A stretch of 64,000 bases of DNA from Lytechinus pictus (lineage: Eukaryota), in NCBI RefSeq assembly GCF_037042905.1, contig NC_087251.1:45820001-45884000 (forward strand). The letters run 5' to 3'. Of the stretch, positions 1 to 64,000 are shown one piece after another. The translations under genes and the position numbers were made by a program. The notes under the pieces were generated by a model. That model saw only the letters and a program-made list of their open reading frames with translations. It was not told the origin of the DNA and ran no database searches. How positions within the stretch are numbered: the first letter of the stretch is position 1; each line of letters opens with the position of its first letter.

Positions 1-290
1 AAAAGGGTTTCACTACAAAAGAATGAAGGTCATCATGGTCCCGAGAAGTTTGACATGCAAGAAAAAAGGGTTTCGCTACAAAATGAGCGTCATTTTGGTC
101 CCGAGAAATTTGACGAGCAAAAAAAAAGAGAAAGGTTTCTATGCAAAGTGTAGGTCATTTTGGTTAGATAACTCCATTTTGTCACACCTACCCAAATTCC
201 AGGGAGTGCTGTCTATGGAGAACGATACACGCAGCACCCCTCGGGAAAATCTTAGGGGTGCTTCAGCACCCCCACTTCCCATCGTCAAGC
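1..290. mobile_element. Partial hAT-like MITE with internal AAATTTGACAAGCAAAAAA repeats
   Basis: Same internal motifs as copies at 23335-23691 and 52618-52913. Confidence 0.6.
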
Positions 291-329
291 CCCCAAAAGA
301 AAGTAGTTTACATATCTCTTATACGGTTA

Positions 330-1080
330 TTATTGAATTGAATTTATTACCAAATATATCTCTGTCAGGTACAATTACATGGAATAGTACATCACATATA
401 AACAAAACATTTGGTAATTGGAGCTAACATAATAGCAAGATGCTAATCGAGGTTAGCCCCAAATAATGTCATTGTCATAGTTTAAACAATGATTTTAACT
501 AAATCTCAATATTGTACATCAAATTAAGTACTAATTCTATTATTGCTGTTGCAGAAAATTGCGATCATTTTTAGTGAACATATTTACACTATTTACAAGC
601 AAAAATATCTCAATTATTCACAAAATCTTATTTGTTTTCAGTATTTACCATACCAAATTAATTACAATCTTCCAGTAGCATTAGTTTTAACGATTTGCTA
701 AGTATCTTGCGACTAGGGGTGTTTCTAATATTACTTGGCAGATGATTCCATAAAGTAGGACCAGAAAATGAAATTGATTGTTTTCCCAAATTGGTATTGT
801 TTTTGTCAAGATTAACATTTCGCTTTTCTCCATTTCTCGTATTGTAAGGATGGTCTATAAATGAAAAATAATCAATAAAACTATGCGGCAACCGATTATC
901 AATTAAATCGTGCATAAATACTCCTATCAAATATTGGTATTGTTTGAAAAGATCATGAAATAAATGAGCAGAGTGATACGATACGTATATGGTTGAACGT
1001 CATTATTCTAGCTATTCTTTTTTGAAATAATAATATAGGGTTCAGGGTTGTTTTGCACGTCCCACCCCAAATCATTTTCT
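330..1080 (-). mobile_element. 5'-truncated L2/Crack/CR1-type LINE (ORF2 C-terminus plus 3' UTR)
   Basis: Degenerate IWGGTCKTTLNPILLFQKRIARIM...SISFSGPTLWNHLPSNIR; AATAAA and short-repeat tail near 330-345; second copy at 32296-32775. Confidence 0.8.
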
Positions 1081-1883
1081 TGCATGATCATAAAGTTGTG
1101 GTCATTACTCACGAATATTTTGTGTATTTTTATTGAAGAACTACAGCGGAATACTGGCTGAATCTAAAACCAGCCGCAGGTCGCGAATGGATAAACAAGC
1201 TTGCTACTTTGGATTTGGACTATTAAAGCCTGGAGAGCGTTTCATCGACATTTGTCCTCTAACAAGGAAAAGTCGTATCTGACAACTCTCATTGCTTTTG
1301 ATTGGCTGAGAAGTAAAGTTCCCATGGTATCTGGCCGATGAAAAAGATTTCCGCCACGCCCTTTTACCGTTTATGAAACGCCGGCCCCGGATAAAGCTTT
1401 GATAATTAGTCGAATGTGAAGTACTCGAGTATCAAATCACACGCATTCCAATCTGACGAAAGTGCAGTCGGGCAGCCCGGTCGGGCAGTGGCATATGGTT
1501 TTTTTTTCAAACGTCGATTCTTTGTGAAAAAAAAATGATTAGCTTATATCTCTAGCAACTCGGTGTTCTCTCTCGATTATTTTTTTTCTTTAAAGGAAAA
1601 GAAGTGTCAGCCCATTCCATGCTTAAGAAGTGCTTTTGTAATTGGAAACAGAGAGAAAAATACGCAGACGTTTGATTTCGATCGAGTGTCCAATCGAAAT
1701 AAAATCGAAATAATCGAATCAATGGTATATTTTGATCCTTAGTATAGTGAACATGGCAGAAATTAATAAATGAATATAATTATTTCTTTATTTGATTTTA
1801 TTTTTATAGATGAATATATGGACGTTATGTGTGTGACTGTGTATGTATGTATTTTTTTTTTTTTATTGAATATATAGGTGTTA

Positions 1884-2140
1884 TACACTGTAAAATAAAT
1901 TGGGTAAAATTTTTACCACCACGACGGTAACTATGTATCCAACCAATTTTGGGCAGTATTTTACATAATACGGGAAGCATATTGTCCAGTAAGGTTAAAA
2001 AAATAAGCAGCATTTACTTTAGAATGGGCAAAATTTTCATCACACTGGATGAATGAAAATGCCCAAAAGAAATGCTCGATGTTGGTTGGACCCATAATTA
2101 CCCTCATGGAGCACTTGTACCTAATATTTTTTAGGGTATA
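1884..2140. mobile_element. TA-flanked CACT-terminated MITE
   Basis: tacactgtaaaa start, degenerate ttttagggtata end, TTACCCAA-like subterminal motifs; related to 56632-56838. Confidence 0.55.
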
Positions 2141-2650
2141 TGTGTGGATGTGTATGTACAATGTGATTTACATCACAATAAACGAAAGTTTGACAGATAA
2201 AGATATTTGAAGAAGTAAGCATCTGTGTATTATCTTAACAACGAGTGAAGCTCAGTTTATTTGATATATTTAGCATCCCGTGTTTTTTTTCCACTCATTA
2301 TTCTATATGATTATTCAATTCTATAATTACATTGTATGTTATAAATAATATTATGTTTTGTAATATGCTTCACTTTGTTATGTTATGTTCATGATATTAT
2401 GTACAACATTGTGAAACGGAACCAATAAATGAAATGAAATTCATCCAGCACCGAGGCAAAACTTTTTTCATAAAATGATAATTACGTTACTACATGAACA
2501 AATAAATGATATAAATGAATTGTAAATAATGTGCTTTTCCCGGTGATTTTAGACTAAAACCGAAAGTCCCATTACCATTAAAGAGCATTTAGTGGCGGAC
2601 CGTGAACTGGAGGAGACAAAGCATTGGAGGGGCACAGCATTGTTCACAAA

Positions 2651-3207
2651 CAATAATGCTGAAAATTTCATCAACATCGTATGTACAGTACGTAAGATAT
2701 ATATATAAAAAACAACACGTTATAACATTTTAAACTTCACTTATTTGTCACCAAACAGTTGAATGCCCAATAACCTGATATGCAAATGAGAGAGTCAATT
2801 ATGTCACTAATTATTTCTTTAGTATTTCATTATATGAAATATAGAATATCTCCTCTTTTAAATAAGGAGCCTCTTCATTAAATCACAATAGGTTAGAATA
2901 GTGACATTTTGGTCAGGGGCTATATAGGAATCGAACCTTATTCTACATAATGGTAAGGAAACAATGTCAGTATTCCATATTTTGTTCATATAATAAAAAT
3001 ACAAGAGAAATATTGTGTGTGTTACTTCTTTGCATACTGATCAGGTTTGCATATAACTGATTTGTGAAATTAGGCGAAACTGCAATGGCATAACTTTATG
3101 ATATTCTACATCCGATTTTCATGAAATATTTACTGATTTACTTTACTGATAAAAAAAATCTTTATTTATTCTAATTCACCTTTTGGTGGGGTGGACCTGG
3201 CCTTTAA
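2651..3207. mobile_element. Kolobok-like TTAA MITE, family A, diverged and left-truncated
   Basis: Ends ggggtggacctggcctttaa; internal motifs shared with other family A copies. Confidence 0.65.
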
Positions 3208-4502
3208 AGGACTTTCTGAATTCCATACTCTGAATGATGTTGCAATTCGTTTGTATTAAAAGAACAACAACAGCAAGGGCAACAACGAATTAAGGAAGGG
3301 AAAGGTCGACGGTTCGGGAAATTCCCGGCCTTGATTTGCTCGAACAATATAATTTAAGCTTTTACTAATGTATAGTTGGATGAACTATTTTTTGATCAGG
3401 GACACGGTGTTAAACCAATACAAAAGACGATTATCTTCCGTACATAAATATTTACTATTTACATGATTTACCAGACCTTCGCACAGAATTAACATGATAA
3501 AGTGTTCCGAATATAAGCACAAAACGTGGTACTTTAGCAATCGTTTTCTTTACTTCAAGGATCACTGAACGAGGGGGTGTGTGCGTTTGTATGCGGGTGT
3601 ACGTATGGGAGGGGGAGGGGGGGGGGTAAAATGAAGAATCAATATTTTGACGATTAGATTTAGGGACAGAGTGATAAGATGATCAGGGTTGCGATGATTG
3701 GAGATTCCATTTACCAAATCTTATACGATGGGGAAGAAAGGTCTCACTTTTTAGAGAATGACCTCTGCCACAAATTTTGGATGGTAGGCCCCAATTAGGA
3801 CCCGTAATTATTTTGGAGAACCTTAAAAGCAAATAAGCGGAGCGACCAACGATCATCTTTGATATTGAAATTGAAAGATTTTGTGCATTATATTGATGAA
3901 TCTAAACATTTTCAGCAGAAAGGTGCATAATTTAAGTTTTTTAAGGGAGTGGGGGTTGGAGGTGGAGAGGACAACTGTCCCCACCCAAATGCCAAATAAA
4001 ATATCTCCGTGCAAATATACGTCTTCATTATGCTTTGACTTTTTCGGATGAAATTTCTCGACAGCCTTCAGACATTAATACAATACTGTTGAATAGCATT
4101 GCATGCAGAATGTCAATGGATATAAGCTGTTCGGGCGCGAAGCGCGCGGCGCGTTAAAAATATATAGGTTAATTAGGCCCTAAAATTATTTTCTAATCAA
4201 ATATTCTTCATCTTCCTATTCCTCCCTCCCTCTTCCCTCAAAACATTGCAGTCATACTTTATTGGAAATTGCGTATGACCTACATGACTTTTGTACACCC
4301 GCTTGCGGGGAACGGGCGCTGGTTTCTTTTGCCTATAAGTATAACTAAAGTTACTACGCTAGTACTCTTGATATTCAGATAGGATTTGTGAAAAAATAAA
4401 AATGTTTACCCTTTTGTCAGGGTTTTTCAATTTTTCATTTACCCATGGCCCTGGGAAGTGGGGTGCTCCAGCAAACCCAATATTTTTTCTGGAAGTGCTC
4501 CG

Positions 4503-4633
4503 TATTTATTTATTCAATCATTCATTCATTTATTTGTTTGTTTATTTATTTATTTATTTACTTGTTTATTTATTTATTCACTCGTTTATTTATTTATTTA
4601 ACTATTTATTTATTTATTTACTTATTTATTTAT
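4503..4633. repeat. (TTTA)n microsatellite
   Basis: Imperfect TATT tandem array. Confidence 0.9.
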
Positions 4634-5451
4634 ATCTCCTTGCCTATCAATTTTTTTCTGATCAAAATCACCTTCATTTCGGATTTTTTTTTTTTTTTTT
4701 TTGGGGGGGGGGGGAGGTTGCTTGTTAACAAACCAGCATCGTTCCCAGACCCTTGTTACTGGGAGTGGAGATGGTACACTTTGTGTGGAACAGAGATGGA
4801 TCCTATTATGATCGAGGTAATAATAATTACAATGTAAAGCGCTTAGAGACCAAAGTATGAAGCGCTGTATGAATATAACTATTCTTCTTCTTTTTCTTCT
4901 TCTTCGTTTTCTCCTTTCTTTTTCTTCTTCTTAGTATTATTTTTATTATTATTGAAAATAATAATTCAATGTCAGAAAAAATGCATTGCATGGCCGATGT
5001 TCACCACGCTTTGTATGTGTTTTTGTTTGACAAGATTAAGTAATATTACGCAACTGAAATTTCTCGGGGGCACGAATAACATTACTATCATCAATCACAC
5101 AATGTTGCCGATAATTATAATCTATCATATCCAGACACGCCCCTGGAAAAACACACACACAACTTTTTTCGAAGTTGTTAGTTTTTGCTACCTTTGTCAA
5201 TGTAAAATTACTTCACGTCTTTTTGATAATTGAGCAAAATGTACATGGCATATGTAATTCAACCAATGGCACTGTACCCAAATCGATCATGTTCATTTCC
5301 GAGTTTACGTTAATATCTTACTTTGATGTGTAATCTTATTTTTTGTCCATAACCTTGGGGGATACCAGGGTATAACAGTTTCGTTACATTAACAAAGCTG
5401 AGTGTGTTGTTTTTATCCAGTCATTTCACTACCATCACTATATGAATGTCA

Positions 5452-5836
5452 TAGGACCTTTTCACACGTGAATCTTGAATCATCATTGTAACCGCCTTTC
5501 ACACGGTAAAAAAAATCGTAATTTGAATGATGATTCCAGTGAATATTGCTAATGACGAAAATTTAGCATGTGTGAAACCAAACTATATAGAACCTGATTA
5601 GAATCACGAACGCTAATCACAGTCAGGATAACTATAGCAATCAGATACTTCAAGATTTCGTGTGAAAAGGCCCTAATAATGATTGCGATTGTAATCGTGA
5701 CTGTGATTAGCGTTCGTGATTCTAATCATGTTCTAGTTTGGTTTCACACGTGCTAACTATTCGTCATTAGCCTTATTTTTCAATATATAGAATCATCATT
5801 CAAATTACGATTTTTTTTTACCGTGTGAAAGGGCGG
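5452..5836. mobile_element. Harbinger-like MITE followed by an inverted partial copy
   Basis: TIR aggaccttttcacacg / cgtgtgaaaaggccct (about 5452-5673); 5697-5836 is the reverse complement of about 5492-5626. Confidence 0.65.
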
Positions 5837-5926
5837 ATCATGTTTATACACTTACACTCTGTAAAATAAACATGATAACTACCAATACCAAAACATATAC
5901 AGTATAGTACTCATATCTGTTTTTTT

Positions 5927-6510
5927 TTAAGGTCAAGTCCGCCTCAGAAAAATGTTTATTTGAATCAATACAGAAAAATCAGACAAGCATAATGCTGAAA
6001 ATTTCATCAAATTCGGATGTAAAGTGAAAAAGTTATGACATTTTAAAGTTTTGCTTATTTTTCACAAAATAGTTATCTGTACAATTTAGTCACATGCAAA
6101 CGAGAGAATCGATGATGTCCCTCACTCACTATTTCTTTTGTTTTTCATTGTTCGAATTATACATTATTTCAATTTTTGCAGATTAATATGAGGACCAACT
6201 TGACTGAACCATAAAATGTTAAGCAATGGTAATTCAACATGTTCAGGGAGAAATAAAACTTCGTTTCACAGGACAATGAGGAGAAAATCAGAATATTTCA
6301 TATTTCAATAAAATACAAAAGAAATAGTGAGTGAGTGATGTCATCAGTTCCCTCATTTGCATACCGACTGGGATGTGCATATAACTATTTGTGAAATAGC
6401 GAAGCTTTAAAATGTCATAACTTTCTTATTATACATCAGATTGTTATGAAATTTTCAGTGTTATGCTTGTTGGATTTTTCTCTTTTTATTAAAAAAATAT
6501 TGTCCTTTAA
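5927..6510. mobile_element. Kolobok-like TTAA MITE, family A
   Basis: ttaa-ggtcaagtcc ... tgtcct-ttaa; long internal inverted arms. Confidence 0.8.
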
Positions 6511-6600
6511 AGGTATGTGTACAGTAACCACCATACCAATTACCTATTAAAAAAAAAAACAACCCAGTGTGACAGCTCGTCACTGTCCAAGAAACAAGAA

Positions 6601-7260
6601 TTAAAGGGGTACTCCAGGCTAAAAAGAATATGATTTGAGCAGATAAAGAGAAATCGGACAAACGAAACACTGAAAATATGATCAAAAGCGGACAAGCAAT
6701 ATCAACCTCATGTTTTCTGCGACTATGAATATTTCTAACAGAAATACGACGCAATATGAATGCTGTGGATCATCACCATCATCAAAGTTATGACATTTTA
6801 AAGATAATTTCGGTGAAAGAGTTCTCTGCATGTCTTCATGAATATCTAGTAAGAAAATTGATCATGTCACATTCCCACTTGTTCTTTTGTATTTTTGTAT
6901 TATATATGAAATCATGTTTATTCAAAGTTTATCCTCCATGAATTAAAAGAATGGACTGACAAGTGATTTAATACATTAGATATTCATTGCTACAAGTTAT
7001 TTTATTATAAGGGAGACATACCACACACACATGTATGAAAAAAAAAACGACTATGATTTCACGAAACACTGAAGAAAAGGGAAAGTGGGATATGACACCA
7101 TCAGCCCACCTAATGAATATTCATGATGACGTGCATATATTTTTTTTCACAGTTGCTTCGTTATTTGTTATCAGATTTTGATGAAATTTCAGCATTTTGC
7201 TTGATGAACTTTACTCTATTTATTTAGATATGAATATATTCAGCTCGGAGTACCCCTTTT
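6601..7260. mobile_element. Kolobok-like TTAA MITE, family B
   Basis: ttaa-aggggtactcc ... ggagtacccct TIR. Confidence 0.75.
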
Positions 7261-7527
7261 ATAATCAGTTGCTTGGATCCAAAAGTTTCAGAGCGGCAAT
7301 ATTGTTTCGTTGAGCACCCACAACGCAAAGACAGGACACAAAAGGCATATATACGGTCCACCTCAACCATTGTCACGATAGTCAGATAGTGTTTTATTCA
7401 CGGCAGGGCTGTGCTATTTGAAAAGTGTCACGGTGTTCTTTTGTGATTGTTCATTGGCTGTATAAATTCTAAATTCTTGCATCAGTTTAAAAAAAAACTT
7501 TAATGGAGTGGTTATGGAAGAACCACT

Positions 7528-8568
7528 CCGGGGGGTGGGGGCAGTCAAATATATTGCTGTACACGCATGCGTGACCAAAAAACGCGTTTAAAGGTTTTTT
7601 TTTCAGTTTTGGACGCGGGCCGCCGCGTGTGCATTTGTTAAAGGAAAAGTCCACCCCAACAAAAAATGATTTGAATAAAAAGAGAAAAATCCAACAAGCA
7701 TAACACTAAAAATTTCATCAAAATCGGATGTAAAATAAGGAAGTTATGACATTTTAAAGTTTCGCTTAATTTAACAAAACAGTTATATGCACATCCTGGT
7801 CGGTATGCAAATGAGGAGCCTGATGACGTCATCCACTCACTATTTCTTTTGTATTTTATAATATGAGATATGAAATATTCTGATTTTCTCCTCATTGTCA
7901 AGTGAAACAGTGATTAATTCCTCCCTGAACATGTGGATTATCATTGTTTAATGTTATATGGTTCAGTCACTCGGTCCCTATGGTCAAATCTGTAAAAAAT
8001 GAAATATTGTAAAATTCAAACAATAAAAAAAACTAAAGAAATAGTGAGTGATGGACATCATCGACTGACTCATTTGCATGTCACTGAGTGGTGCATCTCT
8101 ACTTTTTAAATAAGCGAAACTTTAAAATGCGATAACTTTCTTATTTTACATCCGATTTTGATGAAATTTTCAGTGTTATGCTCTACTTTTTCTCTTTTCT
8201 CTACTTATTCAAATCAACCTTTTGCTGGGGTGGACTTGACCTTTAAGGGTATTAAAAACACCGATTTGGTTTTGAAAGACTGGTCAATGGTCAATCGCGG
8301 GGTCAAACGTATTTAGGGTATGTTTATATTTCCAAATCTTTTTTTTAAAGACTAGCCAAACGTGTTTATGGTATGTTTTTTCCCCAAACTTTCCCCGTGG
8401 TCATATATTCTAACGACATCTTGTTTAGGAGCCAAAATGTGTAAATACAGCCCTCGAAAAACTTGTTTAGGGGGTTATTTTGCACACAGAGAAATACTCG
8501 TTTAGGGGGTGTTTGGAAATAATTTGGTCACGCATGTGTACAGCAATACATTTGACTGACCCCCTGGG
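7528..8568. mobile_element. MITE with 8-9 bp TSD (gaaccact[c]), host of a nested TTAA MITE
   Basis: TIR cagtcaaatatattgctgtacacgcatgcgtgaccaaa / tttggtcacgcatgtgtacagcaatacatttgactg; gaaccactc at 7520 and 8569. Confidence 0.8.
7638..8246. mobile_element. Kolobok-like TTAA MITE, family A (nested)
   Basis: ttaa-aggaaaagtccacccc ... ggggtggacttgacct-ttaa. Confidence 0.85.
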
Positions 8569-9251
8569 GAACCACTCAACTCTATCGATTTACCGACATC
8601 GGAGCCATGTTTACGGATTCCCGGCATAGAAAAAACGTGAACTCGGTTTGAAAAGGTGAACTAGGTTTCGAATTGAGGCGAACTGTTCTTGAGAGACCTT
8701 GCCATTTTCACCTCCCAACTGCAGTCCGAATCCGATTGCTAAGGTAATTGGTTATATACCAGCTTGGCGTTTACCAGCAAAAATGCTGTCCTGCCGAGTT
8801 CCTACGGGAGTTACCATAAACAGAAACAGACCATGGACCTATACTATGTAGTTTATATCCATGCTCAAAATCGGGCTTTCGGGCCCCGGTTTCGGGCCAA
8901 CAGTCGGACAGAAATCTCCCTCGATCACCCCCCCCCCTCTAGCTCTCTGGGGCTCTCTGCGACTGTCTGGAGGAGCGCCCCCCCCCCGGGAGCGCCCCTT
9001 CCATTTTTGTGAAGATGGTACAGTTCAGTGGGTATGATTTCATTGGGAAAGGGGAGGAGCCTCCCGTTTACATAGTTACGCCGCTGCATGTCTATACAGG
9101 GAGTATATAGCCTGGAAGGAAACCTGCATGTAGACGATATGCACGATAAATACCACATTCATTCCGGCATGCTTGCGTTTTCTGTTACAAATACATGGCG
9201 AGAGATATACGTTAACCTAATTAATCAGGCGAAATTTCACATAGGGCCTAC

Positions 9252-9503
9252 CATGGCCGTACGCAGCGAGGGGGGGGGGGGGCAGGGCAGTTGCCCCCGG
9301 CCCCCCCACCCAGAAATCAGTTTTGAAAACTTACATTTTTTTACTGCGGAAAATTTTCACAAATCTCAGCAAAAGTATGCACAATATCCTTCAATGTCAC
9401 TTTACAAAAATTCACTTCGCTCTCTCGCTTTAGAGTTATTTCTTCGAAAACTTACACATGCTGCCCCCCACCCCCCAGCGAAAAATTTCTGCGAACGGCC
9501 ATG
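9252..9503. mobile_element. hAT-like MITE
   Basis: TIR catggccgtacgcag / ctgcgaacggccatg with G/C runs; no TSD recognised. Confidence 0.6.
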
Positions 9504-11115
9504 GCCGGGGCTGAAATCCGTCTGTTTGTAGGAGTATAAAAAAACATATTTTTTCTTACTTTTTAATTTTTTTCCTTTTTAAATTTTTTCCTTCTATACC
9601 AGTGGGAGAAGATAATGGCCACCCAGACAGTGTCAAAAAAGGGGTGTCAAAGTTGAGTTAGTTAATAGAGTAGACTACCCACTACCATATCTGTTAATTA
9701 TTTCTGCTCTGACATGTTGATTTATGCCTGTTATCTCATAATTTATGTTAACTTCGTGTTCTTGTTGTTAGTATTCGTAATGCACAAAGTTTCAATAGTC
9801 TTCTTTTTTTTTTTTTAGTTTCTTTGTGCACGAGTGAACACACCTGAACGAATCTACCGTACCGCGTCGACGTCTATATAGCATATGCACAGCATGGATA
9901 TGCAGGCTCGGCGAGCTGCCAGTGCCAGATATACAAAATAAATGTTGAGTCTCGATCAGACAACATATCACATTTCGACATCTCGCTCGTGCTGCCCATC
10001 CCCGTACCGTGGCCTTGCCCATCCAATGTAAACTCTGTAGAGATATCTTTCAGCTCAGCTCATCTCACGCAGTCTTTCACATACAATTCATGCTAGCTGT
10101 TTATGTGACACGCGAAAAGGGTCTCCACGACCACCACCAGGGCAGGGAGCTACGATAGGAGAAATTGATTCCTTCCGCGGAAATACAAACAGTTTGTTGT
10201 GAAATTGGCCACGGAGACGACTCGAATTCGAAAACGTTGCTGCGACCTGTGTTGTGGTTCGAGTACTGCAAAACAGTATTTGTATTTACAGAATTTGCGT
10301 CTTACCTGACTCGGTTGACTGTAGCTGTGCGGTCCACATTGTTTGTGTAAATTGTAAGTACGATTGACTTGTCTTGATGTTTAGAAATAGAAATTAAAAC
10401 GTGTGTACATGAGTACTCGTGAATTTATGTGGATGATAGACATTACAAAGAGGTCTGTCCTTCTATATAGTTATCTACAGCTTCCAAGCTGAATTTTACC
10501 TGCGCGTGACCGCCAGGGGTGACCGCTTTGCTTTCAAAACATATATGTAGTTCTGTCGGAGCTCTGTCAGTTTTCATGATGATCGACAAAGTGAAATTTT
10601 GTTCGTTTATATATACAATCAATAATTGTCGCAGAAATGCATCGCATATTATGTTCATCGATTTTTTTTCCCCTATAAAGTACCCGGAGATTAATATCCG
10701 GCCCGTATTCGGAGAGCAAGGGGTGCTTCAGGTGTCTAGAAATAATAAATTTTCAAGCTCTTAAAGCTATATGATCCTCTCATGTAGCATATAAGTGATG
10801 CGTGTGACAAATGATATCATAATGTTGACAATAATATGTATAATATTTAATAGGCCCTTTTTTAATATTGAAACCTGGTTGAATACCTATCACCCCCACC
10901 TGAAATTGGGGGATGCATCGCCCAAGCGATTGATTGATAACGAATTTATTTTATTTCAAAAATTTCAACAAAATTACAAAGTAAATAGACAATGGCTAAT
11001 GAATAATGATAATGATTTTTTTAATTATGGTTTTATAAGTGCCAAAAATGCATATGGCATTTCCATTTATATGGATGTAGGATAAGTTGTGTAAATGCAT
11101 TGCTCACGAGCATTA

Positions 11116-11198
11116 GTGCCGTTGCCGTGGATCGAACCCCGGACTTTCATGTGTTTAGGTTTAGTCAGGTGCCTTAAAAACCACTCGACCACGGCATC
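11116..11198 (-). mobile_element. tRNA-derived SINE head
   Basis: On -: A-box tggtcgagtgg and B-box ggttcgatcc. Confidence 0.6.
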
Positions 11199-11883
11199 TT
11201 GATAATGATAATCAACATTATATTTATAGTTTTAGAGTAATGTTAATTCCGGCATATTACCAAAATGTCAATTTGAGCGTTATGTGTCCTAAGTGATTTT
11301 ACAATTATACAGGGTTGATTGACGCTGCGGGGAGGGGGACAGGGACAGACGCCCCGAATGAATAATGAATAAAAAAAAGAGGAAAGAATGAGAAATTAGC
11401 AAGCTATCAAAAGAGGATCTCTTGTTGTGGAACACTGAGAAACTTTTAATGTAGAGAAAAATGAAATAAGTTGAGAAAAAAGATGAAATCCGTTCAGATC
11501 GCCATGCGCCCCCCCCACTAGCAAATTACCCCTGTGCCACCCTTGCTAACACCCACCTTCATTCATCTCCCCTTACGTTTTCATTAAAAAAAAATCATTT
11601 TATTTGTTACGCAATGTCCCGTTTGATATTTTTGTCCTGTCACAAAAAAATATCAGTGATGTAGCTTTAAGGGTTTCATTCAGAAATGTTCAAGAGGATC
11701 ATTTTTAGCCGAGTCATTGTTTAATTAAACTATTGAGTGAATTCCAGATGTCCAATATTCCTAAAGGATGACTGTGCATATTATCAGTATGCTGCTTGCA
11801 TGAATTGAAAACGTGATCTGATAAAAACAAACAAACCGTAAGGCACATATTTTTACGTGTATATACTACTAGTACAACACATG

Positions 11884-14800
11884 TAGTGGAGCGGTTATGT
11901 GACAAAAAAAGGCCAAGATGCTCGGATCTGGCAGAAAGTGTGAAATTTGGCATACAGGGGTATTTTTGGGCGCTGATTTCAAAAATTGCCGGCCCCAAGC
12001 GATTTGACCATCGGGTCGGCCGCCATTTTGAAATCCAAGATGGCCGCCATGAGAAATCATTAATGTCATTTTCTTGAGTTTTACATGACATGTGACACTG
12101 AAATTTGGCATACAAGGGTATTTTGAGGCACTGATTTCAAATATTGCCGGCCCCCAGCAATCTGACCACTTGGTCGGCGGCTAAATGGCCGCCATTTTGA
12201 AATCCAAGATGGCCGCCATGAAAAATCATTAAATGTCATTTTCTTGAGTTTTACATGATATGTGACACTGAAAATTGGCATATAGGCTTAATTTGGGTTG
12301 CTGATTTCAAATATTGCCGGCCCCAAGTGATTTAACCATCGGGTCGGCCGCCATTTTGAAATCCAAGATGGCCGCCATGAGAAATCATTAATGTCATTTT
12401 CTTGAGTTTTACATGACATGTGACACTGAAATTTGGCATACAAGGGTATTTTGAGGCACTGATTTCAAATATTGCTGGCCCCCAGCAATCTGACCACTTG
12501 GTCGGCGGCTAAATGGCCGCCATTTTGAAATCCAAGATGGCCGCCATGAAAAATCATTAAATGTCATTTTCTTGAGTTTTACATGATATGTGATACTGAA
12601 AATTGGCATATAGGCTTAATTCGGGGTCCTGATTTCAAATATTGCCGGCCCCAAGTGATTTGACCATCGGGTCGGCCGCCATTTTGGAATCCAAGATGGC
12701 CGCCATGAGAAATCATTTATGTCATTTTCTTGAGCTTAACATGACATGTGACACTGAAATTTGGTATGTTGGGGTATTTTTAGGCATTGATTTCAAATAT
12801 TGCCAGTCCCCAGCAATTTGACCATTTGGCCGGCGGCAAAATGGCCGCCATCTTGAAATCCAAGATGGCCACCATGATATATTATTGCAATCATTTTCTC
12901 GAGTTTTATATGAACTGCGGTATTGAAATTTGGCACATAGGCTTAATTTTGGGCGCTGATTTCAAATAATGCCGGCCTCAAGCGATTTGACCATCGGGTC
13001 AGCCGCCATTTGAAATCCAAGATGGCTGCCATGAAAAATCATTGGACTAATTTTCTTGAATTTTACATAATATGTGCCACTGAAATTTGTAGTATTTCGG
13101 TATGTGGGTAAGTTCATTAAAAAAATTGCTGGCTCCAAGCAATCTGACAATTGGTCGGCGGAAAAATGGCCATCATCTTGAATTCAAAGCTGGCTGCCAT
13201 AGAAATATTGCAATTATTTCGTTGAGTTTTATATGATCTGCGGTATTGCACTTTGACATATATAAGTAGTGTGGGGAGCTTATTTCAAATATTGCTGGCC
13301 CTCAGCGATCTGATCCCCTGAGTCAGGGTTATACGGGCCAAAGATATTCATTCGTGCCAACCCATTTAATTCTCAATTTTTAATTCTGATATTGCTGATT
13401 GACAAAAATGAATGAATATGATTGATAATAAAACACTGATTCTAGGGAGGGTAACTTTACTGAACTTCCCTTTTTCAAATTTGGAAGATATATCACCACT
13501 TTGGAACTATTTTTATACTGGCGGGAGAAGTATTGCCATTTTACTGTCTCAAGTAATGAATTTGATCCTGTCAGGTGTAGTCTTCATAAATGCCGATTTA
13601 TTTTTAGAAAGAGCTGGTCGAGGTACCCTTTTCTGGTCAGATATGGAATGCCAGACATATATCCTATCCACTGGACAGGTAGTAAACATTCAATTCTCGA
13701 ATTTCATCCTTATTTTTTTTTTTGAGGGCCTCTTTAACACACGAGTCTATGGGAAATGTTTTAGGCCCGTGATACCTCAGCTGCAAGATGGCTGCCATAA
13801 AAAAATCATTAAAAAAATCAAGTATCATAATTATAACGTAGGTATTATTTTGAAATCTGGCATATTGGGGTATTGAAATTTCCCCCCAGTAATCTTTCCA
13901 ATAGATATGCTGCAAAATGGCCACCATCTTTACAACAAACTTTTCTCCGGGGTGAACTTCCCTTTTTAAAATAAAGGTCAAGTCCACCACAAGAAATTGT
14001 TGATTTGAATAAATAGAGAAAAATCAAACTAGCATAATGCTGAAAATTTCATCAAAATCGGATGTAAAATAAGAAAGTTATGAAATTTTAAAGTTTCGCA
14101 TATTTAAAAAAAAAAACAGTGATATGCCCAACTCAGTGACATGCAAATGAGACAGTCGATGATGTCCCTCACTCACTATTTCTTTTGTTTTTTATTGTTT
14201 GAATTATACAATATTTCATTTTTTACAAATTTGACAATATGGACCAACTTGAATGAACCATATAGTATTCAACAATGCTAATTCGATATGTTCAGGGATG
14301 AATTATTGTTGTTTCACTTGACAATGAGGAGAAAATTAGAATATTTCATATTTCATATGATAAAATACAGTGAGTGTAAGATGTCATCAGTCTCCTCATT
14401 TGCATACCGACCAGGATGTGCATATAACTGTTTTGTGAAATTAAGCGAAACTTTAAAATGTCATAACTTTCTTATTTTACATCCGATTTTGATGAAATTT
14501 TCAGTGTTATGTTTCTTGGAATTTTATCTTTTTATTCAAATAAACTTTTTGTTTAGGTGGACTTGTCCTTTAAGGGATAGAGCAACGTCCGATGTGGCGC
14601 TGCTAAGTTGCTGCCGGGCTCACGATCTACAGGGTATGGGCAAAATAAATTTTCGGAGTATTTCTGTAACTGAATTCTATTTTGAACAATAAAATATGTA
14701 TTATTATCATCCATCATTAATATTAATTTCATCATCATCATCATACCACTATATAACCATCAGTACTTCAAGTCTGGAGCAGTTTTCTTCATGTAATAAA

Positions 14801-16508
14801 ACATCACAATTATTGGAGCAATATTCTGAAACCAGCAGGCCAAAAACCTGCCTGTATGTCTAAAATGCAGTGCATCAAATTATTAAAACCAAGAAAATGA
14901 TTTTAATGAATTTTCATGACAGTCGATCCTCTCTAAATTTCAAGATGGTGGCCATTTTGCAGCATATCTATTGGACAGATTTCAATATCCCTAGATGCCA
15001 AATTTTAAAATAATACATTACGTGATACTAGATAAAGTGATTTTTTTCAATGATCTTTTTTCATGGCAGCCATCTTGGATTTCAAGATGGCTGACATTTT
15101 GCTTCTGACTCAGGGGATCAGATCGCTGAGGGCCAGCAATATTTGAAATAAGCACCCCGCACTCCGTCGATATGTCAAAGTGCAATACTGCAGATCATAT
15201 AAAACTCAAATAAATAATTTACAGCCTCTCAACAGAAAATGATTGTTCCGGATGGTGATTATTCAACCAAAGCCACTTCAAATGTGTAACTGCAGAAAAA
15301 GCTAGCTGGTTTGTGTATTTATGGTGCTTCATACTTACGTAACATCTATATCAGCAATTAAGGGTGCCAAAGTATTATAATCCTTGCAACGGTTTTCCAG
15401 TGCCAATACAATGGGTTTTACTCACCATTATAATGTTGTACATCATTCAAACTTGGTAACCGTATTGGAATTCAAGTTTTTCTCCAAATTCAAAGTGTTA
15501 CAGGCCATACGTAAGACTTATTAATTATCTTTCATGGCGGCCATCTTGTAATTCAAAATGGCAACAAAACAGGGGTCTGACAATAATCAGTGCCTAAATA
15601 TATGCCTATATGACAGCTTTCAGGGCCACATATAAAACTCAAGACTATTATAATTTCTTTTAATTCATGGCGGTCATTTTGCCGAAACCCGGTGGTTACA
15701 TTGCTGGTGGCCGGCAAAAATCAGTGCCACGTACCTCTGTATGCCAATTTTGGTGTCATATATAATGTAAAATCCAAGAAAATTATTTTGATATGGTTTT
15801 TCATGGCAGCCATCTCTATTTGCCAAAGTTCAGAGCACATGTAAAATTCAAGAAAATGATTTTTAGTGATTTTCATGGCGGCCATCTTAGATTTCAAGAT
15901 GGCGGCTGACCTGGTGGTAAGACTATTTAAAATAAGTGCCCTAAACTACACCTACACTATATATGCTAAATTTCAATACCATAGCTCATACAAAACTAGA
16001 GAAAATTATTGCAACGATATTTCATGGCGGCCATCTTGGATTTCAAAATGGCGGCCGACCCGATGGTCAAATCACTTGGGGCCGGCAATATTTGAAATCA
16101 GCACCCCGAATTAAGCCTATATGCCAATTTTCAGTGTCACATATCATGTAAAACTCAAGAAAATGACATTTAATGATTTTTCATGGCGGCCATCTTGGAT
16201 TTCAAAATGGCGGCCATTTAGCCACCGACCAAATGGTCAAATTGCTGGGGGCTGGCAATATTTTAAATCAGTGCCTAAAAATACCCCAACATACTGAATT
16301 TCAGTGTCACACGTCATGTAAAACTCAAGAAAGTGACATTAATGATTTTTCATGGCGGCCATCTTGGATTTCAAAATGGCGGCCGACCCGATGGTCAAAT
16401 CGCTTGGGGCCGGCAATTTTTGAAATCAGCGCCCAAAAATACCCCTGTATGCCAAATTTCACACTTTCTGCCAGATTCGAGCATCTTTTTCACATATCTA
16501 CTGGACTA
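11884..16508. mobile_element. 4.6-kb non-autonomous foldback DNA transposon, Academ-like
   Basis: Termini TAGT...ACTA; 3-bp TSD ATG at 11881-11883 and 16509-16511; inverted arrays of 157/171-bp units containing GGCCGCCATTTTGAAATCCAAGATGGCCGCC; no transposase ORF. Confidence 0.82.
13971..14573. mobile_element. Kolobok-like TTAA MITE, family A, nested in the Academ-like element
   Basis: aggtcaagtccacc ... ggtggacttgtcct-ttaa. Confidence 0.85.
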
Positions 16509-17376
16509 ATGGAGAAATTCATAATTTTATGAATGGCTGGCTAGTCCGAAATTTGTTTACATTTTGGTCACTCAGTTTGGCTGAGATGTTTAGCAGTAGT
16601 AAACAGTTATACATCAGTCAAATTTACTCTATACGGCGGTCGTATGTCGAGTCGCCGTTTTATTCATTTTTTAAAAGAATCATTTTTATTCAACCCACCT
16701 ATATGTAGCTGGTACGGCCCCCGTACCGTCGGTTAAACTAAAGGGACATCATAATCGATGCGATTCGGATGTGTCGTTCCAATTAAGCGAACAGTCATAT
16801 CACCGAGGAAATAATACTTTTTCTGATCCATTGAAACATAAAAAAGTGATCATTTGCTTTACATTCCACATCGGAAACGATCTTATTTCGGAAAGAACAG
16901 GGAGCATTAAACAAAATGACACTCTTCATATGTTCCTAGCGACCCCCCCCCCAAAAAAAAAAAAAAAAATGTCTGCCAAGCTAGGTGACGAAAATCTACC
17001 CACCAACAAAAATTATGAGCTAAGTATAATGATGTGCTGTTCAATGATAAATTACTTTTCGAACAACATTAATGTGAAATCATGTAGGGGGGGGGGATAA
17101 TAATTGAAAAAAAAAGATGAATGAAGTGTACCACTTTAAGGTCAAACCAAACTATACAAAACGAAGCTGACAGGAATAGGCCTTCTCTATAATTAAGGAT
17201 ACAGCGGCACAAAATGACCTCAAACTCAAAGTGACGTCATATTTTCTCAATTAACAGTTGTAATGAAGAAAATACACGACCAAGAACTCTCTTTACTCTT
17301 CTTTCTTCTTCCTTCCCCCTCTTCCTCTGCGTCTTTTTAATCCCTCTTCTTTTCCCCTACTACTTGAAAAACCATA

Positions 17377-17615
17377 CACTTAGAAAAAAGGGGTTCTTCG
17401 AGGGTTATGCCTGTCCCTTATAAATAATAATAACCTTTAAATGCTCCTTAACAAAATGTTCTAAATTACCTTAAACCGCTTTGGAGCATTTTATGTACTT
17501 TATAAATCCCTTTAAAGTTTTCAAGCACGTAAAAAGCTTTTTGGGAACCCTTTTCTCGAGGGTTCCAAACACTTGACAAAATGGTTCCCATTCGAACCTT
17601 TTTGTTTTCGAAGAG
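17377..17615. mobile_element. TA-flanked CACT-terminated MITE (GGTTC/GAACC motifs)
   Basis: ta-cacttagaaaaaaggggttc ... gaacctttttgttttcgaagag-ta. Confidence 0.55.
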
Positions 17616-19149
17616 TACAGGGGGGCAGTCGCCTCCTGCCCTGTATGTAAATGGATGAGGACATTGACAGCTTGCCCTGGGCGATGGAGGGGCGCCAACA
17701 AGAGGACACTTTTGGGGGAAAATAGGGGCACACCTAAAACTTTAGAGCTGAAAAAAGGGGCGGGAATACCACCATGATCGAAGTGAAAATAAATTTACAT
17801 ACATCTCGTAAACCCTACCAGCTGATCGGCAACATTTCCTATACGAAACAATATCCATGGGCATTTGGGGAATAGCATTTGCACTTGACCTTGAGTGCAT
17901 GCATCATGAAGTTCACGCTTCAAAGATCAATGCAAAGCGTGGTCGTTCGATCGAGATAATGTGATGAACTTCCTATGATACCCTTTAATTGACAATCAGC
18001 CTTTTGTTTATGCTACGGAGCCCTTATGCTTTATACTAATGTGTATCTATCGCGTATCGGCGACGCCAGGGTAGTTTGACGAGGCAACCATTTCTTTTTT
18101 CTTAATGATATTGAAGGAAAGGGGTAATACAGCTCGTTACGCATCTATTCCTTTGTTTTCATGTAGACTTCTTTTTTCCTGTCTTCCCTTTTTTCCAATT
18201 TTTCCCTTCCCCCTTGTCTTTCCTGCCTTCACTACTTGAAAAAAATCACCGATTGCGGTCCCCTGTCATGCCCCCTATATTGTGGCGCCATGCCCCTCTT
18301 TTAAAGTGATAAGTTAACTGATAGCTTAGGGACATTTAATGAGTTAATTTTTTTAAACCAGTGTGTGCTTATAACTGCAATGTCAGCAAAATATCATCGC
18401 GATAACTCATTATTTTCAAAGTCCAATTATTGCGCCTGCGTGTTTACTCAGTCAAGTGACTCAAACTTTGGATGGTTCTTTTCTGGGGACCCAATGACAG
18501 GCATTGTATCCTGTTTTGATGAATGAAATTACAGTGACTGGAGTACTGTACATGTGTCATGTACGGTTTGTTGCTATGTCTGACAAGTCTCCGACAAGCT
18601 TTCACGTTATCAAGGACTATTTGTGTAAGGAAAGTATATGCTTCGGAGTCATGATTTTGGTAATAACAAGCAGAGCACTGTAACTCATGAAGCTTAGCAT
18701 TTGATTGTGGAGCCGATTTTTACGATCGATCCCAATAATCAATGCAAAATAATTAATACACAAAAAAAGCGCAATGCAAAAATGCCAAATCAATTGGAGC
18801 CCTACAATTACTCAACACTGAGCTTGGTGTATACGGGCCCAGGTGTCATGGTGTAACATGAAGGGATAAGATTAATATTACAATTGATCATGAATGTTTG
18901 TACATGGATTGCCATAGACTTATTTTTAATGATACAATCGATCGTATTTTTGTGTTACAGGGCCCGGGTCTATAATTCACTGACTGTTGACGACAATTTG
19001 CTCGTAGCAGCGGCGCGACTGCGTTGGATACGCCGCCGCGGTGGTGAAGTATAGCATTGAAGCAACATTTTGGACACGATGACAGGAAACGCCTGAGGAG
19101 TGTAAATCATCAACATTTATACAACAAATACATAGACATACAACTATAT

Positions 19150-19410
19150 AAGTTGAAATGGCGAGACAACGTATCTCTCCATGTTGACATAAAAGTTTTG
19201 TAGGTCGACTTGGCGGGATAACGCAATTTAGACATACAAGTATAAGTCGACTTGGCGGGATAACGCAATTTGTAGACATACAAGTATAAGTCGACTTGGC
19301 GGGATAACGCAATGTAGATATACAAATAAGTCGACTTGGCGGGAGAACGCAATGTAGACATACAACTATTTATAAGTCGACTTAGCGGGAAAACGCAATT
19401 GTATACAGAT
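19150..19410. repeat. Minisatellite, 5 units of 40-46 bp (TAAGTCGACTTGGCGGGATAACGCAAT...)
   Basis: Units at 19201, 19243, 19287, 19327 and 19373; related degenerate arrays at 25890-26140 and 26785-26825. Confidence 0.85.
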
Positions 19411-19619
19411 CTGCCAACTTTCCATTTATTGAGAATAACAGTCGGACAATGATTCATATCAATAAATTGAAATCATGTTCATGTAATTGGAATTAAAACT
19501 AATCACATTAATGCAAATGATAGATCGGTATTTATATCATTTACCCATTGCCCTCCACTGAGAACACTTTGAAAGTGTCCCCGAATGAATGAAATGATGT
19601 ATAATTATGTTCATGTTAA

Positions 19620-21137
19620 AGGCCTGGTCACACCGCCCGAGCGTTGTTGGAGCGGTCGTGGAGCGGAGAGAAAAAAAAATCATCACCGCTCGCTACCGTT
19701 CACCACCGGACTTAAACCAAAGTTGGCCTCCGTTAAGGCAACGTCGAATACGCTCGGCCACCGCTGATGGTCCCTCCTACCGCTCCGAAAGTTTTGGGCT
19801 GCTCAAAATATTGCGAGCGGTGAGGAACGGGCAATTTTCCGCTCCAGCAAAGTTGACTACCGCTCTAACAACGCCCAGTCAAAGTTTGGCACCGCTAGAC
19901 GAAAGTTGGTGAACGCTTGGGTCCGCTAGGCCAACGCAGAAATCTTGAACGCTGGACAACCGCTGCTTTGCCAGCGTTGCCCGGCCGGTGATCAAACGGT
20001 TCACAAACTTGGGTGGAGCGGTTGTAAGCGTTTTCCGAGCGGACACGGGATTGCTGGAACGGTGCTGGGCGTTAAAGTAGCGATCCATTGCGGTGATGAA
20101 CCTTGGTTTAGCGTTGGTAAGGAGGTGTCGGAGCGGTACCAGAATTGGGCTATAAATACGGGGAGAAATGAATAAGGAGCTCATTTGGAATCGAAATGGG
20201 CTGATAATCCCTGTTTTTTTCGCCCGGTGTCTAAGCTTTATTAAAGTCGATACCAAATTTAGCTGCCCGTTTTTATGTTAGAGCCGATTTTACTTGAGAC
20301 ATCACCCCAATTTAACCTGTTCAAAAACGGTCATTTTTATACCGTGCAGTCATCGCAGCGCACCGTGTGCAAAAGAAGGTCGATAACGCATATAAGGGCT
20401 ACCCAGCCCTCTTCCAGAGATAAAAGTTACTTGTAGATTAATTTCAGCCAAAAACCCTCATCGTAGTAAAACATTCGTTGTGTTATATACTCTGCGTTTT
20501 AACCAAGTCTACACAGCTTGATAAAGCACGGTTAATATTTTTCAGATTTTAAAGTATTTTTGTTTAATCTCATGATCATTTTGATGCCATCCAATTATTT
20601 TCAGGATCTCATACACACTTTTTAGGCATGTGAGAAGCATAAACCAACATTCACTCTGATCAATCTTAAAGTAACACATAACACAAAGTTTATATACTTC
20701 ACATTGTTTAGCGTAATTTTTCTTTTCAAAGATAGGTTTTAAGCAGCCAATCAAAATTTGGTATCAAAGTGACGTCATATGGGCTTTAAATTATGTTCAG
20801 TCGATTCTACGCCCAAAATTACCTTTAATCTACATGTTAAAGTAAAAATATAACACGCACTTTCAACTCATTCTGGCCCACTGTGCGACGCCCGCATGCG
20901 CATAACTCCGCTCTTTAAACGCTCGAGTCACCGCTAAACCAACGCTCGCGACCGCTCGCCACCGTTAAACCAACGCTAAAGCTACGCTGGCTTCAGTGGT
21001 GCACCGCTAAGGCAACGCCCATGTTTTCGATTTTTTCCCCAATTTTGTGAGCGGTGACGAGCATTGTCGAAATTCGACCCTCTCTCCCTACCGCTCCTCG
21101 ACCGCTCCAACAACGCTCGGGCGGTGTGACCAGGCCT
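19620..21137. mobile_element. PIF/Harbinger-like non-autonomous element with nested insertions
   Basis: About 39-bp TIR aggcctggtcacaccgcccgagcgttgttggagcggtcg at both ends; TSD not clean. Confidence 0.8.
20361..20885. mobile_element. Possible Transib-like MITE
   Basis: Ends CACCGTG / CACTGTG; GC-rich 5-bp flanks cagcg and cgacg, which are not identical. Confidence 0.4.
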
Positions 21138-21995
21138 TGTGTTGTCCTATACATTCTTCTGACACCCGGTTCTGACAGCAGGGGATGTGATGGTTCTAAG
21201 CTGATTCAGTCAATCAATATGATGAGACCTTATGATATTTACGTTTATCATTCAAAACACAAACTTATTTACTTTTAAAGGAATTCGTAGAGATACATGT
21301 ATACGCTCAAGCGTACACCCTGTGAGAAGTTGTTATTGTGGCAGAATCGCGTGTATAATTATGAACCACTGAACTGTCTGTACCACTAGAAGTGGTATGT
21401 AGGCTATAGTTCAGTGGTATGAACAGGACAACTAATACACGCGTCGTAAGTCTACAACACATGGGACGGGTCGATATAATCGTTGCATATTATTACAGCA
21501 TTTCAGCATAACGAACATCCCCGACAAGAGAACAAAATCTTTAGTCTTTGTACAAATGACCTAGTATACGTTACGTGATACGTTGGCTGCACTCACCATT
21601 GTCTGGGGATGATATTACAGACTGCCGATTTTCATTACGAGTGTAAGCTGGATGGCCGAGATACCGTTATTGATTTGAGTTAATAATATTGTCAGATTTG
21701 GAAATTTCCGATTTGTTTTGGATAATAATCATTCAATCTATTTTCAACGTTAATGGGCGTTAATGGTGGGTGCTGCACTAAGTCTAAACTAAACAAAATT
21801 TCCTCGGTCAAAGAGAGACTCCAAATTGCCTTTATCAAGGGTTGAATGGAGAATTCTCCCCTCCCTGTCACAATAAAATACACTGCATCTGCACGCGCAA
21901 TAAGATAACCAATCTAATTTTTTTTCATAATATTTATCTTCACTTTTTTGTCACTGTTTTTTATTGAATATTTTCTTGTTTCCATGCAGATCACA

Positions 21996-22137
21996 ATGTC
22001 GAAAAAGGGTTTACTGGAACGGCTCGAGGAAGGCCCGATCGTCGGGGATGGTAGTTTTGTGATTACCTTGGAGAGGCGTGGCTATGTCATGGCCGGTAAT
22101 TGGACGCCAGAGGCTTGTATAGAATATCCCGAAGCAG
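21996..22137 (+). CDS. BHMT: BHMT-like coding exon 1 ([10 protein letters not shown]...YPEA)
   Basis: Acceptor cag at 21987-21989, ATG at 21996, donor gtaatg at 22138; phase 1. Confidence 0.93.
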
Positions 22138-25100
22138 GTAATGACATTTATTTAGTTTTCTACTTAAACTTATATGCGGTCTTTATCTGTGTAATGCCCA
22201 GATGATCCCATTCCTAACTTGCTTTGCGATAGATAAGTTACTCGTGAATGAAAATAAATAATGATAGGCATTATTTTGTTGACGAAAAATTTAGAGGCTA
22301 CTCTTTTGATTACGAGCGATTTGTTTTTTATGTTAGGCAGTAAGCACAATAACACTGGTATTAAACAGCATATTACTGTAACTTCAACCAAGTCCTCACA
22401 AGTCCCTGCTTCAACCATTCTGGGTGTCGTCTTGAGGAGTAGATGGATATTAACAGTAAATATTTGTTTACTTTTTTTTCTGATTGTTTTGTTCCTATTG
22501 TCCGGCAGTTTCTCTCCCTCCCTCTCTCTCTCTTTCACACTCACAATCTATCTCAACCCCTCCAGTGACACGACATTTGCTTTGGTCGTAATATCTCAGA
22601 GGGCATAGGGTTAGAGTTAGGCTTGTAATAGAGTTTTTGGTTCAGAATGATGTAAAGATAAGGATTAGGGTTTGTTTAGTTATGGAGGGTAGACTTTATG
22701 TTTGGCTTAACGTGCGGGTTTTCCATCGGAGCAATTGTCGCCGGAGCAAATGTCATGGACCCCCCTCTTTCTCTCGAAGTCGCTACCCCTCTCCTATTTC
22801 CTATCCCGATCTCTATCACACCCTCTTTATCTCTCTAAAAAAATATTTAGTCACTGACGTTCTTCTTGTCCTTGGAGTCATGGAGTGATCTCTTTTTTTT
22901 AGAGGGGGGGGGGGGAGAGAGAAAAGTAATCAATAAATCCAAACTATCCACAGAAGTCACTCGCATTTAAGTAAATGAAAAACATCGCAATTATCTTCAC
23001 CCTTTCTTTAAATAAGTTTTGTAAAATCGATGTCAATTTTCCATTATAATACGCTTTTGTCTTCATTTCCAAGTTTGATCCAATAGCTTAAATTCGCAAT
23101 GCCTCGTTTACATTTGCTACGATTAGTTGATTTGTCTATGATTGTTTGATAGCAACGTATGTGGCTACGGGCTATGATTTTGGGGTTCACAATGTTTACG
23201 ACCATTTTACAATTTCATATTATGTTGGACATCGTAAATAGCAAAATATAAAAGCAAATAGGCCATAAATATACGGTGATCGTACATTTGTACGACGCCC
23301 CTGCGCTTATCATATTATGTCCAGACAATATATATGGCCCTGGGAAGAGGGGGTGCTGGAAGCCTGGAGCACCCCTAGATTTTCCGAGGGGGTCGCTGAG
23401 TGTATTATTCTCCAGAGGCAGCACCCCCAGGAATTCTGGTAGGTGTGTTAAATAGGAGAAATGTATGGAAAATAACCAACATTTTTGTTGGTACCCCCCC
23501 CCTTTTTTTTTTTTGCTTGTCAAATTTCTTGGGACCAAAACGACCTTTACTTTGTAGTGAAACCCTTTTTTTTTGCTTGTCAAATTTCTTAGGACCAAAA
23601 CGACCTTCATTTTGAAGTGAATTTCCCCCCTTTTTTTGCTTGTCAAATTTACTTCAGCACCCCCAGCATAAAATTCGTTCCCTGGGCACTGACAACAGTC
23701 CCTCGTGTGTGTTTCTCTTTTTTTTTTCTTGTTCTTTGTTATTATGCTGTTATTTGTCCTGTCACCTCTGTGTCCGTCTTCGTAGACAATTCTATAATAA
23801 TTATTTAGAGGGGTCCACACTCTACAAGCATTTGCCTTTTAGTGGATCCCTCCATTTTCTCAGATCATTATGTTTATGATAATTTGCTAATATGAAATAC
23901 TTTGTTTACTTATGGAAAAAAATATGAATTGTACCTACCTTAATTTATATTGTTATAATGTTTCATTTGCAATTGTCATTTTAATTCTAAACGTCCACTT
24001 TACATTTTCTGTTGAAAATGAAATAAAACAAATTGAATTAAATTAAAATTGAATAATACTACTTGCGCGATCGTACGATGCCCAGAGAATGTGCCCCTTC
24101 GGTGTGTCTAAGGGCAATGACCCTACGCAATGAAAATCCCGGGGATGAAAACTCCGCGCAAAACAAAATTGTAGACCCCGATTATCGTACGATCAATCAT
24201 CGTACGCCATCCTATGGAGATCGTATGGTTATCAGGATACGATCACACTATACGGGCACCCTGCGTAGACCAGGGGCCCGTCTTACAAAGAGTTACGATT
24301 GATCCAATAAATCGTAACTCTATGGAAATTCATCAGTGTCAAACAAAGTAAAACACACCAAATTATCAAGAAATCAATGACTTTATGGATATACATTCAT
24401 ATCTAGACAATATCTTTTAACAAACATGCATTTCATATATTGACTTTGCTGGCTTTCCATAGTTGCGATTGATCGGATCAATCGCAACTCTTTGTAAGAC
24501 GGGCCCCAGATGTAAACGGGACATTACATATGAAAACCGTGACTATATTTTATAATCAACGCAAAAATCATGCGGTATGTAAATATCTGATATTCATTCT
24601 TTTAATTCAACAGTAAAGCAACTTCACCGTGAATTCCTTCGGGCAGGCGCTGACGTCATGCAAACGTTCACATTCTATGCTTCTGAGGACGCAATGGGGA
24701 TAAAGGCTGACGAAAAACCAGATTCATCCAATGGGACCACTTCCGATGTAAGTTTCATAATTTTTATTGAAACAATCCATTGCTGTACTTACCGTTTGAA
24801 AATACATGTAGTTCGTATTGTGTTTATCATAATTAAATATAAATATTGAACCTTGTTCAAAGTTTTCCAATCATCGGGCATATAATATCAAAGAATAAAT
24901 TGTTTTGTGTAGATGAATGATAATGAACGGAATCGGTCCGTTTTTAGAGTAAAAAAGGGTGAAAACATCACTCGCCTGACAGTTTATTCTGACTATTTAT
25001 TATATTTTTTTAATCTGTAGTTAAAAAAAAAAAAGAATTTTCCTTGTAAAAATATAATGATTTTCGATGTATGATTTTAGTGGGAAAGGATCAACTATGT

Positions 25101-28100
25101 AGCGTGCGACCTTGCCCGTGAAGTTGCCGACGAAGGTGGCGCCCTGGTAGCCGGTAGTTTGTCACCTATCACGTCTTACAAGGAGAAAACTGCGGGCAAA
25201 GAATTCGTCCAGAATGAATTCAAGAAACAGTGTGATATATTTGTGGAGAAGGGAGTAGACTTCATGCTCGGTGAGGTGAGATTTCTTCCTCATTCTGCTA
25301 ATAAGGAATTTTTCGCAACCAATACGCAGACGCTTTCTGGAACGTTGAGAATCTATTGTCTAAAGCCCTTCATGGCAGACAAAGCAGCCTTTGTCGAAAA
25401 TCGGTGACTCAAAACACAGCAGTGCCATCCATGACTCTGGACAAACGGCATATTTGCAGTTTTCCGTCTGCTCCGAATCCTGGGACGATCTGCTGTCCAG
25501 GTTCACAAATTTTCGACAAAGACCTCTTAGCTTTATGATTTGAAGGGCATTTCAATATATTTGCGATGTTGTAGAATTTGTCTCCGTAACAATTGCGAAA
25601 ACTCGCTATTTTCAGAAAACGTAAGAGTAAATTTTCCAGAGTTATGGCGCCCACTAGAGTCTGGACAAGACGCATTGGACAATTCAGTCTCGCCTAGCAT
25701 AATTACGAAATTTTGACTACCAATGGTACCATTGATGTTGAGTATACTATTGTGATGTTCCTTGGACGTGAATATTTTTTGCCCGAGCCTCGAGCGTCAT
25801 GGTATGTTTGTATAATATGCAACGATCCCATGGGGTATTGATTTGCTTTAGATCAACATTCCTTGAATATAGTCACGGAAGTGCTGTCGGCTTGACGAGA
25901 TGATGATCCAATTTATCTTGCCATGTCGACATATTGTCAACATAGCGATATACGTCATCTTGCCAAGTCGACTGAATAACCTTATTTAGTTGACATGACG
26001 TATATGTCGCTTGCCAAGTCGATTTATAAAAAAGTTGTATGTCGATATGGCGCGATACGTGGTGTTGACGTAGATTGCCATGTCAACATTACTTGTTACA
26101 AGTATATTTGGCAAGATTTCTATCTCGCCAAGTTGACAAAACTTTTGAGGCTGACCATGACGCACGACTTGAAGGATTCGATAACATACAAAATGTATTG
26201 TCAATTGTCCGATCAGTGAATTAAAACGGCAGTTCCGTCCTGGACTCTGGACGAACGAAATAAATTGCAGTTTTTCGTCTGCTCCAAAACTTCTGACGAA
26301 ACTGCTTTTATGGTTCATCAATTTTCAACAAAGACTAGGTGCCCGTTTCATAAAAAGTTACAACTGTTGTAACTTTGCCATTATGGCCACTACCATGGTA
26401 ACCTTGATTTTGATTGGCTGCTGAGCCCTGTTGCTAGTTGTGGTAGTTGCCATAATGGCAAAGTTACAACAGTTGTAACTCTTTATGAAACGGACATCTG
26501 GGGCCCGTTTCGTGAAGAACTTGCAATTGTCTTAACTTTGCCATTATGGCAACTTATGGAAACTACCATGGTAACAGGACTCAGCAGCCAATCATAATCA
26601 AGGTTTCTAGGGTAGTTGCCGTAATGGCAAAGTTACAACAGTTGCAAGTCCTCTATGAAACGGGCCCCTGATAGACCTCCCAGCTGTTCATTGTCGTTTG
26701 GCGGGCATTTTTAATACTTTCTTGAATCCACCGCGTGTCGTGGAATCGGAAAAACTCCCTATTGTATCTCGCATAACTTTTCATAAGTCGGCTTGGCGAG
26801 ATCTCGCCATGTTGACATGTTGGCAGCTGTATTTTACATCCAATCATTTTTCACTCCCCATTGAATGATAACTAAATTTGTTTGATTCTATCAGAAGAAT
26901 TTTCCGTTAGAAAACGAGTTGATTGTGGGATATGTTCGTCATTTTCTTTAGTTTTTCGCTGAAGCTGAAGAAGCAGAATGGGCCATAGAGGTGATGGCTA
27001 AAACCGGTCTTCCTGTAGCATGCATGATGAGGATAGGCAAAATGGGAGACGAGAGCGGGGTCCAACCAGGCGATGCTGCAGTCAGAATGGCAAAAGCAGG
27101 TGCGTATACGAACGTGGTTTCTGTATGTACTCTAATGCTAAGTCACACCAACAAAATCGACTCCAAACCGACCGATGGTATATCATTGGTAATAATGTAA
27201 TAGATTTGATCGGTCTGGTGTCAGTTTCGCGGGTGTGACTGGGGCATAGAAGAAATCATGAGAAAGGTTTTTAGGGTTGAAGCAATTCCATTTTGTGTGC
27301 ATGATTGAAAGAGCGAGGAAAAGAAGAAAATTCAGGAAGAGAAAAACGATGGCTTTATGATATTTCAACACATGTGGAATGAGTTGTTATTTGGGGAAAG
27401 GTGTACTCCGGGAAGTTACTCCCGCTGGGTCCGGTTGCATTAAAGTTACTATTATGGTAACTTTCCCATCCAATGGTAACTACCATGGTAAGGACGATCA
27501 ACAGCCAATCAAAATCAAGTATTCCATTAAAGATACCATTGAATGGCAAAGTTACCGTAATGGTAACTTTTATCAAACGGGGCCTAGGTCAGCTGTTTTT
27601 TTTTTGGTGGGAATCTCTAGAGAGTTGTCTTCCAAGAAAACTTATTTACAGACCCGGGATACAGTGTATTTTAGAAGTGAAAGCAAAATGGACACTTGCC
27701 CGGGCGATACTTATAAGGGGCGCAAAAAGGTAAAAGTGAGGGGAAAAGGGGAAAAAAGGGAAAAACCTTCCCCCGCTTGAAAGCTTTATCTCGCAAACAA
27801 ACTAAACTGAAGTAAGAAAAAAGTATCTATAAGCCAAATGCTGGAAGGGGTGGCAATTCCGTTCTTATTGTCAGGGTAATTCAGGCTTAAAAGCCTACCC
27901 ATAAAGTACCGATTTCTACTAACCATGCTAACGTTAGCCGCCGAATTTGGGCAAAAATATAACTTTGAAATCACAAAACCACACACCGTTCAGAATTTAA
28001 ATAGGATTCTATCGTAAAAAGGTATTAATTTTATCTTACAATCTCGAAAAATTTATTAGCAAGAAATTCACCCCACCCCGAAACGAGTCATTCGACTGTC

Positions 28101-31100
28101 TCGTGTTTATTTTATGTTCAGGTGCTAATGTGGTTGGTGTGAACTGTTGCTACGATCCTGACACGGCCTTGAAGACAATTGAATTGATGAAAGAAGCACT
28201 GAATGAAGCAGGCTTAGAGAACGTTTATCTTATGATGCAACCTGTAGGGTACCACGCCCAAGAGATTGCTGATGACCCTAGAGGATACTTCGCGCTTCCA
28301 GAATTCCCTTTTGGTATGAAAACGATCATCTCAAAACAAGCAAAATTATCATTTCTAACTTCAGAGAATAAATGTGTTTAATTATGTTCTAATATTACCC
28401 ACGAATAGGTACTGTTCATATTTGCTTTAGCATATATATATAAACATATATATATATATATTTTTTTTTTTGGGGGGGTAAAACGAATGAATTGTTTTCG
28501 TGTTTGATTTAGAACGATGTCTTTCTGTGAAACAAATTAGAAAATCATCGGAGAACTATTATTTAGCAAGATTTTGTCCACGTGTTTATGGAATAGATTT
28601 GAAAGTATAATATCAGAATCGGTCTCTACATCCATTTTACTTAAATATTTTAATTCAGAGACAGATCCTTACTTTGATGAACAGACGATCAATAACTATC
28701 GATCAACATCGATATTTTGAACCTTTATATTGATACGTTTGTCAAAATTCCATTAATGGTAATCTCTCTCTCTCTCTCAACCCCCCCCCCCACCCCAAAC
28801 TAATCAGCATTCTGTCAACTGAAATACAATGAATTCGAAACGTTTATTTCATTAAACTTTTTTGTTATTACTATGAACGATCCTTTAAACTTGTCATGAA
28901 TTCTAACTACATAAGTGCCGGCTTGTGTATCCAGTACTATGCGTGTCGTAAGGGAGGATCCATACTATTGACCAATGACATCAACCGTTTATTTGTTTTC
29001 TTTACCCTTAAACATGTTAAAATTAGCCCGGGGAAATCAGCTCATATTTCTTCATGAAACTTTTTTTTTATTTACAGCCATGGAGCCGCGCGCTCTCACA
29101 AGAATAGATGTCCATAAATTTGCCCGTAAGGCCTATGATCTGGGCGTGCGATACATAGGAGGATGCTGTGGGTTCGAACCCTATCACATAAGGGCAATAG
29201 CGGAAGAGGTACGTTGGACATTGGTCGTAGGGCCTATATTGTAATTTTATAAATTTATAGACGATTCGCATGGCTTAAGAAATGATAAAAGGAACACATG
29301 TTTTAATATTTGGATGTACATGAATTTAGATTATTGATATATTAGCTTTTCATTTGCACAGTAGGCCTATGTCTTTTTTTCAATATTTCATTCTCGGCCT
29401 ATTTCGTTGTTGGCTTAGTCCATGAGATCTATTTTTTCTTCAAAATTCACAACTGAAAGTTATGAAGGTATGAAGGTATAAAGCAAAATTGTTCAACTTC
29501 CAATTGTCAAAGACGTTGATCAGAGTTCAGAATATGGGAAAAGAGAGTTCCTTTTATATCACCACAACGACAGAAAAATTATATATTCTAATGGTCCCTA
29601 GATTTTCGCGATAAAAGCGGAAAAATTCACGGAATTTAGGAAGAACAGAGTTAACGGAATTTTACGGAAAACTCAATGTTCAGCCCCCAAATGCAGCATG
29701 AAAAATATTGTGAAAATCAGAAAAATTAGCAAATTAACAAATTCCGATACAAAAAAATACATGAAAATACATCAGTGAGTGAAAAATCAGCCAAGCAGAC
29801 CCATTCACAGTGTTAAGCTTGTGACTGACGAGCTTAATATACAAGGTAATTTAAGTGTTAGTGAACACCGAAGAACACATTATTTGCCTTTTAGAATGTT
29901 AACAAAAAAGTGGGATCTCTAATTCTAATATAGGCCTACATCTAATCCGGTAGTTTCCCTTTATTTGTAGCTGAGTACAGAGCGTGCTCGTAGACCTCCG
30001 GGGAAAGATAAACACGAAGGATATCGTTCACTCAGACGAAGCTCCTTCCAAAGTCAAAGAGAGAGGTAAGAGATCGTTTGATTTTCATTTATAGTAATCT
30101 TTATACGCAGTCCGGCATAATAGATCCCGGGGAGTGTTTCATCAACATTTTTGTCCGTCAAGTTGTCAGATCTGACATTTCTTCATTTTGATTAGTTGAG
30201 AAGCACTGTTATATGGAAAATGTTTGAGAAAACTTGACTTGTGGGATAAAAAGTCCGACAAGTACTTTTATGAAACGCTTCCTAGGTCAGCTCGGCACTT
30301 GAGACAACTCGGCCCCTGAGGCTCAGGAAAATTAGGTGTCGAGTTGTCCATCGTAAAACCTAACCCTCAACCTTACCCTAACCTTAACCCGAATCCTAAC
30401 CATATGGTAAGATTGATACTTGAATACACAAATCAATTGAAATCATAGTTAAAAACATTGCAATTAATCTTTATTTGTCAATAAAAGAGTGATCCGATAG
30501 TGGACAATTCAGCACCGAAGTTTTTCGGCGGGGTCGAGTTGTCTCAAGTGCCGAGTTGGTTGATACCCGCCATAATGTTCTTCAGAAATATTGTTCAATT
30601 TATTACCTGGTCATACACACGTGAAAGAGGACCTCGTACCTTGTCGCCGTTTTCTTCCGACAGGGCTCCCTTTTAAGGACCGATTTGGCTGCATGTCCGT
30701 TGATTCAATACAACTTGTGCCCGCTGAGAGTCTGAAAGAGGATGAATACAAGAAACAAAACTATTTAAAGCAGAAAATGGTTGCTGTGGGGTGACAGTAA
30801 AGGACCTTTCGTTTTACACAACGGATAGTTCTACGACGATGAAATTAATAATTAAACCATTTGCGCCATGCCATGCGTCAAGTCTAAAGTTTCGTTGTCC
30901 TCTATCCATTTATGACAAGTTGCCAAATAAAAAGAACTCCCCTCTCGTTTTACGATCTCTCTGGGGGAATCAGCGTTTTGATGAACATGAGAGTTTCGGT
31001 CTCGCCATTCGCGTGATTTGTTTAAAATAAAAACGACTAATTCGTAGGACGGAAAATACTGTAACACCCGACGGCAAAGATATGTAGCTGCCAACCATCC

Positions 31101-31336
31101 TAGGAACAACCGTTCAAAACTAAAACGAAAGTTCCTTATTCTCAAAGGCAGCAACGATCTCAAAAAGCATTTATTGGAGCATTTGCCGACCATTGAGACA
31201 TATCATGTTTCTTGTTATTATTTATTTTTTGCTTTGCAGAGCCAATCCACAATATTGGAACAGTTTGGTTCCCGCTGCCGGACGGGCAAATATTCATAAG
31301 CTAGCAGAGGAACAAGCAGAGAGTCCAGCAGAATAA
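21996..31336 (+). CDS. BHMT: Betaine-homocysteine S-methyltransferase-like protein (homocysteine S-methyltransferase family), 8 coding exons, 377 aa
   Basis: join(21996..22137,24614..24747,25081..25275,26952..27099,28122..28313,29078..29208,29971..30065,31240..31336) = 1134 nt, all introns GT-AG with phases consistent. Translation contains [46 protein letters not shown] and [20 protein letters not shown] (three Zn-ligand Cys) and LPEFPF, colinear with vertebrate BHMT. Confidence 0.95.
22561..22762. mobile_element. MITE with internal telomere-like TTAGGG variants (BHMT intron)
   Basis: cacgacatttgct ... ggagcaaatgtcatgg inverted ends; tagggttagagttagg core. Confidence 0.55.
23335..23691. mobile_element. 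hAT-like MITE
   Basis: tggccctgggaa ... ttccctgggcactg; three ttttttgcttgtcaaattt units. Confidence 0.7.
24274..24506. mobile_element. Harbinger-like MITE with CAG TSD
   Basis: cag-gggcccgtcttacaaagagtt ... aactctttgtaagacgggccc-cag; partial copy near 52473. Confidence 0.85.
24614..24747 (+). CDS. BHMT: BHMT-like coding exon 2 ([26 protein letters not shown]...TTSD)
   Basis: caacag acceptor, gtaagt donor; phase 0. Confidence 0.93.
25081..25275 (+). CDS. BHMT: BHMT-like coding exon 3 ([20 protein letters not shown]...DFMLGE)
   Basis: ttttag acceptor, gtgaga donor; 65 codons. Confidence 0.93.
26336..26670. mobile_element. Two adjacent palindromic Harbinger-like MITEs
   Basis: ggtgcccgtttcata...tatgaaacggacatc, then ctg-gggcccgtttc...gaaacgggccc-ctg. 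Confidence 0.8.
26952..27099 (+). CDS. BHMT: BHMT-like coding exon 4 ([14 protein letters not shown]...VRMAKA)
   Basis: ctttag acceptor, gtgcgt donor; 148 nt. Confidence 0.93.
27426..27587. mobile_element. Palindromic Harbinger-like MITE
   Basis: gggtccggttgcattaaagttac ... gtaacttttatcaaacggggcc. Confidence 0.65.
28122..28313 (+). CDS. BHMT: BHMT-like coding exon 5 ([13 protein letters not shown]...LPEFPF)
   Basis: gttcag acceptor, gtatga donor; GVNC Zn-ligand motif. Confidence 0.94.
29078..29208 (+). CDS. BHMT: BHMT-like coding exon 6 (AMEPR...[19 protein letters not shown])
   Basis: ttacag acceptor, gtacgt donor; GGCCG motif. Confidence 0.95.
29971..30065 (+). CDS. BHMT: BHMT-like coding exon 7 ([15 protein letters not shown]...QRE)
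   Basis: ttgtag acceptor, gtaaga donor; aligns with the BHMT LAPERGFLPPASEKH segment. Not in the ORF track. Confidence 0.88.
30126..30570. mobile_element. Harbinger-like MITE (30126-30284) plus TAACCC-core MITE (30285-30570)
   Basis: ggagtgtttcat...atgaaacgcttcc; ctcggcacttgagacaactc / gagttgtctcaagtgccgag. A relative of the first lies at 1229-1390. Confidence 0.7.
31240..31336 (+). CDS. BHMT: BHMT-like coding exon 8 ([16 protein letters not shown]...SPAE*)
   Basis: ttgcag acceptor; aligns with the BHMT EYWENLRIASGR segment; TAA at 31334-31336; AATAAA near 31588 and 32213. Confidence 0.88.
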
Positions 31337-32295
31337 CGTTTATGCTGTCTAGGCTCAAACATGTCATAATATCTACATTATTTTTTATTTCTATCCTTTA
31401 AACTATTAATCCTGCCGACGTTATAAATATAGCGCACAATTTATATGGCTATTTCTTCTCTCAAAAGTTCAAATGTAAATATGTATATAAAGTGGTGCTC
31501 AAAAGTTAGAGAACACCACAAGAAAATTAACATATGTAAAGAGTTCAAGTTCTTCCATGTTTTAGATATTTAATTGTGAAGTCAAGTAATAAAATGTTAC
31601 TCTCAAGAAAGTTTGTTTCTCTGCGGTCGCCGAAGATTGTAGTGTTGTTGTCTACATTCAACACTCAGCATGAAGGAGTTCATTTTGTGGTAGGGTTCAC
31701 TAACTTATGAGCACGTCTTTCCTTGCCCATATTAAGAATTTATTATTTTGATGAAGATCGAAAGATTGTTAACGTTTTGGTTTCGCCCCCTTTAAAACTT
31801 TGTGCTGAGTATAACATGCTAATTTAAAATTGTATTATAGCTTTTTGCTTATACAGTAATGGTATTACCATAAATTGTTATCCGTGGATACATTCTGCAT
31901 TGAAATATCGTACATTATTGGATTACTTGTAATCAGGAATAAGTATTTTATTTCTTATCTTAGTGTTGGGGCAGACCCTCGTGAATCCTATAGTTTAAAA
32001 AGTATTGACCTTATTTAATATCTCGGCGTATATCAGTGCCTTGCTGTCACTTCAGTTATGTTCAGATATTAGTATGAATATGGGCTCTCTTTTCATATTA
32101 AATATACCAACATCATCAAGAAAAGGGAATGTGAATAGGTTTGGTTATGTTTATATGCGATAAACCAACCTCGCCCTTTTCATAATGTTGTAAACTGCAT
32201 GCGATAAAAATGAATAAAAGCAGTTCAGTTGCATCTTTTTTCTGCCGCCCAAGCAGAAAATTAACGTCTTATTTTTCAAAATCTTATTTTTCAAA

Positions 32296-32775
32296 ATTTT
32301 GACAAACATAATACCAATTTGGGAAAACAATCAATTTCATTTTCTGGTCCTACTTTATGGAATCATCTGCCAAGTAATATTAGAATCACCCCCAGTCGCG
32401 AGATATTTAGCAAATCGTTAAAAGTAATGCTACTGGAAGATAAATACTGCCTGAAAACAAATAATTCTATATAAATATTTTGTGAATAATTAAGATATTT
32501 TTCTTGTAAATAGTGTAAATATGTTCACTAAAAATGATCGCAATTTTCTGCAACAGTAATAAGTAGAATTAGTACTGAATTTGATGTACAATATTGAGAT
32601 TTAGTTAAAATTCTTGTTTAAACTATGATAATGACATTACTTGGGACTAACCTCGATTAGCATCTTGCTATTATGTTAGCTCCAATTACCAAATTTTTTG
32701 TTTATATGTGATTTACTATTCCATGTAATTGTACCTGACTGTGATATTTGGTAATAAATTAAATTAAAAAATAAT
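32296..32775 (+). mobile_element. 3' fragment of L2/Crack/CR1-type LINE, same family as 330-1080
   Basis: Close reverse-complement match to about 330-810. Confidence 0.85.
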
Positions 32776-33494
32776 TATGTTCAGTGCGAGTCAGGGGCGG
32801 TCTTGCGAGTAGTGGGGGCTGGGGCAGCATGTACCCTTCCTTTGATTTTCAAGTAACGATGAAACAAAGTAAGGAGATGAAACATGAAAAAGAAATCTCT
32901 GAAAGTGAAAGAAATGAAGAACGCGCGTTGAAAGGGAATTATTCTCTCCAATATTGTTACAATATCCCATTATATATGTATTAAACCTTCCCCTAAAAAC
33001 TTGGAAATTTGAATTTTTTGTGCAATTGTAGCCGAAGTGTGATAGTTAAGTTTGTAAATACTGCAGAAACGTACATAGTCGTTTGGGATGACATTAGGCC
33101 TACGTTGATTTGGAATGGCTCGATCACACTTTATGGTGTTTATGTATATTTGTTCTTCTATTAACAATTTTGTTTTTATTTACATGGAAAATGTGATCAT
33201 CTGAAATTCATTGCACATGAAAAAAAGGGAGTTGATTGTCGAATTGATTGTTGAACTGATCGTTGATTGTCGAATTTACAGATAAAAACGGGTGCTTGAT
33301 GATTAATTCCTGCATTTATTATCATGAAATGATTCATTTTTTTAATTATATCTATTATCTCGAAAATAAGTGTTTATGATGTAAACGCAGCAATATTAAA
33401 ATACGTCTTTAATGCAGTTACGTTATCAAGTTTCATTTATTCTGCATGCGATAAAATGTTAATATTCCCTGTCACTAAAAACCAATTTTCCCTA

Positions 33495-33890
33495 ATGATG
33501 ATCTTGATATGATGATGATGACGATGATGATTACGATGATGGTGATGATGACGGTGATGATGATGATTACAATGACGATGATTATGACGGCAATTACGAT
33601 GATGATGGCGGTGATTATGATGTCGATGATTACGATGATGATGGTGGTGATGACGACGGTGGTGATGTTTGAGATTATGATGATGAAAACGATAATTACG
33701 ATTATGATGATGACGATGACTACGATGATTTATAATGATAATGATGATGATAATGGTTGTGGTAGAGGATGGGGTGATGAATGTAATAATGATGATTATG
33801 GTGATGGTCAGGGTGAAGATCACAATTATGATCATGATGACTATGGTGCAGGGATGAAGATGATCGTACGACCACGATGACGACGATGAA
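33495..33890. repeat. Imperfect (GAT)n microsatellite
   Basis: Direct reading. Confidence 0.9.
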
Positions 33891-34220
33891 GGTAGTAATA
33901 GTAATTTCACATAAAAATGTTTGAGAATGTTTTTCACCTATCAGTCCCTGATTGATGCTATACATCCAGATGAGGGCATATGATTTCACTTCACAAGTTA
34001 AGGCGGACGAGAATTGTCATGTTTTCGACACTGTTCATGTGCAACACTTTATTGTTAAAATTCCGCGCGCAGAGCGACGAGACGAGACGGTTGAGTGATA
34101 ATTATCGCACATGATCATTATAGAGTTCTTTATCAGCACCTAGGTATCCAAACCAAGTTTTAGTCATTATGGTCATACGTACATATGCTGCCCAATTGTC
34201 TCTTTCGAGATAGTCATGTT

Positions 34221-34450
34221 AGATGATGATGATGAAGATAATAATGATGATGATTATGATGATGATGACGGTTGTGGAGATGATGATGATAATAATGATG
34301 ATGATGATAAGATGATAATGATGATGATTATGATGATGATGACGGTAGTGGAGATGGTGATGATGACAATAATGATGATGATGATGAAATGATGATGATA
34401 TGATGATGATGAAATGATGATGATGGTGGTGGTGGTGGTGATGATGATCA
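34221..34450. repeat. Imperfect (GAT)n microsatellite
   Basis: Direct reading. Confidence 0.9.
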
Positions 34451-37400
34451 TCTATGTACTTATCATTACCGATATCATAACAGAAAATGATATTATCAAA
34501 TCTATGTCTTCTTTCTTGAAGTCATTCACTGAATTCCTTATTTGATGGATGGGAGTGGGCGGGGTCATCTTTTTTCCTGAGTTTCTCTCAGTTTCTTCCG
34601 TCGTCTGACCATGATACAATTGGAGATAATACTATCATTAACTTGTTAATCTAAATTGTGTGAGCCTATTCTCCTTACCGTACAAACTAATACTCCACTG
34701 GCGTAGAAGGGAGGGGGGGGGGGGCTTTGGTGAACTGGAGTACCGCCCCCTTCACAAAAAAAAATCACACGACCAAGAAAAAATAAGGGGAAAATAAAAA
34801 AATGTGAAATATGATATCATTTTCTGACTATTTTTTATGAAATTATAGTTTCAATTCGACCGTCAACTTTTTCGCTCGCTCGCTACTTTTTAGACATTTT
34901 CCCTATACCTCGTTTTGTGCCCCCTATTTTTTACGTCAATTTGATAACGAAAATATCAACGTATATAATGTTAAGTTATCAAAATTAGATTATGATCGTT
35001 TAAATCCAATACATTGTAATTTTTAAGGACACGATATCACTGATATCACTGCTCCATGACAACGGTTGCCATAATAAACAGTACCTCATTATAGTACGAT
35101 ACTTTGTTTAATCACTTGGGAATCGTTCTCATGTACTTTATTAATCCCCTTTTTGCTCCTAAACCTTTTCGATCCTCCTCACAGAGAAGCCGTTTGTCAT
35201 TTACAAGGTAATAGACTCACATCACAGGTATGACAGGCGAGGGGTATCTTTGGGTAATAATACACTTTTAGAAAATTCAGAATCTTTCTTTGTCCCATAT
35301 TTGAAACCTTTAAGGTACTTCAAACATGGACACAAAAAATATGAGGAAATTGATTACTATAAAACATTTTGTCCAAACATGGACAAAAAAAATTGTGAGG
35401 AAATTGATTACTATAACTTTCAGAAAGAATTCACTTTTCAAATCTAATTGTAATGATGTTCTACTGCGAATATTGATCGAATATCATCAGTTTTTCTTTT
35501 CAGAAATGTTCAATTTCCCTTCGATTCTTTGAATTCTTCATGATGAAAAAATATATTTTTGTTTCAAATTGCTTTCTTTTGATATTCTCTCTATTTTTTT
35601 TTATTTTCCCTTTGAATTTGTAGGTAACTTTTTCGTTATAATTATAACTATTTTACACCATTTCATATTTTGGGGAAATTGGGCCGGGGGGTCATTTGAT
35701 GCTGAGCGAAGCAGACTGATGTCTGTTGTCGTCATTCATTATACCATTAGCACCCAATAGATCCGTAATCAATGATCGGATTGTTAATAACCAGAAAGTG
35801 AGCGGGGATTAGAGGAAAAGGGATTGATGCGATTATCCCCTACCCCAAAAATAGTATTTCAAATTATAAACTCATGCTCAGCAGCCTATAAGCCTAGTTA
35901 TTTCTGCCTTTTTTGTGAAATGTTTCTCACATACCCATTTTTTAATACTAATTACTTTTAATTTCCATGTTCTAACTAAAGAAAAGAAAAACATATGCAT
36001 ATGTATACAGATTTAAACGTATAACGCTTTCGAAAACCGAACCCGGATAAATAAAACGTGTTTGGGAAGGAGGAGGAGGAAGAGAAGAAGAATGAGAAGA
36101 AGAAGAATCTCTTAAAAATCCATTCACAAAGTAGACGCATACTATTTTCCTCCATGCATGTGCAATTTTGTAAATAATCAATCCATAGAATACATGCGTA
36201 TACGAAGTATCATAAGGGAATTACATATTTCTAACTCTTTATATCCTATTATGCCATGTGACATTTTTCTCGATTTTCATTGGTTGGGAAGCCTTATTAC
36301 GAATGTAACTGTCGAATTAAGCAAACTTAGTCAGATGAAACGTCTGACTAGTCCGTTAATGATACGGCCCCCCAGAATGACCTTCCCCCTTTCACGCGCA
36401 CACACACAATGTAACCCACCTCTGGACAAATATATATTTTTTTATAATAACCCTTCTCCTCATATAGCCATAGCCTTTAAAAAAAAGGAAGGAGAGAAGT
36501 TATTTTTAGTCCTCTTCATATGACTGACCCATTACAACACCTACCCTGCGAAAATAATAATTGTTAAAAAATACATGTCTTCGACATTTTGTACAGACAG
36601 GCCGGCGACACCACAGAAGGGGCGGGGCAGGGGATACTCTCCTATTTTTTTTTGTTCAACTAGTGAAAATTGGGGGAGAGTAAAAATAGAAGGGAAAGGA
36701 AGAGAATGAAAAGTGTAAAAGTAATTGATATGTAAGAAAAAAAGTCATCTTCAAGCCGTCTTATACCCCACACTCCTATCAAAATTAACCGGGCACCGCC
36801 CCCGTGTACAGAGCCCCACCCCGCTCTGTACCGTGATGGACTACCTTCGGTTTCGATACCGATTGCTCCATCTCCGTATAATCAACAGTGAATGGAAATC
36901 TTCTGAATATTTATTCAGTTAGTTTCATTTCAATATCAATTCTTGTTTCATTTTTCTAAGACATCAAGCGATTCATGTTTTTTATTATTATCTTTTTGGG
37001 GGTACATATATTACAAGTTGCAACGAAATATTTTGTCTTTCATTATGTTTGCGCATGAAATTTAGTTTGCTTTGAAACGGAAATTCAGATGATAATCATC
37101 GTTCTCGATCAGCTGATTTGATCTTTATCAATGAAATATAATACTTAAGTTAGTTTGCTTGGTAAACCATTTCTTTTGAAGAAAGTGGCCTGACTTTGCA
37201 TACAATTGTAAAAGCTCCCTTCTTGATTTGATTAATTATGCTGCTATACTTTCAGCAAGTTGATGAGTAAATATGATGGTAAAAGTTTCGATCAGGATAT
37301 TTTGGCTGCAGACTACATACAAATTACCCTGACCGACTCGAACTGGAAATGGAATGATCAGAAATCAAATCAATTTTGTATCTTTTCGTTATTATTTTAT

Positions 37401-37929
37401 CGAGAGCCGTGATTTTTTATTTTCAATTTTTTTTGTTAGAAGTACTGCAGAAATTCTACCTTTTGAACAAGCAATTAGTTTAATCTCACTGCAATGGTTT
37501 ATGGGTAGAACATGGTTAAAATTAATTTGCTATCCAATGGTAATCCCCACATGTTCCATGATCAACCTAGATTTTAACTAACTGTTGAGCAATACTAGCA
37601 TGGTAGTTACCATTGGATGAAAAACGTTACCCGAATAGTATAACTTTTACGCAACTAGGGCCCTTGTATTTGCCAAACTGTTACACCAATCATAATTGTA
37701 ATATCGAGCAGCTATGAGAATTCTTAATTAAAGTAGTATTATAAAGAATATTTACAATACTTACCTTACCACTGCATTTCAAAAGATAATAAATCAATTA
37801 CCCTGCAATTATCTTTAATTTATATTTATTTGGAATATGTATTCCAGGTGGTTCTTTCTTTGAAGAAAAAGTTCATAAAATATCAGAAAATTTTTTCATC
37901 GTTAATAATTGCTCTGTTAATATTTCACT

Positions 37930-38471
37930 TTTAATACTATTGAAAATTTAACCTTTTTTTTAAGATACAAGTAGTGATGATTCATAACAGAAAAAAAAAT
38001 CAAAATTCATTCTTGTTTTGTTTTCTGTTATATCGGGGGAGAAACAAATATAGTATCTGCCGTTGGTCTCTGTTTGGTAATCATGTTCAAAATAACTTCA
38101 GATTAATTAATTATTTTGCGAAAATTCGTTTTATAACTTCATGTGAAAAAGATATTAAATAAAGTGAGAAGTGATACCCCTTTTTTACACTTTAAAGAAT
38201 GAATTATAAACGAATAATAACGTTGTTAGTTCGTTCATTTTGCCATTTAGTATTACTACTGCAAGTTTAGTGTTTCTATTGCATGTTCGATGCAAGATGA
38301 AAAGAATCATATAGTTTTTCCTGATTTCAAGAAATTTTGAAAACATGATTTATCTGAATATGATACCTTTTAAAGTTATCAGACAACATCATTCTGTGAA
38401 TATGCAGCTGTGTCTGGAATAATATGTTAAATTGAAATAAGCTAACTTAATCATATTTTTATCCAAAAGGC
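37930..38471. repeat. Direct repeat copy 1 (3' UTR/flank of the kinase gene)
   Basis: Colinear with 44980-45483; shared blocks tttggtaatcatgttcaaaat, ttcgttcattttgccatttagt, ttttcctgatttcaagaaattt, tgtgtctggaataata. Confidence 0.85.
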
Positions 38472-38533
38472 ATATTATTTTGAAATGTGTGAAAAGGGGA
38501 ATGATTTAATATCTCTTGAAATGCAGTGAGTGC

Positions 38534-38749
38534 CTACATTACCCTCTCGATCTCGTCGACGACCTCATCGATGGTGGGTCGGCAGAGGTGGGTATTAAGC
38601 CGACAGATGTTCCCGATGGCGGTGAGATCGGCGGTGTTCGTACGATCTCCTATCAGGGTCAACAGACGGCCGAGCTGGAACACGTCGCTCGAGACAGAGA
38701 TCGGATGGTCATCGAGGGCACATTCTGGGGCAATGTGGGTATAGATCTC
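38534..38749 (-). CDS. Kinase coding exon 9 (IAPE, SDVFQLG, CRPT...ERVM*)
   Basis: ttacag acceptor; TAG at 38536-38534. Confidence 0.9.
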   Translation of the reverse strand, partial: EIYTHIAPECALDDHPISVSSDVFQLGRLLTLIGDRTNTADLTAIGNICRLNTHLCRPTIDEVVDEIERVM

Positions 38750-41700
38750 CTGTAAATATGAAATTTAAAAAGGGTGTAAATTATATTATTATAGAATTTT
38801 TCTTAAAACCATCCGATTAGCGTTTGACTTATTGACACCCAAATTAGAGAGAAAACATTGAATTAGATCAATAAAAAGATTATCAATAAAGTACCATGAA
38901 TATTTCGGCAAGTATTTAATTTGACCAACATGTTAAACATACCTTTCTTCGGTACTTCTCTTTATCCTCGGTGGAGAAGCAGAAGGAGAAGGGTTCGATT
39001 CGGGAACAAGCCAGCCCAAAGTCCACGATAACCGCTTGCCATCGTCCAGATGTAGCCTTTCGAAGCAAGCAGTTGTCTTCCTTGAGGTCGTTCATCAAGA
39101 AGCCTTTCTCGTGAATCACCCCAAGTGACTTGGCAATGTCGAGAGCCAGACTGAACCTAAAGAAAAGAAAAGACCGGAGGAAAAGAAAAGACAGGTGATG
39201 TAACGTGAAAAAATCCAAATAAAGATTTATACATGTACAAGCCTTATGCTGAAGAGTTAGAATAAATCATCAACTTACCACTCTTGTTGACTCAGTACTA
39301 ACTCTCTCATGCCACGGCTGAGTGTCCAGGTCTCTCCCGTAGTCGTGTCCCCGATGAAATCCATCGCAAGGCCAATCGTTCCTGTGCTGATCTCCAAGCA
39401 TCCAAGGAAAGTCGGGAAGCACTCCTCTCTACCAAGAACGTCGAGGATGAGAGCTTCGGACTGGATGACCTTGACCTATCGAAATGCGAATCAATGCAAA
39501 TAAAAACAAATTCTTTAAGAATGCTTTTTGTTACATCTTTTTTTTTTAATCTACGATTGCATCGTCTGGCCTTATACTGTCTAATGCGAAGCTCTATACG
39601 TTTTAATGTTTTTTTTTTTCAATAAGAGAGAACCAACCTTCGTAGTCATCTCCTCAAAATCGTTGGGGAGCTCGAAGGTCTTCAGTGCGATGGGATGGTC
39701 GGTCACACGATGACGGAAGAGATGGACTGTTCCGTTTACTCCGCTGCCCAGGAAGACGTCCCCACCTCCTGGTAGGAAGGACTTCAGATCGCCCATTGCC
39801 TGGACGAAGGAAGATGCCGGGACAAGGGCAGGGGCAGTTGAACCGCTGGAAGGAGATGTGGCAACACCAACAGCTGAGCTCACTGTTGAAGTTCTACAAA
39901 AAATGGTATAATAATGATAATCATAATAGTTTTCTTCTTTAATGAAAGCCTTTTTTATCTATTGAAGCGGAGGTGCGGATAAATAACATGCAAACTTCTG
40001 CAGTCTCAAAGTCCTGAATCATTCACAAAACTAATAGGGCACTGTTTTTTTATGTTTCATTTTTTAGGGCACCTGAATTTTAACAGAAATCAAGTAAGCA
40101 GCATGATTTGATTTTTACTAACAAAAAAGAATTATTGATAGTATAGTTAACTTAGTGCTTACGCAAGGGGTAATGGCATGGTGTCAATGGGGGCTGTATC
40201 TGGTGTAGGTGGGTTGTAAGGTGCTGTGTCTGGTGTAGATGGGTTGTATGGTGCTGTTTCTGGTGTAGATGGGTTGTAAGGTGCTGTGTCTGGTGTAGAT
40301 GGGTTGTATGGTGCTGTGTCTGGTGTAGATGGGTTGTATGGTGCTGTGTCTGGTGTAGAGGTGGGTGCTACTCCACGGTCTAATGGTGCTGAAGACAGTG
40401 GCTGGGGGTTGTCTCCAGAATACCTATAGGTGACAAAAAATTTGACTTTAATTGTTTAAGTAACCTTTTTCAATCGAACAAATTGGTATACGTCTGCCAG
40501 CTATCAAAATAATACAAATATTATTAATGTTTTTTCTGTAATTTACCTTTTTTGCCCTACATGTAATTTATTATTTTGTGACCTGGGCTTATTTAATTTT
40601 TTATGTATAAACATGTTTTTCTTTGTTTAATTTTTTATTTTGAATGAAATAAAATAAATTATTTTATTCCTTCGCATATATTTCATTTGCCTTTTCCACG
40701 CCAGAAAATATGTAAATGAATACATTTTTCCCAATAATTTGCATTTCTTTCATTTTATTTGACATTTACCAAGAGCCTCTGGTAGCTGCTCCATCGGCAG
40801 GAGAAGAGCTCTTAACTGGCTCCCAAGTCATATCCTTGGAAAACAGAAATATAGATTTAAAAAAAACAATCAAAATTTCACATTGGATAGATTCTAACAT
40901 TTACATTGTTTGATGAAATAGAAAATTTGGGATATAGTTCAGCCCTAAACATTATACCATTAAACAGTATGTTTCGTGTACATCAAATTATGAAAGAAAT
41001 TATTTCCAAAAAGCATGAGTTCAGTAAAACTTTGCATCCCTTCTGGTTAAATCATTGGAAAGAATAAGAAAGTATTTACTTGAAGATTCTTTAAAGCAGC
41101 ATCTCTCTGCTTTCTGGCCTCTGCCAGTTCCATCTTCAAGATCTGGACTTCGCTCTCTGAGTCCAGGAACCGATCTTGGAAAGCCTTGGCCTTCTTCTCT
41201 GCCTGTAGCCTCCTTCCCTCTGATTCTGTCACCAGAGAGTTGATCTTAGCGAGGAGGTCTGCGCTGTCTCCATCAGGTCCAACACCAAGCTGGGAAGCCA
41301 GGCTCTGTGTATTAAAGAAATAAATACAATTTTGTTATTTTTCACGTGGCAAGAATAAAACAAGAACTCTATCACTTACAATATATTTCTTTCACTTTTT
41401 ATTTCATTTCATAGAGGTCTATATCGGAAAAATCAAGCAATGCTGAATTCTTCACTTTTATTTGTAAAATATACCAGTAGACCTTTTATGCTAAAAATAT
41501 GTTATCATTATTTCTTTTGAAGGATTTTCCCCTAAAATTGAAAAGTACAAGTGAAATCTACATGGTAGATTCTAAATAGACGTACAGCAATCTTTTCCTG
41601 AAGTTGCTGTTTCTCCAGGGACTGTTGCAAGCACTGCAGAAGCAGCTTGCCCGACATGTTGCCAGCTGATGTGTTGGGAGAGATGATGGATGGGGAGAAA

Positions 41701-42708
41701 GTTGGATCCTGGTGAGACCAACACAGCTCCTATTTAAAATTGATCATTATTTTTTTTAAGATACTACATTGATGACATTTAAAAGCCTAACTGAAAGCAT
41801 TCATGGGTTTAAGAATTTAATATTTGAATTATCTAAATATTACCCTACCATTTCAGACCTATATATAAAATTTACAATTTTTCAAATTTAGCGGCCTCCG
41901 AGGTGGTTTTTTTTCTCTTTTATCCAATTTTTATTTTTTTAAATATTTTTTATACAAATTTAGTGACTGTATGCCAAAAAATGCATAAGAAGCTGTGTCC
42001 TGAAATTGCACCGCATTGCACGCTTGAGAAGTAGTTGAATTATTTTCATTGTCTATTCATTTATATTTTTGTTTTAATTGTTCATTTACTTTTTATTACT
42101 TTTTCATTTATTTATGTATTTATCACTTTTTATTCAATCATTTATCTATTTGTCTATTTTCCCTCCATGTTTTCATTCATCTATGTAACTTTTTTCTATT
42201 TATAATATTCATTCGTTAATAAATTATTCATTTATTCATTCTTTTATTATTTGTTTATTTATTTATTTTCATTCATTCATTTACTTTTTATGGATTGATT
42301 TATTTATGCATTAACTGTTATTTACTTATCTATTAATTCTTTTATTTATTTATTCATTTATCTATCACTTTGCTGTTTGCAAATAATTTTTTTTTAATTT
42401 TGATTTACCTTCAATCCATAATTATGATGTAGTTGATAAAGTTTTATATCATTATTGTTCAATCATAATGTAATGTCATATACTTCCAGATAAGACAACA
42501 TATAAATATTAAGTCTGGTACTTATTTCTTCATTTTATTTTTGTTCCATTCTTATTCTATTTCATTTACATATTTTAATTGCATATAATTTGCTTACATC
42601 CATGGAATTAACCATCGGTGATCTGATGGCCGGAGAAGCTGACCCAGTACGGGGAACTGGTCTCAGGACCCAGGGGGTAGGGGGACGGACAAGTCGATTG
42701 CAATACAT
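38534..42708 (-). CDS. Atypical Ser/Thr-type protein kinase with N-terminal coiled coil and STPDTAPYNP repeat, 9 coding exons, 562 aa
   Basis: complement(join(38534..38749,38943..39156,39279..39475,39638..39893,40163..40423,40770..40834,41080..41304,41586..41729,42598..42708)) = 1689 nt, open, all GT-AG. Motifs: GSGVNG loop, IALK, alphaC Glu (QSEAL), MNDLKEDN, DFG, IAPE, SDVFQLG, RP. Confidence 0.88.
38943..39156 (-). CDS. Kinase coding exon 8 (catalytic loop MNDLKEDN, DFG)
   Basis: ctttag acceptor, gtatgt donor. Confidence 0.92.
39279..39475 (-). CDS. Kinase coding exon 7 (VKVIQSEALIL...LAMDFIG...QQE)
   Basis: cgatag acceptor, gtaagt donor; alphaC to hinge region. Confidence 0.88.
39638..39893 (-). 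CDS. Kinase coding exon 6 (Gly-loop LGSGVNGTV, IALK)
   Basis: ttgtag acceptor, gttggt donor. Confidence 0.9.
40163..40423 (-). CDS. Kinase coding exon 5 carrying the 30-bp tandem repeat (STPDTAPYNP x5)
   Basis: ctatag acceptor, gtaagc donor; open frame. Confidence 0.82.
40770..40834 (-). CDS. Kinase coding exon 4 (DMTWEPVKSSSPADGAATRGS)
   Basis: ttttccaag acceptor, gtaaat donor; phase 2 is required to join the next exon in frame. Confidence 0.75.
41080..41304 (-). CDS. Kinase coding exon 3, coiled coil (SLASQLG...ELAEARKQRDAALKNLQ)
   Basis: acacag acceptor, gtaaat donor; 75 codons. Confidence 0.85.
41586..41729 (-). CDS. Kinase coding exon 2 (ELCWSHQDP...QQLQEKIA)
   Basis: aaatag acceptor, gtacgt donor; 48 open codons; GC-rich island in AT-rich intron. 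Confidence 0.8.
42598..42708 (-). CDS. Kinase coding exon 1 (MYCNRLVRPPTPW...NSMD)
   Basis: Acceptor at 42736-42737, ATG at 42708, donor gtaagc at 42597; phase 0. Confidence 0.72.
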
Positions 42709-43318
42709 CGCCAAAATATGTTTCCCGTGATCAAACTAAAAGAAACTTTGTTCTAATATGAGAGAAATTGGAAAGTGAGTAGAATTGAAAAGGAAAAAGA
42801 GAAATATAAATTCAAACGTGTGTTTCAGTCACGTGACCGGTATGCATGGCAGAGGTAGATGTCCCAAACTGAAGATAATTCTTTTTATAGATTTGTCAAA
42901 ATAAATTTAGTGTACAAAGTTGTGTGAAATTCAATTTGTGAGACACTGCTTAACAATATGAAATTTATCACTTTTGTATTCTTGAATTCAGTATGCCCAT
43001 CTGAAGTTTAAGATATAGCAAAGATTTGCGATATAGGCCTAGATCTAGATCTAGTCCATCGGCCCAGGAGTTAGATTCAAAATCAAATGAAACTCAAAAT
43101 TGATATTGATCTAGATTTTAGATCAGTCTCAATTTGAATTTGATTTGAATACACATCGCTCTTCATTCTATATGTCTAGGCCCTACCGTGGTCTACGGAC
43201 TTTACAAACTGATCGATTATGCACGACCGACATCGAAAACATGAAATTTTACATTTTATCATGTCATATTTTTGTTCACTAAGTTTTGAATATTCATTAT
43301 TTTTTTCTCCAAACTTAC

Positions 43319-43640
43319 TCAAATTATCAAGAAATATCTAACGATATGATACTGACCTGACAATTAGCAAAAATGACTTGAAAAGTGCAAGCAAAATTAG
43401 TGAAAACTGTCAAAAATTTGGCAGTGGGTTCTCGAGAGAGCAAGTTTGCAAAGAGAATGGGGTTTGTTTACAAACACTTGTTACCAGGCAGGGCGCGTGA
43501 GGGGTGCAGCTGTTACCAGGGCGTGGTCACATTTGCGCTGCGCCGTTATTCAGCGCTGGCATGCTATTGGCGCATTTTCATAAGCGTTCTTTACACAGTC
43601 GGCTGGCTTTGTACTTTTCAAGATATATATTATTACGTCA
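43319..43640 (-). promoter_or_regulatory. Probable non-coding first exon and promoter of the kinase gene
   Basis: gtaagt donor on - at 43318; CpG/GC-rich patch 43480-43600 with a GC-box-like GGGCGTGG and E-box CAGCTG. Confidence 0.5.
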
Positions 43641-43759
43641 CCTTTCAAGGATGGCGTAATAATAAAAATGACCTTTAGCATGTAACTTTGATTCAACTCA
43701 TACTTCATAAAAGGGGGACTGTCTGGCTGGTCTAGCTACATGAAAATGATATGGCACAA

Positions 43760-44215
43760 TCTAAAAGTGTGATGTACATTTGAAAAGTATTTTTTTAAGA
43801 AATGAGGAAAATCCATTAGAGATTAAAGAATTTATTTATAATTTCAAGTTTTGGATTTGTGACGTCATAAACGAGCAGCTGCCCATTATCTAAAAAATAT
43901 AAAATTCATAAATTTCTAATTTTTAATGGTTCGTGATGACTTATTTTGTTTTCTTTTTAAGAACGGGTGTAAAATGGTTTGTCTATTGATATACTGAATG
44001 TACAGTAAAACAAAAAAAAATATTAAATTTTCGTTGATTTTTTACTACTCGATATGTAGGAAAGCTGCTTGCATATAACGTCACAAATCAAACAATTTAA
44101 ATTCTAATAACTTTTTATTCTTTGATGGATTTTTCTCAAACCTTCGGCAATATTTTTAATTTGTTTTCTGCTATTTAAAAAAAAAACTTTTTGTCTGGGT
44201 GGACTTCCCCTTTAA
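43760..44215. mobile_element. Kolobok-like TTAA MITE, family C (partial)
   Basis: Ends gggtggacttcccct-ttaa; related copy at about 51950-52350. Confidence 0.65.
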
Positions 44216-44979
44216 TGAATCGGTACCCTGATCCTAATAAAAGAAAGCCCTTCCCATTTTTATTCACCCAAATAGATAATACCTTCCTTTGTCGTGATTG
44301 TAATGTAGTTTGAACCTGTTCTGCTCAAGTGCATTCTTTTATAGGGCCTACTAAACTGGTTTGTTGAACGCCTTCTACTTGATGCGTGCATTTCCAGTAA
44401 TAATTATACTGAATGTACCGTGTACACATCGGCCTACCAATAGCTCAAGCCTACTGTAACTTCTGACAGTTTTTTTTTTTTTACATTTGTACTCATTTGA
44501 TTTGTTCATTATACATTTTGGTTGAATCTGCTTCACTTTTGTTCATCCTCATCTTTTCGATCCTATAGAATTTTACATATCTGGTTCGAATTTCAGATTC
44601 AATTTCATCGGCATGGTCATGATCTGTTATGTTATATGCTTCTATCAGATTTGTTTAGTTGTCTATTATTATGTTAGTATATGCTTCATTTTAATTTACA
44701 AAGAAAAGAAGATTACACGCCATTACACTTCACTGTATTCTTTAACCCCCCCCCCCCCAAAAAAAAAAAAAAGCATGCTCATCCAAACTACTATTCCGGT
44801 AAAATCTGGTTTTATGTACAGACAAAATTACGTGTCATTAATCAGATACCACGTGATGCTATTGCCTTGCCACTCGATCAAAATTGGTATCAAATATATA
44901 TTTTATTTCAATCTGTTGTTATAAGGGTTTGTTTAGTTCCATTTATTTAATCATCTATTCCGATTCCAGTTTTCCAATT

Positions 44980-45483
44980 TTCATACTTTTTAAAATTCAA
45001 TTTTTATTTTGATAATGCACGTACTAGAGATGATTCAGAGTAGAAAAAAATTCATTCATGTGTTTTGTAATATAGGGGAGAACCAAATACAGAATAGGCT
45101 GTTGATCTCTTTTTGGTAATCATGTTCAAAATTTCTTCAGATTAGTTAATTCTTTTACGAATATTCTATATTGATGTGAATAAGATGTTGAATTACAGTG
45201 AGAAGTGATACCTTTTTTTTTACACTTTAAAGAATTAATTATAATTTTACAAATTGTTTCTTCGTTCATTTTGCCATTTAGTGTTGCTACTGCATGTTTG
45301 ATGCAAGATGAAAAGAAGCATATAATTTTCCTGATTTCAAGAAATTTGAAAACATGATTTATCTGAATACAAAATTTTATTAAAGTTATCAAACAACATA
45401 ATTATGTGAATATGCACCTGTGTCTGGAATAATAATATGTTAAATTGAAATAAGCAAACTTAAACATATTTTTAACCAAAAGG
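44980..45483. repeat. Direct repeat copy 2 (upstream of the kinase gene)
   Basis: See copy 1; homology stops at inserted repeats near 45490. Confidence 0.85.
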
Positions 45484-47024
45484 ATGGGTAAGCAGGGGTA
45501 TATAGCTATAGGCCTTTTCCAGTGGGGATGGGGGTGGAGGCCCTTGATTACCGACAGATATCTTTTTTAAAGATGTTTTATTGTTTTTCTCTAAAATCAA
45601 ATTTCTTACAATGCAGTTCACAAAAGTAACTATTGTAAAGAATATTTCGAAAAAAATTCTTAAACTCTTATATACATTATGCACATCATGAAATATTATT
45701 CTAAGACACTGCATCGTACCAGATGAGTTTGTCAAACAAATATCAGAGAAAAAAACTTATAAAAGTATATGCGGTTGTACCTGCCCCCTCCTTACCCACC
45801 CCCCTTCCCTCCGCAAACCCCCACACTTCACACCCTCAAACACTCATACACTTAATACGCCCTTGCATATGGTGCCCGCGTTCCGTTTGAAACAAGAAAA
45901 ACACCATAAATTAACGAACATAATCTCGTGAGCTCTGTCGCCTCCATATTCTTGTAAGGAAATGTTCCCATTCCCTTATATGGCTTGATAATAATTTACC
46001 CCGCGTTAGTGCTAAAATTTTCTCTTCACGTTCATTTTCTAATATCTTCTCTCTAATTTCATTGGGACTTGGTAGTCTTTTTTTAGTCCTGCTGTAAGCA
46101 AAGATCAGATATTTTATTAAAAGAATAATGTGATTAATTTTCTGTTCCTTCCCTATATTTAGCATGCTTAACACCAATGTGTATATCCACCCACCTGGAA
46201 TTTGTTATTTCATACATATTGAATAAGTTACCACAATCTATCCATAAGTCTCTCGTCTTTTCACATGTAAAAAACAGATGCTCGTATAAGTTTCTTCAGT
46301 ATGCACAAAGTGAACATTCACTATCTGAGGAAATTTCGAATAAGTGTAGATATTTCTTCATGTATATTAATTCATAAAGCATTTTAAATTGAAACTCTCT
46401 AAAGCCTACTGCTTAGAGAACATTTTCTGGTTCTTGAAAATATAGCACAAATATCTTTTTCGGAGTAATTATATGTCTTCTCTATATTATTATTTAAACG
46501 CATACGATTTTACAAATTTAGTACTTAAAAGTGCATTGTATATTTTCTTGGATGTCACGTTTGGTAAACTGTTAGTCTTACCATTAAATATACATTTTAG
46601 ATTTAGACCAGTGTCTTCACAGTTGTCTTTTTTCTTCAAAATGTGTTTCCATGTTGCTGGAATATTTTCAAAAACTTTATAAACTTTATCTATTTCATTT
46701 CCATCTAACCCCATTCTCAGAAAGTCTCTAGGAGATTTGATGTTACCTTCCCTGTCGATGTAATTTATATATATTTTAAAGAAATAAGTTATCATCAAAT
46801 TGCATTTGCCCGTCTTAGACTTAGTCGAATAAGTTGGCCGAAACTAAAGTAACCAGGCATTGCCATTAGGCCCTGTCATAGCCTAGTACCGGTATGTGTT
46901 TAAAAATATCTAATCTCTTTTAGATGTTTCTTTTTTAAGAAGTACTTCTTTGGTAGCGGCCCAAATTTCCAACATATCCATATAAAATTTTGGTAATGAT
47001 ATTTTACAAATATTCAGTGAAGTA

Positions 47025-49305
47025 TTAGTATACAAATAAATCAGGCTTTGAGAAAATATAGTTGGAATTATTTATCCGAGGCGAGGTTGGACTGGCAATT
47101 ACCGGTACGGTACTAATACTATTTTTCCCGAGGAGCGAAGCCCCGAGGGAAAAATTGTTACATTGCCAGTCCAACCGAGGATTAATAATTCCCACTATGC
47201 TTTCGAAAGAAACGCCTGATATATTTGTTTTATATCCCTCCAGTCCTTGCTGATTTTTAACCAATCTCGAACAAATCTAACGTTGCCGGACCTAGTCCTA
47301 CTCTAGCTGTCGAGCTATAATTTGCTAGACAGTTCATGGGTAGGCTGCGCGCGGCTTCTACACGACTGCACTTAATGAGAGGTCCGCTGCGCTGCGTTGC
47401 CGCAGTGGCACCATAGAGTGGCACTCAAAATAAATACCGGTACCGTACGCGCAGTTAAAATGTATGCTCTAAGTCTAACGTTAAAAATTCATATCGGATC
47501 TTGACTCACCTTGTTAGGTATGTTTATTCCATATTTAAGGATCCTGTATGAATGGCCGTCGGAATTATATTTTCTGCATTGTAATCTAGACCCAATTCCA
47601 CACTGTTTTTCAGATTGTCGGCACGGTAATTTGGGCGAGAGCTTGTATTTTACTTTACTTTTTGCGGATCGATGATCGATACCTTGATCGATACATACCG
47701 GTACGGTATTCAGCTCGATGGCAGAACATTATTTGATGAAAATTTGTTTTTGAAAGATATATATCGACTACACCATATTTGTGATGAAAAAGGGCTATTG
47801 AAAAATGACGCTTATTTTATTTTAAAGGGTTTAAGTAAAGAAGAAATTACAAAAATTGGAAAAATATATTCAATAATTCCTCATGAATGGAAAAGAAACG
47901 TTCAGCCGGAAAGGAAGTCTATCCACTGTGGCCTCAGCCTAGAAATAGTATTTACAAATAAAGTTTATAAATTTGAAGAAATAAATGCAAAAATGGTGTA
48001 TAGAAGTCAAATAAGCAATAACGTGGAAATTAGCTCTGCTTTTATAACTTAATGGAAGTTTATAATATAACAGTTAAGGAAGTGGAAAAGATTTTTGTTC
48101 AGCCAAGGTTGTGCACATTAGTTAGCAAATTGAGAGAGTTTCAGTTTAAATTATTGTATAGAATAGTCTATACGAACCATCATCTACACAGATTCAAACT
48201 TCGGACAAATGGGTTGTGTTCATATTATAATATTTTAGAAGAAACATATCAACATGTATTTTTTTAGTGTAATATAATTAAAAGACTGTGGGAGAAATGT
48301 GCTGATAAATTAAACTTACCGTTTCTTAAGAGAATAACTTGGAAACAAATTCATATCGGAATAAATGGAACTAATGTAAAAACAGAACAATTATTAAACC
48401 ACATTATAATTTTGATAAAATTCATGATCTTCCATGGTAGAGAAAAGGGGTTACCTCCAAATGTAAAGGAAATTAGAGATAGATTAATTGAAAATAGAAA
48501 AGAAGAGAAACGGCTTGCAACCAAAAGGGGAACTTAATTTGGCATTTCATTTAAGAAAATGGGAGCACTTTGACGAATCAGCCTCACAGTCTTCAACCAC
48601 TTAGTAGGGTTTTTTTTTTTTTTTTTTTTTTTACCTTTATTTTTCTTATTCTTTATTCGTCGTTTATGGGGGTTGGGGGGTTTTAAGCGTAGCTAAGGTT
48701 TTTTTTTTAAGTTGTGTGTATGTTTGTTTGTTTGTTTGTTCTTTTTTTTTAAATATAACTTCCTCATTAATCAGTTTGAGTGAAGAGTATAACGAGGGAG
48801 AAAAAAGAATGTTGCATAACTTGAGTTTTATATACAGATTATAAGTGTATTTCCGTAATTCAGCTATGTTGTACCCGGATTCTGTTCTGTATTAATCCCT
48901 TTCGTTATTATAAGTTTAAATTTGAAATTCATATATATTCCTTTTCTCACTATATTAAAAGGTTCATGCGTAAACTTGAAACAATTATGTTAATGATGTC
49001 ATGTTTATATTTATTTTTTACATGTGATATGAGGAAGAAATAAAATATGATTAAAAAAAAAAAGTATATGGGTAAGTCAGGGAGCATGCGCAATTCAAAG
49101 TTGAGAGAAAATATCGAGCATGAGCATGCGCAGTTATGCCCATGAAAGTATATCGAAAAATATACGGAGCTACAAGAAAACTATACGGAGCTAATTGCAG
49201 CGATGTGTTTTCCTATTGAAATTATACTTTGTCACATGATCACGAATTGACCAACCGTTTATCTAGAATACTCATGAATATTTACAAGAGGGATATAATG
49301 AATAA
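47025..49305. mobile_element. Crypton-like non-autonomous insertion, itself interrupted by a LINE
   Basis: Hairpin-rich left end (tatccgaggcgaggttggactggcaat...cgaagccccgagg...attgccagtccaaccgaggat); inverted motifs agtatacaaataaa / tttatctagaatact and tatatccctc / gagggatata. The classification is inference. Confidence 0.45.
47715..49063 (+). mobile_element. 5'-truncated L1/Tx1 LINE 3' end, a second family
   Basis: IPHEWKR, KLREFQFKLLYRIVYTN, CS...EETYQHVFF; AATAAA and poly-A at 49038-49063. Confidence 0.85.
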
Positions 49306-50594
49306 TAACATAAGTCCTCCTACACCACGGGTTCCATATATAAAAAAAACGTTTCCATCCTATTCTGAAATCTCCTGTCAAAAGCCTTTTCAGCCACATG
49401 ACTCTTTGTGCATATACAAATAAATGAAAATCAATAATTTTAAGTCCTCCCCTTTCGTACTCCATAGACATCACGTTTCTTTTGACCTTATCTTTACCAT
49501 TCCATAAGAAATCAAACATTAAATTTTCGATCTCCTCAGACGCCCATATTGGAACTGGTAAAAGTGAAGACACATAATTCATTTTAGAAAGTGCAAATGT
49601 TTTTAGAAGTTGTATTTTTCCCATCAGGATGAGATCTCTTTGCTTCCACCATATTAATATTTTTTTTATTTTACTTAAAATCTCTTCGTAATTAACTGCA
49701 TTTTCCTGAATTTCTACATCTAATGAAAAAGTTATTCCCAATATTTTAATAGCTTCAACTAATTTACCAAGTGGAACTTCAATATTCTTTTAGAAAGAGG
49801 ATCCAACGCTAATATAAATGTTTTGTCTTTATTCATTTTTAAGCCAGAAATCTTAGCAAAATCTCCAAATATTTTTCCGATTCTATCAATAGATTGGGAA
49901 TCCCTCACAAAAAGTGTCATATCATCCGCGTAGAGCGCTTGTTTGACTGCTACATTACCAAAGCTGATTTCGTGGATGGATTTATCTTTATGAATGGTAT
50001 TAGCAAGGACCTCGATACAAAGTATAAATAAATAAGGAGAGAGGGGATCCCCCTGTCTCAAACCTCTTTCAACATTAAAATATCCTGTCGATATACCCCC
50101 ATTAAATACGCAACTCAAGGCATTTTTATATAATGTTTTGATCCAGCTGCAAAATGAGGATCCGAAGCCAAAAGAACGTAAAAAGTTTTGCAAAAAGATG
50201 TGCGAGACCGAATCAAAGCTTTTTCAAAATCTATTGCCATTAAGAAACCATGTGCATTATTTTACCCTGTATAGTATATCATATCGTCAATCAATCTTAT
50301 TGCATCTCCTATGTTTCTATCCTTTATATAACCAACTTGGTCGAGAAAAATTATTTCATGTAATATCTTTTCAATTCTATTTGATAGTACTTTAGTTAAA
50401 ATTTTGTAATCAACATTTAATAGTGAAATTGGTCTATAATTTTTTTATTAGCAGGAGATCTTTCCCTTCTTTGACAAACATAATCATAATAGCTTGCTTC
50501 TGAGATGATGAAAGTTCTCCTTTAGACTTAGCCTCATTCAAATATCAGTACCGATTACTGACGTCCGACGACCAATACTCATCTATATCCAACC

Positions 50595-51849
50595 CAGAGG
50601 CAGATCCAGGATTTTAAAGGGGGATATTATTGTTTACAAAAATTTTGACAAGCCTGACAATTTACACTAAAATAATATAAAAATCATAATTGCGAGCACG
50701 AAGCGCAGCTGATTTTTTTTTCTAAAAATTAAGACCTTAAACAATACATTTTGTGCACTTAATTATGAATAGGATGAGTATCGGCCTTAATAAATAATGC
50801 GAGCGCGAAGCGCGAGCTAAATTTTTTTGATATTTCTAACTGGACACTAGACAGTCTAAGCAGTTTTACAGGATGGGTATCTAAACAGTCGTGCGGGTGC
50901 GAAGCGCGAGCTAAAACTTTTGATATTCCGACTTAAGAACTGGATATTCAAAGCACTTTTCGTATCCATGAACAAATTGGTTTCTAACTGAATAATTAAT
51001 TGGTGTGAGCGCCAATTTTCGATATTTCGACCTGATAACTTTACATTCTAAGCACTTCATTTAATTATGAACAAGATGGAATTTTATGCGAGTGCGAAGC
51101 TCTAGCTGAAATTTTTGATATTCCGACCTAAAATCTTGATATGCAATTTTTGTAACCGTGAACAAATTGGTTTGTAATGATATTTATATATTTTTTTTAC
51201 ATCCGAACTGAACACCGGACATTCTAGGCACTTCATTTAGCTATGACAGGATGGATATACCTAAACAGTATATTATGTGAGAACGGAGCGCGAGCTGAAA
51301 TTTTTGATATTCCGGCATAAGAACTGGATGTTATAAGCACTTTTTGTAACCGTGAACAAATTGGTTTCTAAATAATCAATTGACGCGAGCGCGAAGTGCG
51401 AGCTGAACATTTTAGATATTTCTACCTGAAAACTAGACATTTATCTTAGGTATCCAACTAAAAATTTGATGCGAGCGCGTAGCGCGAGCAAAATTTTTAT
51501 TGTCATAATTATATTACCTAAAAGTTGTTCTCTACCTTTTTCCTGTCCCTGGTCAGCCCAGTCCGTTCTTACTATCTGTATAGAAAGCTCTAAAAGTCGC
51601 ATTGCGTAAAAATCACAATTTACCGATAAAAGTGTACAGTTTGACGTTTACCGACAAAGATGGTGGAACTAAAAAAAAAAACGAATTAGTTGGAAAAGCT
51701 CTCTTTCTTCCTTTTCCCCTTTTTTTCTCTCTTTCCTTTTTGTATTTTCTTTTTTCCCCCCCTTTTTTTGCTTCCTTTTTTTTTGCTTGTGACTCGTCAG
51801 GGGGGGGGGTAGTCTGCCCCCTGCCCCCCCCCCTTAGGTACGCTAGTGG
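50595..51849. mobile_element. hAT-like MITE with periodic GCGAGCGCGAAGCGCGAGC array
   Basis: cagaggcagatcc ... ggtacgctagtg ends; about 8 motif copies at 90-110 bp spacing or multiples. Confidence 0.7.
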
Positions 51850-52617
51850 TAATGATGGTCAATCTGATATTGGCTTGGCGTGTTGGTATTTATTTCAAAT
51901 TTTGGGAGAACGTCGTATTGTAAGAACTTGAAAATGGACTGGTGCCCTCCAGAGTTTAATAAGGAAGTTATTAAAATTCTATTTTTTTTTATTAATGACG
52001 TCATGTACGAAAAACTGCCTCATTTTTTAAAATAATTATAATGCATATATTTCATTTCTTTTGATGGTTCATGGTTACTTACAAGGTTTTTCTTTCAGGA
52101 GCGAGTATGAAATAATTGATTTGTTGATATACTGAAGGTACAAGAAAAACCATTTTCTATTTTTTGAGAAAATGACATTCTATTGATAATTCTTTTTTTT
52201 CAAATACACAATGTATGGGGAATCTACTCGCATATGACGTCACAAAAAAATTCTGATAACTTTTTGAATTTTTGATGGATTTTCCTCAAAACTTTGCCAT
52301 AATTTATTTCTTACAATAACTTTCAAATCATCAGTGAAGATCCCCATTAATATGAAAGAACTTGTCGAATGTGATATCCTAGTCTGTCTTATCCTACAGT
52401 TACCCCTATAATAAGAGTCAGACCCCCTGCGCTTGTCAGGTGATGATCAAAACCAATAGGAAGTTGTCAGATCAGGGGCCCATCTTATACAAAGAGTTGT
52501 GATCGATCCGATCAATCGCAACTATAGCCATTAGCAAAGTCATCATATAAAATGCATGTTGTTAAAAAAAAATTCTAGATATAGGCAACAATGATTAAAT
52601 GTTCTTTTGTAATTATA

Positions 52618-52913
52618 CAGGGCCCTGGGATCGACATTTTTTACTGGGGGGGGGGGGAGTGCTGATGTAAATTTGACAAGCAAAAAAGTAAAGGGGGGGG
52701 GGGTTCACTACAAAATTAAGGTTCTTTTGGTCCTGAGAGATTTGTCAAGGAAAAAAAAAGCAAATAAAAAGTATCACTAAAAATTATAGGTCATTTGCTT
52801 CCTCTTTTCCATTTTTAACACTTACCAGAATTCCAGCGGGTACTGCCTTTGGAGAATAATGAACGCAGCCCGGAACGCAGCTCCCTCAGAGCACCCCCGC
52901 TTCCCAGGGCCAT
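52618..52913. mobile_element. hAT-like MITE
   Basis: cagggccctggga ... tcccagggccatg. Confidence 0.7.
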
Positions 52914-53490
52914 GCAATTAAACAAATAATATATTCATATCAGAGCCCCTACCCCCGCCCTCATCCTCAGTAAGTAGGCCTAGATGGGTTCGTGTGTGTA
53001 TATGGCGTTTGTAAAGTACCAAATACACTTAATCCACCATAATTTCTTGTGTAAAACTGTAAATAGATTTAAACAGCTACTGTAACGATAGACAATGTGA
53101 ATGGCGAAAGCAGTTGCTGTAATAATTATGAACTTCTCCAACCCGAATTGCTAATTAGACTACCCTGGAGAAGTGAGGGAGAAAAAAAAATCTGTCATTC
53201 GATGCCTAAAGGTCACAAGTGTCTATACCTACCCGCAAAATAACGAAAATAGTAACTTGATAATATAGGATAGTAGGTATGGACTTAAAAAAAATAGGAA
53301 CAACAATGTTGATCGTATTTACGCCTGGTATAAGAGTATATTATGCTAAACGCAGATGGTAAAAAAAATTGTTTGTTTGTTGGAAGTCCATGATGGTTAT
53401 AATGTGTACATATATCATATATCGGGATCAGATAAATCTAGATCACTAATCTAATTGAAACTTTCCCCGAATAGTTTACTGGGTAATATG

Positions 53491-56092
53491 TAGCCTCTTG
53501 TCGAGGCCCTGGCGGCTGCTTCCCAAGCGAAGCGAGCATGGGCGGAAATCCCAGGGGGGGGGGGGCAGGGGGGACGTGTCCCCCCTACTCAAAATAGTAG
53601 GGGGGGGGGACACAATATCGAATGTCCCCCCTACTAATTTTGGTCTTTTATGATGGTAAGAAATACATAATTTCTAAATCGAAATAAAACACGTATTTTG
53701 GGATGAGATGACCTTACTTTGGCGATGATAACCTTTTTTTTTTGCTTGTCAAATTTTCACGCCCCTTGTCCCCATAGGCTGATCCAGGGAGCCGAGGGGC
53801 CCGCCCCCACCCCCCCCCCCCCCCCCCCCTCTTGGCGGAGCAAAAAGAGAAAAAAGGGAAAGAAAGAAGGAAAAACGGAGGGAAAAGAGAGGAGAAAAAG
53901 AAGAGAAGGACGACGAGTGCATAAAATAAGATGAGGGGAAGACTTGGAAAATCAAAAGAATCTTTCGTGCCACTATATAAAATTTTCGCTCGCGCTTCGC
54001 GCTCGCATTGCCTGTTAGGTGATTTACATATCTTGTTCAATATGGAGTTCGAATATCAAGTTTGGAAGTCAATATACAAAACATATTTCACCTGGGAAAT
54101 CGAACTTTCATTATTTTTTGTGTAATTCACAAATTGGTTTTTAAAAAGTGCTCTGTAAAAATGTCAGTTTTATGGTCTGAATGTTAACATTTGCTGCTTG
54201 CGCGCTCGCAAATTTTGATTTATCAGGTACCCATAATTTTCGTGTATTCCATAAAGTTTTAAAAATATCCCTTTTCAGGTCTGATTGTCAAGACGTATCA
54301 GCTAGCACGCTGCACGCTCGCATTTTGATTGGCGAGTTATTTAAATGTTTCAATATTGATTATACAACAAACTACTTAACTGAAATCCCCTTTTCATGAC
54401 AGTTTATCAAAAATTATAGCTCGCGATTTGCGCTCGCATTAATGGTTAAAAATATATTAACTGATGCATCCTATTCATAATCACAAAAGTGAAATGTCTA
54501 GTTTTTAAGGCTATAATATCATCAGATTTCGCGCCCTCATTAGGCATTGATAAATATGATATCAATTTAATAATGAAATTGTCCCTTTTGTTTCATCTCG
54601 CGCTTAGCAAGAGGAATAGGAAGATAGTCATCATTTTCATTTGATGGCATGTCGTAAGGATGTCCCGGTCCTATGTCAAAACTCGAAGTAATAATAATAT
54701 CAGCTCTTTTTTAAGTGCGATCCATGTCCACCTTACAATTTTTCTACAAAGTGCTTGAAATATAAAGCTGAAATTGACTCTTTTTTTTTCAGATCGGAAT
54801 ATCAAAGTTTCATGATTTTCATGATTAAAGTTGTATTTAGAATGCCTAGATTCTAGGTCTAAATATGAAACACGCTCGCGCATGTTTATTCAGATACTCA
54901 ACTTGTTCTCTAATTTAAATCATTATCCAGTTTCAGATCACAATATCAAAATTGGTATGCTCGCGCTTTGTGCTCGCATTATTAATGTAGGAAGACCACA
55001 TATTACTCATCCTTTTGATGATTTACAAAACATGAACAGAGTGGCCCACTTTTAGGTCTAAATCTCGATTTTTTTTCTGCTCGCGCTTCGCGCTCGCATC
55101 AATCGTTAAATTATATAGCTATCCTGTTCACGATTACAAAAACTGATTAAAATTTTCCATTCTTTCTTTAGAAATTTCAAAATTTTTCAGCTCGCGCTTC
55201 GCGCTCGCATTTTTTGATTGTTAAAATATGTAACGCCTTCATGGCTAAGTGCAAGCAGTCCTCAACAGGTACCAGTTCAAAACGTATATAAAAATGTTCT
55301 GCTCGCGCTTTGCGCTCGCATTATTAATACTCATCCTTTTCAGGATTTACAAAACATGAATAGAGTGTCTCGTTCAGTATAAATATTATAGGAATATATC
55401 TATAAATTTTCCGCTCGCGCTTCGCGCTCGCATTAATTGTTTACTCATATACCTATTCTGCTTGAGTTACAAAAAGTGCTTAGAATTTCTATTTCTTTAG
55501 GTGAAAATGTCAAAAAAAAATATCTCGCGCTTCGCGCTCGCATTATTTGATTGTTAAATGTTACTTTAATAGGTATCTTTTTCATCAGTTTATTTCTGCT
55601 CGCGCTTTGTGTTCTTAGTAATTATCAAGTTGCATACACATCTTTTTCAGGATATCAAACATTGCCCAGAATCAGTTCAAATTTTAGGAAAAAATGCATA
55701 AAATTCCCAAAAAATTAGCTCGCGCTCGCATCATATAAATAAGGATTATAATATTATATATTAATTTATAAGAATAAAGCTAAGAAGTGACTAATGAGGA
55801 CTACCCCTTCAAAGAAACAAACAAAACTCATCTTCGAGCTGCCGATCGGGGAAAATATGGCTGAAACAAATTCCCCCCCCCCCTATTGGCGAAGTCTGGA
55901 TCCGCCCCTGTGTCCCTCCTACCTTTTGGGAGAGATTTCCGCCCCTGGAAGCGAGGGATATTAAGTTAATTAGCGAAGCCGAATTAGGCCTCCCAGTCCC
56001 TGCGCTCGCCAGGCCTAATTCGCTTCGCGAATTAGGATATCCCTCGCCTCGCTTGGGAAGCAGCCGCCAGGGCCTCGATCGACAAGAGGCTA
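53491..56092. mobile_element. Palindromic TAGCCT...AGGCTA MITE with 9-bp TSD (AcademH-like), host of nested hAT MITEs
   Basis: TIR tagcctcttgtcgaggccctggcggctgcttcccaagcga; flanks ggtaatatg / ggtaatttg. Confidence 0.8.
53537..55947. mobile_element. hAT-like MITE with perfect 8-bp TSD gaagcgag, containing a further hAT-like MITE (53773-55910)
   Basis: catgggcggaaatc / gatttccgcccctg; TSD at 53529-53536 and 55948-55955; inner element has about 15 GCTCGCGCTTCGCGCTCGC motifs. Confidence 0.85.
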
Positions 56093-56631
56093 GGTAATTT
56101 GTGGTTTACAAATTTTCTAGATTTGCATTGCTTGTTATTTGATTTTTAAAATCATTTAATATGAGTATGCAAAGAAAGGAGACACAATTTTTTCACTTCA
56201 ATTCAAGAAAACATTTATTTTCTTCCATTTCATTACATATTTTTCTTGTTAACATTAATTCATACATAAATCAATTTGTTATGAAAAATATAAATATGTA
56301 CATAAATAAATAATAATGTATGCCTAATTGCTGCCACAGTTTCCCAATTACGGTTCATTTATATTTTTTTATCTTCCGTTTTTGTATTGTATGTATTTAG
56401 TTCTTTTTTCCCCCCAATATTGTTAATATGTAGTAAAACATAAAAAAATCTAAAGAAGATATCAAACAGTGCTGGATTCCAGATCGACGAAAAAAAAAAT
56501 CAGTTCAGTTATAGCTTCTTCATTTGAATTTCATTCAATAATGGGTTCATTCAATCGCGATAATGCAGTGATTTTGTTATTAAAAGCTATATTCTAATAT
56601 TAATGAATGTAAATAAATAATGATAATCATA

Positions 56632-56838
56632 CACTCTAAAAAAAGTTTACCCAATATTGGTTAAAGTGGGAACATGGATGCCTTGGTTGGGTAAAAAGAT
56701 ACCAAATATTTTGTCAATTTTACCCAATGTAGCGTTGAAATTTACCCTTAAACATGCACTTAGCCCAATATGGGGTAAAAAATAACCAGCAAACATGTTC
56801 CCTTTCTACCCAATATTGGGTAATTTTTTTTTAGAGTG
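56632..56838. mobile_element. TA-flanked CACTC MITE at the centre of an inverted duplication
   Basis: ta-cactctaaaaaaa ... ttttttagagtg-ta. Confidence 0.85.
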
Positions 56839-57055
56839 TATGATTATCATTATTTATTTACATTCATTAATATTAGAATATAGCTTTTAATAACAAAATC
56901 ACTGCATTATCGCGATTGAATGAACCCATTATTGAATGAAATTCAAATGAAGAAGCTATAACTGAACTGATTTTTTTTTCGTTACAAATAATTTTTTTTC
57001 TCAAAGGGGGGGGGGGCACGTGCCCCCTGTGCCCCCCTGCCATGGATCCGCGCCT

Positions 57056-57665
57056 GGTCAAGTCTACCCCACAAAAATGTGGATTTGAATAAATAGTGAA
57101 AATTCAAACAAACATAACGCTGAAAATTTTATCAAAATCAGATGTAAAATAAAAAGTTATGGCATTTTGAAGTTTTGCTTATTTTTCACAAAACAGTGAT
57201 ATGCACAACTCAGTGACATGCAAATGGTCAGTCGATGATGTCCATCACTCACTATTTCTTTTGTTTTTTATTGTTTGAACTATACAATATTTCATTTTTT
57301 TACACATTTGACAATGAGGACCAACTTGACTGAACAATGTTAATTCCACATGTTCAGGGAGGGGAGGAATTAATCGTTGTTTCCCATGACAATGAGGAGA
57401 AAATTAGAATATTTCATAAAATAAAATACAAAAGAAATAGTGAGTGGATGACGTCATCAGTCTCCTCATTTGCATACCGAACAGGATGTACATATAGCTA
57501 TTTTGTGAAATTACGCGAAATTTTAAAATGTCATAACTTTCTTCACATCCGATTTTGATGACATTTTCAGTGTTATGATTGTTGGACTTTTCTCTTTTTA
57601 TTTAAATCAGCTTTTCGTTGGAGTGGACCACTGAACTAGCTCAGTGGAGTGGACTTGTCCTTTAA
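57056..57665. mobile_element. Kolobok-like TTAA MITE, family A
   Basis: ggtcaagtctacccc ... gtggacttgtcct-ttaa. Confidence 0.8.
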
Positions 57666-58088
57666 GAAATTATCATGAAACGGAAAACATCTCAATGACG
57701 TCCAATAGTTGGTGACTTGGTGTGATTGTTATGCTGCAATATTCATGGGTATTCTATCGAATGACGTTCAAATCTGGGGCCCCGCGGGTTCGATTCCCGG
57801 CAAAGACATTTTTTCGGCATCACAATTGTTCTCTTCATGCATGCCTTTCACAACATATTTAAATACAAGAGTTGCCAAAGCTGCTGTACATGTATAATTT
57901 CCCAGATAATTTATAACATTTGTATAATTTGTCCCATAGATGTTCTGCATCTAGGCAATAGCTTTGATCCAGCTGAGGCGTGTTCAAAACTCTACCCGAG
58001 AAAGGAATAATTTTTGGTGTCGAAAATCTGTTCATCTGACGGTCAATCGGATCGGTGTCGCCCTATAACAGGCCCTAGCCACTTACCC

Positions 58089-58160
58089 GTCTCTGTGGTC
58101 TAGTGGTTAAGGCACCGGCGTTCAAAGCTGGGGTTTTGATTCCCGGCAGAGGCATTTTTT
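58089..58160 (+). pseudogene. tRNA-like sequence (pseudo-tRNA or SINE head) with TCA in the anticodon position
   Basis: Acceptor stem GTCTCTG/CAGAGGC, A-box TGGTCTAGTGG, stem CCGGC-GTTCAAA-GCTGG, damaged T-arm, T6 run; partial second copy at 57763-57820 has B-box GGTTCGATTCC. Confidence 0.6.
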
Positions 58161-59769
58161 CGGCATCACCAATTTTCCAAAGGGCAGATAGCTCTGAGGA
58201 ACCTTGATTTAAGCTACGCCTATACCATTGTTCTCTTCATTCATATTTTCTTTCACGTCAAAGCATGGAGGCCATGGTCAAAATAACTCTATGGTCAAAG
58301 TAACAACACAGACAAGTCACACTTTCACCATGGACCTATTACGTAATAGGTCCATGCTTTCACTCAGCGTTGAGAGAATTAGATGTTGTTGTTTGAACGT
58401 GGAGTTTGGGGGTTTGATGGGGGAGGGGCAACGCAGCATTATGTAATAGATACCTAAGTCACCTTGAGGTATATTGTTGAACCGTGAATTGATCTCTTCC
58501 CTTTGTTGGAATCGTCCATCTTAAGAGAGGGGGGTAAGATCACAAGTTGGCAAGATATTGCTTATCAAACAGAGATTGTGATGTTGTCACCAGAATAAAT
58601 AAGCATTACCAGACTGCTTTGTGATCTCAACCGTATTTCATCATTCTTTCGATCATTTATTTAAATCCTTTCTCCTTTGATAATTCCGAGAACTTTACCC
58701 CTGCGTACCACCCCCTCATACCTCAAAATTAGATTAATGGATGCGTCCATTGTTCATTCACAAATTCAAGACGACCCCTAGCCAATCAATTACACCCAGC
58801 CCCAGCCCCCCTTCCTGGTTAGTATGCAAATGACCATTTAAACGACAAAATTGTGAATAATTTATCCCCGGTCGTTGTTGTTGTCCAGCTGATCAGCTGC
58901 TATACGGTTACTCTATCTCCGCATATTATTATGCACGCCTAATTTCAAAGACTACGACCCTACATTGCATTACAACTCAATGCTTCGATCGCGCATGTTC
59001 TGCTGGATTTGGTTTTGTTTGGCTGTCTTGTTCCCCTTGTTTCGTGATTTATTGAAGGTGAGATTATCATCATCGTGTGAATTAATTGCTGACATTGTTA
59101 ATAAGAATTTATGTAAGATATTGGTTTGTAAGTTAGGCTATTTTTTTAATAAATGACACTGTAACGTAACCAGCCCATGAGTTTCTGTCTTATTTGCTTG
59201 ACTCGGCATGTTACATTCGCATTGCACTGCATGGATGACCAACCAAGTAGAGACCCTACTACTCGCGCGCAGTGTGTGTTCAGTTATACCTCCTTGGCTT
59301 GGGCTTGGAAGGCTTGGTTATACACGTATGATTATATGATGTACATGTAAGCATAGACTAGAGCTAGCTCTATGATCTTGTTGTAAAGCCAATAGGCTTT
59401 TATAGAGTTTCACAGCACATAGGTGTTCTGAGTTAAAGCATGTAAAGTGCTTTATTTTCATACCAAAACAAAATTTTAGCTGGAGTCAAATTCAGAGTCC
59501 AAAGTCAGAGATTATTAGAGGGGAGGGGGAGCATGGCCTGGTTATGGCCAACTTATGGGGAATTTACATGTACTACTAGAGTCTAACTGTAATCTACCTG
59601 AAATAGATGGTGCGCATTTACCATTACAAAGTCAAAGAAGTAGCCAAAAGCCTGAAAAGGATCATGATATTTTCTTAAAATACACACTGAATGACATTGT
59701 CTTGTCGTCACAAGATAATGTCATATAAAATATCACAGAGTCCTCTTACTTAGCATGCTGCGCAGTAGG

Positions 59770-60142
59770 AATAATGATAATAATAATCCGCTTTTATATA
59801 GCGCTTAATAGTACATCGGAACGACGTGTCTAAGCGCTTTACAGATATTTTTTTTTTACCCGGTCATGGGATTCAATCAGTCATTCCCGCACACAATGTG
59901 TGCACATCATCCACTCCCTGGGAGTATTCCAGTCAGTCGCCGGTGAGGCGCATACAGTACTGGACAAGCTACAATGAATTTGACATCCTACTGGGTATCC
60001 ATTTAGCACCTGAGTCGAGAGGGGCAAAGTGTGGATTAACGCCTTTGTCAAAAGACGCCAGACCGCAGTGGGATTCAAGCACACGACCCTCTGTTTACAA
60101 GGCTAGAGGGGCAGAGTCAGAACAACTACACTACGGCTCCTC
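59770..60142 (-). mobile_element. tRNA-derived SINE with L2-like tail
   Basis: On -: degenerate A/B boxes at 60060-60140; tail aagcgctatataaaagcggattattattat. Confidence 0.7.
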
Positions 60143-63100
60143 TACATGTCTCCACACACTACGAAGCACATGTCATTAGGGAACAGAACACATGACATGG
60201 TACATGGTTGTATGTACATAATGAAGATGTGGCTTGCGTTTGTAGCTCGTTAATGCAACTGAACAAACCTTGTACATTTGTTTTATTGCAGGCGCCAATT
60301 TGACATCACATATAAAATCCTCGGAGGTTAGTAAAGAGTGTTTTGACCTCATTATTTGTCTGTCTTTTGGGTCAGAACCTGATTGTCTAATGTTGCCAGA
60401 AGATATACATATTCATGTAGGTTGAGTTTACAATACATGTATTAATATATTTTTAGCCCAATTTAGAGTAAAGAATCTTTATTCAACAAATAATTTCTGA
60501 TTATCAAAGTTAAACTGCAGTAAGAATGAATATTGGGAAATAGTGTTTAAATTGATGTTGCTGTCTGGTGAAACTTGATCACAAGATTAAATTTGCCTAC
60601 CAGACTCATAAATGTGGATCTCAAATGAAGAGCTTTGATCTCTGTAGACTCACAAAGTGTTATTATAAATTGGAGTATACTGTACGTGGTGTATGCTAAA
60701 TTAATGTACGTTTCTCTATAATGTAATATCAGTGGACAGTGGTAAATGTGTATTGCACTCTACTGTAGTTAAAATCAAGTATAATAAATGCAAGTATGTA
60801 AAGCTGTAATCAATGTTCATCTTTTATTGATTAAAAAAGAAATAACATTTTTACTGAAAAAACAAGCAAAGAAAATGCAATAACTTGGGTACAGTAATTT
60901 ACAGATTTTTCATCTTTCATAATTTTTTTTTCCATTATGGTTGCTTCCTCTGATAACATTATAATAGGCCTATAAATACAGTATCACATTATTTGTAATG
61001 TTTTTATATTTATACATACTATGCACATGTAGTTCAATTGTATGATATTGCTGGTGATCATCATTCATGTGCTAAAGTTTTTTGGTGTGAAATTTATATG
61101 GATAATATGCTTTAGTTGAATGAAACAAATTCATTTTGTTGTTTAACATGATACATGTTGGAGGAAATTCTGAAGATTTTTTTCTTGGAATAAAATTGTT
61201 CTGAAAATGTAGGAAATAATCTTTGTTCGTTCTTTATATTGCAATTTCTAGATATGTTGGATAAATTTTTAAAGTGATTTGACAAAAAACCTAAACATTT
61301 AGCATAAAATCAATGGATGAATAAATTGAACAGTCACTACCCCTTACACATGTATGTGTAACTACAGGTGAAATGCTAGTATTTGTTAAAATATATATAT
61401 GGAATGCAATCTTTTAAATTGATTTATGAATAATGTATGAATTTATGTCCTATTTTGTAGTTGATTTACATTGTAAAAAATGGCGATTGACTCGAGGGGA
61501 GAAATATATGAAAATAATTTCACGCATTATTCTGTTGTCTCATTTGGGGGATTATATTCTTTGCAAATTCATTAAGAAGATATTTGAGTTTATTGTTTAA
61601 ATTGGATCCACTGCTCATCAAGTAAAGTACCATCATTGATTTTTCTCATTAAATTTGTCTCATTCTGTACTTTTGTATTCATTTTGAAATTAATGACGTC
61701 CAAATGAATAGTTTACCTGTTTTACCCATGGATGAATAATCTGCGTCTTATCAAAATTAATTAAATCTAAATTTTGATTAGTTATCAATCATGGTTATAA
61801 TCTATATTTTCACAAAGAAATTGAACTAATGAAGTGTTTCTTGCGTATTTTGATGTGTTTTTTTTTCTTCTAAACTGTGAATAAGTAGTAAAATCAATGA
61901 TATAGTAACAAATACACAATTTCTATAACAACTTTAGTATCAGCCAATCACATTTAATGATTTCAGTAGCTTTGAACTGTTATTACCACTTTGCTATAAC
62001 AAGTTTTCTGCTATGGGTCCCTTTAATTAATATAATACTCAAGCTACATGTATGACTTTGCTCACCCACCATCACGGCATCACCCAAACAACTTACTTCA
62101 TATTCGATATGTAGATGGTGTGTACAGTATGTAATGTAAGTTTGTAATCTGAAAACATTCGACTTGACGAATCCACCACTCCCAGCTGGCAGGTTAATAC
62201 CTAACAGGTCAAGTATAGGCCAATAACTGGGTAAAAAATGTGCATTGTTTATCATCATGGTGATAGGATGATGATCATCGATTGTACCCTTGATGAACAA
62301 ACGGAGGAAATAGGAAGTAGTCGTTAGAAGGGAAATTAAAGAGATACTGTTCTACTTTCTGCGCAAATAATACCATTCTATTCGTAGCTATAGACCTGCA
62401 TTCAAGGTGAAACAAAAAGGAAATAGTTGATAGTACACTCATAGCGATTACACTGTACTTGATAATGATATGATGAAGCCTATTATATTCTTCACATGGG
62501 AAAGATTGGCGCATGCATGAAAATGGTGGGTACCGAATATTCACACCCTCCCCTATTCATATTTTGAGAAGTGTGTGAACATCACCCCTCCCCTTATTTC
62601 AAAATAAATGAGAGGTGAAGTAGTTAGCTTTTATTATTCTCTCCATATGCTTTGTAATTCAAGTCATACTAGCAGATCATATACATGTAAATAACAATAA
62701 AAACCCAACTCATCAGATAAATATTCAGACTCTCTCAATCACATATACATGTATATCCCGTAAAATAATCCTGAAGTACACTGAAAATCTCGACTTCTAA
62801 GTTTCACCTTTGTCGTTGTGTCTACGTGTACAGAAAAGATTCGACCTCCATCATGGAGTGCATGCAGTGCAATACTAGTAGTTCAAGGGTTACGAAAATA
62901 TGAGATGTCTGGATATGGGCATAGTGGGGGTGTGTCGGTCGATGGATGTTTTGACTGCATCTCTGTGTGTCACTATACATGTATGGTCTGCAGGCACAGA
63001 CCTGTGGTTTTTGCAATTCGCAATAGCGCATCATGCATGGAGAGTCTGAAGTAGTGAGACTAGATTTACTGTGTACCGTGGCTGCATGCCTCAGAGAGTT

Positions 63101-64000
63101 TTAGTCTAGTCTTCATTGCAGACATGGTATAATAAGTGTCGAATTACATCATACAGTCAAAGTGGGCAACTTTTGCGATTTGCGACCACTAATTCTGTAT
63201 GATGTAAAGGTATGCGTTTTGTGTTCAAATGCTTTACCATGATTACCGTGATGAAGCCCGAATTACCTACCATTGAATTTACAATAAAAACATACATTTC
63301 ACGCATTTTTTTTTGTATTTTTGTTAGGACATGTTTGAACTTCACTCTCATTATAATGTGAAACAAGGTTATTGCTGAAAATGTGGAATTGTAATTTGTA
63401 TAACCTATGATGAAGGGCTTCCTTATTGTCAAATGTACCAAACTTGAATGATATAATAGTGACTTGACATCATCGGATCTCTCATTTCAGTCATTTGTAT
63501 GTCTCTATCACCGTCATTGACAGGCAAATTCCTTATCTTACATCTAGTTCTGATGAAATTTTCAGCATTATGCTTGTTCGATTTTCTCTGTTTAGTCAAA
63601 TCTTATTTTGATAGGATGGACTTGAAATTTAATTCTTCAATTTTACCCATTCAGTTATATACAATATTTGTAATACTCTTTTGGCGAAGTACATGCTCAC
63701 ACAGTATGCCTGCATAATGTGTGAGCATGTACTTTCTGGGGATGTGATGTGTTATTTATTCTGAATTTGATTTGAGTTATTGGAAGTATAATGCCGTCGA
63801 TCTACATGTACATTGTATTCATGTAAACGTGATAAAGGTTGCCTTTCTTTTGGTGTAAGATTGCCTGAGAATGTGTTTTGTGTCTGGAAACTCAACCGAA
63901 TATAATTTATTTTGAAAAATCTTCGTGAAGTGAGTGACGTCATAGCTGAAAAAAACCAATGCAATCAGCACAGCGGACTCCAAATGGTCGAATTGCTTTC

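Follow-up and report, generated by a model that had tools for sequence, protein, structure and literature searches.

An intact non-RD protein kinase gene, predicted to lack alphaG and dispersed as a cassette over 20 loci in the sea urchin Lytechinus pictus

Analysis of a 64,000-nucleotide stretch of the Lytechinus pictus genome (hereafter the window) revealed an intact protein kinase gene on the minus strand, belonging to an intron-rich subfamily present at 20 loci on 9 contigs. Our best explanation, which we hold with about even confidence, is that of a non-RD, alphaG-less kinase retained by selection and carried to these 20 loci as a whole-gene cassette, its product probably working as a coiled-coil dimer in adult tissue.

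Splicing of nine minus-strand exons across eight GT-AG introns (38534..42708) yielded 562 codons followed by TAG, with zero internal stops, which confirmed the gene model of the preliminary description. Exon GC content ranged from 0.50 to 0.57 and that of the introns from 0.22 to 0.32. Of the 12,288 ways in which nearby splice sites can be combined, only 64 kept a frame longer than 540 aa. The same splice sites produced open frames in eight other paralogues (9 of the 12 modelled loci, window included). Five close paralogues carry an extra exon of 120–123 nt that is missing from the window copy, and in the model of the paralogue at C5:14.09 Mb exon 4 shows a shift of one base, perhaps through a modelling error. 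The exons are the following:

43357..43462, minus strand: likely untranslated exon 0, with no ATG; donor after 43357, next acceptor ending at 42736
42598..42708, minus strand: coding exon 1, residues 1–37, Pro-rich, with the start ATG
41586..41729, minus strand: coding exon 2, residues 38–85, where the helical region begins
41080..41304, minus strand: coding exon 3, residues 86–160, coiled coil
40770..40834, minus strand: coding exon 4, residues 161–182, linker
40163..40423, minus strand: coding exon 5, 10-residue Thr-Pro repeat in 5.6 copies, predicted to be disordered
39638..39893, minus strand: coding exon 6, linker, Gly loop and beta3 lysine K340
39279..39475, minus strand: coding exon 7, alphaC glutamate E361 and hinge
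38943..39156, minus strand: coding exon 8, non-RD catalytic loop (D443, K445, N448) and DFG D465
38531..38749, minus strand: coding exon 9, APE, alphaF, alphaH, alphaI and stop (coding to 38534), predicted to lack alphaG

The exon 1 start codon is preferable to the Met62 start of the database models, because a distant paralogue (C7:37.28 Mb), with an overall dS of 1.4, retains both the ATG and the exon 1 frame. Upstream, the exon 0 donor was conserved in all seven aligned copies and also in distant paralogues, and zero RNA reads crossed the exon 0 junction. Among the proposed coding junctions, those between exons 5 and 6 and between exons 6 and 7 were each joined by two reads of RNA run X1, derived from a paralogue or an allele and possibly from one molecule, and almost no support came from the window copy itself: reads matching it at 99% or more were 2 of 62 in X1 and 0 of 57 in X2, most of the matching RNA corresponding to an unspliced paralogue.

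The window protein contains a complete catalytic set (Gly loop, K, E, D, N, DFG, APE, the D of alphaF and the R between alphaH and alphaI), with M/H-N-D in place of H-R-D. Its alphaF-to-alphaH segment is about 25 residues short, and therefore alphaG appears to be absent, as had been proposed. This was borne out by the spacing between D513 and R548 (35 residues; 35–37 in the window and cnidarian-type members), by a profile alignment in which 29 residues of the top PDB chain, 7t6f, stood opposite 4 profile positions in this region, and by the AlphaFold model of paralogue P0007 (kinase domain 62% identical, pLDDT 93), with a single helix between alphaF and alphaI. The modelled P0007 showed a bilobed eukaryotic protein kinase (ePK) fold, with Z of 20.9–24.5 to 50 PDB entries and an rmsd of 2.6 over 227 residues, so an ePK fold without alphaG is predicted for the family. 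The kinase had been described as intact and unrecognised; the first part held, whereas the second did not, since 6 of 6 paralogues scanned passed the Pfam Pkinase cut-off of 31.7 (44–55 bits; single window exons scored below it) and are uncharacterised kinases at NCBI. The earlier statement that no standard ePK family can be assigned was supported: matches to PDB structures and profiles were flat across kinase groups with none preferred, identity to solved kinases was 14–25%, phmmer with P0007 against PDB returned nothing at 1e-3, and no named family or solved relative was found. The Lys of a D-L-K-x-x-N loop points to Ser/Thr targets, and a kinase without the RD arginine need not await activation-loop phosphorylation to be active. 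From what is generally known of kinases, the level and place of expression of such an enzyme and its localisation would then be the main controls on its activity.

Members of this alphaG-less non-RD family were detected in echinoids, asteroids, crinoids and cnidarians, so the description of the family as lineage-specific had to be abandoned; the intron-rich subfamily alone looks echinoid, with P0005 and P0006 as its Strongylocentrotus members. Forty-six family rows formed one clade with a support of 100/100, measured against only 8 conventional kinase domains. This clade and the range from echinoids to cnidarians indicate that the short alphaF–alphaH segment is a family trait and not damage. 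The Lytechinus pictus genome contains at least 54 family kinase loci (18 intron-rich, 36 with a long kinase exon). By features, the nearest cluster in the Atlas was a mostly cnidarian kinase cluster. As regards a possible viral origin, pattern matches among viral contigs (3 of 116) were weak, at 32–45% over 55–100 aa. In the literature searched, where subscription papers were thinly covered, no description of an alphaG-less non-RD kinase family was found.

Comparison of the eight close copies that are intact revealed purifying selection, with dN/dS between 0.21 and 0.45 over all 28 pairs (median 0.30, repeat excluded) and not near 1, and with values of 0.10–0.27 for the kinase domains of close copies against that of the window. 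Aligned non-coding DNA of close copies had diverged by 0.10–0.35, against a dN of 0.009–0.047.

In the N-terminal half, the tandem TP repeat and the coiled-coil peptides were all found as first described, as was the short distance from alphaF to the C-R-P motif. The heptad score peaked at residues 118–165, and a parallel homodimer was predicted for residues 1–105 of paralogue P0004 (99 of 105 identical), with a score of 0.55 against 0.00 for the best control, contacts agreeing in at least 86% between runs and pLDDT of at least 77. Among solved structures, 21 of 30 microbial homodimers attained the score mark used, as did 7 of 16 animal homodimers but none of 23 monomers; the pass of this paralogue may reflect likeness to solved coiled coils. 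The suggestion that the protein may dimerise is thus supported by prediction. Residues 97–301 of P0004 had pLDDT under 50, which predicts disorder; its full-length AlphaFold model was poor (mean pLDDT 48) and was taken for helix and disorder only. The Thr-Pro repeat itself is encoded by a 30-bp unit in 5.6 copies (40193–40359), and exon 5 varied from 261 to 411 nt among the eight intact copies. As its copy number differs between paralogues and its dN/dS is 0.31–0.68 among close copies, the repeat, earlier taken for a possible phospho-acceptor tail of the kinase, may be a mere spacer, most likely variable in length and modifiable by other, proline-directed kinases. As alphaG would not be there to offer a docking surface, delivery of the two kinase heads to their substrate would fall to the coiled coil together with the variable disordered linker.

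Beyond the coding exons, the following features were recognised:

33935..44971, minus strand: widest stretch with a counterpart in one or more other copies
43463..43670, minus strand: conserved promoter block, kept in close copies and in the ~60% clade
43523-43512, minus strand: putative X-box-like element inside the promoter block
43474-43463, minus strand: putative forkhead-like element inside the promoter block
37770..38528, no strand: 27-nt inverted repeat (93%) whose arms flank the 0.75 kb that follow the stop
36805..36875, minus strand: 71-nt double-hairpin motif, conserved and private to the kinase subfamily

The core common to nearly all close copies extends from about 43670 to 36790. 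Its promoter and exon 0 block was present at 19 of the 20 loci, and the two elements inside it, which we take to be X-box-like and forkhead-like, are candidate sites. Nine of the 10 close copies, which are related and not independent, have an X-box-like element of the strict pattern upstream, the background rate being 0.1 per kb; all four distant paralogues tested lack the strict pattern and show variants instead. Co-occurrence of Fox and Rfx at cilia gene promoters is described in PMC5245798. Testis and ciliated cells would be the likeliest adult tissues for the kinase to act in.

At the other end, the double hairpin was found at 18 of the 20 loci and, in genome-wide pattern searches, nowhere else. 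In its alignment 98.7% of cells were paired along a 9-bp stem, and two pairs had changed on both sides (covarying). It was lost in both frameshifted close copies and kept in 8 of 8 intact ones, and it may be a cis element of the transcript. A conserved donor-like site lies at 37765, just past the 27-nt inverted repeat. An Rfam scan of 35500–44500 gave two chance-level matches, neither at the motif, and H/ACA, SECIS, tRNA and RSS readings were ruled out by eye and with Rfam. Between RAG1-like and RAG2-like genes, 14 nt match the motif; this match comes after a poly(A)-type signal, has neither stem and was attributed to chance.

The copy ends were nested and differed from pair to pair. Past the hairpin, similarity between close copies continued for 46 nt to over 3 kb, so that no sharp end is seen among them, and distant copies diverged just after the stem. 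No terminal inverted repeat common to both ends was found at the 10 loci tested. Such nested, unequal ends and the lack of a common inverted repeat agree with duplication and selection: copying would most likely have occurred as DNA-level duplication of 7–12 kb pieces, with selection retaining those copies that keep promoter, frame and 3' hairpin. However, two kinase-less loci (C3:31.68 Mb and C17:30.78 Mb) are internal deletions that keep both ends, a result not predicted by selection for the protein and counting against this explanation. Insertion into a host intron was discarded, as the neighbouring BHMT-like gene ends near 29–31 kb and the cassette is therefore intergenic. Two candidate termini were also rejected, an upstream repeat at 51849 that three copies share but that recurs at many sites in the DNA examined, including downstream of one copy, and a (GAT)n-bounded unit whose ends do not match the repeats in all copies.

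In an alternative reading, favoured by the two internally deleted derivatives, the cassette would be a mobile element of the non-autonomous kind. Its hairpin and promoter end would act as cis signals recognised by a mobiliser from another site, and the kinase would be cargo of use to the element, perhaps in the germ line. We consider this unlikely. In its favour, promoter, exon 1 and exon 3 are present at all 10 close loci that have exon 8, and the rough probability that a 5-kb gene would be whole in 9 of 9 further random 11-kb pieces is 0.004, a figure that ignores selection and shared ancestry; moreover, the hairpin is tandemly repeated two to three times at three C18 loci. Against it stand the continued similarity beyond the hairpin and the missing inverted repeats, together with the absence of a 5' or reverse copy of the hairpin motif upstream at 14 loci and of the motif from any transposase locus; nor was a transposase found near the urchin kinase loci.

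Marine metagenome contigs bear on the same question. Of seven contigs with a distant relative of the kinase, three carry the same conserved unknown gene head-to-head with it and one carries a P0176-like gene in that arrangement; three of the seven are too short to show neighbours, and two have kinase frames that are interrupted. Two colinear pieces of P0176 could be aligned with RAG1-like catalytic motifs (BLASTP E 0.012 and 0.026). However, this likeness is weak, with an hhalign probability of 1% (E 0.05, against 0.22–0.78 for five shuffles) and no Pfam or PDB match for P0176, and the conserved unknown gene gave no usable match either. Neither partner gene was found in the Lytechinus pictus genome with the queries used; RAG1-like genes are present there, and three cnidarian queries detected no RAG1-like transposase near the kinase loci. 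A broader version, in which alphaG-less non-RD kinases form an ancient transposon-borne class, paired head-to-head in cnidarians with a Transib/RAG-like transposase and an unknown gene, and in urchins reduced to an intron-rich promoter-to-hairpin cassette still mobilised in trans and leaving kinase-less derivatives, seems unlikely to us. Within our preferred reading of duplication and selection, the family may still descend from transposon cargo.

An expansion by birth and death of innate-immune or anti-parasite effector kinases, with the dimerising coiled coil as sensor or as the part recruited and the non-RD kinase as the signalling or killing moiety, appears quite improbable. It would agree with the 82 non-RD cases among 85 hits that had a single catalytic-loop match, with the lineage-specific radiations bearing unrelated N-termini and with the high number of loci in this genome. 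However, no death, TIR, LRR or other immune domain appeared in the single-kinase members (42 proteins scanned), the close copies are under purifying and not diversifying selection, and RIPK1 and IRAK scored no better than CDPK, TNIK or FES. Finally, a selfish germ-line element of the segregation-distorter type, amplified for dosage, is very improbable: young dispersed copies with their own promoter (five copies on two contigs, dS 0.03–0.08) and a possible analogy with mouse Smok and fungal Spok genes would suit it, but no linked antidote gene was seen and the family is old and common to cnidarians.

A catalytically complete ePK without alphaG, extending from corals to sea urchins and with at least 54 loci in a single genome, would add to the animal kinome a sizeable branch that has no name. 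Such kinases would offer a natural test of the purposes that alphaG serves. The cassette-like spread of an intron-rich gene under selection is likewise a testable question, and if the transposon link were true, kinases would be added to the cargo of RAG-type DNA transposons; among the titles found, none dealt with kinase cargo of transposons. The family is also a concrete candidate for the "urchin-specific" kinases that lack an assigned function. According to the part of PMC4883820 that summarises Bradham et al. 2006, Strongylocentrotus has 21 such kinases of the Other group, weakly expressed in the embryo and probably acting in the adult.

With the ePK superfamily (Pfam PF00069), the window family has in common the bilobed fold and the full set of catalytic residues, differing in M/H-N-D for H-R-D and in about 25 missing residues that include alphaG. 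The "urchin-specific" kinases, as far as the summary describes them, are likewise unclassifiable sea-urchin ePKs weak in the embryo, a possible overlap, but the window family also has asteroid, crinoid and cnidarian members. Non-RD immune kinases (IRAK1/RIPK-type and plant pattern-receptor kinases) are alike in lacking arginine before the catalytic aspartate and in having an oligomerising N-terminus, predicted in the window family; unlike them, the window family has no death, RHIM or receptor domain, lacks alphaG and matches them no more closely than other groups. The RAG-like/Transib transposons described in PMC10462144 have a parallel in the weak RAG1-like catalytic motifs of the P0176-type cnidarian neighbour, whereas neither heptamer-type terminal inverted repeats nor a transposase were found at the urchin kinase loci. 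Finally, compared with the Helentron/HINE elements of PMC4067079, which are non-autonomous rolling-circle elements with a 3' end 8–35 bp beyond the palindrome in T-rich target DNA, the urchin cassette lacks a matching 5' subterminal repeat and, in the close clade, a sharp T-flanked end, and its hairpin motif was found at kinase-family loci only and in no autonomous element, but both have a conserved, palindrome-bearing 3' motif, tandem ends, deletion derivatives and a carried gene.

Splicing by coordinates of the nine exons proposed in the preliminary description (minus strand, 42708..38534) yielded 562 codons plus a stop, with eight GT-AG introns and GC-rich exons standing out against AT-rich introns. 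The gene is real and under selection. Its product has a Pro-rich N-terminus, a helical region at residues ~65–160, a linker that is 62% Pro/Ser/Thr/Ala and holds a 10-residue repeat, and a C-terminal kinase. The kinase landmarks, in residues of the window protein, were:

301–562, kinase domain
318, Gly loop
K340, catalytic residue
E361, catalytic residue
D443-L-K445-x-x-N448, catalytic loop
465, DFG
498, APE
D513 and R548, both present

As Asn precedes the catalytic Asp, this is a non-RD kinase. The absence of helix alphaG, noted earlier from the sequence, was borne out by the AlphaFold model of the paralogue P0007 (pLDDT 93), in which helices 209–226, 231–240 and 251–261 read as alphaF, one helix and alphaI. 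When the profile is aligned to the top-ranked PDB chain, that single middle helix falls on alphaH, with 4 profile positions against 29 residues, so alphaG is missing. Dimerisation, also proposed, finds support in a prediction for the coiled coil of another paralogue, P0004, whose residues 1–105 are identical to window residues 62–166 at 99 of 105 positions. Two copies of this piece were predicted to form a parallel in-register dimer (score 0.55 versus 0.00 for the best control; contact agreement at least 86%, pLDDT at least 77), although this score may reflect resemblance to known coiled coils. The mark used was reached by 21/30 solved microbial homodimers, 7/16 animal homodimers and 0/23 monomers.

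Exon 8 was matched at 59 places in the genome assembly (69 candidates scored), ten of them, including the window, at 81–100% identity and eight at 58–63%. The ten close copies have introns and flanks in common (70–90%) over ~7–12 kb and, beyond that, little except common repeats; eight of them give an open frame when spliced, the other two being frameshifted. Among 28 pairs, dN/dS was 0.21–0.45 (Nei-Gojobori script), not near 1, and may be inflated by synonymous constraint or exon-biased conversion, since non-coding divergence is 1.8–3.2 times dS. In the copy at C7:46.81 Mb, the exon 1 region is tandemly duplicated. At another 36 loci, a single long exon encodes most of the kinase; 11 of these loci make up a tandem array of near-identical exons (C7:28.967–29.009 Mb) with a period of ~4.0–4.3 kb. 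At C14:9.88 Mb, two copies of one coiled-coil exon, 39% like exon 3, were found, and the 30 kb covered there held no kinase exon.

The intron-rich subfamily comprises 20 loci on 9 contigs, counting two kinase-less ones, with the promoter/exon 0 block at 19 and, at 18, a 71-nt double hairpin lying 1.7 kb 3' of the stop in the window gene. This motif is near-invariant in close copies, and its conservation is ~80% across the distant clade. Searched with one mismatch allowed, an 18-letter pattern hit 23 sites, family loci accounting for 22 (reversed control, 1), and a 17-letter pattern hit 22, namely 17 at such loci, one apparent remnant on contig C2 and four unrelated (reversed control, 3). Across 13 copies, pairing holds in 98.7% of cells, and at two pairs both sides have changed; the covariation score was reached by 0/500 shuffles, a comparison that related sequences can win without structure. 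At C3:31.68 Mb and C17:30.78 Mb, the two kinase-less loci, both ends of the cassette, promoter and hairpin, are retained. The cassette ends are nested, not sharp, and the loci examined showed no terminal inverted repeats. Duplication plus selection best explains the spread, mobile-element cargo being a live alternative. Around the cassette, the window contains:

11941–13313, tandem array with a period of 158/328 bp
22000–29200, plus strand, exons of a gene that we take, by its motifs, to be betaine-homocysteine methyltransferase-like, stopping before the cassette
43803–44216, inverted-arm high-copy element of ~415 bp, immediately upstream of the promoter
46490–50223, minus strand, broken LINE that retains part of a reverse transcriptase (Pfam RVT_1, E 2e-20), upstream of the cassette

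Fold searches returned ePKs of all groups at near-equal scores, and the named exon-8 homologues (7/58 candidates) were uncharacterised kinases of Lytechinus and Strongylocentrotus, to which a kinase-domain search added Diadema (14/554). A 14-sequence profile retrieved 304 representatives at E ≤ 1e-30, some being multi-kinase proteins that sum weak scores. The 30 clusters whose taxonomy was looked up included 18 from echinoderms (echinoids, asteroids and crinoids), two cnidarian, one chytrid multi-kinase protein and nine without a name. Among matches listed with exactly one catalytic-loop match, 82/85 were non-RD and most had the short alphaF-to-Arg spacing. The N-terminus varies by subfamily, coiled coil or low-complexity sequence being typical. 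A tree built from 54 domains placed the 46 family rows in one clade (100/100) against eight conventional domains, and within it the two rows from cnidarians were sister to those from echinoderms; given so small an outgroup, this is not a formal classification. The kinase belongs to an ePK variant family that apparently has no name, some members of which may already be included in the supplements of the 2006 sea-urchin kinome paper.

Among eight RNA runs (tissue not stated), one gave two reads across exons 5–6 and two across exons 6–7 at the predicted sites. Most of the matching RNA was unspliced, with intron ends pointing to a copy like that at C18:1.09 Mb. In the assembly, that copy is frameshifted, carries a 5.3-kb insertion and lacks the hairpin; similar unspliced RNA contigs bear one or two hairpins and probably represent a different allele transcribed without splicing. 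The close copies were near-silent in the eight runs. Urchin-specific kinases are reported second-hand to be weak in embryos (PMC4883820). The near-silence fits this, and says nothing on tissue. X-box-like and forkhead-like elements lie in the promoter. Such pairing is described at cilia genes (PMC5245798). We infer that the kinase acts in the adult, likely in testis or ciliated cells, as a dimer with Ser/Thr specificity.

Among 28 metagenome loci, family kinases were also found on seven contigs (L160–L166; profile E 1e-30 to 1e-52), and these seven we infer to be cnidarian host DNA. On three of them, the kinase lies head-to-head with one gene, 31–35% identical between copies, with the conserved motif G-x-G-E-G-R-A-T-R-E and no match in Pfam or Atlas:

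L162:469–996, head-to-head gene
L163:6193–7541, head-to-head gene, with a C2H2-like finger upstream
L166:414–968, head-to-head gene

On L164, the kinase is instead head-to-head with a gene related to the cnidarian product P0176 as well as to the anemone model P0142 over the N-terminal half of the latter. Neither type of neighbour was found in the urchin assembly with the cnidarian queries used. Two small contigs of that assembly (C182 and C233; L202–L205) hold two convergent frames, an open RAG1-like one of 612 aa and one of 291 aa that looks RAG2-like. There, 13.6 kb are 99.99% identical between the contigs, perhaps through recent copying or through duplication in the assembly, and 430-bp direct repeats lie 17 kb apart. 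P0176 aligned with the RAG1-like frames of the urchin weakly, but at the catalytic motifs.
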